This document shows positions 1 to 64,000 of a stretch of 64,000 nt of DNA, in pieces. Made by a program: the position numbers and the translations under genes. The notes beneath the pieces were generated by a model. That model was not told the DNA's origin and searched no databases. It saw only the letters and a list, made by a program, of their open reading frames with translations. Source of the DNA: Tubulanus polymorphus (taxonomy: Eukaryota; Animalia; Nemertea); assembly GCF_964204645.1 (NCBI RefSeq), contig NC_134028.1, positions 8,122,001 to 8,186,000 of the forward strand. Reading direction: 5' to 3'. Position 1 is the first letter of the stretch, and every line of letters starts with the position of its first letter.

Positions 1-3000
1 ACATACATTACAAACATACTAAATTTCAGAAGAATACGTTATGGCTTTCAACAGCTCATCATACAAGTATTCACAGTTACACTGAATAAATGAACAATCG
101 CAATAAATTCATGTCAAAATGTACAAATTGAAAAAGACCCATAATCAAAGTTTCTTTCATCGATGAAAATGCTAGTTTTCATCGAAATCAGAAAAAATCT
201 TATTCTGATTTTAATCGGAGGAACTTCTTCAATTGACAATCTTGTGATTCTCACATCTAGCAGACGACCAGCCAATCTCGTCGCCAAAGTCGGAGGAAAT
301 TGAAGAATTAACGACACCTGTCGAAGTTCTCTCAAGGCGGGCGTATACCTAAAAAATAACCGAATGAACGAATTGACGAAAAAAGTCGAATGAAAAATGT
401 CACTATCTCCCCTACAGACAGACGGTCAAGCTGACTACAGTATGCTCCTCAAATGCATTGCAGGGGTAAAACTAAGGACAGGTTAATAATGGTCTTTAGA
501 CTTTATTTCTTTTCAAGCACAAGTCTTTACTCCGGAAACGTAAGTTCATTCAAACAAACGGCCTTACTTACTGATCATTACAGATGCAAATGATTGGCCT
601 TTTAAGAATCTGAGTTTTCTTCTTTTTTGTCTTCGTCATCGTTACTGCATTATTTTCGGCTTTGCTTCCCACCGCTCGGACAACACTAAGCAAGTGATTG
701 ATAGCAGGCTGTAAACAACAAACATAACATGTGTTATGATAGCAACATATACTAGTTAATACAGTCTTATGTATGCCGCAGGATGCTTTCATATGTCATA
801 CATACTTGAGGAGAACCATCAATTTCATCAATGATAAGGCAGTTTGGCCTGGCATCACCTCCCATCACAGCTTTCATTCGTACTGCTGAATCTAAACGGT
901 TCTTGAACAAGTCCAATGTTCGATCATCACTAGAAAATATTTTATTTCAATATTCAGTGATAGCTTACTCGAGTATCATGGTCTCTTAGTCAACAAACTG
1001 ACTTCCGTCCTTCCAACAATTCCTTTTTTATTATATGTCGAATTTCGAATTTTCCCCATTAATCTTATAATGGTTTATAAAATTTATCAGTACATACAGT
1101 ACATGTTGCTGAAAGCGAATACCTGGCATTTATCTCGATAACATTATAACCAGCGTGTGAGGCCACTATGTGGGCTAATGTGGTTTTTCCCAAACCCGGT
1201 GGGCCATGAAGCAAGGCTACCTGAAAATATAAAACATCGGCATATACCATACAGATAGAATGGAATGAGGCAATGCCACGCATGTCTCCCTGGGGTGAGC
1301 AGTAAAGGGGGCAAAAAGATAGGCAAAATAATGCACACTTCATGGCCGCTGATCTCCATTTTCAATAGTATCATATAGCTAATAGAACCATTGGGTCAGC
1401 GAAAGCTTAAATTCAAGACAAGCCTAGACCGATTCTAAAAACTCATTTCTAGAATGGGTTAAAGGCTAGGTGGTAAACCATTTTTGGACATGGGTCAAAC
1501 TTTCTAACCATATCTTTGCCGGTATCGAGGATTTTCACCTTATGTAATGGCCTGCTGTATTCATCTAACTCTTCTTCCATTTTTCGTTGTTCCTGGCGCT
1601 TGTCAATCCATTTTTTCTTCTTGCCGTCGTTTTGCTGTTCGGCGACCGCCTTCTTCGTTTTCTTCTCCTTCCCGAATACGACGTGGTCCCACAATTTCAA
1701 CCAGTGAAGCAGCGTACGATTTGTGCTCTAGAATAGAACATAATATACTGCGAAATAATGAATGAATAATCTACTCTTCAATAGAGCTAAAATCTCTAAA
1801 TAAACTAGGGGTCCAGAGAGGCTCGACAATCTGAGTCTTAATATTCACGCATCCACACTTAAATTCAGAATTTTTAGGTTTGTTAATGTTTGATTTTACC
1901 TCATCACTTAACAAATCGGTGTACAACCGAGGAGCAAATCTCTCCACCCATAGATTCGTTTCCGCTTTAGCGTGTCTCCTTAATTCAGTACCATCTACCA
2001 TATCAACTCCTTCGTTGTGAGCTGCTTGCCTTTAATACATGGACAGAGTTTTCAATAAGTCTCTCATACATGCGTTATAGAGGCCTTGTAGCCATGTGCT
2101 TTCTTCATGTGACATAATCTTTGGTGAACACAAGTGGTTTACAAGACAGACCGCCAAATATGTAAATCCCTGATTATTCTTGTTATGTAAGGTAAGTCTA
2201 CTACAGCACTGGTTGACAAACAAACTTCTGACATTATGTGTAAAAGCTCTATATTCAATCATTATGTTTCAAACAGATGGAAGAATTGAATGTTCAGAAT
2301 TTTACTCATGATACATACCTTTGTAGGTCAATGACTATCTGACGGGATTCGTCGATGTCTCTTCTTGTTTCCTGAAATATTAAGAATTTTGAAAAATTAC
2401 CAATAGGTAGATGAGGATGATACAGGACCCACTTCCGGTCTATACTCAAAATCTTACTGGAGTTTGCTCCTGGACAATAAACTTGAAAAAAAATTTGATG
2501 TTGAGATCAAAATTACACAATCTACTTACTTCATCTTGAATTTGTTGTAATAGATCGTGATAAGGCGTGGCAAGTAGCTGAATGGTTCTTATATCATTGA
2601 GAACATCGACAGCCTGACAAAAGAAAATAATAAAAGAAAATTTCAGCAGGAGTAAAATGACTAGGGAAAAGTAGAGGATCCAGATTTTGCATATCGGGGA
2701 ACTCCTTTGCAAAATACACAGAGCTATGAACTACACATGCATTTTTGAATGCAATCTACAAAACCGCCAAGCCTAAATAATGCAAGAAATATGAATTGCA
2801 TATACCGGTAATGCAAGGAGTTGAATTGAGAATTTCATAATTTTCTGGTACAAGACTGCCCATCCACTCTCTTTTGCATGAAGACTTGCCTTGTTGGGTA
2901 CATTTTACATTGCCCCTGGAAATTATTTACAGATGATATATTAAACATGATACTTTACCTCGGATTTCAGATCATCATCGTCCTTGATTTTCATGTAGAC

Positions 3001-5354
3001 TCTGCTACCTTCGAAGTTCGTAACGGATATAAAATCAGTGTCCGGAATTCGTTTGAATACCCGACTATGACGAACTGGTTCTGAAAAAAAAACCAATCCG
3101 AAAATTATCAACTTCATCATAACTTGTTATTCTTACAAAATTTGTAAGTCTTTCCTTTTAAAAACCTATTCTAAACCGAAATCGAACACAATCTTTTTTT
3201 ATCTAAATCAAAGCGCATACAGTATACAGTAAACCTGTCAAATCGGATCATTTGGTACCAACTTCCTTTTAAAAACCTATTCTAAACCGAAATCGAACAC
3301 AATCTTTTTTTATCTAAATCAAAGCGCATACAGTATACAGTAAACCTGTCAAATCGGATCATTTGGTACCAACAAAGTTGATCAAGTTTTTTGAGAAATC
3401 CAGATAAAACATATTTTTGTTACAGACAAGTGGAGCGTAATAATATGTTATGAAAACTCAATTAAAACTTTAGATTAGATTTTTCAAGTTAATTTCACTT
3501 ATGGTCAAATTTCAACCCAGAAATGTGTACAATGACTAATTAGTTCAGATCATCCAGCAAACAATGTAGATCAGTACATGTACATAGAAACCGGGGATTC
3601 AAAATTACCATCAATGCCCGCATTGCCAAATTTCTCCTTGAGCTCATCGAATATATCCCTCTCTCGTCTCGGATGTATAGACGAAGTTCGGGACGGCGAG
3701 GGAGGCGGGGTGACCTCAAATCCATCATCGTTATCATCATCATCATCGGGTTTCGAAATTTTCTTTCTCTTTTTCGGTTCTGTAAGAAAGTACATAGATT
3801 TGAATTTCACAAATGTAAGTAAACCCTCGGATATGGCCAACTCGGACTATTGACCAATTTACCAGTCTCAGTTTGTAGGGCGGTACCTAGCAATGGAATG
3901 CGAGGAGAAACCCGAAAAAGTTTACCTAAAGTCATTAATTGATACAATGATTTTTCTTATATGCCCCAACAAAAACTTGGTTAAAATGCTTGTCAGACAC
4001 AAGTGAAGGATTCTTAATACTAATCCCGGGAAGATCCAGAAGCCAATTTTGAAGGACTTGTCTGGTCAAGTTCCAAATGCTGCTGCACCAATTTCCTTTG
4101 TTGACAAAATGGAAAAGGGTAACCAATAAAAATCTGATGGACTTGTACTAGTCTCGCCTGGATCATCCCCTGATAATATTTGTAAAAACGGCACTTATCC
4201 ATAATTTCTGGAGAGCAACTGCACCCGCTGTGTGCGGTCCTGGTTTGGCGAGGTTTACTATAATATCTTCGAAACCTTTATTGGCTCTGCATCAAAGTCT
4301 TAAATCATTAATAATACTAACGAATATCCGGAATATCATCGATAATTAGCCGATTCATCGGATCGTTATCATCTTCACTATCCGACAGTGGCTTGAACAT
4401 GTCATCCTCTTTTCGTTTGAGGTTTTTTCTCACGGAGTTATTTTTTTCAGACGACTGATTGTTATTTTCGGCGCCAGTTCTGCCATCTATGGCTGTAGGC
4501 GTTGGAAAACGTAAAGCCTTTTTCGACGGAGGTCCCGCGTTGACTTCTGAAAGCGGTGAGAGAAATATCAAGATCATATTTAAGAGAAATATCAGGATAA
4601 GCTAGTGAGGCAGTGGGTAGACAAAGCTTTGCTAACTCTAGTTGAATACATGTTTATAAGAAATCTGAATTTAGCATCATAATTCTTATATATCTATGGA
4701 TAAGCAGACCAAAAATAATATCCAGATTAGTCTTTTAATCCGGATCAGAAGCGACTGCAATTTAAGTGTCCCCAATGGTTATGTACCTAACCTAACCATA
4801 ACACTATTTTTTGATAACATTTGTGCCACTCAGACTCAGTGGAAGGTGACCTAATCTGCAGTTAAATCGGATCATTTATTGGAAATTTGATCCTATCTCG
4901 CGGTCCTCCTTATTACCGAGATGACGTATTTTACCGAGATCAACCGAGATAACATATTTATTCCTTATTGATTTTAACACTTGAAATCATATTATATCAG
5001 TAATAAAAGCCTGCTGGAGTCATATTTTATAATATATTTTGTCGGATATTTTTGTCCGAACTGCCGAACCCCCCTTGCTTAAATGTTGGTTGCAAAATTG
5101 ACTTTGTTACTACAGCAAGATTTTTAACTTCATCGACATTTTAGCTTTTTTACTTTTTAGAACACAACAGCCAACATCAGATCAACAATCGTCAATGACA
5201 GATTTGATTTTGGATGGATTTGTTGTTGGATCTGGGGCAGGGGGCCAAAAAGTCGGATATCGTTTGATTTACTGTTAAATTTCGAACCTTCTTCGAGATC
5301 GAGAAGGGCGTCGATATCATCAGCATACATCGCCTCAAAATCTTCATCATCCAT
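1..5354 (-). CDS. CHTF18: Chromosome transmission fidelity protein 18 (RFC-like clamp loader subunit); multi-exon, 3' part continues beyond window start
   Basis: ATG at 5354 ([10 protein letters not shown]...). Spliced exons give [18 protein letters not shown] (~1900-1960), [10 protein letters not shown] (~1700), Walker [16 protein letters not shown] then [10 protein letters not shown] (~1122-1220), SDDRT...[12 protein letters not shown] (~806-929) and [11 protein letters not shown] (~570-610). All are typical Ctf18 motifs, with GT-AG boundaries. Confidence 0.93.
3152..3373. repeat. Perfect 111-bp tandem duplication in a CHTF18 intron
   Basis: 3152-3262 and 3263-3373 are identical (ttccttttaaaaacctattc...ggtaccaac). 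Confidence 0.9.
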
Positions 5355-5668
5355 ATCGGTTTAGTCAATAAAATCGTTAATTTTCACAATAAATATGTTC
5401 GATTTCGCGTTTGTATTGCGCGGTATTTCCCAGTAATTCGCGCTACTGACGTCATTTCTGGGAATTCCACCAATTCCAAATCTAAAGCCGGGGTCCGATC
5501 CGTAAAATTCAAATATGTCTGCGCCCTTGATTTGTTATGTTGTTATGACGATGAATTAGAAGATCGAGCATTGTTGAAAATACGTATTTTACGCAAGTAT
5601 TCGAATTAAATTGAACGTCAAGTTGATGCGAATTAAGTTCAGCCGTTCGTCTGTGACGAATTGAAACC
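5355..5668. promoter_or_regulatory. Bidirectional promoter between CHTF18 and CSPP1
   Basis: Divergent ATGs about 315 bp apart. CRE TGACGTCA at 5447-5454, E2F-like TTCGCG/GCGCGG elements at 5403-5443, and a ZNF143/SBS-like CTGGGAATTCCA at 5458-5469. Confidence 0.7.
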
Positions 5669-8600
5669 ATGGGTGATGATCTAGATCAATTTATCCGAGA
5701 GCAAAAAGCAAAATTAGCAGCTGACAGAAACGTTTACGGGGGTGGTGAAGCCCACTCAAATGGAGCTGATGGAAACGCGAGACCGGCTCGTAAACAATGG
5801 TCTAAAGAAAGAGTTAGAGACGAAGAGGACGGTTTAGTAATTCCCGGTTTACGCGACAGCTACTCGGCGCGAATGCGCAAACAGAAAGAGCGCAACGAAG
5901 AATACAACGAATTCCTGCGCCAGTTGAAAGATTCGGAGCAAAATCGTTACAGCGATAAAAAACCGGATCGAAATCCGGTCGACGCGTCGCCGATTAAGAA
6001 CCCGGCAGATCAGCAGCAGCAGCGACGGGCGCCTGATTCCCCGCCTCCAGTGGCGCGGAGAAGCGACCTCGACCGCGATATTTACGACGAATATTTACGC
6101 GAAAAAGACGAGGACGAACGCCGAATGGAAAGGCGCCGTCAGATCATGAGGGAACTCGAAAAAGAGAATCGTAAACAGCGCGGCTTATCGGATCGGAAAC
6201 CGGCGGAACCCGACATAGTAGCACGTCCGTCGATCAGAGAACCGTTGGAACCGAAGAAACCGGAAGATGATAATTTCAGCTTGCCAATAAAAGACCGTTT
6301 ATCCGCGCAGCAACGAATGCGGGAAGAGCGAAATCGAGAGTATAACGATTTCCTGAGGCGTAAAGAAGCCGAACGCGCGGGCGGACCGGTCGTCGACGAT
6401 CGACCGGTTCCGCGGAAGGGTTGGGGCACGCCGACCTACGAAGAAATTCTCGACGACAAACGACGAGAGGAAATTCAATATCGAAGAACGTCGGAAGAAG
6501 TTCCCGGACTCGCCGAATATCAATTACGACCGGCCGTCAGCGACGGTTATTTGAATCGACCGATCATCGACGACGATCGCTACGATGTTCTTGATCGGAT
6601 GTACGAAGAGCGGAAAGTTCGTTTCCGCGACGATCTGCTCAGTCGCAATCACAAGCCGCGTACCGGATTGTTAGACGACGACGACTGGCTCGACATCAGT
6701 CGCCTTGATCGACGCCGCGGTCACAAACGCGATTACGACCGCGAGTTGGATCTCATCGATCGACAACGCGCGATACCCGCGCCGCGCGTTCAAACAGCCG
6801 GCGTTCCGCCGCTTGATTTATCGCCGCGCCAACAGACAGAGAGCCGACGCGCGCAGGTGAAGTCGGCGCCGGCGCAAGAGTCTGGCGTCGACGGGGCTTC
6901 CTTGCCGTTAGCGGATATAAGCGAAGAGGAGAAGAGACGCCGGAAAGAAGCGTACCGACTAGAATTACTGAAACAGATGGACGAGGCGGCGCAGAATAAA
7001 CAAAGAGAACGCAACAATCAATTCGCGGCCGTTCCGACAAACGCTAGGTTTCCAGACAGTCGCCAGCCTCCTTCAGCGGTGAGAGCGAAAGCGCCTCCTC
7101 CTGTCGCTCCAGCTTTATTGCAAACTCGACCGTTGAACATCGGAGGACCTAGCCTCGGCGCTTATAACAGTCCGTTAGATGATCCGTATTATTATTACGG
7201 TCTTCAGAATCCGTCGAACGAAAGCGAACCGCCGCAGGCTCCTATCGTACCTCCCGTTTCGTTAGTCGGACTTACCGCCCAGCCAAGCGCTCTGTCGGCC
7301 AGAAAACAGGTCGGTTTTGCGGAAGTTCCGACGGAGGTCTTCGCTCCAGCGGGTGGTCGTACTCCGCGGAAAGGTCCCGAAGCTCTGCTGCCCGGCGCGA
7401 TGCCGGCCCAATCGGAACAGGAGCAAGCTGTCAAGAAACGACAAGAAGCGCAGGCTTACCAACAAGAGCTCGAACGCCAGATCCAAGAAAACAACCGGAA
7501 AAAAGAAATAGATCGACTCGAGCGCGAAAAGTACGAACGAAAACTGGAAGAAGAAATCATGAATTATAACCCGTACGGTAAAGGGGGGGGCGGCGCTCCG
7601 ATGAAAGATCGACAAGGAAATGTTGTCGCCGATCTTCGGCAAATACACGTCGAAAACGAAGAGAAGCTGATCGATCCGAAAAAGCGTATACCGTCGGTCG
7701 AGCAGCCGGTCGTGTTTTCTCCGCGTACGCCTCGCGATCCGAACGACCACGCGCGAGGGGGCCACGGCATATTCGGCGAGCCGAAATCGGACGCCGAAAA
7801 ATCGGCGATCGACCGGTACAAAGACGACCTGAAAAAGCAGATCGAGGAGAAAAAACGCGTCGAGGAGCAGAAACGACTCGTCGAGAAACTCGAAGAGGAA
7901 AAAGAGCTGAAGCGCATCGAAGAAGAACGTTTGAAGATCGCGCGCGAATACGAAGAAGAACAACGAAAGCTGCGCGAAAAAGACGAGAACATACGCCTGC
8001 AAAACGAGGAGATCAAACGCCAGGCGGAAGAAAAGCGTGAGGAGCTGAAACGACGACAGCAGAAAGAACGCGAAACCGTCGTGAGATCACGCGCTGACGA
8101 CGTCCACGCGAAAGAGGAACGGGCGCCGACTCGTAACGGCTACCAACGCGCGAATTCGCCGATCGTTCCGGCGCTTCGAACGAAAAACGAAAGCCGGATC
8201 GAGTCGCGCGCCGACAGCGCCGACGTGCTGAACCAGCTGGCGAACATGCGCAAACAGTTGCAGAGCGAGCGAATGCGGGTCGAGAGCGCGCTCGGCAACC
8301 AGAAGTACGACGTGAACGTGTTCGATCCGCGGCAAGTACGACCGGCGCCGGCAATCAACCAGCCAATCGTTCCGTTAGCTTTGATTTACGACACTACCTC
8401 GTACCCGGTCGGGCCGACGTCGGTCACCGCTCAACGGTCGCCCGATCCGCAGGTATTCGACACGGCGTTGCATAAAGGACCGGTCACGGTGAAGCGACCA
8501 GCCATCGAAGACAAAGCGAATTCCGACGCGAAAGCCGAATTTCATAAATTTCGCGTTAAGGAGTCGAACTCGAAGACCGGTTTCCGACGCAACCATCCCG

Positions 8601-9103
8601 ACTCGCCGGTGACCGCGACGGCGCTCGAAACTCAACAGCTGGCGTTTTTAGAGGAACAAGAAGAAGCGCTGAAACGATTGCGCGATGGCCAACCCTCGAA
8701 TTCGTTCTATCCGCAGCGCGCTGGCTCGACAAAAAGCCAACTGCAGGCCGATACCGCGTTCCTCGATCTAAACGGCGCGCAAGTTCCGACCAAGAATGAA
8801 TCGGCGCGCGAGAAACGCCGACAGGCGCGCGGCAAAACTCCGTCGACGTCGAAGAAGACGCCGCAGCCGGACGCCGCGTCGATGGGTTCGACGACGAGCA
8901 TCGATCCGGATAGAATCGACCGAAAGAATGCCGACCGCATGAAAAAACTGAACGACCTCGCCGCGGACGACGTCTCGCTGGCGAGCGCTGAGCCCGACGA
9001 TATTTTAGATCGATTCATGTCGAAACAACAGTACAATCGTCCTCCGTCGCAATCTACTCTAGACGACGACGAGGCGTGGATGAGACCCAGCGCTGATAAA
9101 TAA
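5669..9103 (+). CDS. CSPP1: Centrosome and spindle pole-associated protein 1; single coding exon, 1144 aa
   Basis: Uninterrupted ORF. N-terminus MGDDLDQFIREQKAKLAADR, the motif YNPYGKGGGGAPMKDRQGNVVADL, ARGGHGIF and long E/K/R coiled coils match CSPP1 as I recall it. Confidence 0.85.
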   Translation: MGDDLDQFIREQKAKLAADRNVYGGGEAHSNGADGNARPARKQWSKERVRDEEDGLVIPGLRDSYSARMRKQKERNEEYNEFLRQLKDSEQNRYSDKKPDRNPVDASPIKNPADQQQQRRAPDSPPPVARRSDLDRDIYDEYLREKDEDERRMERRRQIMRELEKENRKQRGLSDRKPAEPDIVARPSIREPLEPKKPEDDNFSLPIKDRLSAQQRMREERNREYNDFLRRKEAERAGGPVVDDRPVPRKGWGTPTYEEILDDKRREEIQYRRTSEEVPGLAEYQLRPAVSDGYLNRPIIDDDRYDVLDRMYEERKVRFRDDLLSRNHKPRTGLLDDDDWLDISRLDRRRGHKRDYDRELDLIDRQRAIPAPRVQTAGVPPLDLSPRQQTESRRAQVKSAPAQESGVDGASLPLADISEEEKRRRKEAYRLELLKQMDEAAQNKQRERNNQFAAVPTNARFPDSRQPPSAVRAKAPPPVAPALLQTRPLNIGGPSLGAYNSPLDDPYYYYGLQNPSNESEPPQAPIVPPVSLVGLTAQPSALSARKQVGFAEVPTEVFAPAGGRTPRKGPEALLPGAMPAQSEQEQAVKKRQEAQAYQQELERQIQENNRKKEIDRLEREKYERKLEEEIMNYNPYGKGGGGAPMKDRQGNVVADLRQIHVENEEKLIDPKKRIPSVEQPVVFSPRTPRDPNDHARGGHGIFGEPKSDAEKSAIDRYKDDLKKQIEEKKRVEEQKRLVEKLEEEKELKRIEEERLKIAREYEEEQRKLREKDENIRLQNEEIKRQAEEKREELKRRQQKERETVVRSRADDVHAKEERAPTRNGYQRANSPIVPALRTKNESRIESRADSADVLNQLANMRKQLQSERMRVESALGNQKYDVNVFDPRQVRPAPAINQPIVPLALIYDTTSYPVGPTSVTAQRSPDPQVFDTALHKGPVTVKRPAIEDKANSDAKAEFHKFRVKESNSKTGFRRNHPDSPVTATALETQQLAFLEEQEEALKRLRDGQPSNSFYPQRAGSTKSQLQADTAFLDLNGAQVPTKNESAREKRRQARGKTPSTSKKTPQPDAASMGSTTSIDPDRIDRKNADRMKKLNDLAADDVSLASAEPDDILDRFMSKQQYNRPPSQSTLDDDEAWMRPSADK

Positions 9104-10325
9104 TGACGTCGATAATTCAGGTTTCGGGGGGTGGCACTGTCAGAAAAGGACATTTTCGCATGAGTAGCATTCGTTTGCGTCGTCGAGTAAGAACTGAGCA
9201 AAAAACTCTGCCAATATTTGATTCTGGTGTCCACTCCCGACTGGATTCCTAGATCTACCTTTGTCTCAGTGTTCTCTATATGCTGGAATTTTAACGGGGC
9301 TGCATCCATTAAGTGGTATGAAATCATGGTCGCTGAAGAGTAGCTTGGCTTTCGATCCCCCAAAAATAGTGAAAATTTAAGCTTAATTTTGGTGTAATCT
9401 CCTATTTTTCACATTGGCTCAATATATTTCAGAGCAATTATTAGCATTGACTTTGGAAGGGAAGGGGCAGCAGATATTTTATGAGGGATGGCTGATTTTC
9501 ATTTCTGGGTGGATGTGAAAATGAAAGGGATGGTCGCCCCTCTAAAACCTGTGATGGAGAACAGTGTCTATCACCAAAATGTTGCTTCCTTTCCTGGCTC
9601 ATATTCATACGAAGTATCCAAACTGTTGTCTTGTACAAAGTGTATGAATTTTATATCTTTTTGATTAGTTGACAGGAGTGAAGGCTGGTCACTGCTCCTG
9701 ACAACATTGCACAGATATTTTGTCATACCGAGGTGCCTCAAGATAACGACCAGGAATGTGAATCAAGTTGGATTAGTCTAGAACCACATTGTACTATTTA
9801 TGAATATCCCCCAAGCTGACAGATTGTTTCATTTTCAAGCCCTATAAATTGTTTTAACTGTGTAAATATTGTCAATGTGCCAGGTGTTCTAGGCAGCAGC
9901 TAATGCAGCTTGATAACCTAGCAAATATCTGGGACTGATCACTTTGAAGTACATGTATCTGTATTTTACACATAATAATAGTATTAAGCATAGCATGGCA
10001 TAAATTGCCAGGTTATGAATCGGATGATTATAAGACTCAAATGATCTGCATAAGGATGGGAAATTCAAAATCTGTCCAATAATCAGTTTATAACCTATAT
10101 ACTTTACATATGTAGAGGAAATTTATTCTAACAAAACCTAGGGACAGCTTGAAAAACAATGGCGGAAACAGATGATCTGAGTAATTTTAGGGCAAGCTGA
10201 AAAACAAATTAAATGGGAGAAAAAGAATCGTCCAAGATTGATTTTACTCACAGCAAATTTATGTGTTATATTTACTGTAATTGATATTAAATATCTCTAA
10301 ACTAGCAATGATGAAATATCATTAT

Positions 10326-10569
10326 CAGAGTCCGATCTAAGGAATAAAAGCCATTTGCCGAGGGGGGAAGCATACTTAAAATTTCACTTGCCCCTACAAA
10401 TATCTACTCGCCCTACACAGGCGGTCTGGCTTGCGGCGGCTCAATGATCCGTTGTATTGATTGGGAAAAAACTTTGAGACATAAAAATGCACTAGCCCGA
10501 GTCACTAGTGATAATGATAACCTACTTGCCCCAATTTGGCAATTGGACAAGTGCTTAGATCAGACCTTG
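10326..10569. mobile_element. Degenerate hAT-like MITE
   Basis: Imperfect TIRs CAGAGTCCGATCTAAG / CTTAGATCAGACCTTG; no clear TSD. Confidence 0.4.
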
Positions 10570-12054
10570 TTCAGCACTAACTAGAGGTAGTTTATTTCAT
10601 GGAGACATGTAATGTATTGTGGTTCAATACGTGGTAGTATTAAAATGTCCTAAATCTTCATTCCATCCGAAATTACTTTAGTACGCAGTGTATAAAACTC
10701 ATACGATGGTTATATTTCGAAAATTTCGCCCATGAAATATGCAGATTGATTTTCTATAATAGCTCCAAGTGAGAAAATTCAAGATTTGCCTTACATTGTC
10801 CATACATTTTATATTGATATTTTATTGAACCGTATGTGTATTACCACAGCATAAAGTCCCTTTAACTACACTCGGGTATGAAAAACTGTAAAAAAAATCT
10901 ATCTATCTGTATTACCAGTAATTATCATTGTATCGAATGTAATATCATTATTGGAATAACCGTAGTATAGTTTGGATAGATAAACCTATGATAAGTTGTC
11001 ACCAAATCACATTTTGTCAGTTTTTTCACTAGGACCGGTACTACCCTGCCATATATCAATCATCCTGTGCTTGAATTTTAGGGATTATAAGCACTAGTTG
11101 ACTCCACCTCAATACTCTAGTATCAGTTAATGCAGCTATCAACCTGCTGTCTGTAGACACCCCTACAGACGTTCGGCAGACATACACCATTTTCCCAAAG
11201 TGTTTGTCCTGGCATTGCCACCTCCTGTGGCAGTACCCCAAACATTTTACTTTGAAAATGAATATGGGTGTCATGTCTGAACCATCAATTTTAGACGGAC
11301 GTTCGCCGTTTGTGAAAAATGTGTTCATCCAGACATCGCCATTCAAAAGGCGATAGGGTACAGACAGCAGATTGACAGCTGTATCGCCGATTGCCGGGCC
11401 TACGCCCACCTTTAGTCAGTTTACTGCTGGTCAGTGTAGAAATTTTATCCATATTTACTCAGTAAAGCAGAGTCTACTACTGTTTCAGTTTACAATCCAT
11501 CGATTTATGTTACATTATAAATGGTTTGATGAATTTGACGTACTTACGTTAGAATTAATAGATTTTATTAAAACGCATTTTAGAATTTTTGATTGGCACA
11601 GAAATGTTGCTAGGTACTTATGTATATTTACCACAATGAGATATTTTTACACGCTTTTCTGATGAAATCATTTTTGATATGAACTCAAAGGGAGTTTAAT
11701 TGTTAACTTGTGTGAATACGAACTTAGAATTACAATTTCACGGCCGTTGACAGTATCAAACAATCTTTGAGTAAATGGATCCAGACTGTATACTGTAGTT
11801 GACAATGATATGTCGATGTATTATTGGGAATGTGGTGTTATCTTGTTTATGTAAATATTAAAATTGATATATTATCAACGATAATTCATTTAGTTTTGCT
11901 GTCAATTTACTGAAGGAATCATTTGCAGTATTCTCCAAAGAATTAATCTTGGATGGACCCCTAAGAGGTGACCGTTCTTTAAGATACCCCGGAGCTCACA
12001 GGATCCATCATAGTCATCACAAGCAGAAGGATTTTTGTCCGGGGCATTCGATAA

Positions 12055-12231
12055 TACAGTCCGAGTCGAACCCGCTTAATCCGGATCGACCTAATCCGAA
12101 TTTTGCTATAATCCGGACAAAATTTGCAGACTGTTGACATACAAGAAAATGAGGACTTATTCCAAATTTCCTGTAAACGGGATGAATTTTGTAAGTCCCA
12201 AATGTATCTGAATTAAGCGGATTCTATTGTA
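12055..12231. mobile_element. Tigger/pogo-type MITE remnant
   Basis: Left end TACAGTC..GAACCCGCTTAATCCGGA, right end TCTGAATTAAGCGGATTCTATTGTA; TA flanks. Confidence 0.5.
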
Positions 12232-12322
12232 TGAGTCAATCTGTCAAACAGTCTCAGGTGTACAGTTGAAGTCGGGTTAAGTCATCATGGGACAAGACTT
12301 AAGCGAGTTTCATAGTACACAT

Positions 12323-12600
12323 ACAAGGAGCAGATCCAGGGGGACTTCATACAAGTCTATCAATTTTTGTTGAGTGCCCTTTTTACATTGTCTACTTGGT
12401 GCCTTTCAGTACGGGAGTAAACCTAATATTGCTTTTCCAGACATCAAAGTGCCGTTTTGGACAGCAGTGCCCTTTCGGGATGTGACCAGTCCTTCAAAAT
12501 TAACCCCTCGGTGTGCGAGTTAACCATAATATTGCCTTTTCAGACATCAAAGTGCATTTTTGGGAGTTGCAAGTCCTTCAAAATTGGTGTCTGGATTAGC
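12323..12600. mobile_element. Interspersed repeat (GCGGATCCAG-ended MITE-like family), related to 39642-39820
   Basis: Shares GACATCAAAGTGC and GTGCCCTTTT.ACA blocks with the reverse complement of 39642-39820. Confidence 0.45.
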
Positions 12601-12844
12601 CTCCGCATACATATATAGTCATTGACTTCTAATTCGAGAATCATTAGAGATGGTCGATTCTTGTAGGACAATGGAAATTAACTGCAGTTATTTTGTAGTC
12701 TCCGGGGAAGCTCGTCCATGTCGTGTGGAAAGGGGACCAGTGAATCTTTTAGATATAATAATCAAAATTTCTTTTTTTTTGGAAAAAGTCTAGATATTAA
12801 ACAAACTTACAATAATATATTTTATTTATTTTTATATATATGTA

Positions 12845-14393
<1,549 letters not shown>

Positions 14394-14624
14394 TCACACG
14401 AAATTAACAACTTTTTCATCCAATAAGTTTTTTTCCGAAATTCAATTATCCGCTAGAACAGGTTTTGCCTGTTTACGCCCGCAACCGAGAACTCCAGTTA
14501 CCTACTAGATAGTCTATATGCAAATATACCCAATCGAGTGATAAAAACAATACCAAATATTTTTTGCCATTGAAAGTTTCGTAAAATGATTTTTTATGTT
14601 CAAACCGACCAAAATCCAGATGCA

Positions 14625-14906
14625 TCACGTGAATTTTATGCCCTTTTTCGCTAAATCGGTTTTCGCTTCGGCGATTTGTCGACGCAACTCTTCAGCGGCC
14701 TCGGGGCAGTCGTTGAACGTGGCGACGCGATATCCGACGACGGCCAGCGAGTAACACGCGAACGTCATCAGCAGATAGATCGGCAACGCGATGACGATAT
14801 CCGACTGGCGGGGCGTCAGGGAAAACAAATCTGTGGTGACTGCAAGCGTCCATACACCGATAAACACAGTCGTAACGATTATCCACTGAACCAGTTTTGT
14901 CGGCAT
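14625..14906 (-). CDS. DPM3: Dolichol-phosphate mannosyltransferase subunit 3
   Basis: 93 aa with two TM helices and YRVATFNDCPEAAEELRRQIAEAKTDLAKKG. A splice acceptor just upstream (~14918) implies a 5' UTR intron. Confidence 0.95.
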   Translation of the reverse strand: MPTKLVQWIIVTTVFIGVWTLAVTTDLFSLTPRQSDIVIALPIYLLMTFACYSLAVVGYRVATFNDCPEAAEELRRQIAEAKTDLAKKGIKFT

Positions 14907-16478
14907 TCTTCCTCTACCTGTCGAACAGATGAATGAAATTGAGTTAAGTCGTTGTTACACGGTGAAAAATCACAGTGAATTTAGCCTAATAACTTAAAGG
15001 TTAACTAAGATACGATTGAATTGTCGTAACTTATTCAAGTCTGCAATTTTTCTTATCTGGAAACTTTTCGACCCTGAAAAATTGATAGCAGACTGATCAT
15101 AGGACGAATTGCAAGGATAGGACAAGTTATATTTCCTACAACTGTTCTCATATAGGCTTTGGTTAGTGATTATAGACTGTAGACTTAGAAAGGTTTCCTT
15201 TGTAGTAGACAATGCAATAAAGACAAGGTCATTCTCATAGGGATAGCGGTTATCATCAAGAGTCGACCAATATATCATACAAGCCGCCTTTGGGCCGAGA
15301 CTGTGCTGTGGGCCGTGTGCTGTCAGTGTCACCACACAGTCTAATCCATTTATTCAATTGTACTAAAATGTGGCCACATTCAGTTTATGAAAAGAATCAT
15401 TATTGCATTTCAATGGTTATAGAAACAATATAGAACAGAAATAACGCTTATTCTGTCAATATCACTTCACCAAATGCTAGATCTAGTAGTTTCACAAACT
15501 CATCATAGGTCAATAAATAGATTTAAATTGAATTTCAGTTTTTCGAATATGCCTATTTTCACATTTTATTTGCTGATTGACAATGGAAAATGTACAATCT
15601 TGTGGATCCCATCGCAGATTATAAAAGATTATCAGAGCATTGATTGTTTGTATAAAACAGCTGAATACAAAAAACACACTTTGAAGACGACACCTAACCG
15701 GTGTTTTTCTATCCACGCAATCAATTCAATTCAACCAACCGGAAAGTGGCGCCATCATGCAATAACGGATAGCTCCGAGAATATCAAAATCTGTGCATCC
15801 ATATCTCGGCAGTGCTCAAACCGGAGAATATCCGTGTTGTTGCAGGAGCCGCGAAATATCCATGGGAATTATTCAATTTAATCGTTAAAACACTTTATCA
15901 AACGCACTATTCGACGAAATAGATTACCTTTATAAAACAAATTAAAACTTTTGACTCAACGAGAGAAATCCCACAATAACGAAGCAAAGATTGAAAACTA
16001 TATCAGACATTTGAGGAGCGACGTTTCGGCTAACAAGTGTTAGCCAACATTTCGAATTGTCGAAGTTATCAGTGATAAAACACTGATGCGACGTCACCTT
16101 TATACACCCGGCATATGGAATAAACAGTGATCGAAAACTAATAGCAAACAATTTGAATCCCCACTGCTCCTATGCTGCGATGATGCCGCCATGAAAATAA
16201 ACTGGTCGTTTTCAGACCATTGAATGCAACGAAGTTAAGTTGTTTACCATTTACTGACAGTTTACGTAATAAAAGAACTACTGAAGGGGCTGGCCTACTT
16301 TCTAAATAAAGTATATCGCTCCGCTGAGATGGAGTGTTTTACTGTATTCGGGAATCCGTCGATTCTTTTAAACGCATACCTCAAAACACCTTTTTAGGAA
16401 AGCTTTTGACCATTAATTGAATAATGTCTACAGTCAGTGTTTTTATTTTCTTGTTTTGCAATGGCATTTTGATAATTT

Positions 16479-16631
16479 CAGGTCGATAACTGCAGAAGAT
16501 TAAATTCGCGTCAGAGCAGGATGATTTGCAGAAGCTAAATTCGCTTCTCAGAGCAGGTCGTTATCCGCAGAAGCTAAATTCGCTTCTCAGGGCAGGTCGC
16601 TATCTGCAGAAGCTAAATTCGCCTCTTAGGG
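16479..16631. repeat. Minisatellite, ~39-bp unit, ~4 copies
   Basis: GCAGAAGCTAAATTCGCTTCTCAG(A/G)GCAGGTCG(T/C)TATC(C/T) repeated. Confidence 0.85.
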
Positions 16632-17141
16632 TGAATTAGATCATCGGCTAGAATGGATTAAAAAACCAAAGGTTAGTTCAACTGCCAGTCCTTTCTGGAC
16701 TCCTAACAGGTATCTTCCAAAAAATGACTTAGCTAGGCCACTCGGCCTGAAATGCTCTCAGAAGTCAAAAGTTCGAATAGACAGTACCGTACCGCCGGGC
16801 CGCATACGCGAAACGCCTCAAGTTTCTCAATCATCCTTATTCCCCCCCCCCCCCCCAAAAAAAAGTCATACAATAATCGGGTTTTTTTAAATATGAATGT
16901 TACGAGGCACTCAGTGTAATTCATTCAATATTTGATTATATTTGAAATCAGCAAGGGCCGACAAGGCTCCGAGAGGGACCGATTATTCATAATATCGACG
17001 AGAAAAGGTATCCTTTCTCGCATCGAATTCTAACGATGTATTGTTGCAATCGGAGCCGTTCGATCTGGGCCATCGTCAGAGAGAAACCGCCCTGTCGAAT
17101 TCCTCGATAGACTGGTGCTTGTCCAATCCTATCTAGTCTAA

Positions 17142-17467
17142 GACGCATTTGTTTGAAACTGGTTTGCACAAACCGAAACGGTTTGTGGGAAAATTGTCTT
17201 AGTTCATGCCGGTTTACAAACCAGTTTCCATAAACTAGCGTCTTTGTTTAGGCGTAAACCTAAACGGTTTGCGCAAGCCGACTAAACCGCTTTGCGAGCG
17301 GATTGTAACATCAAACCGACTTTTCAACATGGCCGTAAGGAGATTTCTGCGGTCAGCTGACTCTTTTCGTTCTGTCGCATTTGTTCACTCGACAGCAAAC
17401 CGGTATATGACGCAATAGTAAACCGATGTAAACCGGTTAGTGCAAACCGATTTCAAGCAAATGCACC
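17142..17467. mobile_element. PIF/Harbinger-type MITE
   Basis: ~35-bp imperfect TIRs (GACGCATTTGTTTGAAACTGGTTTGCAC / GTGCAAACCGATTTCAAGCAAATGCACC), TAA TSD at 17139-41 and 17468-70, internal AAACCG repeats. Confidence 0.75.
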
Positions 17468-17572
17468 TAAAATCTGACGCGAGTGTACGACTTTTTTTGT
17501 TTGGTAAATAAAAGTTATCAGGATAGATAAACTAGAATCAACTAGGATATAGAATAAACAATTTAATCTTCA

Positions 17573-17884
17573 TGTTACGGATGAAACTCCAGGGCCGAAA
17601 TACCCAATTCTTTTTCGGATCCAAGCTCCAGGGTCGAACTAAAACCCATAAAACTAACGACGACTCCAGACGTATAATATTACAAAGCACGTACATTTAT
17701 TAAAGTACTGTGGCTGGGACTCACTGTGGTCAGTCAACAGATATTTATATAGGTACAGTTTATAGGGGTAAGTCAAGTATAAACACTGAATCATTCACAC
17801 TTATAACAGACTGAAGTCAGTATACCGTATAAACACTATACATACCATAACTATTCAATAACTGGGTAACACAACTGGGTAACA
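17573..17884 (-). mobile_element. Solo LTR (Ty3/gypsy-like)
   Basis: TGTTAC...GTAACA termini; 4-bp TSD TTCA at 17569-72 and 17885-88; minus-strand TATA (~17750) followed by AATAAA (~17701). Confidence 0.75.
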
Positions 17885-18348
17885 TTCAACTAATCAACAA
17901 ATCCACCAAAAGTTATCGAAACGAGATGAATCTTATTTAGAAAGCTCAAAATTGGAAGAAACCCTATCTTAAAATTAGTTTGTGGCCCATACCAAAGTTC
18001 CGAATCAATAATGGCTGTGGATTGACCGTTGGGCTGCTCCAGGCTGACGGGGAGGGGGGCTGAGTCCCATGTGCGCGCAGCGTTGAGATTTGTCACAAAA
18101 TAGCCAACTGGTGGATTTGGAAGGAACGTCGCGTCTGTTTTATTGGTCGTGAAATGAATAGTTCTTAGCTTGAAATTTGATCGTACCAAGCCTGATACTG
18201 CAAACTCGTTCTAAAGACTATACAGCTCCGTATATACCGGTCTCCACCACTTGCCAAAGGCAGTCAATAAGGAAAGATTTGAAATTTACAATCCCATCAA
18301 GGAAGATTGAGAGAGGATGATCACGTGAGTTCGGAACGCACGGTGAAT

Positions 18349-19293
18349 TCAACGATTGATGCACATAATTTTCATGCAGAAATATTCACGTATTTCTCGT
18401 CCGAGTAAAAGATAGATGTAAAAATTGATGGAGTAATTACACAAATGGAATCGTGTGAAAATGTCTAAGAGAAATTCTTTCTGTCCAATAGATATCGGTA
18501 AAAATGAAGTGAATGATGTTGGTAGTGTGAACATTGCAAATGCGAGTGAAACTGTTACGAGCATTATTGTTGTACGTTTTGATTTGGTAGTTTTCTGTTC
18601 AGACGAAACCAATTTTGAACCTCTGAACAATTGAATTATTATAACAGAATTTGAAGTGATTATCAAAGTTAAAGGTATAATATAAACGTAGGCGACATAA
18701 GTGATGAAAATTACGAATTGGTCAGATAGCTCGTAGTAACATCCGAGAAGCCGGTCGGAAATGTTCAGTATTGTGACTGGATGAACCCCTGTTAACAAGG
18801 CGTTCATTGTAAAAATACAAACAATGACGCATCGGGCGAATCTCGGTGTACATATCAAACGAGATGTGAACGGGAAGAACACAACTGCCGCACGTTCGAG
18901 AGATATTGCTACTACTAACCACGAACTATTGGCTCCAGCAAATCCCATCATGAATTCATAGGTTTTACAACTGATCAGTGAATCTATCACGAATATCGGA
19001 CCGGTGTTTAGACGCAAGAGAACAAACTGTAAAACAGGCATCAGCGTAAAACTGATACAAACTAGAAAGTCACTGAGAGACAAAACGATCAGATAGTTAG
19101 CGTAAGACAAACTGCGGAATCTGCGACTTATCATTATCAGGAAAGTAGCAGAATTTCCGAAGGCTCCTAACAAGAACACGATAGGTAGAACAACCAGTGA
19201 TACCATACGGTGGATACCGAGCTCATTTTCGACAGACATCAGAACGATGTAACTGCTGTAAGGTCGACCGAAATGCGCCCGAGTAAGATTCAT
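18349..19293 (-). CDS. Intronless rhodopsin-family GPCR (FMRFamide-receptor-like / chemoreceptor-type expansion)
   Basis: 314 aa with 7 hydrophobic segments, GAFGN in TM1, LSLSD in TM2, Cys at the top of TM3, SLERA (DRY variant), and NYSINFYIY (NFxxY). Confidence 0.88.
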   Translation of the reverse strand: MNLTRAHFGRPYSSYIVLMSVENELGIHRMVSLVVLPIVFLLGAFGNSATFLIMISRRFRSLSYANYLIVLSLSDFLVCISFTLMPVLQFVLLRLNTGPIFVIDSLISCKTYEFMMGFAGANSSWLVVAISLERAAVVFFPFTSRLICTPRFARCVIVCIFTMNALLTGVHPVTILNISDRLLGCYYELSDQFVIFITYVAYVYIIPLTLIITSNSVIIIQLFRGSKLVSSEQKTTKSKRTTIMLVTVSLAFAMFTLPTSFTSFLPISIGQKEFLLDIFTRFHLCNYSINFYIYLLLGREIREYFCMKIMCINR

Positions 19294-21779
19294 TGTGATT
19301 CACACAACAGACCTACTGACGCACAGTAGTCTACTTATGAATATCATAAAATCAATAGATAAAATAAATTCACGCAGATAATGTATTTTACCCGTAAAAG
19401 CTTTTAATTCTTTTTATAAAAGCTATTTATTTTTAAGAGCACGATCATAATGTATGTAAGTGAAGAATCTACAAATCAATTCAAAAACATCTTAAGTAAT
19501 ATTCTGAGTGTTCCTGAATGACTAGAGAATAACCAGGATGTCCAGAGTTCAAACCCCGTCCTAGCGATAGGGATAGTGTAGCTGTGATATCGCAGGTTTA
19601 TTGATACTAACTCGTAAGTTTTCTGGATGCTGGCTAGAGGATAGAACGGGGGTCCCAGGTTTGAACGCGATTTATTGATAATATTGATAATTCCGTAAAA
19701 CCCGCATTCACGTGTCTCTGAGATCTTAAGCTGCCCGACATGGTAGTTATGATATATACCCTGCTGCTTTACAACGACTCTAATTCTTTAAGAGGGTTCC
19801 TTAAAACAGCCTACCAGGGCAGCTGGGCACTAAAAACAAAGTATACTAGACACATATTACCGGAATCAACCCTCATCTGTAAACTTTCGAAAATAGACTT
19901 ATCTGATAAGTTAAATACTGGTTTTTCTCCACATAATTATCATCCCTTATCATCTAGACATATCAATTCTCTATTAGGTTTTGGTTAATGTCACAATGTG
20001 TCATTCTGCTATCTCCATCCACCACTACTTAGTTACATGATATATAGGGGCCTTCTGATCCGTTTAGAATTTGGTGGTTTCTATGGTGTACCCCTTGTTG
20101 CTCAAGCTGATGTCCTGTAAGTTGATATGCCTTATCATTGATAAATTTCGAATTTTCAAACTGGCCTTACTGTCATGTGCCAGTAAGGCCAGTAGGAAAA
20201 TTCCCGATAAGAATTATCCGGAAAACCAGGTGAGATGTGCGTAGGATGTCTACCCAAGCCTCATCTTGCTAAGGCTACCTGTAAGACAAGCCTGCGTTGA
20301 ATTATCTTTCAGAACGAATGTTAATGGCCGGGTAAATAGGTCCGCGATTAGAGCAAAGTAAAGTGAACTCTGATCTTCGTCACAATTCAACAAATGGGAA
20401 AAACTATTTACTTGCGATAAATTACATATATAGTTCATATATAGAGAGGTTGATGCGCATGCATGAAGTGAAGACGCATTTTATCGTAGATTTCCTTTTT
20501 ACTCGGTTGTTTATGTAGTTTCAAGGCTAGGATCGCACGGATTTGTGATTATACGATTATCTAGTGTAAATATGTATGGCGCAGGGATTATGCGATATTA
20601 GTGCGGTATCCGATAAAGGATGTAGATGACCCATAGTTTTGAAAATATCTGCATACATGTATCTGCGTTTAATTTCCCGCTCTTCGAGTCAGTTGACTTT
20701 ACTTGGAACGGTACGAACCGAATTTACTTCCGTATTTTACTTCCGTGATCCTCTGTGATTCCGAGTTCGTTAGTTTGTGAACCGAGTTTGTGTTGAAATA
20801 GCCCGCAAGGTAAAACCAATTCAGTGTTGTATATGATATGCTGTAAGCTGTAAGTGTATTGTCTCGTCTAATCACTGTATGTCTGTTTTTATGTGTCTTG
20901 TGTCTCGTGTGTGTCGGCTGTCAACTGGACTTAATGGGCTTAATTACGGCTTAATAGGGAATATCGAGCCTGTTCCGAGGACGATGTGAAGAAGCTGTCC
21001 CTTTCGTTGTAGCTTTAGAATAGTCAATTCAATGGGACAGAAGAGTTTGTCAAATTCAAGTGTCATGGCCCAACAATATGGCGATGACCAGAGTACGAAT
21101 AACAGTACTCGGACGCTCCTCAATACTGCAACCCTGGCGGTACATCTACCACAATCCACACCACCAATCGACCACTGTCAATGTGCCTATGATTAAGAGG
21201 CACATTGCTTGATACTAATGTTTGATAAATTTTACTAATGTTTGATGGTAATGACAACAGGCCCATTAGGCTTAGCTTCAACTCATTGCTAGACGTATCG
21301 GCCCCACTCCGCGCGGTTCCGCCGCAAACATGGCCAAACACAAACATGGCCACTCTCTCAATTTTCAATGATAGAAATCGTGTGTGCATTTCAATTATTT
21401 CGGCTGTTAGGGTTTTAAGGCACAATATAAGTTGATGATGTGATATGGCGATGTTAATTAATGATAATTCCGCAGTGAAGCTAGTCACGAACGGTGCCGA
21501 TTGAGTGTACAGCTGCCAAAAACACTGAAATGTGCGTAGTTGCGTAACTATTTGCAGTGAATTGCAGACGAAACATGAAGCCTTAACGGCCGTTTAAAAA
21601 AAAATTATACCAATCGCAATTGTAAAATAAAAATGAGATAGAACCTAAGTTAAAATTCTTGCCATTTCTAAAATGTTATTACTAATTTTTAGTCAGTGCC
21701 GAACGTTTAGTTTTCCAACAATAATGAGGGGTGGTAGGTAGTCATGCAATTCAAGTCATTATTTATTACACGTTACTTC

Positions 21780-22175
21780 CGTGTTGTTGAAAATCTCGCG
21801 AGTCCTGGACCAAACCCCATTGAACAATGTGATCTGTGTGCTGGCCACAAATGCACACAGATCACACTACAATACCCATTACAAACTCCAGTACCCACAG
21901 CTTTCATATATCCATCCAAATATTTAGAGTGTCTTTCTTCCTGGATACACCCCGATACATAATTGAGAATATCCCGTACAGTCAAGGAAACACAGTTCAG
22001 CGGTTGACTCATAGCTGGCAGACATGAATGAGGACCGGTGAAAAAAATCTTTATTTCGCTGAATAACAAGTTTTGAAAAGGGGCAAAACACAGGAGGAAG
22101 GAGCCCAACAAAAACCCCCGCGTCAGCATCATTGATATGTAAACGTATGGGCGCTATAAATAGAAATGAAAAATT
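21780..22175 (+). mobile_element. Possible degenerate 3' end of a CR1/L2-group LINE
   Basis: Frameshifted remnant resembling the RT C-terminal 'SFF..T' segment, followed by a tail ending gcgctataaatagaaat. Confidence 0.3.
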
Positions 22176-23415
22176 GTTTATTGTCGGGGGTTAAAACTTG
22201 ATTTGGCTGGTACTAATACGTCAATGTATTACATATATCTACCGGTATGTCTATTTTGAAATTCATAAGAGAGGCGTTCCGTATTTTGAAAATTGTTGGC
22301 CAGAAACGAGGCTGGTGGTATATCGGAGGGCGGTGTATCGAGACATGACTGCATATAAAAAGGCCCTACAAGAAAATTGTTCTATTTCAACGGAATTCGA
22401 ACCCAATGATGACTGCCACTGTCGGGCATAGAAAAGCTATTTGAAATATTTTCGTGTTCGAAAACAAATCTGTGTTGTAAACGTACATTTTTTTTTTCTA
22501 AATTCACCGATATGATACCGAGTTCATAATTCTCCAACGCTACGAAACATGAAATAAAATACCCAGAAGACTCTAGATACATGTATTAAACTACATTCGA
22601 TCTAGACTAACAAAGTGCTGAAGCTATTACCGGTATTATGAACTGAAGCCCTCCATTAATACTGAGTAACATATAACTGGTATATAGTGATACGAAGAAA
22701 ATAATTAGCCATTAAATTCTCTATTTGATGTTAGAATTGAATAGATATCTATTTATCGCTCTAGACACTGATCATAATGTTGACGTACTGTACGTCCTGG
22801 AACTGGCTAATACAAAGAAAAATATTTCGAACGTAATCAGTTTTCTATCTCTCGATCCAGAGTCTGACAGGATTCCAAGGGATTTCGGTGGTCTAAATGC
22901 ACTCATGTGGGATGAAGCATGCATTTATGGATGACCCTATTATTTCTGATATTTAGTATACATACTAAATATCTACTAAATATCTACGTGGATACGAATT
23001 CAAATTACAGTAAAGCCGTGATTAGTTGATAAGAGGTTGCGTATTTCATGAAAAACAGTTCTTCAATATGTATTTAATCATGACTCCTTATACTGTCATT
23101 ACAGAAGAAGCTGAAAAGGATTCATCTCACACCTGTAAATGTAAACATCGTCGCGATTACGTCAGTGGATTTATGTGCGGAGAATGCAATAAAGGAAGAG
23201 CTACGTACGTGTGTATTTTAGGACAGTATCGAAGACGCACCAACCACACTTTTTTAACTGCAACAAACAGGGGTCAAGGCTCCTAGGCCGTGGAACCAAA
23301 ATTGACACACATTGCACACGATATAAGATAGATCGGTTGAGAGAAAATTCTTTGGAAAACAGTACGATTTTTAATAAACGTTTGTAAAGCGGGTAGATGT
23401 TTTGAGGTGACCAAG

Positions 23416-26400
23416 ATGCATTCAGCAGCGATTAACACTAGAAGAGTTACTCGTTGGGCGTTCTTCGTTATATTAGCCACAATAGCTGTTGTCAAATATT
23501 CGTTTTATGCGATTTCGTACAGTCTTGTACAGATCTTTGTCAACGAAATGGGTTTCGACTCTCCTCACGCTGTCTTCTACAGCCTTATGCTTGGAGGTAC
23601 GTAATGTACAGATTTAAAATCATTATCCCATCGTTATGCTATATCGTTATAAGACAAGAGCACTAATTTAACTTATAAGAGCCATTAGCAACTTGTGATG
23701 AATTAAAAAGAAAAAATAGTAATAACCACACTTTCAATGTTACAGATTGATTAAAAACTTAGATCTTCAATGATTAGATTTATCTCCCGATTCCTCTAGG
23801 TTCATGCTATATATTTTCCATGGTTGGTGGTTGCTTGGGTCAATCTCTGATCAATTATCACAGAGTTGTTTGCGCAGGCCTGTTTGCGCAACTCGTCGGT
23901 AAGTTAAGACTTAGTCAATATCGTCAAATCAGGTTGAAAACAATTGATTTCGTTCGTTCGTTCGTTCGTTCGTTCGTTCGTTCGTTCGTTCGTTCGTTCG
24001 TTCGTTCGTTCGTTCGTTCGTTCGTTCGTTCGTTCGTTCGTTCGTTCGTTCGTTCGTTCGTTCGTTCAAAATTTCATACATTTCTGGTTTAAGGAGCTGG
24101 CTTTCTATTGGGTTTGGGTATTTGTATCGACGATCAGTCCGCAGTAAGTATCATCAGTAGCGTAATTATCTTAATTCAACTGCGTCAGATATGATGCTGC
24201 TAAAATAAAATTATGAAGAAATCAGGGTTCGGCTGTCACTCTGACCGATTTTGAACACAAAGTGTGGCTTTCAATACATATAACGTGCCGGTAGGTAGGA
24301 TGTAAAAGATGTTTTTATCTTATATACAGAATGCAAATCTGAAAAAGGCTTTATTTTACACTTTCGCGATCTTTGAAGCAATATGTATGACGTTAGTAAA
24401 CGCCGCTCTTCCGGTATTAGGGGCAAAGCAAGTCGAACACAAAGGTGAAGTTGCAATACACGATTTCTTTGCATGGTAAGAAACTATGGATTAGATATAT
24501 TTCGTTCGCTTATCAATTCGGTAATCGTTTGAATCTGAAAAATAGGTATTATTTTGCGACGAATGTTGGGTCGTGCCTGGCAGAGGTGTTTCGCGATCTA
24601 TACCGAACTTCCCAAATGACTGCGATGGAAGTGATGAGCATTCCGATGGGAATAATGGCATTCCTAAATATTCCGTTGTTTATATCGGGCCGTGCTGTCT
24701 TAAAGATTCCCAAAATAGAACGTAAGAACGAATTGCACGTACCGTAAACCCGTTATCATATCTGTACGAATTTAATCGATTCATATATAATACTGGTCAT
24801 CATTTTTGGGAATTGTATAGCATTTTGTATTCTCGAATGTAATTTTTTTTATTTAGTTGATCAAATTTTCAAACGTAGTTGATTAGCGATTACGTATTGA
24901 AAATTCTGAATTACTTTTTTTGTAGGGGAAGCACTGGATGATTTGTTTAGTTGCCGGAATAAACTCGTTCTGAAACATATCTATCACGTGACCTTAGTTA
25001 TATCGTCTGTGGTTATGACGTCATATATTATCTTCTCACAGGTATTTACTACGATTAGAGCTCGTTGGTCTAAAAAAACCCTGATAACCTGTTAAGTCGG
25101 GAAAACCCCCTTAGTTTGGAAAGACGATGCATTTAATGATATAAGGTAACTGGGCCAAGGATATTGACGGCGTTCACACGAGATGCTGAGCTTACGAAGT
25201 ACCGCACTTACCGCGCTGTTGCGAGTTGCGTTCACACGTGATTCGGCGCTTAGTAAGCCAGCTTTTGATAGTTATGCGGATATTGAATATGATTTCAAGA
25301 TAGACACTCGTTTTTGCATAGTAAACGCATTATACGAAAATAGACCACGGAACGTGAGTGAGTTTGTAGCAAATGTAACCTGAATATTATCGGTGACGAT
25401 ATCATTTTATACTTGAATGCGACTATTTCAACGATATTATGAATTTGTAACAGATACAAAATCGATGCAAATCCTTTTTGAATTAGGACTGCTATGCACA
25501 AATTTGCCAGCTTTGATATTGATATCATTTCATTATGAACGAAAAAATTTTATTTCTTCTTTGGAACAATGAACTAAGCTTGAAACTTAGAAGTTATTCC
25601 ACAGATATTTTTCCATTATTTCAGTGCATTGCAACGTACGCTAGTGAATTAGAAGTATTGGGCAACACGACCACCAGTGGAGCGTTTATTCCACCATATA
25701 TTGGACCAGTAGCGAACAACTCGGCTATAATCATAGGTACTGGTATAAGCTTCCCGCACTCGTTCTATCCACCAGAGCCTTTGATATTCTAAGATAAATC
25801 CAACGCAATGGTCTTAAAATTGTAGGGATACCGATCTATCTATTCATCGGAAAACATTTGAAAAAACGTGGAAGACGACTTCCTCGACCATTAGCCAGAT
25901 TCGGTAAGCGATAAGTATCTGCTATGAAATTTGGAAATTTTGCCAGCTGCGTATCCGCAATTTTTATAATAATTTATACTTTTGATAAGCAATTGGACAG
26001 ATAATCGCTGTCGTTGGAGTGATGTGCGCCGCTGTACTCGAGTATGTTCGATTTTGGAGAATCCAGCAGGGGCAGCCGCCTCCTGACCTTCTCTGGCAAA
26101 TACCCCAATACTTCATCGAAGGGGTTTCTGAAATATTCGTTTTCGTTTCTGGTAAGTCCATAATCAATATTCACGAAATCGTCCACGTTAAGCCTGTTTT
26201 ACGCTGGACTAGTGTAGAACGAATCTTGTCATTTCAGGTTATGAGTTTATCTATAATGAAAGTCCTCCAGGGCTGCACGGCTTTCTGATGGGACTTTTCT
26301 TTTGTTCGTGGGGACTCGGGTCGTGGGTGAGCGCGTTGCTTGCTTTTCTGATGAATATGAAGGCCACAAATAACAGTTCGGCCGCATCAGGTTAGAGTTT

Positions 26401-27118
26401 CTGGACATCGTTTTTAGAAATTTATTTCAGAAATAAATTACGACAACGTGTACAATGTGACAATCAATACATAATGTTTTTAAACTAGACTGAGGTTTCA
26501 GAATGATGCAGGGCTCGAATGCACTGAAACCCTGAAAGGGAATATAGAATGTAAAATTTAGTAGTTGGTTAATAAAGAACTACTGTTCAAAACTTAATGC
26601 GATAAATACAGATATTTGGGAATACAATAGATGAAAAATTAATGGCGAGAAAAGACATTCATGAAATTTGCAGTGAAGCTGCAGCTACATGTGGTTGTAA
26701 TCTCTCGTACGACAAGTGGACTAGTTTCGACGATTTCGAAAAAAATATAAGATTATTACCTATTACCCTATTTCGGCCTCATTCTCAAAGAATCTATACA
26801 CAAACGTTTTTTTTTCTTATTATGTAGAAATTGTTTTAACGCTCACATATTTCCTTATTTCCTTGGGGATTGATATTTTATCAAATGCTGTCGTCGATTA
26901 TTATTTCAGGCGATTGGTACCCAACCGATTTGAAACACGGCCACATGGGCCGCTATTTCTTTTTGCTGGCTGGCATTGGTACGTTAGCGTGCATCATGCT
27001 GTTGGCATTCTCACGAAAATACGTTTACCTGAGGGACAAAAACCTGCAAGGAGAATACGAAAGAATCCTACGTTCGGCCAATGACTCGGACACTATTCCT
27101 AGCGACGATAGCACGTGA
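23416..27118 (+). CDS. SLC15/POT-family peptide transporter-like protein (divergent SLC15A4-like); 11 coding exons
   Basis: Hand splicing gives ALPVLGAKQVEHKGEVAIHDFFAWYYFATNVGS, WQIPQYFIEGVSEIF, GYEFIYNESPPGLHGFLMGLFF and GHMGRYFFLLAGI, all POT/SLC15A4-like, with consistent intron phases. Confidence 0.85.
23949..24067. repeat. (TTCG)n microsatellite, ~30 units, intronic
   Basis: Perfect tetranucleotide run in transporter intron 2. Confidence 0.98.
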
Positions 27119-27456
27119 TACCTCCACCATCCGTAACGTCGAGGTGCATTTTCTCGTCAGTAATCGGACGCAATGCAGCAATTCGGGGGATAATTTGGCG
27201 ATGTGTATGCAAAATTCGGGCTCTGTCAAGTAAAATCCGTCAATACATCGTCTTCCACTTGAAAAATCAATGGAGATGAAAACGTGGTTTATTTCAACGC
27301 GTGCTAAACACAATATTTACTCGTTCTTAAACTACGATATGAGATTTTAACGACCATTAATTAACGACTATAGGATATTATATTCAATGTTAAACCGAGA
27401 AATTCCAGAAAGACGAAAAATAAGATAACAAGTTTTCTTATTCTTTGTTTTTTTCT

Positions 27457-29379
27457 TCATGAAAAGTCAATTGGGTGTAAGATTTCTTTTAGCATTTTTT
27501 TCAAACCGAACGACGGCAACATGGAAGCGCCAGATTCGTAGTAATCGATCAGCCATTTGAGTTGCATGAGCAACCTGTCCGTATAGACCTGACTCTTCGA
27601 TAGACCATCGACGATTTTGTCCAGAGCGAGCCCGACCCAGCTGTTGGATTTATGCGCCGAGTTCCATTCATCCTTGTGTTCGCCGAAACATTTGGCGCCA
27701 TGGATATCGCACTCACAGATTGCGCGTGAACACGGATTCTTGACCGGATCATCGTCTGTGTGTAAAGAAACCAAACCCCAATTCGATCAGTCAAGTTTTA
27801 ACGAGATAAGGCCTTTTTAATTACTTGGAGTGCACAGATTCGCCTGCAAGAATTCTACAAAAATCATGAAGTTAATAGAAAAGAATTTCTTTTTTTTAGT
27901 CCTACTTTTTGTTTTCACCAAAATTTTTCAAAATTCTTTTGTTATGTTCGCCTTGATTTTCAATGTAGTAACTTGAGAAAGTTATGTTCATCTTAATTTT
28001 CAACCTCCTGATTTGCAAAAAAAGTTTATTTCTTTCATCACTTCCATCATTTGAATCAAATTCACAATTTTCACTCCTTTTTCTTTTCTTTTCTGCAGTC
28101 CCTCCGAGGTTTTATGCGGAAAGTACTCAAATGATGAGAAATTCTTACTTTCATTTTTTTGCCGTTCCTTTTCATTTTAAGACGCCTATTACAAAACAAT
28201 ATTCTAAAAAACTTTCGATTTTTTCCTTTGTCCTCCATCCGTTCTCCAAGTAGATAAAAACGGCCTCATATACAAATATTTACATAACTGCTAATCTTAA
28301 AAACGAATCACGCGTTTCGATCATTCAGTCCACACGATTGACGAGGACTTACTTACGAGTGGTTCGATCAGATAAACAATTGAGCAGTTGCGCATTTTCG
28401 TGTCAAGTTAGAATTCACAACAACAAAAATCGATTTTCATTTTTAGCTTTCATAACGAATGAATTTTACTTCGGATTTCACATTTGGAGTATTTCAGTGT
28501 TCCCTATAATTAGCTTTGAATTCGATAAATGTGTCATTTTTTCACTGCCTTGTCATGAATTTCATGCGTGTGCCTGTCCAAGAGCGATAGTTTGGTGAAA
28601 GGTTGTGTGCATGTGTGTGCGTGTGTGATTTCCATGGGTGCCAGGGCCATGCTTTATAGTTACAAGTTCATTTAATTTCTCCTCGTATCCATCGACTTAT
28701 ATTACACTACCATATTATTATCTGTAATTTTCTAATGTAATTTAATTCGTAAATAAAGAATAATAATAATAAATAATGATAATAATAAAAGAGTGATCTT
28801 TATTTCTACTCACGGCAGGTTAAGTTACCGTCGGAGGACGATCCCCACGCGTACGCGATGAGATAGATGTTCAAAACCCCGGTATTGGACTTGCATTTAT
28901 CTTCCGTCAAATCATCATAACACACGTCGTGCAAAAAGCAGCATCTTTAGGAATAGATTAGATCAAAGCTTAGGCTAAAAAGAATTGATACCTTGTCTCT
29001 CATTTCTACTGTGCTTAAAAGTTGACCCGGCCGGCCTATTCATTTACTTTTTTTCTGAAATCAATTTTATATAACAGAACCGGCGGCTATTGAAATAAAC
29101 TGATTACGAATTTACTTGCACTTTAGAAAATGACCAGGCCGATCAAGAGCGAAAGGTATAATTTTTTGCCTTCATTAATTTTTTGACACGCAGATGAGTA
29201 AAGATAGTTTCATTTCAAAACTCACGCGTCGATTCGGTCGACAGGAGTACCATCGCCACCAAATCCGCACCAACCTCCATAGCTGGCAAAATCTCGGGGA
29301 GGTCGGCCAGTTTTCAACGTAATCATCTTAGCGAACTGATCCAATCTGCGTTTCGTTAGCGATAAGGCATCCGTCGAAT
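27457..29379 (-). CDS. Secreted phospholipase A2 (group I/II-like fold); 5' signal-peptide exon(s) unresolved (~29990-30330)
   Basis: Exon ~29379-29226 has the Ca loop YGGWCGFGGDGTPVDRID. Exon ~28944-28814 has the catalytic His-Asp motif CCFLHDVCY. Exon ~27755-27457 has ICECD (catalytic Asp) and a C-terminal extension. The KR before RLDQFAKMI suggests a propeptide cleavage site. Confidence 0.88.
28550..28790 (+). mobile_element. 3'-terminal fragment of the same LINE family as 57126-60245
   Basis: Matches the reverse complement of ~57130-57330 (gatttc.atggg..ccagggccatg...ccatcgactt...gtaatttaattcgt.aataaagaataataat) and ends in a (TAA)n tail. Confidence 0.8.
28985..29135. repeat. Interspersed repeat; second copy at ~43140-43305
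   Basis: Shared AAAAGTTGACCCGGCCGGCC...CCGGC.GCTAT.GAAAT.AACTGATTAC blocks. Confidence 0.7.
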
Positions 29380-31285
29380 CTTTGCATGGAGGATAACGTG
29401 TTTAATCAGTACACAACACAAAGCATAGAATAGTACTTATAAACCAGACCTGTGCCAAGGGTGTGGGTTAGCGAATGAACCCCTTAAAAGTGACCTTCAA
29501 GACACCAGTGTTGAAAAAATTGGGTCAAGATTTTTTACGAAATTTTGATACTATTTTCTGGTTTTGGCAAAACGGTAAACTGTTGAGGGTCAAACTGTAC
29601 TGTTAATCATTACGTAAAAGTAGCCTACTTGTAAATATGTTATTGTTGAATATTGGAGATAAGAATTATATATTTAACATCATCACATTTAAAATGAGAC
29701 GTTTTAGTTTAGGGCGAACGATAGATCAGACCGCGTATAGATGTGTCCTTTGTAGGAAAGTGATCACGGTGAAAAGTGCCATTTCTTGAAATAGAACTGC
29801 CCCTGAGAAAAAGGTCGGGGGCACCGGGCCTGTTAAACTCAGTAAATTCGGTGGATCGGTAGATTGCAAGAGTACCTTAGAGCAGGGAGGTGGGAGTGAA
29901 CTCCCACCTCCCTGCTTAGAGCAATCAGAATGATTAGTCTGATTACTCCAAGATGGGACATACCTTGAAAAATGACACAAATTGTTACCGCGATGGTCCA
30001 TACCGTTATAGACGACATTGTGGAACGAGTCGAATTCTAAACGGGTGCCGCAAATATAAAATGTTAAGAGTCGTGTGATCAAGACATACGTTTTCATTAC
30101 ATGGGAAAGCTTATATCGTTGCTGCCTATCTTATCAACTATATTTCATACACATTTAATTGAATATCATTAATACCATTAATTGAAACCCGCCCCGAAAC
30201 ATAAACATAAAAATGTTAACTCCTTGCATCCGGCGCCGTCGTGGCTACCGGCCGAGGATGACGAGATGAACTTGAACTTTATTCTGTTGCTCCAAATAAT
30301 TACGAATATTTAAGTTTTGCATGCAATAAAATATCAACATCAATATAGGACGATTCACAAATCACGGGGATCTTCGAAATTGGGTGTAGGGTTTGTGGCG
30401 ATTCTGTAAGTAAAGTTGGTCAGTGTTCTCTGGGTTTTCTCAGAGAAAATACACCATGGTCTAGTTCCACAGTTCTGAGTTGATATTCAACTCCTAGTTA
30501 AATCATTGAAAATGTACTGATTTTAACTCGGAGTTAACTCTAACTCACAACTGTAGAACTGGGTCCATTGAAACCTCAGGATTCTTCTTATTTTTTGCGG
30601 GAAAAATATTGTTTGGTATATGACGATGTGCTTATAGTCTCTGTTGACTTGCCACTGTGTCCGATACAATCCGTTTAATATTTTTTGACTTGATTGTCAT
30701 TTATACAATACAACTCGCTGCACTAGTGCTGGATTCATTCAAAAATCAACTCTTAAGTCAATTTATAATGGACTGAATTTGTGAAGAAATTAAACCGATC
30801 TGATTGTTACACCTTTCTGTGAAATAAGACCCAGAATTATAAAGATATTTTCTTGATTTGCTATTGATAAAGTTTTCCTATTTGTAATAAAGACTGATGC
30901 AATATAGTTTAATTGAATTGATCATCTCCCGATAGGCGGTGCTTTGGTCGATTTTTCGAGTGAAAAAATCATTGGACATTGCGACATCACAGACTCTAGC
31001 CGGTTTTCGGTAGCCGCTCGTTCGCGAACTAACCTGTAAGATAGTGTGGGATGTTCAAACACGATGTACCTCACTTAAGTCACACCATCGTAGATCAGTT
31101 CTTCAATTTGCCATAGTGGATTTTTACAAGAAGGAATTGACAGTGATGACTTTTTTTTCTTCGCAGGGGCTTTGTCACAATTACATTATCTGAATAAAGA
31201 ATGAAATTTTGAAAAAATATTAGTTTCATTCAATCACTTTTATATTCTGATAAGCCCCTGTGGATTTTGAATTATAATTTTAATG

Positions 31286-31499
31286 GGTAAAAGTGCAGAT
31301 CCGCACCTCTCGTGATTGATGCAATCTGCTGAATGACAGAATCCTGGCTAAAATCTTTCTACTCTATAGTGAAGATATCTTAAAATTAACCAATGGCAAT
31401 GTATTGAATTGCAGATGACATTTTGAATCTGAAACAATGATATTTAACGTAATTGGATTGAACTGTTTACACGGAGAGGTGCGGATCTGCACTTTTACC
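31286..31499. mobile_element. MITE with 26-bp TIR (Merlin-like), copy 1
   Basis: TIR GGTAAAAGTGCAGATCCGCACCTCTC; flank ttttaatg repeated on the right after two extra T; near-identical copy at 48612-48815. Confidence 0.85.
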
Positions 31500-31673
31500 T
31501 TTTTTAATGTTTATGTACGTAGTTGCCCGGGTATCTAATATAAGTTAGCCCTTGTTAGTCCTCTGCAGGCGCCAGGACCCCCTGGAAAACTAAAAGCTGA
31601 AAGCAATTAAACCTTGTTCTTTTTCCGGATGAAAAAAATCAAATAGAAAAGCGAAGGAACAGTGACCCAAGAA

Positions 31674-34323
31674 ATGTTGCATGCGCTTACTTGTCGCGAA
31701 AGCGGGTTAGCTTTACCCGAGACGATAAGCCGTGAACAGCGCTCTAGCAGAGCTCAAATGATGGAATTGAGCAAGTATCGCGACTTCGAAGTAAGGCATA
31801 GAGGTTCCGTCGTTTCGTTGGATCTTGACGCAGTCGAGAGTAGATTGTAAGTTATCTTCTCAGCTTGAACATGTATATTTCTCGGCCTTATTTGAGTTAA
31901 AAAAAATTCTTTGAAAAAGATAAAATACATTATGAAATAGAACTTTGAACTCAAAAATTAAAAAGAATTTTTATATAGGTATGTTCTGCCCTTGCCAAAC
32001 AAGCTCGAGTTTTCAAGATAAACCACTTTTTGCAATTTTTTTTTTTTTACAGTTTATTGTCAGGCTCTAGCGATGGTGCTTTCGCTATATACGATTTACA
32101 CCAAGGACACGACACTCCTGCATACACGTACAAACCGATATGTGGTCTGAGCAAATATCAACGATTTATTCATAAGAATAGCATCAGTACCGTCCAGTGG
32201 TATCCGCTAGATACGGGCATGTTCACTACCACTGGCATGGATGGAGTGCTGAAAATCTGGGATACAAATGAAATGCGGGTAAGTGTATTGAAATCACTCC
32301 GCTAGTCGAAATGGGACTCTCTTCCTATACAATTCTCCAGAGAGAATATCTTCTTGAGATACGAGATCCTTCATTGTCAGTATCATCCGTGTTTGTTACC
32401 ATGTCAAGTTTGGTATCCCAGTTGGCTTTTGATTTGAATTTCTAATTAAAAAAACGCATGAAAGAATTGGATAAAAAATCTTCTAATTGTGAAATTAGTA
32501 ATTTCTTATTTTAAATCCTGTTCAGTTGTACCCTGAGGATATATACCAGAATATTACCAAATCGAGCCCTGCTCAGCTACTATGGCCATATATGCCACTA
32601 ACAAAAATGTATAGTCGAAAATGTTTCCTTATGCTTGTAGTTAGGCCTAACTCTAGACATTTCGACTGTACTCCAGTCATCTTCAGTAAATACTCTTCAT
32701 TATTATTGTGGGATTCTTTATAGATATAGCGTTTTATCAACTCTTGCTGTATTTCTTGAAAATGTTGTTCTCTATTTTTAGCCAGCCGATCAATATTCAT
32801 TCACCGGTGTGATTTATTGTCACGCAATGTCCGCGGCCAGTATGACGCATACTCTGCTAGCCGTCGCTACGGCGAAATGTCATTGCGTTCTCGTCGATTT
32901 GAGAACGGGCGCGAAAACCCACACGCTTCGTGGCCATAAAGATGCCGTTATGTCTTGCCAGTGGTCGCCGAAAGATGAATTTATCCTTGCTACTGGAGGG
33001 TAAGTTGGCAAATATCTATCTTGTATTTGGTAAAGTAAAATTGATAACTAATTTCAACGCGTTGGGTACAGTCACCACTTGGCTTGGTCCACAGTTGTTA
33101 CAGCATGTGGGCTCTGTGACTGCACCCTCACTTATTGTTGTTGATTCGGCATTTATATTGTTCATTTCATTGTTATCTTTAAGTGAAAAATAAATTATGT
33201 TATAATTATATTGACTCTGATGATCAAGTCACTCTATACAGATCACCTATACTGTATCTACCTGTGACTTTTGTCTTTTGGTTCACAGATCTGATTCTAA
33301 GCTAATGTTGTGGGATGTTAGGAGCGCTGCTGGTAGTTTGATGGTTTTCGATCAGTACAATGGTGATACGACTGCTAATCCAGAATCAGGTAGGATGTGA
33401 CCCACAGAAACTTCGTCGGTCACATAAGGAAACAAAAATGACAGCGCATATGACCACCTGCAATTAAGATAATTCTAATGGAAACTGTTTCATAATGCAC
33501 TGTATACAGTTGAACCTCGATTCTGAGACGAAACCAGTTTATTACGATGATTTCCAGCATATACCAGCAAGATATTTATATCAATCAAGCTTTGGATAAT
33601 ACGAAACCCTGTTTAACGACAATTTCATTAATTGCTCCTCAAGATTGGTATTAATGAGGTTCCGACGCAATAATTATTCTTTATCAGCAAAACTTTCGTT
33701 GCTTGTCGTTTGGATTTTCCTGCCGTTTTATCACCGAATGTGTTTTGATTGGTCCTTCAAAATTCGTCTCTGGATCCACCCCGATCGGGTTTCATAATTA
33801 CAACTCATTATTGATGATTTGTTTTTCAGTGAACACCGCTCATAACGGTCTCATTAACGGCATGAGATTCCTGAGCAACGGTCTGCATTTAGTGTCGGTC
33901 GGTACGGACGATCACATGCGACTGTGGAACGTTGCCACCGGCAAAAACATGCTAGTCAACTACGGCAAACTGGAAAACTTCAGCCTGAAAAACATTCAAA
34001 TCGCCTGCAGTTTCAACACGAATCCCGAACTGGTATACGTGCCCGTTAATTCGGACGTTTGCGTTTACGACATTTTCAACGGCGATCTGTTGGTCACGCT
34101 GCGCGGCCATTACAACACGGTGAATTGTACGGTTTTCAATCCGGATACGAACGACGTCTATTCGGGCGCCAACGATCGCAATATTCTACTGTTCTCGGGC
34201 AACGTCGAAACCGAATCGGCTTTCTGTAAACATCTGGACGGCGACGATCGAACGGAGAATAATACGTCGGCTACTATCCCAGCGGCAGCCGCCGATGCGT
34301 GGAGTAGCGACGAGGATAGTTAG
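31674..34323 (+). CDS. ERCC8: DNA excision repair protein ERCC-8 (Cockayne syndrome A, WD40); 5 coding exons
   Basis: LDLDAVESR.LLSGSSDG, VQWYPLDTGMFTT, HTLRGH...WSPKDEFILATG, LWDVRSA, AHNGLING, LVNYGKL, LRGHYNTVN, and C-terminal DAWSSDED. Confidence 0.95.
32652..32690 (-). ncRNA. Minimal hammerhead-ribozyme-like motif (Penelope-associated type), intronic
   Basis: Minus strand UUUA-CUGAAGA-U-GACUG-gagua-CAGUC-GAAA-UGUC-UAGA: core boxes, a 5-bp stem II and a 4-bp stem I. Confidence 0.5.
33506..33668. mobile_element. Tigger/pogo-type MITE remnant
   Basis: TA-CAGTTGAACCTCG left end and GAGGTTCCGAC right end. Confidence 0.45.
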
Positions 34324-35690
34324 ACCGGGAATTTAGAACAGAATTTCGTTATTTAATTAAAGAAAACTCCCCCAGCTAGGGCCTGCGAGCTGAGTAATTC
34401 AAACGTTTGGACAGCATTTCGGCGAACAACTGAATTGTTTAATATATTGCATTTACTGTACATGTTGTATAGAATTTGTGTGAAATAATGTAAAGTATAA
34501 ATAAAGTGAATAATAAGAACTTTCTAGTTCTCAAGACAACGAGCCACGCTTTCAGTGAATGTTTAAAGAATCCAAAGAAGCTGGGGTTGCGTAAGACCAC
34601 TCTTGATTTAGATTTAATGCCACTTTTGGACGAAAGTCACGGTTGTACAACTGGGCCAAGAGTTTTTGAGGTTGGCCGGCAAGATTCCCGGTGCCAGGTC
34701 CTTCTACCGCGACACTGTCCCCTAGCTCCCAGCTACACGGCGCCAGAAGTCACGGTCAGGAGCTCGGTCTCTCCTCATTCGAGACCTGGAAGGCTTCGCG
34801 CTGAAGCCGTGTCCATTATGTTGACGGTCATTTTTTTCGGTCACGGCAACCTCTCCCACGCTCGCATCTCGATGGATCGCGGGCGGACCGTTCTAAACAT
34901 CGTTATTCTCGGAGTTCGCGTAGCGTTCGTCTTCTCCAGTAACAAGACGCAGTTTCGACCGGTTCTCTCGGTCCCAGCCCTCTCAGGGGAGGGGCAAGGA
35001 CACCACAGGCGCATCCAAGAGTTAAGTCTACATCGTCGGGTTTTCGGGGCAGGAGGAACAAGTCAACATCTCGGCGCCCGTCACCGCAGTTTTTTCGTGT
35101 TGTAAGACCTATGGCGGCTAAAGATGTCCCACCGACCGTGGGGCTTAACGGTGGTTTTAGGTTTTTAAGATACCTGTTGAATCACCCGTAAGGGCCGCTT
35201 TCATCTCTACTTTGTCGCGTTAGACGAAGCAAATAGCTGTAAATCTGCTCAGTTATGGCGGTACGGCGCTGAGGTGCACGCGTCATCCACACGCGAGGGC
35301 CAGGCATAAGTCTTCGGTCCGGGTGACAGGCTCGTCATTTAACCTCCGGCTTCGTTTACAGGTGTAGAATCAGAATTCACAGCAGCGCGATGGGAAATAT
35401 AGCTTTGCTCACACAGGGTGTCGACGTACCTTCACTATCGATCTCTTTGCCCAGTTAGGGCTTTAAAGCAATCACGAGACTGAACCCAAAACTTTCCCAA
35501 GGCATATTCAACACATTAATGTTGACTCATCTATTATACAGGGCATGATACAAATACATATATACGGTACTGTAATTTATTTTCACATCTGAATAATGCT
35601 GACCGTAAAACGATGATGACGATAAGGTTTTTGAGGAGCCCGAAGGAGCTGTACAAGCTGTACGAGGATTAGTACAAATAAGTAACTTTA

Positions 35691-38600
35691 CTATAGTTTT
35701 TCCAACTTTTTATAGGCAGTTGTTTTGTTGAGCAACCGATACTGAATCGAGCGAATTTTAGTGAATATTTTGTGTCTGGCGAAAAACAGCACTCCCAGTA
35801 AAACTATAACGATGCAGATGATTAGAAAGCTTTTGCCGAAGAACGCGCTGTACCAGTGCGGAGCTTCCGGAATAGTAAACGTTTGAAAGGCTTGAAGTTC
35901 TTTTGCAGGTCTGTTGCATACATTTTTAATCGGCGGTCTATATTCATTTGAAATCTTGTAATTCCACGCTCCGTCTTTGATCTGAAGAAGAAAAACGAAA
36001 AGGAAGTTAATATTAGCATATGTTAAAACCGTTTCCATAAGTGAAGTCGATATCCAAATTTGACCCGTCCCATGTCGTTGGCAGTGGAGTGATAACAAGT
36101 ACTTTTTTAACCCCCGAGTTTGTGAGCCCTCCATTCTCAGTCAGTGTGCTCTACACATCCTATTAAATCTATTTAATGCAATTAGGGCATATTAAACGAA
36201 TTCCTTTAAAAAAGACACAATGGTCATTGATCTTACGATGGGAACGCCTTGATCGGTACAGTACTGGTTTTGAGCGGTTGTTAGGATATGACGTTGCAAT
36301 AACACGTCATATCCTCCATCCCACGTATCATCTCGGTTCAATATGTCGGTTATGGCGTTTAAATCGCCCATAACTTTACCCCAATCAGTGCCGACCATTC
36401 TGAAATAGATACGAGAAAAATACGTAGATACGAGCCTTTTTGCAGTAAAATTTGAAAAATAAACAGGGAAAGGTAAATTAATAGAAAAAGGAAAAGACTT
36501 ATGCGTACCTCATAATTTTAAGATAACCCCAAACGGAAACTAAAGCGTTTATGGGATTCGGACTCGTTTGACAAAAAGACATAGGCAGCTTGGGAAAATA
36601 GTTGACCATACTGAAACACATTTCATCGGTAGTCGAAAAACCGCCCTGAATAAATGAATGAAAATGTTTAAAACACCAACTATTACAGAAATACACGTAC
36701 GTGTATTCCACAGGGTTGAAATCGAACCGCGTGTGTATTTGAACTATAGACTTACAACTGTTACTCGATTTCTATCCTCGGTATTATAGTAGCATTCATT
36801 CGCCAGTACATCTCCCTAAACAGAAAATATTTTCATACAGAAAACAATGGTAGTTCGGGTCACGGACTGATAAATTCTCGTGCAGAGAGCACCGGAAGTA
36901 TAGGTCAAATTTACTTGATTTAAACCTAAGGCGAATTTATCACGTCAAATTTGATTTGATTTTAAGTAAAATCGTATTTATCCTGGCAAAGTCAAATTTG
37001 ATTTGGTCTAATCTTTGAATTTAACACGGTATCAAATTCAAATCGATTCATCAAATTATCAAATCACCTCCGGAGATGATTTGATACGACTTGAAGATGG
37101 TGGACTGATCACACATTTTTATTTTTAGAAAAACTGATATAAATGGTCAAAACTTAAAGAGAAACTGAAACTCATTCATAGGGAATAAAAATCCAAAAAC
37201 CGGGGCAGTATTTTCTAGTCAGCCGTTTTGAACAAGTCGTCTAATTCATCCTGTCAAAAAATTCAAATCTGATTTGACGAGATAAATTCGCCGCTAGTTT
37301 CGTACCATCTTCACTGTTACAAATTCCTTTCGCGGGCGCCAATTTTGACTGTTGAAGTCATACGTCATATCGTTCAGTATCCACGGCAATTCTTTGCCAT
37401 TCCTGAAGTGTCGAAGGCGCATTCCCCTTGCAGCCGTGTGTGAATGTGGACCGGTAGAAAATACTTTGATTTCGTTGACGCCGTTTCCCAATTTTTCGAA
37501 AGCCTGTAATTTACAACATTAAGAAATTTGAAAGTCTCTGTGAAAATAGCTTAACCCGCGAAAGCAGAAAATCGCCGGTCGACCGCTCGTGCTAGCTTGT
37601 GCGCTGAACTCAAACGGTACCGCGCGCGTTTCTATGAAGATATGTTTGCGATTGCAGTATCAACCAAATTTCCAGATAAATCTCTATCTTCAGAGAAAAG
37701 TTCTAAATTGTATCACAAATCAGGAAAGAGTTACAGCCAATGACGTAAAGTTACTTATTCCTTGAGGCGCGATATTTTTTTTAAATTAGAAAAATGAAAC
37801 AAGCACCCATTACAAAATAGAAGAAAGTCACCTTTTTAATGACGATTCATGATTTTGTATCAAAAGGAAGACGGACGACAATAAATCGTGATAAAGGTTT
37901 TATTTTAAAACATGTTAAAACCTGTCCAACCACGCGGGACCGCCTCAAAGTGGTGCCTGGTTTCTTGAATCAACTTTCAGCTGGAAAGGCCGAACATTTC
38001 AAAACGTCTTGTGTGCTGCCGTGAGGAGATCGTGACTTACCGCTTTCAAACAATTATCCGAGCAAAACGCGCGCACAAGGAAACGCTTCTGTCGCGGTGG
38101 AATCAGGAGAGAAAACGGTAAGAAATGCATCGAACCAACCATCATATTACCAGCATCGTACTTTCTTAATTTTGACGTGTAACTGAGGCGAATAGTGGAA
38201 TCGTCAATTATACCTGAAATTTATTCATACTAAATCAAAAATCAAAACATTAAACGTAGACGGGATATCATGTGAACAAATGTCATGTGTATAATGTTAA
38301 AACCAGGACCCAGTCCGATCACAAAACTATATCTGTACTTCGATTTCCGATGTCAAGATCAAACCCCTTTTTTCACTCCCGGTAGGTGTGGTGGGTTTGT
38401 AAGGGAGACCAAATCAAACGAAATCTACCAATCAAATAGATGACAGTGTCAATCCCTATTTTTAAGATTTGAAAAATAACTCGGGATCCAGTTCCGTTGA
38501 AATTAGTTCATTTTCAATTAGTTGACTTCGAGCCAAATCTTAACTCAGAACTGGGTCTGATCTTATACATTTCTGTCAACTCTTACGTGCAAACGTTCGC

Positions 38601-41600
38601 AATAAATTTTCCCGAAAGCAGTTATTTCGTCAAATCGTTTTTCTAAAATTATTTTCGACAACTTTAATACATATAGTGTCGATAGTTACCGCTTTGTTCC
38701 TCTGGGTTGTTATAATGTGTTTGCATCATATAATACACCGAATCTGCAGGACCTCCAAGGGAGACTCCGGCTTCTTGGGGATAAGTTACAGACTGTAATA
38801 GACGAACACAACTGTAACAATGACACACTTCGTTACGAATAGTAATTTTCGATGAATGAAAAAATCACAAAGTCCGTTAAAATGCCGTCCTTTTTAATGC
38901 CATTGCTCGCTTAACGCCAGCATTTTTCAGTGTAATAAATTTGCCCAATCTTACTGAGATTCAGCTGAAATACCATTCTTTGTATAAACCCAAATTTTTC
39001 ATTGGTCCCAACAGTGGCATTATAAAGGACTCCATGTGTTCATGCTAATTCTGGTGTTTTGGTGTCTGTTTTGGTGACTTGAAGCCCGAACCTAGCATTT
39101 ACATCAAGAATGCACCCCTTTGACAAGTACCCCTTTGAAAAGTATACCCCTCCGGGTCCTCTTTTCTTTGCTACAATTCAACAATACAGAAGTACCTTCT
39201 TTAACTTTTTTTTCCTATGTAACAGCGATGACTATTTTTTGTATTGTACTTTTAAGCCGAAAATAAAATCATATGATAATAATAACAACTTACACGTGAT
39301 CCTTGAGCGAACATAGCCACACCTTCGAAACACTTTTCTCGGTTGCGTATGCCAAAACAGTCACCGCGAATGAGATCACGATCGGATAACGCACCTTTCG
39401 CACATGCCCACAATACCATATGATGGATATATTTCTCATTTCCTGGCTTCATTACTTGTTCTATCTAAATCCAAACGAAAAAATACTCCATAAACTTGTA
39501 TATGTATATGCATAATATATTTTCAATCTCACATTGATTTTTCCGCAATGTCACTTCGGGGTTCAAGAATTATAAAAAGGCTTCATTGTTACAACCAGAT
39601 ACTACGTACTCGATTGAAAGCTGGGCCAAGGAAAGCTGAGCCAAGGGGCGGATCCACTGGTCAATTTTGAATGACTTGTCATATTGTAAAAGGGCACTTT
39701 GATGTCCACGAAGGCAATATTAAGCACATTTCTACACTGGAAATGCACCAATGATCTTTGTTGACAAGGGCACTGAAAAGATTTGATGGACTTGTACACG
39801 TCCCCCTGCATCCACCTCTGTTCTGATGGCATAGGCCCACATGTAGATGGAAACATTTGCTAAATCCATATAATCGAAGTCTTAATTCGAAAATAAACAA
39901 ATTTGCAAAACACTGTCGTCACTCAAATCTCGATTAAGCGACTGAAATCCCACCTTTATGATGTGTTTTTTTCCAGCTGGTAAATCGATTTTCACGAATC
40001 TGCATAAATAGGTGGTCTTTTGTGCCGGTAACCTTATCTAAAAGTAACAGAATGCAACGATACACATGACCAGTCGAAGACTCGGAAACAAGAAAACTAG
40101 CGTCAAGTATAATCATACATTTGGTGACGTGATATCCAACGTTTTGACGTCACTTCCAGGTGGGAAACTCGGCTGCGGATCATCAAGCAGGTAATAAGAC
40201 ATTACACCGCGATTCGCACCTCCGTGATAGAGAGCCTTCGTCACGTCAACTGGATCAACATCACCGCCATATGCATAGATCATTCTTTGAGTTCCGGGCT
40301 GAAATTATACATTTATATATTTCATAAGTTATTTGTTTAGTCGAATAAAACCAGAATGTACATTCTTTTACAGGCCCGTGCCGATTGTTCTTTAGGGACA
40401 GTCTTATTTCAAGACGATGGGCACTTTTTTAAATGAGTACTTCTTATTGAAAAAGGACAGATCATAAATGCGAAGTACCCGGGTACCTGAATAAATCATT
40501 TGAGAATGGATTATTTTTCATTTTCCAGATAAAAAAACTTGAAAATTGTATCAAAATATCGAAAAAGTCCTGACCCAAACTTTTTGACACTCACTTTTTT
40601 TATTTCTGCCCGAATATTTTAGGGGTTACCCCACCCTCCCCCTCGGCACGGGCCTGTTTGCTACATCAAAACAAGTCTTTACCTGTATAGGGATATCACC
40701 TTCGTCATCACAAGTATCCAAATCTCTGGAGAACGTCAATTGCGTAAATCCGTTTTCTTCTTTGCCGTTCAGTAATTTCCAGTTGGCCACTTTATCTAGT
40801 TTCGGTATAGAATTACCAACGCCGTGTGTATCCTTGAAGAAAGATCATATTTCATTTCACATCTGATGTATTTATCAGGGGCATGGTTAGAATTACTCTA
40901 TTTTGTAGTTTTTCCAGCTCCTATTTAGAACTTACGTAAATTTGCGCTTTTCCGTGGTGAACCCAACCGATCACGATATCCGCACCTTTCATGCCACCAT
41001 TTCTGGACAACCCGAAACCGACATATCCCGTCGTTTTAACCGTTACGCGAAACGTAATCGAACCGTTGTTGGACCCCGGCTGACCGCGGTTATATTTCCA
41101 TTCCAGGAGATACTTTTTGTCCGGGTCGACGTAAACTCGCCGCGGGAAGCTCGCGTCAACGTGACTATGTATTTTTGTAGGCGTCGATTCAGACGATCCC
41201 GCTTTACCGGAAGGTGATTTATCTTTTGGGATACTAGGTTTAGAAACTGTTTCTCCTTTTTTAGATACGGATGGTTGAGTTCTTTTGACGGTGACCTCCT
41301 GCAATTAAATCAATGAAAATTGTCTAAACACTGGTCGTTTTACAATTTGCTCTAAGATGATCTTAATATGGCCTTACATATGTAAGATAGAAAAAATCTT
41401 AATCGGAATAATTCTTTACAATTCGCATTCACCGTTTTCATTTGAAATATGGATACTCACGTTATTTATATACCGTACCTTTTGACTACATGTATTTTTG
41501 TTTTCGATCGGTTTATATTCTTTTTTCGGCTCGTACTTCCACGGCTTGTACGCCGACTAAAAATGTTAATATAACATTGTTATATTATCATTCAGTACAC

Positions 41601-44600
41601 ATTAATATCAAACAATACACATGAAATAGATATCCTCTCTCCCGACTATAAATTGAAAACAAATCATCCCGAACGACACATACGCAGCCCCAGAGAGGTT
41701 ACATGGCGAAAAAAAAATATTTTTCACCGCGTCACCTCCGGGGCTCCATGGACACAACATGAAATTACAAAATCTATATTCCTGTTTTCATTTTACCTTT
41801 TCACGCTAAAATGTTCAAGCTTTCAAAAGTTTTAGTATACACAATAGAATATGTGGAACCCCTCCCAAAAGAGACTTACAGATGGTTGTAAATCGGAGGT
41901 GAAGCAGTTTTTTCTCTGCAACGGATCTGCTGCCAGAGTCAATTCCTGAAATCGTTTATTAGCGATTGGATCCTTCCAAGTTGACGGCGCTTCTAAAAAC
42001 TCGCGAACGTCCTTTCTGAAAACAAAATATATTGATATACAATGTTAGGCTATTCAATCGCCACAGCGAAATCATTTGCGTGAAGGTGCGTGTATTACCC
42101 CTTTGTATCCCAGATGAAATTCGTAACTTTCGGTGCGTCGAGCATTGTTGTGCAAAAACCGAATGGAACTTTCGGGTAGTAACTAATGAATGATAAACAC
42201 ATTTCCGACGTCGAAGCGTAGTCAGCCTGCAATATATAGACGTCATCAAATAACGGTTTTAATACAATTTTCAACGACGTCATAATATAATTAATGGAAA
42301 AATGTTTTACTAGAATTTTCAACTGAACCCCATGGATCCAGTATGAGGGTACCATGGCTTCTTGTGAATTGCAATTATTCACATCACATGATTAGATTTC
42401 CTTTTATTAACGTATTCTTTATTAAGTTTCTTTTTGCGAGATCACCGAAAACCCTTAAAAATCATAAGATCGTAAATATTTTCTTCGGACGCTTGCGAAA
42501 GGTCCTAGGCAAAACATTTCGATAAACTATGATAATAATGATTTATTTTTCATTAAACTAAATCACAAAATAAGGTTAATTTCTCAATTTGGAATTACTG
42601 AGATGTTAGTTTGACGATGATAGTGATCAGATCATAATATAAACCATGAGCAAAAAAGATGAAATTAATACTGACGAACGTAACATTAGATCTGTCGGTT
42701 GTGTTATACACGCAATCGATTGTCAGCCAATCTCCCTACAAACGAAAGAAGATATAATGTCAAAACATGTTTCCTGTGTCTGTCTTTCTCGACCATGAAT
42801 ACGCATATCGAAATTCATGTCAACTGGTCTGACTCATCCGAGGATATTAATTACCGATTTTACGGCGACCACTTTTTTGACCGGTCGAAATGTTTGAAAG
42901 TTGAAATCATACGTCTCGTCATTCATCACCCAAGGCAGTTCAACGCCGTTCCGGAAGTGACGTGTACGCATCGCCCGAGCTGCCAAATGTGCGTGGTGCA
43001 TCACGCTGAATAAATTCAGTTGCTTTTTTTCATCGCCTTTGATCGTGCTTATCATCTGTTATATACAATAATTTGGTAGATATTTTATTTCGAATGTCTT
43101 GGTTGTAACTTTCGCCATAACTTACATAAGGCTGAACAAATTGATATTTTGTTTCTCCTTTCTGCTAAGTATAAAAGTTGACCCGGCCGGCCGCCTATTT
43201 ATCATGTACATTTAAAAAAAGTCATGATCAAGCTAACCATGACAGACCCGGCAGCTATAGAAATGAACTGATTACAAATTTGATTGCAGTTTATAAAAGT
43301 GAAACAATGAACAATTAGGAGAAACAATGTATCATTTTATTCTAGCCGTACATGATATTTTGGTGTTTAGCTTACCAGTTACTCTTATTGCAGTAATAAA
43401 AGAAAACTGGGTAAGCCTGAATTTCAAAATTGTATTTATAAAAATCCTGGCTGGATTTTATTATGAACTTAAACATAGTCCATGATATTATGAACGAATA
43501 TCAACACATAATCTATTTGGTTCAGCTTGAACGAAAGATGAATCTATGAATTGAACCGTATGTACTTACTGCGTTAACACACTCCGGAGTGCAATGACCG
43601 CGGTATAAAAACCGGTCCTGGCGAGGTGGTATGACAATCGGAATGATATCCTTGTCATTGAACACAGTCTCCGCTCCAACCAACAATATACCAGCATCAT
43701 GAGGTCGTAGATTTGGCGTATGCGTCAATCGCAGATTATACTTGTTAACAACTGCCCAAAAAGGTAATAATGCATTATTGCTATGGACAGAATAAATAGG
43801 AATCCGACTTGCGGTTCTGATAGTTGTTGGTTACGAAACTATAGACAGGGTATAAGGTATTGGTATTTCAAAATGAAAATCAAACCGGTTCCAATGACCC
43901 GTCTCCCAGTCGGAGAATCTTAAGATTTGTCTTAACTTAGTTCGATTTAGGCTATGAGACCTAGGTGTAAAGTATCGTCTGATCTAAATCAATCGTACGT
44001 ACCGTGTTCGCTTTCATATTCAGGATTATCAAAGTGTAACTCAAGGAGATAATGACTGGTTCCAGAAATTGGCATTCCAACTTCTTTCGGGTAGACAGTT
44101 TCCTACAAAGAATCATATGGGTTTCATCATAAAAAAAGAACTTGATGTCGATTCATAATTAAAAGAAAGGTTTGTTTTTCGGTTGGACATACCGAAGATC
44201 CGACACCGATCGTTGCAACGGGCACCTGACAAAGTGACCGCGCTACGCCAAAAATGCCGCCACCTTTACAGTCGCCCTGTATTTGCAAGTATGCGTCGCT
44301 GTAGTTGTCCTTTTTACACTCGTAAAGAACTGTGTGGTGTAGAAATCGCCCGTCGACATCTATTCGTGCCTGAAACAGTACGGTACATCAATCAATCATT
44401 ACTGAATTATTCTTGTTCTCTGAAGATCCAAAAACACCAGAGCTAAGAAGATGTTAGGAAATACCCCTTCCGCCACAAAGTGGTGAAAAACTGGAACTCG
44501 CTTACGGATGAGATAGTGAATGCCCCAGGTCGAGAACTACTAATTTGGACTTCCCGAAATTCACGGAAATTGTTAAATTTTTCCCTTTACCAAAGTGCTG

Positions 44601-46785
44601 ACAATACCTGGCAACTTAAGTGAAACACCGAGGCAGTCAAATGATAGGCCAAAAGGCCTTCTTCAATGACTGCGATTACCATATTCAAACGGATTCTGAT
44701 GAGATATTTCAATATGCATTCCGAACGTACAACAGCGATTAACTGACAAATACACGTAGATACGATGATATCATTTATACCTTGATTATGTGGTTCTTTC
44801 CGGAAACCACGACTTTATGAAACGAACAATGATAAAATGTTCTCGTCTTTGGAATTTTAATCTGTAATTTAAAGAAAAAAACAATATTGGTCGATTATAA
44901 CTAACCGGTAATCCGTTTATCACATACAGTAGACTATCATTATTTTTCACACTTATCACACAACGGAATATATCATAAGATAGCGTTCATTAATTGGCAA
45001 AACCCACCGTTGATTAATTACTAATTCATTCTAGACGGACTGTTTCGGAGTTCGTCTAAACTCCATCATCAGAGGAACAAAACACATCTTAATTCCATTG
45101 ATGATGGAGTTTAGATAAACTCCGAAACAGTCAGACTAGAATAAGTAATGATAATAGTCATCAACTGTGCGTTTTGCTATTTAACTCTAAATACTGAGAT
45201 TAATATCGGTCTAACAGTCGTAGCTCACATTTTTTACTGTCAGATCCTTTGTCTTCATCGCTGGTTCAGGGATAAAGGAAGGCTGTTGGTCGTCGTCGAA
45301 GTAGACGATATTCGATCCTCGGTTGCGCGTTCCGTGATATAAAACACTTTTCACACCGCCGACCGGGTCTTTTTCGTTGTAAGAATATATGACCTTCATC
45401 GCTCCCGTCTATCCGCGCAGAAATAGAGGTGAACATTTCACTCGTTATACAGAAAGAAGATTTATTTGAGTTTTTACTGGCAGAAATCATTCGAAAATTA
45501 TTGGAGACAAAATTTCGAAATTCATAGTAATAATAGTCGGCGACGGCATAATAAACAAACACGTTTTTACAATTGTCAAAGAATGAAATTTTCGGTAAAA
45601 GAACTGACCGTTAACTTTGGAATAATATCAGTAATCTAAAAAATCTGGACAATTCAAAATAGTTTTGATGGATTATATAAAATAACAACTTATTCATGAC
45701 GTAATGTGTATCTTCTAATAAAACGGTTATCATAGTTAGATCAATCTGCAATAACGTTCATTACATAATTTAAAAATGTGCATATTGTGTACTGGAGGAT
45801 TTACTGGAGAGCGTGTTTGATCTTTATTTTTTCGTTCTTTGATTTTTCGTTTCTCTTTTCTGTTCTTCACTTTTTTATCACAAGCCCCTCCAAGTCTAAT
45901 TGTATTTTGTATTTTGCATCTGTTGTAGACTATATTTGAAAATCAAGTATTCAATTCAAATGTATGATGTAGAATAAAAAACGGGGCGGGTTCTATAGGC
46001 TGGGTACTACGATAACCCCATTATCTATAAAACCGGCACCAGGAGAACAGTAAACCACAATTCAATATACACTGACGTGGCATTGCACCTAGCCTGCGGG
46101 AGACCGGACCACTGCGATAAGCACGTACCTCGATTTTGATATCCTGATCGTCACAAGTGTCCAATTGGCGGTAGAAGGTGAGTTGCGTGAAACCATTTTC
46201 CTCCTTTCCTCCCTTCAGGATCCAGTTCGTTTTGTCGTCGAGAACAGGAATTTCATTGCCGACTCCGTGCATATCCTGAAGATAAGACCTTTGAAAGTTA
46301 GACACATGTTAGACACATTAATTCCTTTTATGTGCCCCGGTACTAGTATATACGAATTATACAAAATTGATTCGCAGATCAGATGTACTGAAACAAAAAC
46401 TAATCGATGACAAATGAAACGCAAATTTATGGGTACTTACGTGGAGATAGGCTCTCCCGTCGTGAACCCAACCGATCACGATATCCGCACCTTTCATGCC
46501 ACCATTTCTGGACAACCCGAAACCGACATATCCCGTCGTTTTAACCGTTACGCGAAACGTAACTTGACCGTTGTCATTTGCCGCGCCGTGTTCGTATTTC
46601 CATTCGAGCAGGTATCTCTTCTCCGGGTCCAGGAAATATCGTCTCGGGAACTCTGTCGACGGTCCATTCGTCTGCACCATAGGACTCCGATCCACAGCTA
46701 AGGTTTGCGAGTTTTTGGCATTTTCGGCCGCTCGCAGCGAAAATAGTAGAATTTCAAATAAAGTTAAACGGAATAGGTATTTCAT
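35691..46785 (-). CDS. DBH-like monooxygenase (MOXD1 family) with two tandem DOMON + Cu-monooxygenase modules; ~24 exons, ~1,300 aa; N-terminal signal peptide and C-terminal TM helix
   Basis: Module 1 (46785-41479): signal MKYLFRLTLFEILLFSLRA, DOMON GYVGFGLSRNGGMKGADIVIGWV, FLHHTVLYEC, LELHFDNP, MHHAHLAAR, SEMCL. Module 2 (41298-35691): same DOMON motif, IHHMVLWAC, QTHYNNP, PHSHTAARG, DEMCF, and TM FLIICIVIVLLGVLFFA. The introns I traced are GT-AG and phase-compatible. Confidence 0.9.
36930..37292. mobile_element. MITE (Harbinger-like) in a monooxygenase intron
   Basis: TIR GGCGAATTTATC.CGTCAAAT / ATTTGACGAGATAAATTCGCC, internal TCAAATTTGA repeats; TSD unclear. Confidence 0.65.
39642..39820. 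mobile_element. GCGGATCC-ended MITE-like repeat, related to 12323-12600
   Basis: Ends AAGGGGCGGATCCA / TGCATCCACCTCTG; shared internal blocks. Confidence 0.5.
40371..40656. mobile_element. hAT-like MITE
   Basis: Perfect 14-bp TIR CAGGCCCGTGCCGA / TCGGCACGGGCCTG; no clear TSD. Confidence 0.6.
44420..44680 (+). mobile_element. 3' fragment of a CR1-type LINE
   Basis: Translates to DVRKYPFRHKVVKNWNSLTDEIVNAP (CR1 RT C-terminus), followed by a GCAGTCA...TGACTGC stem-loop typical of CR1 3' ends. Confidence 0.65.
45028..45142. ncRNA. Inverted pair of minimal hammerhead-ribozyme-like motifs
   Basis: ~50-bp inverted repeat (45028-45077 / 45093-45142). Each arm reads (C/U)UGAUGA-U-GGAGUU-loop-AACUCC-GAAAC-A-GUC. 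Confidence 0.55.
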
Positions 46786-48113
46786 GATACGTGTTGCGTC
46801 GGTCTAATGACGCAGCTTAAACAACCGGTTCTAAAATCGAGTATTCCGCAACAGGACAGAGTTATAAAAGCTGGCGTTTTGTGAACCGCGGGAGTCCTAT
46901 TACTGCTTCTTCAACCAAGGAGCGCGTATCTGTTCGCGCGCCATTGTTCATTCGGTCGGTCAGCATCGCATCCCGCGTCATGGCGCTGTTTCGTTTACAT
47001 CGCGCATCATGCATTATGTTTGATTATGCGTGATCACGGACTGCATCGCGGTGAACTTTAAAAATTGAATATAAATGGTCAGCAGGGGACTCTGCACGCC
47101 CGTACTACTGGTCTATACCCCGATGTGCTAAATAGCGACTATGATCGAATCATCAAACTGCAAATTGTATTACATTGGTACATTTTCACGCAAATGCATA
47201 CATATGTAATATGACGGATGGATGGTTTGAAATCTGAACCAGCCGCCAACATAACACATGTTATATCTTTTAGAAAATTGTCACAACATCATTGTAATCA
47301 AAAATTCAACTAATCGCCCAAAACAAATCTGGCATTTTGCCCAAATCAGCCATAAAAATATGAATTTCGAATTGTTGAGTATCTCTATGTATATACTTGT
47401 TTCTAAATCTTTCCACAGTTGTTTACGCCTATGCAAATAATCTAATTAGACATCCTTTTTTTTGGCAGGCCTCCGATTCTTGTACTTCATGTTTAGAATC
47501 GAGGGAGCTGTTCAGAATGTGCCAGGAGGGAAATGTAAGTGGTGTGATAAGGACACCTGGTGCCCCCATGGGCGCGGGCAGCCGTTAGTATCGAAGCTCC
47601 ATTTTGAATTTTTGGACGGCGTCCGGCGTGTGTCTGTTGCCTTGAAACTGTTCTTCGTTGATCAGGGTTTGTCATCCCAGACGGAACCCACAATTGGTTG
47701 ACTGTACTAAGTATAAATGATGGCCGAGACTTTTGGCCTTTTTTGATTATAGAATTTGGATTGTCCCTGTTATTTATTTGGTTGGTAAATTTAGTTTGAT
47801 TTTTTGGTTAAGTGTCCCTTACAGACCCACCACACCTGCCGGGAGCGAAACAGGAGACATTTGGCCTTTAATGAGTATTTCTGTGGTCAGAGTTATCCTC
47901 TGTTGTTGGTTGAGAGCCAAGCAAGCCCTGGCAAGCGATGACATTGTTAGTTACTTAGTTTTTGTCGGTATTTAGGATTACTGCTCGAGCGTTATCAAAG
48001 TTCAAGGTCGCGTGGACCCAGAAGTCTAATTAAATGAAAACAACAAAATTTTTGAAAATTTTGCGGGATTTATTCGCGAGAAACTTTAATTTGTTCGACG
48101 ACAAAAATCTTTC

Positions 48114-51100
48114 ATGACCATGGACGAACAGAGACAGCAGTTTTTACACTGTACTGAAGATCCCGACCCTGATGATTTTATTCATTACATACATCTTCAT
48201 GTAAGCTTTCGTTTTTCCTTCTCTTGACTTGGTTCTTTTGATTTTTGACTACTTTTTTGTTCGAAGTGGCTATATTTACGGCGATGTAAAGCGGTTGTAA
48301 ATTCAATATTTACGACGGTTTAAATTGAATTAGGATAATGGTCTAGAGGGGAGAGGAGTAGTGTCAAGAGGGTGAGAAGAGGGTCCAGAGCCAGAGGGTA
48401 ACAAGAAGGTTTAGGGTCCGTTGTTACCCTGGAGTCTGGACCCAGTTTCACAAAAAGGTTTAACTCTTAAATCAGTTTAATTTCTTCATTAATTCACTTT
48501 ATCTTAAATTGATTTAGGCTTTAATCCTTTTTGTGAAACCGGACCCTGGGCAGCCTGGGGATAGGATTAGGGTAAGGTGAGGCTATATGTAGTTAAAACA
48601 TTCAAATGGTTGGTAAAAGTGCAGATCCGCACCTCTCGTGATTGACGCAATCTACTGAATGACAGTATCCAGGCTAAATCTTTCTAGTGAAGATATATTA
48701 AGATTAACCAATGGCAATGTATGAATTGCTGATGACATTTTGAATATGAAACAATGATATTTAATGTAATTGATTGAACCGTTTACGCGGAGAGGTGCGG
48801 ATCTGCACTTTTACCGAATGGTTTTCAGCAAGCTCAGTGGTCTAGTGGTATGATGCTGCGCTAGTAATTTACTGGCCCAGGTTCGAGTCTCGCTCTATCC
48901 GCCTTATTTTCTCTATTCTCCACACTTGCCATGAAGTTTCTAAGTCGCGCACCCTAGTGCGCATGCGCCACGTGAATTAGCCAATCAGAATGAAACGTCG
49001 TTAATATAGCTAGTGTCATCCGTCTACGGTGTCGTAAAAATAGCCTGAGCGTTTTTTGTTTGTCTTGTTAATCTAATGTTGGCTTGTTGACATTGTTGTT
49101 GTTTGTCTTTATTTTTCTTTCACCCATGCACGGGCACCCTGCACGGATGAGGTAACTGATACTCACTCACTATTATGTCATGGGGTGCAATTTCAGAACA
49201 CAGGCATGTCTCTGGAGATAGCCGCCAGTGAATAATGTAATTTTGATAGCTGCGAAATGAAATCTTTTTAGTATGTCACCCATTATGCCTCTATTTGTTT
49301 CCAGTACTCCTACAGTACTCAAGCCAGCTTAATTTTATTCCCTTTGCCTCCCATTTCGCCTTGAAAATATCTATACTCAAAGTGATTGAAAAGGGCAGAT
49401 CATGAAACACAGTTTCCGTTACTGACCATTGTTTATTCTCGTTTAGCTCAACAGAAATGAACCGTTCAATGCAGTGGAAATACTACAGACCTTCGACCGC
49501 AAATCAGTTGAGCAGATGTGGAACGGATTACAAAATCTCGCGACAACTATGCTGTTTAGTTTCAACGAACATGAAGACTTAGACGATCAAAAACAAGTAA
49601 GAATTTTAGCGAATCGGTCGACATTGCTGTGTGTTTGATAAATGGGGGCAATCATCTAGGAGGCAGTTGTCCTAGGGGGCGATTGTAATAAAACCATTGC
49701 ATTCTCGTAGAAACGAACCAGCAAGAGGAGTATTTGGAAATTTTGGTCTGTTTAACGAAGATCTTGTGATGTTTGTATTCTTTGTAGCAAATAAAGAAGG
49801 CCTCGTTGACGATAGAAGGAGTTCTGATACTGGCTCAAGCAACGATAGAAAACAACGCTCACAATTCGATGCCCGACGGACTCTATCAAACTGCGATTAT
49901 TTTACACAGTACGTTTAGTTCTTTTTTACCGATTGTAAGAATCATGTGTAGCATAGATGTTGAATAGACGTATCCCTCCACTATAAGTCCAAATTGAAGA
50001 TTACCTCGTTAGCCAACATTTGTTAGCGAACTTGTAAGCCAACATTTTTATAAGCTCTTCTTATAGAACTTTTATTTTAAGCCATAGAGTTTCTAATGAA
50101 TCGATTTTAGGCTTCGGTAGATTATCATTTACATTATGATCATTTTATTTCAAGCCTCCTTAACCCTTTCATTGCGGTGTATGAAACTGTGATGGATTTT
50201 GCTAGTACACCGCACTGCGGTGTATTGATGTAATTAGTAATTAGTTTTTATCTCTATTGAAAGATCGATGGCAGCACCTGTCAAACAGTGAAATATTAGT
50301 AACTAATGATATACCGCGGTGTTTACGCACCATAGTGGTATTCCCGTTATTCAACACACGAGGGTGGATTTTTTCGACATATTCAAATTATCTTCAGCAC
50401 TATAGGGTATTGATTAGTCAGCCTTGAAAGGATTAACAAACATTTTTCAATCAAATAGGCTTGTAGAAAAATCATTCAGTTGAATTTAAGTTTAATTGTT
50501 ATGCTTATTAGGGCCTGTTGTTTTAAGGTAAAATCTAAGACTTGACAGCTGTTAAACCTGGATCCAGTACCGCAATATTCTGGTTAATTTGAATAGTGGA
50601 AAATTACCCTAGGGTAACTCCACGTAAGTTCGGAATACATTTATAGAAATGCGATTTTGATCGGTGGATTCCGTCAATTATTAGCAGTAATCGGCAATTA
50701 AGCTCCTATATGTATTTTTGTTTTTTGCCCAAATTATTGTCAAAATCATTTTTTTTGTGGGTTTGAATAGATAAACGCACTGATTTTTTAAGTTTTTTAT
50801 GCCGACGTAATTTCGGAAGCCGCGGTCACGTAAATTCGGAAACCTAACACGTAAGTTCGGAAATGCTCTGTACGCCGATTTAAACGCAGCTTGTATGCTA
50901 TTGAAAACGGGCGATACCATGTTGTTTATGGGGGATATGGGTTATACCAATTTGTTAGGGATGGTAGCATCACAAACCGCACAAATGGCCGTTGGAGGGA
51001 GTTTTTCGTCTAGGTAATTAAGACAAAACATAGATCGCATTTTGTTTAATATTTAATATATATTGCCTATTAGATGGCTTATAACATAAAAAATTCGAAT

Positions 51101-54100
51101 TTCCATGCGCGTTTCAGAAAAATCACGAGCCGGTTTTCATTTTCGATATTCCCTCGGCTTTACGCTACCCACCGTCCCCAATGCGACGAATAGATGTGCC
51201 CAGAAGTCAAACCCGGAAATGATTTGGAAGATTGCCAGATTACGGTGTTTCCACGTGGATTTTGATGGATTAGATAGATGATGTACCGTTATCTTTCACA
51301 CCTAAGCTTTAGATACCAAAACTGTATCTTAACTGTCATACAAACTACATGGTTGTCACGTTGGAAATCAAACGGTGGCCTAGACTGTAAGTGACGGGAG
51401 ATGACTGCTTAATCATGCAAACACGAAGAATGTTTGGCTTGGGAAATTGATCCTAAAATTCATCACACCTGAAAGGAGGACCGTTAGATAAGAAGGTAAT
51501 AAAATGGAAAACTGAGAATGTATGTAGGTCTATTAAAGGCAAAACACTAACAACAGCACATTTTTATTGCACAACTAAATAGGCCTACTGGTGCCGGTAG
51601 GCTAATAAATATTATAAAACATCTTACGACTGTAGAATAAAGAGATAATACATAATCGTAGCCAATAACAGAAATAACTTTAATGATTTAAATAATTTTT
51701 TCTTAACAACAAATACGTGCATATATTATCAACAGTAGGCCTACAGTAAAACATTTATGTACATATGCAAGCAAATAAATCGCAACTTTTCACAAATTCG
51801 GCAGCCCGGAAAACCATCTGAATCCTTGTGTTCACTACTTCTGGTGGTTCCAAGCTGTTTACAATATTTTCAACCGGATGATCTTCTATGAGCTCCACGT
51901 CCGGCCAAACGAACAGATTTTTATTGCAATATTGTTCCAAAAATTGCACCGACATTGTTTCTCCGTCATTCGATATTTCCAGAATCTGCAAATAGTTGAA
52001 TATATAACTATCCGTACATGAATTCTATTTCTCCTTTTTTTCAGTTAAAATTTAGCCGATGAAACATACCACTCCGAAGTAAAGGTGCTTTCTGCCTTTC
52101 TGGCCCTCTTGGTATAGGGCTACATATGAACCTTCACTACAATGATAATTACCCAGTAATGATAGATTATTCATCACTATTAACCAGGTAGGCCTATTAC
52201 ATGTTTTTAAGCTAAGCATGTAGTAATTTACCTTATATTGATCTCGTGAATCAAGTTCACGCCACTTGTTTCAGGCACACTCACAGGATCCTGAAATTCA
52301 GATACACATTGTAGCCCTTCTCAATTTTAAATTCCAAAAAACCTTATTTCATTAAATGTTTAATTTTCATAGGCCTACCTCAACTACACGATTTTCGTTT
52401 TTTTTTTCCTCGACAGGAGACTCCACTGGTCTTGAGGACGCCTGAAATATTTATAGACTAAGTACCTAGCAGGTCAAGAATCATCACCATGTACCGGGAA
52501 ATGAATGAACTCACAACTCGACCGGAGGTTGTCCCTGAAACTTACACTTGTTGCACATTTCTTATTTCTCTCTTGTCGTTCTAATTTCTTGTTTTCTTTC
52601 TCTTCTTTTTTCCGATTTTTCTCGAGAGCTTTCGCATAGGCATCATCTGCTGTGAGGATGAAATATCGTTTCGAATCTTCTGTGCGATTTTTCGAGCGAC
52701 GACTTTCCACAATCGGATATTTTAAAACATCCTTGTCCGAGTCAGCTTGAAAATGAGATTAGAAAGGTAATTTCACGTTCTAACAATTAGTTGAATCAAA
52801 CAGACCCATTTCATTTGAGTCTCACCTGGCGATGATGAATTGTTGAAAATGTTGGAATGAATGTTAATTTCGTTTGATTTCAGGGATTTCCATGCCTCAT
52901 ACAGGGAATCTCCCGCGACATCATATCCCTCATTGTATTGACGTTCAAATTGTATTTTCATTTCAGGTGAGATAACCGACTCCAACGTCTGTAGCGCAGT
53001 ACTATAAGAACGAGAATTGTTCACCGGTAGAGCCTGAAAAAAATATCAAACAGTATAAGTATCTTTCACTAATTTTCAAAAGTTAAAATAAAATATTTTG
53101 AATTGAATTCATTTCAGTTTCTTGCAAATTTATTCAGGTTTATTCAGGTTTTTAAAAGGATATCTTGCATGTAGCAGCTCTCCAAGGACAGAAAAATGCT
53201 GAAACACAGAAGTAATTCTAAAAGTTTGTTAAAGCAATCATAACGCTATCGTCAACTGTTATTAGTGTAACTATGGAACAAAATTCATCAAGAAAAACGT
53301 AAATTTTTCAAATTCTATTGCAAAATTGCATAATTGTAATATGTTACCTCGCTTGGTGGATTTTGATTCAATTCAAATGATTGTATTGGCAATAATGAAG
53401 CAGGATCTGATATCTGAATATAAATAAATGCTAGTCACTTATATATGAGGACATTTTAGCCGATACAATACATATATGAATGTATAACTCACTATATCGC
53501 GAACAGTTGTTGTAGACGGTAAGTACGCCTCGTTTGGTATGGCATACGGGTTGAAAGGAAATATTCCGCAAGACCTGAAACCATTGATAAGCATATCTGG
53601 TGAAATGCTCTGCCAAGCCTTGCGAAATATTTCGAAGAAGCAGCTTTTGTTTATCACTCTCCCCGGGTAATCATTGGAGAATTCTTGACATAAGCGGTTC
53701 CAGCTAGACTTTAAAGTCTTGAAACACGTTCTGTTTATGTAAAAATAAACCATTAATATTATTGCTAGAATATACTACAAAGAGTTAAGAAAAGGATTGT
53801 GGTGTTACCTATCTAGGGGTTGCAGCCAGTGTGATGTATGCTCTGGCAACTCAACTAGAGTGATTTCGTTCTGTCTGGCTAATTCGACTAGTTCTAGGAA
53901 GTTGTGACTATTATGGCCATCTGAAATTAATATTTGTGGACGTGTTTGTCCGATTGCCGGAAGGAAGCTTTCTCGAAACCAAAGTGTGGCAATACCCTAG
54001 AAAATTCAAAGATAAAATACATTTAATGGTTAGAATATGGTGGATTTCAAATAATTGTTTAATATTTTTGTTGTTTTAATAAATACCTGTTTAGTCCACC

Positions 54101-57100
54101 CTGTTTCTGAAACTGACAGAGTTGTTCCAGCCGGAGCATTTTTCGAATCCACCGATTGCAGCGAAGCGACAGTTTTTCCTTTGAATATGACGTGTGGTGC
54201 CAGCATTTGCCCTGAGGCATTACCACACGCCATAACAGTAATCGTCTCCCGGTTTCCGCTAATCCGTGACTGAACGTACTTGCTTCCTTTTCTGAAAAAA
54301 CCAAGTAGGCCTATTCATTAAGGTATCAGCAGAGAATTGTAAAATTAAACTCTGTTTCTAGATGATATATTAACAATAAGAATGTAGTTGTAATAAGATC
54401 AGTGTAATTGGCCAGTTCGTTACATCAAAAATCATCAATTTGCCCTACCTTGCTACGATTTTCCCTGGTACGTGGGTCAACTGAACCCCGGTTTCGTCAA
54501 GGTTCCAGATGTACATTGGCTGAATACCAGCCAATGCACTCTGGATGGCCTTGAAATAGCTGCCTACTTTTTTCACGTTCATGCACTGGTGCCTAACAGC
54601 AGCAGTGCCCTCTGGCTTTCGCAACGATACGCTTGGGTGTCTGGCTTTAAAGCCAGCCCAAAACTGGTCACTAGGAACAACCTACAGATATAAATACCGG
54701 TATATATATATAGGTTTTTTTAACTTATAGGCCTACATACCAAGCTGAGAATTAACAGATCACAAGTCAATAGACATACCTCCTGGAATGGTTTGCCGCG
54801 TTTGAGTGCCAAATCACCAGCATACCTCAGAAAATTACTTTTCGAAAACCCATACCCCAAATCAGCTCGGTTCTTTGCAAAGTCTGCAAGTTTTGTCTCA
54901 TCCACCATGCTGAGATGGGTCGGCCTGCCTAATTTTGCTGTTGCATGACAGATTTTTCCACTAACTCTATCATGCAGAGTTGATTTTGGTACAGAAAACT
55001 CACTGGCTGCTCTCAATATCGAAGAGCCAGATTTCACTGATTCAATCGCGTTGGTCATTTGGTCTTCTGACCATTTGCAATAAACCTTTGGCATCCTGGA
55101 AATAAAACCAAATTTTAAATTAATGCTTACAGAGAAAGGGCACTGTCCTCGGGCCGATAAAACAGCTTAGGGTTAAGACCTTCAATTTGTGGTAGTTTTT
55201 CAATTTGTTTTAATTTTATTAGGCTGCTACAGTCATTAGCCACAAGGTCCAACTAATTATAGGCCTAAGCTTAAATAAATTCAATTTTAATCTAAAAAAG
55301 TTGTTTGTTGTTTTGAATTAGAAATAGAATCGTTCATTTCTAGGAAAAACAGCTGTGTAAACATACGCAATAACAATTATACATTATTTCGGAACTTCCG
55401 AAATTACGTGGAGGAGCCGTGAAAGCTGGGTATGGGATTTCCGAAATTATGTGTAGGCGTTTGAGTTTTTGAAAATCGACGTTTATGTAACAATGAGCGT
55501 ATTCCGATAGTAAATGAATGTTTATAAACAAACTATCGGCTTCCTAGAACTTCGCGGCAGTGTTTACGTATCGGCTGCCACGAAATGCCGTAAAAGCGGG
55601 TCGAATCAATAGTGTACTTACGTGACCGACTTTAGCGATTTGCCGCGCTGATTTCGTGTGCCAGAAAGAAATGCGTACTACGTCATCAAAATGGCGCGGA
55701 TTCCCGTGGAATTCCCAGGAAATACCAACCTACTCCCCCTTTTTCAAATTTAAGCTAGTCCAAATAGGTATTCCCTCTCCGCGACCGCGGAGAGGCCGTA
55801 GAAGAAAACTTCCGAACTTATGTGGTCTTCCGAAATTACAGTGAGTTACCCTATTAGATTTAGCTCTTAAGAATCAAATTGAATCGGTAACTCGCGCAGG
55901 GATCAATTTTGAAGGACTTGTCACATTCCAAAGGGGTACTTAGATGTCCACAAATCAGTATTAGGCGCATATCTACACTGAAAATGCACCTACTATCTCT
56001 GATGACAAAATGCGAAAGCCAAAGGGCACTCAAAAAAAAAAATTTGATTTGATGGATTTGTACAAGTCTCATAAGTCTCCATGTGTGGAACTGGCCCCAT
56101 ATTATTATTTGCTTGTCCACCTTTTGAGAAGTAGCCCTTCGTACACATTTTTGCTCATTCTTACATTAGTCTGATCGATAATTAATTGTTGTTTTTTTAT
56201 TAATGAGCGTAAATTGGGACTGAACCGTATCGACTGTGTTTGTAGATATGATGAATCTTTTGCCGGAATCGATGGATCACACGAAAGATGGCATCGCAAA
56301 ACTATGCGAGCAGTGGTGGGCGTCGGAGATCGAAGGTCGCGAGGAACTGATCTCGCAAACGATGCTTTATCTATTGCAGAAAGGTTCCGATCCTAAAGTG
56401 AAGGTTGGTGCTGATATTAATCAAATTGAACATTTGGCATTGAAATGTGCTGACTCTAGCCTGACTTCTGCTAATAAATCCTGCATCAGCAATTGAAAAA
56501 TCCGTTGCGATTCTTACGATTTCAGATAGTTCATATCAAGCGTATATGGAATGTGCATATGGCTTTAGGGAAATTCAATTTTGAAAACAAAAGTTTTAAG
56601 CAAATGAAAGATTTGATTCTACGCTGTTGCATTCCAACGTTTGTCAAGTGTGAAGAAGTAAGTAAAAAAAGTACTTGAGACTCCTCAGCATCTAGTTCAC
56701 ACAACTAGAAATATTTACGTACATTGTATTTGTACTAACTACAAAGTTCCCTAAATCCGTTACTGACTACCTAATCAACTTCCTAGTCAACCGTATTTCT
56801 GTGATAGGCCTATCTACCTTACGTTCAGGATGGTAGTGCCACACACTCTAAAAATTTCACATTCACTAATACTGTATTACACTCAATATATTTCAGGGCC
56901 GAAAATTTTTGACTTTCGTGTTCAGTCTTAATTTGAATTTTATGGATGAACTACATGAAACGATCAAAAGTCAATTACCGTGTTGCCCGCGAACTTTCCT
57001 CGAATGTTACGCCAAAATCTATTTCAACGCGTGGAAGGCGGCTAGTTCTGACTCATTTCGAGAGGTCTGTTGCTATTCTTCTTCTCATTTTAAAGCTTTT

Positions 57101-60100
57101 TGATTTCGTTGCGGTAGGGGCATTTTTTATTATTATTATTCTTTATTCACGAATTAAATTACACTAGAAAATTACAACAAGATAATATAATAAAATAATG
57201 TAATTCAAGTCGATGGACACCAGGAGAAGTTACAAACTTATATCCATGAAACATGGCCCTGGTGCCCATAGAAATCAAACACACGCACGCACACACACAC
57301 ATGTACACAACCCTGCACCACAACACTCACGCATACGCATACGCACGCACGCACGCACGCACGCATGCACGCACACACATCCATAATGACAAGTTAAGTT
57401 CAGATCGACCTATAAACGCATATTAAACAAATGTTAAATTTCTATTGACCCGTTAACAGATGCTGTTTGAAATTCTTTTTAAATACATAAACATTCTTCG
57501 ACTGCTTTAAAGTTGAATCGAGTGAATTCCAAAGTTTTGGACCAGAAACCTTTACCGAAAATTTATTTCTTCGAGTTTGAAATCGAGGGATTTCCATATT
57601 GTTTTGGCTACGAGTTTGATAATTGTGGATTTCATGTCGAAATTGAAAATAGTTATTAAAAGAATCAGGTAGCATGGATTTGTTATAATTAAACATGAAG
57701 CATCCTAACTGTAATTTGTTCATTTCTTTAATTCTCAGTATTTTCAGTCTTTTAAAGAGTGAATCAGTATGTTCTAAATAATATGAATTTGTTATTATTC
57801 GAACCGCACGTTTTTGAAGTAGTAATAATGAATCTAAATAGACATTAAAATTTTGAGCCCAAACTATGTTACAATAACTTAAATACGGTTCCACTAAACT
57901 AAAATACAATTGAATAAGAGTTTTCTCAGGTAAAAATCGTTTTAATCTATTTAACATACTGATACTCTTCGATACCTTGCGTTGAACATTATTGATATGA
58001 TCAATCCATGAAAGTTTATCGTCAATATTTATACCCAAAAAATTTGTGCTATGAACTTGATCAATATTAATTCCGCTGATTTGAATCAAAATGTTAAGTG
58101 GTAGTTGTGAGCCAAATACCATGCAATGAGTTTTTGGCAAGTTTAAAGATAATTTATTAGCGTAAAACCACGTGGCTAGTTTATCAAGTTCACTAGACAC
58201 GGTCAATGCAAGGTGATGAATATCGGAACCGCTCGCAAAGACATTAGTGTCATCTGCAAAAAGCGTAAATTTCAAAATGTTGCTGACATTAACGCAGTCA
58301 TTTATGTATGTTAAAAAAAGTAACGGTCCCAAAATGGAACCTTGAGGCACACCAGTAGATATATTCAAAAGTTGAGACTTACAATTTTCAATTTGAACAG
58401 TTTGTTGTCGGTTTTCCAAATAATTTCTAAACCAGCAAAGTGCGCGACCTTTAATTCCATAAAAATCTAATTTTGACAATAATATTTCATGGTTGACTGT
58501 ATCAAAGGCTTTAGATAAGTCCAAATAAACACCGATAGTGGGATTTTTATTTTCAAGATTATATGAAATTTCATCAATAATTTTGATGACTGCCATGGCA
58601 GAGGAGTGATTCTTTCTAAAACCGAATTGATTTGAATTTATGATAGAAAATTTATCACAATAAGACATTAGTCTGTTGTACACGACTTTTTCAAGAATCT
58701 TTGAAAAGCAAGGCAAAATTGAGATAGGCCGGTAATTATTAAAGTTATCTTTGTCACCACTTTTGTATAAAGGTCGAATTCTAGCGATTTTTAATTTGTC
58801 CGGAACAATTCCAGTCTGTAGACTCATGTTAAAAACATGGCAGAGAGGATCTTTAATTAAGTCAAAAATTTTTTTTGTTACTTTCATGCTAATCTCATCG
58901 GTACCCAAACCTTTATTGGAGTCAAAATTTTTTACTATATTCATCAGTTCGACTGGTGTTGTTGGGAACAAAAAGAAGTTTTCATTTGGGCTGTTATGCA
59001 GGAAATCCTTAAAATTTATATTTGTGCTAGGGATCTTTTCGGCAAGCTTATTACCGATGTTTACAAAGTACTCATTAAATTTATTAGCAATGTTAGCTTT
59101 TCCATTTATAGGTGTCCCATTAAGTTTGAATACGTCAGGTAATTCTTCCGAGTTTGATGACTTACCAAGAATATTGTTAATAATTTTCCATGTTTGTTTC
59201 ATATCATTAGAAGCCGAAAATAATTGCACACTGTAATAGGATTTTTCTGCACATTTTAACAAATTACCAAGAATATTTTTATATCTTGAATATTTATGCT
59301 TACGCGCTTCCGTAGGATTTCTTATGAATATTTTGTATAAACAATTTTTACGTCTAATTGATTTTAAAAGACCAAGTGACACCCAGGGTTTATTACTATT
59401 TACTTTATTAGTTTTAGAATTTATTAATGGGAAAGATTCGTCATAAAGTGATTTAAACATAGCAAGAAAAAGATCATAGGACTCATTGGCATCTAAACTA
59501 TTTGATACTGTCGACCAGTCTACTGACTGCAGTTTCCGAATGAAAAAATCGATATTGCGCTCACAAAAATTCCTTGTCTTGATATTGTTCACTGGAGTAG
59601 TGGGTTCTTTATCACCACATACAACAAAAATTGGGAAATGATCCGAGATATCGGTACATAAAATACCGGACTTAAAACTCCCGTCAAGGTTATTACAAAA
59701 AATATTATCTATTAATGTGGCTGACTCAGTAGTTACTCTAGTCGGTTTATCAATCAAAGGACAAAAGGAATTTGCAATCAAAGTATTTATAAAAACATCA
59801 GTTGGATGATGCACATCAGACATGAGTAAGTTGATATTGAAATCTCCAAAAAGATAGCAATTTTTGTTTTCACGATTTAATTTGTCCAGAAGTGTATTAA
59901 ATTCATCTTGAAAACCTTGAATTTTTAATCCAGGTGGTCTGTATATAATTCCAACTATAGTGTTTTTATGCTTCTTAGAGTTAATTTCTACAAATAAAGA
60001 CTCAAACGTCGACTCATCTTTACTTAAATCAGAACGTAGATTAAAAACTAAATTATGTTTGAGATACAAAGACACCCCACCCCCTCTTATCCCATTTTCC

Positions 60101-63100
60101 CTACATCTAAAAATACTTTTGTAACCGTTCAGGTGGTACATGTTGCTGTTGTTGTTAATTTGGCTAGCCCAAGTTTCAGAAAGACCAATGACCGAAAATT
60201 CAAGTTTTAAAATATCCAGATAATGAGCTAGAGCGTCAAAATTTTTATCCTCCTCCAAAAGGGGGACTGCGCTTAACTGTCTGTTTGTGCACCTGTCAGT
60301 ACATTACTGGCGGCTAACATCCTTGTGTACGAGATACTGATTGAACCAGTGGATGGAATCTTAAGCGTTATGAAATATTGTCGGATTATTTCAGGAAGAA
60401 CCCTATCGAGTTAAGAGGTTCCACCTTTTAAGATGGCTGACTGAGAGCCATCTTAGTTCCGTGAAATAGATACTTTGCATATATACTTGTGTACAAGATG
60501 CTAACTGAACCAGTTGATGGAGTATTTTCACCAGGGGCATTGAATATTAGAAATATCAGATTTTCAAGCATTTCATGTCAGCATAGTGTCCCTTAGGGAC
60601 ACTATTTCATGTCAGCATAAAGTCCCTCAGGGACACTATGCTGACATGAAATGCTTGAAAATCTGGGTCCAAGGCCTGGACCCTTAGCTTATATCGATGC
60701 CATAACGGGAACACTAAGTGTTTTGCTTGTTGATATTCATTTGTACGGTTTTCAATTTGCAGAAAGTTGAGAAATCTTGCATTCAAGATCTGATCTTCCG
60801 TGCGGTTCATGCGATGCGTTTGCCAGCAAAGAATATGGCCCTGATTATTCGCACGGTAAAGTTGTTAATTCATCATAGGATATTCGTTTAAATTCCCCCT
60901 TTCACACCATCAGTTCCACTCATTATCCCAAGAGTGAAATTTGATTTCAATCCCGGAGTTTAAAACATTTCCAATACCGTAGAACTCGCATAATTCAGAT
61001 CACCTAAGACTGGAAAATTTTGTTTCTAACAAAATCGGAAATTATGCGCTCTCATTTGAATAAAAATAACCTATAGAGGGGACTGTAATTTTTGTCCGAA
61101 ATAAGTGAAAATCCGTAAAGTACTGTATCTCAACAAATTTGGAATCCGGTTTCCAGTCCTCAACAATCGAAAAAATTGTGTTTGTAGGTTTTGGGATGTT
61201 TCACTAAACAAAAGAAACAGGTCGGAGTTGAAGAGATGTTGCTGCGACTGTGTTCACCAATCATTTGGCGCTCACTTCAGGTCAGCTTTATTTGATTATT
61301 TACAATAATGGGTTTCTTCCATTGTTCCAAAATCTTTTGAAATTATAATAATGATAATGATAATAATAATCATGATTTGTTTGTTTTATATAGCGCTATA
61401 CTATGAGATAAACATAGCGCTTAATTATTTCCGATGTGCATACATTTGCCAGTGGAATCTTTGTATGTTGACTTAGAAAATTGATTGTTTTTCTCGACAG
61501 GTAGTCAATGCCAATGTGCGTGCAAATGCTGCTTCGCTTTTGATCGAAGTTTTTCCATTGAGAGATTCTGATGTTAAACAGAACGAGGTCCTCTTACAAA
61601 GACAACTTGATGCATTGCAGGTAATGTACAAAATCTTAAAAAAATTATAATTTCGTGCGCAGGAGATTTGAAAAGCATTGTGGCTAGGTGATTTAGACCA
61701 TTGGGCCCAGTATCATTGACAGGTATTTACCTCAACCCGGGAGTTAACTCAATTTATTTTCAATTAAGTCAACCCCGGGTTAATACCAGTCTACGTATAA
61801 AAACAGTCCCTGGTCTTTGAGTCGGGTCTTGTCAATTCTAGGTTCTTTCGGCTCAAATCCTACAAAAATTTGGAAATCTGAATTTACTATATATTTGAAA
61901 TCAATTATTAAAGGTACTGTGGTGTAGACGCACTAGAAAAGCAGTATGTCCGTTATTCAACACACTGGGGTGGAATTCTTTAGAAGTTATCTTGAGTACT
62001 TTCTTAGGTTATGAAAGGGTTACGGGGCTATTGAGAGATTGGATGAAAATGAATGCCTTAGATTTTGTATTTGATCGTTTTTCAGAATCTTCTCGTCGAT
62101 ACTTGTGCAGACGTTAGAACTGTCGCTGTATATGGAGTTTGTAAGGTCTGTTGCGTATATTGGGAACTGGTTCCCGCTGAGATAGTCAAACAATATCTGA
62201 CCAGTCTTACGCAACATTTAGTTTATGACGGAACCAGCGCGGATGTCCGAGTAGCCGTATTCCGGGTAAGTCATAATTCGAAAGTCCGACGGACATTAAA
62301 AAAAGAAGAGACTAATCCATGGTGGCATAATTGATCGTTTTGTTATAGGGTTTTACTCATTTGTTGGACAATTACCTTAGTCATCCGGTGTTGAAGCAGT
62401 TGTTGCCGCGCTTGCAGGATTTCATTCACGACCCTTCGGAGAAAGTTCGCATTGCGGTCGTCGAAATGTTGCTGAAAATTCATCCGATTCGAGGAATAAA
62501 GGTATCGTATTCATTTGGATAAAGTTATAGAAGATTCTAGATTGATTCAAAATAATAGATTAATAATAATGACATAAAATTGTAATTAAATGTCTTCTTT
62601 TAAAACCAGTTTTTACAAAATTTGATGAGAGTACTTTGAAGCTATGTTGATGGCTGTATAATAATATGTAGTTAGTGTTTTAATGTCAAATCTAACTGAA
62701 AGTTCAATGAAAATACCTTTCTTTACAGTGTTAAATTGGTAATAACGCTCTACATTTTTTTCTAGTCCAAATTGTGGCATTTAATCTTTTGAAAATAAAA
62801 ATAAATTTAATATTTTTGACATATTTCTAAAATTTGATTTGATATTTAGTGCACACTGATAATTTCATGCGCTGTCTGTGAGCTCAAAGGACTAAATAAT
62901 TCACGATAGTGTATCCCTGGTTAAATCTAATTGTAGGTTTGGTCGGTCGTACCGATGACTCATCTGCTCACGCGTTTAGAGCTCGATTCCGCGGCTGTGA
63001 TTCGTCGAATCGTGCGTCTGATCTTCCCGAGTTTTGTCCCCATCGACAAGTCGAACGACACTTTGCTCAAACGTTGTTTAGCGTTGCTGCAAACGAATCC

Positions 63101-63799
63101 GCGCGCCGCTCGAGTCTTCTTTCAGTACTCGCTGAAACATATGTCCGTGAAAAGTGTCGGTACGTAAGTCATGCCAGGATGATTTATTACGTATATGCGT
63201 GAAACCTTGATTTTTTAACCCCCTTGTATGCAAGCATTTTAAAGTTTGTTGCGTACATGCTGTCTGCATACTGAGGCTTTTTTAATCCTCAAGAGCATAG
63301 ATTTTTAAAGAAAAAATGGAAATGCAAAGGGAGAACAAAGAAAAATGAAAGTAAAAATTCATTACAGACGATATGAAATGATAGGGAACAGGAAGTGAAA
63401 TAAAAACGTGAATATTTTCGAGTATTTTCCACATAAAATCTAGATAAAATAAAAAAGGAGTGAAAATTGTGAATTCTGATGATGGGAGAAATGAAGAAAA
63501 ATAACTCTTTGCAAATCATGTGATTGAAATTTAAAACAGACGTCGTGATGAAATCGTGATGAAAACACTGCAGAGAGCTAGGAAAATTCTAATTGATGTT
63601 TTTTGTTTAATTCTCACAAGGCGAATCTTATACTCCCAGTATTAAAGGCTTTCAATTACGAAAACATGTTGCGTGAAATATTCTTTTCTCTCGTTTTTTA
63701 GAAAAATATCTACTGGTGCTCACCTCGTGTGTAATGTCCTGCGTCAAGAAAGAGCTCGCCAAAGAAAATCCAGATCTAAGTCAAGATCTAAATGATCAG
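48114..63799 (+). CDS. NCAPG2: Condensin-2 complex subunit G2; multi-exon, continues beyond window end
   Basis: Exon 1 [22 protein letters not shown] (48114-48200). Later exons give [121 protein letters not shown] and [10 protein letters not shown]. Confidence 0.9.
48438..48546. mobile_element. Short palindromic MITE-like element (similar elements at ~30459-30567, ~38485-38558, ~61703-61810)
   Basis: GGACCCAGTTTCACAAAAAGG / CCTTTTTGTGAAACCGGACC inverted ends. Confidence 0.55.
48612..48815. mobile_element. MITE with 26-bp TIR (Merlin-like), copy 2
   Basis: Same TIR as 31286-31499; 8-bp TSD aaatggtt/gaatggtt (1 mismatch). Confidence 0.85.
48832..48903 (+). pseudogene. tRNA-derived SINE head or tRNA pseudogene
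   Basis: A box TGGTCTAGTGG and B box GGTTCGAGTCT at tRNA spacing; no convincing acceptor stem. Confidence 0.5.
50164..50432. mobile_element. piggyBac-type MITE; partial second copy at ~61915-62022
   Basis: TTAA-CCCTTTCA ... TGAAAGGA-TTAA; shared CCGTTATTCAACACAC..GGGTGGA block with ~61950. Confidence 0.7.
50612..55851 (-). mobile_element. Full-length pogo/Fot1-like (IS630-Tc1-mariner superfamily) DNA transposon, 5,240 bp, in NCAPG2 intron 3
   Basis: TA TSDs at 50610-11 and 55852-53. Termini GGGTAACTC / GAGTTACCC. Subterminal GTAA(G/T/A)TTCGGAA repeats at both ends (50622-50634, ~50806-50862; inverse at ~55397-55450, ~55810-55840). Confidence 0.9.
51755..55094 (-). CDS. Transposase (HTH_psq + CENP-B-type HTH + DDE_1, DD35D), 690 aa, 12 coding exons
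   Basis: Exons 55094-54780, 54681-54449, 54291-54087, 53996-53809, 53730-53493, 53413-53348, 53033-52826, 52745-52546, 52441-52379, 52290-52232, 52136-52070, 51985-51755 total 2073 nt in frame. Motifs [34 protein letters not shown]...[23 protein letters not shown]. Confidence 0.9.
57126..60245 (-). mobile_element. 5'-truncated non-LTR retrotransposon (L2/CR1 group, Crack/Daphne-like) in an NCAPG2 intron
   Basis: ORF2 with APE + RT, a 3' UTR with (GTGC)n/(GT)n, and a (TAA)n tail at ~57126-57140. Confidence 0.9.
57442..60245 (-). CDS. LINE ORF2: AP endonuclease + reverse transcriptase (N-terminally truncated, otherwise uninterrupted)
   Basis: [77 protein letters not shown]. Confidence 0.93.
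60557..60665. repeat. Perfect 37-bp inverted repeat with an internal partial duplication
   Basis: CAGATTTTCAAGCATTTCATGTCAGCATAGTGTCCCT at 60557-60593 and its reverse complement at 60629-60665. Confidence 0.85.
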
Positions 63800-64000
63800 G
63801 TTTGAATTTTTTCATCCATTTCCATAAAGCATAATAATAATGATTCATTTTTCATTTAACTACATTAGAAAGTAGGGTTATTTTCACAATTTGGAATAAC
63901 GAGGTGTTAGTGATAAAGTGATTACATGATTGATCCAAATATAGGACTAGTTGATTCGTTACATTTAGAAATGGTGCGACTAGTTCGAAACTGTTACATT

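What the first reader, a model, noticed from the sequence alone, without database searches (positions are those of the whole stretch)
35691..46785. Single-chain 'double' DBH-like monooxygenase: two complete catalytic modules fused in one membrane-anchored protein
Seen: module 1 has the only ATG and signal peptide. Its last exon (41556-41479, SAYKPWKYEPKKEYKPIENKNTCSQK) is homologous to the start of module 2's terminal exon (IKDGAWNYKISNEYRPPIKNVC), but it ends at a phase-0 GT donor rather than continuing into a TM helix. After a 180-bp intron with no signal-peptide exon, an AG acceptor opens a Ser/Lys/Pro-rich linker (EVTVKRTQPSVSKKG...) that runs into the second DOMON. Each half has 12 exons at equivalent positions and keeps all copper ligands (HH, H, HxH, Met). 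Known: DBH/MOXD1/TBH normally carry one DOMON plus one Cu type II monooxygenase unit, and human DBH crystallises as a dimer with open and closed active sites. Inference: tandem duplication followed by fusion produced a covalent pseudo-heterodimer, possibly catalysing two sequential hydroxylations.
Basis: partly seen in the sequence, partly recalled or inferred. Interest (0 to 1): 0.85.

Follow-up and report, generated by a model that had tools for sequence, protein, structure and literature searches.

The report
Double copper monooxygenase in ribbon worm
This ribbon-worm locus holds two intact copies of a dopamine-hydroxylase-like copper enzyme back to back, likely spliced into one membrane-anchored protein; similar doubled proteins sit undescribed in databases for crabs, shrimps and oysters, where they likely arose separately.

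Summary
The anatomy is real: 24 GT-AG exons on the minus strand give an open 1,295-residue frame with two DOMON-CuH-CuM units. The units are 44% identical, and each keeps all six copper ligands and 12 matched cysteines. Unit 1 has the only signal-like start, unit 2 the only membrane helix. A RefSeq model of Tubulanus polymorphus uses the same 41479->41298 join but omits exons 1-7. The single transcript is therefore likely (about 0.7) but remains a prediction.

The architecture is not unique: 12 of 16 long database hits have two to four units. Some are gene-model chimeras that keep an internal signal peptide. Six decapod proteins and some bivalve junctions are clean like this one, and a tree suggests separate origins.

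The pseudo-dimer and sequential-hydroxylation ideas are untested; DBH's inter-chain cysteines are absent. The best reading is two tethered MOXD1-like enzymes sharing one signal peptide and one anchor, possibly cleaved apart. Extra finding: a 101-base tract identical between exons 1 and 13, likely gene conversion. Verdict: a variant of a known family, recurrent and apparently undescribed; moderate interest.

The parts
46441..46785 (-). Exon 1: ATG, signal-like peptide, first half of DOMON 1
46129..46275 (-). Exon 2: DOMON 1 (Cys156)
45229..45408 (-). Exon 3: end of DOMON 1; weakest acceptor in the gene (leave-one-out score -2.2)
44781..44861 (-). Exon 4: start of CuH domain 1
44193..44369 (-). 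Exon 5: CuH ligands H262, H263
44003..44102 (-). Exon 6: CuH ligand H333
43570..43751 (-). Exon 7: start of CuM domain 1
42855..43055 (-). Exon 8: CuM ligands H425, H427; the RefSeq model XP_074647748.1 starts here (Met405)
42676..42735 (-). Exon 9: CuM domain 1
42099..42226 (-). Exon 10: CuM ligand M500
41880..42015 (-). Exon 11: predicted helical region after CuM (position of DBH's dimerization domain)
   Evidence: low confidence
41479..41556 (-). Exon 12: shortened counterpart of the terminal exon; keeps terminal Cys602 and ends at a phase-0 donor
41299..41478 (-). Intron 12 (180 nt): no AATAAA/ATTAAA, no membrane-helix frame; second in-frame donor after 41461; read-through stop 41418-41416
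41391..41417 (-). Possible relic of unit 2's former signal-peptide sequence (20 of 27 nt match to 46782-46756); weak
   Evidence: 33 to 77 of 1000 shuffles reach it; 1 of 55 control windows
40936..41298 (-). Exon 13: Ser/Lys/Pro-rich linker (Lys-Arg at residues 610-611) and first half of DOMON 2
40957..41057 (-). 101-nt tract identical to exon 1 46562-46462 (likely gene conversion)
46462..46562 (-). Partner copy of the 101-nt identical tract, in exon 1
40683..40832 (-). Exon 14: DOMON 2 (Cys767)
40119..40298 (-). Exon 15: end of DOMON 2
39954..40037 (-). Exon 16: start of CuH domain 2
39294..39464 (-). Exon 17: CuH ligands H878, H879
38690..38792 (-). Exon 18: CuH ligand H947
38041..38213 (-). 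Exon 19: start of CuM domain 2
37306..37503 (-). Exon 20: CuM ligands H1033, H1035
36756..36815 (-). Exon 21: CuM domain 2
36509..36645 (-). Exon 22: CuM ligand M1108
36237..36399 (-). Exon 23: predicted helical region of unit 2
35691..35981 (-). Exon 24: terminal Cys1221, membrane helix 1244-1269, 26-residue tail with two Tyr-x-x-hydrophobic motifs, stop
35576..35581 (-). First AATAAA after the stop; likely polyadenylation signal

Best explanation
The locus holds two complete MOXD1-like copper monooxygenase units in one open 24-exon frame, and is likely one gene whose product is predicted to be a type I membrane protein of the secretory pathway, with two separately folding enzymes on a flexible tether. 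Shown: exon structure, domains, copper ligands, cysteines, one N-terminal signal-like stretch and one C-terminal helix. Inferred: two old neighbouring paralogs fused when unit 1's last exon was cut short at a splice donor just after its final cysteine and unit 2 lost its start and signal peptide. Unit 2 would now borrow unit 1's entry signal and unit 1 would borrow unit 2's anchor. Each unit would hydroxylate its own small substrate with O2 and ascorbate as DBH does. The residues beside the CuM histidines differ between units, which suggests different substrates. The linker may be cut at its Lys-Arg pair (about 1 in 4), as in the snail multi-PHM precursor.
For: Strong in-frame donor and acceptor at the join (8 of 648; 1 of 504). 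No hydrophobic core upstream of DOMON 2 (max 11-residue hydropathy -0.35), against 72 of 76 single-unit representatives at 1.8 or more. No ATG with both a signal-like core and a fitting in-frame donor among 131 ATGs from 47500 to 41299, other than exon 1's. No poly(A) hexamer or membrane frame in intron 12. RefSeq XP_074647748.1 equals exons 8-24 at 891 of 891 residues, join included. Both units are intact although synonymous sites are saturated (24 of 77 four-fold sites identical). Unit 1 departs from 7 of 68 conserved columns, unit 2 from 6, paralogs from 4-6. Unit 2's model matches human DBH (TM 0.82 by target) and the linker is predicted disordered. Clean-junction doubles and quadruples occur in six decapod proteins and at bivalve junctions. 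Lobster RefSeq isoforms X1 and X2 differ only at their junction, and four Scylla olivacea entries span it. Precedent in the sister PHM branch: a Lymnaea zymogen with four PHM domains, processed to single enzymes (PMC6669573, passage).
Against: The join is a splice prediction. The RefSeq model omits exons 1-7, and no protein containing exon 1 appeared among the 6 hits (213-2000 aa searched), so the full 24-exon chain has no outside support. The exon-3 acceptor scores -2.2. The signal peptide is the weakest of 18 compared and has an acidic residue in its core. Gene finders do fuse tandem MOXD1 genes wrongly: 4 of the 12 multi-unit hits have only a hydrophobic junction, 2 more are mixed, and the same species' P0002 keeps an internal hydrophobic tail. 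All 11 skips from exon k to exon k+13 keep frame, so single-unit chimeras are possible. Unit 1 has local oddities: a 3-residue loss before the His-His pair and Gly to Asp before the Met loop. A Lys-Arg or Arg-Arg pair arises in 18% of shuffled linkers and is present in only 4 of 17 other clean junctions.
Confidence: 0.68

Rival explanations
1. The fused protein exists and its two units pack as an intramolecular DBH-type pseudo-dimer through their helical domains, alternating open and closed or passing one substrate through two hydroxylations.
For: Both units keep the region in the position of DBH's dimerization domain, predicted helical. The 50-residue linker is long. DBH is an asymmetric dimer with a proposed flip-flop (PMC4846438, parts 1-3 read). 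A review says MOXD1 oligomerizes (PMC8067471, passage).
Against: No cysteines match DBH's inter-chain C528/C530 (12 per unit, all accounted for by the intra-chain pattern). The two helical regions are among the least similar parts (12 of 38 identical). Clean doubles elsewhere have only about 5-25 residues between the last cysteine and the next DOMON in most cases, and shrimp proteins have four units, which fits beads on a string better.
Confidence: 0.2
2. Two separate tandem genes or transcripts: unit 1 ends by reading through intron 12 as a soluble enzyme, and unit 2 is started by an unseen first exon. The fusion would then be a gene-model artefact or a minor read-through.
For: Such chimeric models are common in this family. 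Read-through gives a stop after 20 residues. RefSeq did not build the full chain.
Against: Only 180 nt separate the units, with no poly(A) hexamer (first AATAAA at 40604), no signal-peptide exon for unit 2 and no anchor for unit 1. True chimeras keep the internal signal or tail; this junction keeps neither. Both splice sites are strong.
Confidence: 0.14
3. One gene, but mainly spliced into single-unit proteins: exon k of unit 1 joins exon k+13 of unit 2, giving chimeric 675-687-residue enzymes with the shared signal peptide and anchor.
For: 11 of 11 such skips keep frame. The 101-nt homogenised tract makes the exon 1 and exon 13 DOMON halves partly interchangeable.
Against: Every exon of both units, including exons 12 and 13 and their splice sites, is intact. 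Frame-keeping follows automatically from equal phases.
Confidence: 0.1
4. Unit 1 is decaying or the 5' part is non-coding, and the product is the RefSeq-like truncated protein or a dead gene.
For: RefSeq starts at Met405. Unit 1 has the longest Tubulanus branch (0.82 and 0.70) and local motif changes.
Against: 605 open codons with 6 of 6 ligands and 12 of 12 cysteines; conserved-column loss equals that of its paralogs. A start at Met405 would give half a CuM domain and no signal peptide.
Confidence: 0.08

Closest known systems
MOXD1 / DBH-like monooxygenase protein 1 (PF03351 + PF01082 + PF03712)
   Same: Each unit has DOMON, CuH and CuM domains, six copper ligands, the intra-chain cysteine set and a C-terminal anchor on the last unit. 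The nearest named relatives carry this name.
   Different: Two full units in one frame. A true membrane helix with a 26-residue tail rather than a terminal hydrophobic end. Same-species paralogs instead have two DOMONs before one catalytic core.
Human dopamine beta-hydroxylase (PDB 4ZEL)
   Same: Fold (TM 0.82 to chain A), ligands, and intra-chain disulfide positions (PMC4846438).
   Different: About 28% identity, no inter-chain cysteines, a C-terminal anchor, and an unknown substrate. DBH is a homodimer of separate chains.
Decapod and bivalve multi-unit DBH-like database proteins (Penaeus, Homarus, Scylla, Eriocheir, Procambarus; Ostrea, Pinctada)
   Same: Two to four DOMON-CuH-CuM units joined without an internal signal peptide.
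   Different: They form separate clades from the Tubulanus units. The decapod proteins show no C-terminal hydrophobic anchor. All are database entries; I found no paper on them.
Lymnaea multi-PHM PAM precursor
   Same: Several copper type II monooxygenase cores in one precursor (PMC6669573, passage). A snail protein with repeated cores and no DOMON came up as P0040.
   Different: PHM branch, no DOMON, and it includes a PAL lyase. Its processing is reported; here cleavage is only a guess from one Lys-Arg pair.

Membership tests
Copper type II ascorbate-dependent monooxygenase, DBH/MOXD1/TBH group | DOMON + Cu2_monooxygen + Cu2_monoox_C in order | tested here: met
   Exon-wise Pfam hits for all three families in both units (13 to 49 bits per fragment; 4 of 18 fragments had weak hits below the cut-off and 6 had none). 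P0001 has 1 DOMON, 1 CuH and 2 CuM matches. A profile of single-unit relatives scores the units 478 and 512 bits.
Copper type II ascorbate-dependent monooxygenase, DBH/MOXD1/TBH group | Three His for CuH; two His and Met for CuM | tested here: met
   6 of 6 in both units; ligands as defined in PMC4846438.
Copper type II ascorbate-dependent monooxygenase, DBH/MOXD1/TBH group | Six intra-chain disulfides, including DOMON to C-terminal segment | tested here: met
   12 cysteines paired between units. Ten align with DBH cysteines; the last two are assigned by position. Bonds themselves are inferred.
Copper type II ascorbate-dependent monooxygenase, DBH/MOXD1/TBH group | DBH fold | tested here: met
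   Unit 2 model against 4zel_A: E 1.2e-47, TM 0.82. Unit 1 was modelled only from residue 405 on.
Copper type II ascorbate-dependent monooxygenase, DBH/MOXD1/TBH group | Ascorbate- and O2-dependent hydroxylase activity | not testable with these tools
   Needs expression and assay.
Copper type II ascorbate-dependent monooxygenase, DBH/MOXD1/TBH group | One catalytic unit per chain (textbook architecture) | tested here: not met
   Two units in one predicted frame. This is the variant feature.
Dopamine beta-hydroxylase proper | Inter-chain disulfides C528/C530 in the dimerization domain | tested here: not met
   No spare cysteines in either unit.
MOXD1 subfamily | Groups with MOXD1 rather than DBH/TBH | tested here: inconclusive
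   Best named hits are MOXD1-like (up to 423 bits, against 246 for DBH; different searches). The trees had no DBH or TBH row.
PAM / Lymnaea-type multi-enzyme precursor | PAL lyase domain | tested here: not met
   No further Pfam family in P0001; the whole model is accounted for by two units, linker and anchor.
PAM / Lymnaea-type multi-enzyme precursor | Convertase site between enzymes | tested here: inconclusive
   Lys-Arg at 610-611, but 18% by chance and 4 of 17 in other clean junctions.
Gene-model chimera of tandem genes | Internal signal peptide or anchor kept between units | tested here: not met
   Junction hydropathy -0.35, against 1.9-4.2 in chimera-like models.

The most novel reading that the evidence does not exclude
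Single-chain multi-unit MOXD1-like enzymes are a real, undescribed class that arose at least three times (ribbon worm, decapods, bivalves). The ribbon-worm protein joins two deeply diverged active sites with different pockets in one membrane-anchored chain. It is a natural tethered pair in which each site can be switched off alone, so cooperation between sites (the DBH flip-flop idea) and two-step hydroxylation become directly testable.
Probability: 0.45. Interest if true: 0.62.

Novelty: new variant of a known kind. Interest (0 to 1): 0.42.

Why it matters
MOXD1-type enzymes have no known substrate (PMC8067471, passage), and whether the two sites of a DBH dimer cooperate is open (PMC4846438). 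A natural chain with two different sites would let one be disabled while the other is watched. The wider point is that multi-unit versions seem to have arisen repeatedly and are hidden among look-alike annotation errors; junction hydrophobicity separates the two classes. The claim stays moderate because the join is unverified in RNA, the architecture is already present in public gene models, and no substrate is known.

Tried and rejected
RNA evidence: no RNA holder listed. The three runs laid are contigs that cover introns and show no intron-skipping joint at any of the 23 introns, so they say nothing on splicing. Missing cover at about 34500-36750 in one run is no finding.

Complex prediction of unit 2 against residues 405-604 of unit 1: no verdict (score 0.00; alignment not used; unit 1 incomplete). 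The two AlphaFold runs on the 891-aa RefSeq protein (pLDDT 72 and 67, pTM 0.62 and 0.58) give no readable inter-unit packing. The full 1,295-residue chain was not folded.

No whole genome is held, so paralogous loci and their introns could not be read. A hidden upstream DOMON or further unit in the window: 7 weak tblastn hits outside the gene, best E 0.012, rejected. The first signal-peptide scan (threshold 2.2) missed exon 1's own signal and was repeated at 1.6. An ATG frame in intron 12 (41441) has a weak core, a phase-1 donor that does not fit 41298, and ends in a stop. No relic of unit 1's lost membrane tail was found in intron 12 (474 of 1000 shuffles). dN/dS could not be computed because synonymous sites are saturated. 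The careful IQ-TREE run did not finish; the quick tree was used. The sigma-70 scan and NCBIfam do not apply to an animal gene. Three look-ups of earlier findings returned nothing.

Ten literature searches listed no paper on doubled DBH-like proteins; subscription journals are mostly not covered. The primary Lymnaea paper was not seen.
Full report
1. What is in the sequence. Reading 35300-47200 on the minus strand and testing exon coordinates in a script gave 24 exons, all with GT-AG introns, 3,888 nt and 1,295 aa with one stop. Exons 1-12 (605 aa) and 13-24 (690 aa) align at 44% over 588 columns. Phases agree at 11 of 11 equivalent introns and 9 of 11 junctions fall on aligned codons. Pfam finds DOMON, Cu2_monooxygen and Cu2_monoox_C pieces in both halves (12 of 18 fragments hit). 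Both halves keep the six copper ligands and 12 matched cysteines. The one long hydrophobic helix is at 1244-1269.

2. Identity. An exon-13 query found six proteins, all Tubulanus polymorphus. The top one, RefSeq XP_074647748.1, equals exons 8-24 at 891 of 891 residues, including the join, but starts at Met405. Whether RefSeq's join rests on transcripts is unknown here. No hit contained exon 1. DNA contigs cover the junction without differences.

3. Is the join credible? With a matrix from the other 22 introns, 8 of 648 non-exon GT sites score as well as the exon-12 donor, and 1 of 504 AG sites as well as the exon-13 acceptor. A second in-frame donor lies 18 nt further on. Intron 12 has no AATAAA or ATTAAA and no membrane-helix frame. 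Among 131 ATGs from 47500 to 41299, 16 had a hydrophobic core of 1.6 or more; only exon 1's looks like a signal peptide with a fitting donor (judged by eye, no signal-peptide predictor was available). Upstream of DOMON 2 the hydropathy peak is -0.35, whereas 72 of 76 single-unit representatives reach 1.8. A 27-nt stretch of intron 12 resembles the start of exon 1 (20 of 27), perhaps a relic of unit 2's signal peptide. It was noticed by eye and is weak (33-77 of 1000 shuffles).

4. Are both halves alive? Synonymous sites are saturated (24 of 77 four-fold sites identical in exons 2-12), yet neither half has a stop or frameshift. Against 68 columns conserved in 37 non-Tubulanus modules, unit 1 departs at 7, unit 2 at 6 and paralogs at 4-6, while a ligand-less snail module departs at 13. 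The residues just before the CuM His-x-His differ between units (Met-His versus Gly-Pro), which suggests different pockets (inference). AlphaFold on the RefSeq protein gave a confident unit 2, a confident partial CuM of unit 1 and a disordered linker. Unit 2 matches human DBH at TM 0.82.

5. A converted tract. Exons 1 and 13 share 101 identical nt covering 31 degenerate codons, where 77 of 203 such codons match elsewhere. In the reads this stretch forms its own 101-nt contig at depth 63.9, against 28-30 on either side. Two real copies exist, and recent gene conversion is the likely cause.

6. How common is the architecture? A profile of 11 single-unit proteins searched against long proteins returned 16 hits, 12 with two to four units. 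Four have a hydrophobic signal or anchor between units (Trichoplax, Haliotis, Physella, Orchesella cincta) and look like chimeras of tandem genes, as do P0002 and P0008. Two are mixed (Ostrea, Pinctada). Six decapod proteins are clean. Lobster isoforms X1 and X2 differ only at three junction residues; from my knowledge of the RefSeq pipeline this implies read support. Four Scylla olivacea entries without a contig span the junction; that they come from a transcriptome is recalled, not shown. Among the top 150 of 17,401 cluster representatives, 16 have a CuM domain followed by another DOMON, including this gene's own. Twelve of the 16 are clean and 9 have two of every domain; the ranking favours multi-unit proteins, so this is no frequency estimate.

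7. Origin. In a FastTree of 56 modules, the 7 Tubulanus modules (100), the 20 decapod modules (100) and the 8 oyster and pearl-oyster modules (99) form separate clades. There were no DBH or TBH rows; P0004, P0008, P0009, P0010, P0021-P0023 and most isoforms were left out; long branches were flagged. This suggests separate origins. In crabs and shrimps, units group by position across species. In an IQ-TREE quick tree of 25 rows, unit 2 groups with fragments of a paralog on another chromosome (99; fragments fill 28-39% of columns) and unit 1 sits apart. The two units are therefore old paralogs, not a recent self-copy.

8. Mechanism. Most likely (0.68): one precursor enters the ER by unit 1's signal and is anchored by unit 2's helix. 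Two DBH-type cores work on a roughly 50-residue tether, each using O2 and ascorbate by the family's chemistry (PMC4846438). The tail's two Tyr-based motifs may sort it (motif role recalled). Cleavage at Lys-Arg 610-611 is possible, with precedent in a snail four-PHM zymogen (PMC6669573), but such a pair arises in 18% of shuffles. An intramolecular DBH-like dimer is a sub-case at about 0.2: the inter-chain cysteines are missing and other clean fusions have short linkers or four units. Rivals are separate transcripts (0.14), single-unit chimeric splicing (0.10) and a decaying 5' half (0.08).

9. Literature seen. PMC4846438: parts 1-3 of 6 of the text. PMC8067471, PMC6669573 and PMC12064177: passages only (the last lists a DBH-like gene as an oyster blood-cell marker and says nothing on architecture). 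All others: search listings only. No supplements were read. Ten searches listed no description of doubled DBH-like proteins.

10. Verdict. This is a likely real, independently evolved double MOXD1-like enzyme, of a form that recurs in databases and seems undescribed. Interest 0.42.

Noticed in passing
window 46562-46462 and 41057-40957 (-): 101 identical bases between exons 1 and 13 in otherwise saturated paralogs; a separate contig at twice the flanking depth in the reads. Likely recent gene conversion.
   Followed up: yes
database proteins P0027-P0035, P0043, P0047-P0058, P0063: Decapods and oysters carry two- to four-unit DBH-like proteins with clean junctions, conserved by position in crabs and shrimps; apparently undescribed.
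   Followed up: partly
P0002, P0003, P0005, P0006 (same species, other loci): Tubulanus paralogs have two DOMON domains before one catalytic core; both window units resemble the second DOMON. All form one lineage-specific expansion.
   Followed up: partly
window 40929-41057 and 40731-40826: Further contigs about 90% alike at twice the single-copy depth point to another near-identical pair of paralogous exons elsewhere, possibly the P0004 locus.
   Followed up: no
P0040 (Bulinus truncatus): Snail protein with repeated monooxygenase cores and no DOMON; likely a Lymnaea-type multi-PHM precursor.
   Followed up: no
window 31979-34320 (+): WD40-repeat gene ending about 1.4 kb from the monooxygenase stop, tail to tail; resembles ERCC8/CSA by recall.
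   Followed up: no
window 57445-60303 (-): 953-codon open frame with endonuclease and reverse transcriptase domains: an apparently intact LINE-type element.
   Followed up: no
window 54723-55166 (-): Psq-type helix-turn-helix fragment, likely a DNA transposon relic.
   Followed up: no
window 5657-9100 (+): 1,148-codon single open frame with a CSPP1 C-terminal match; unusually long and intron-free for this gene type.
   Followed up: no
window 12848-14954 (-) and 18352-19299 (-): FtsJ-like methyltransferase in two pieces directly behind DPM3, and a single-exon rhodopsin-family receptor.
   Followed up: no
window 27460-27786 (-), 25989-26285 (+), 1068-1361 (-): Weak phospholipase A2 fragment (E 0.007), POT-family transporter exon, AAA ATPase exon.
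   Followed up: no
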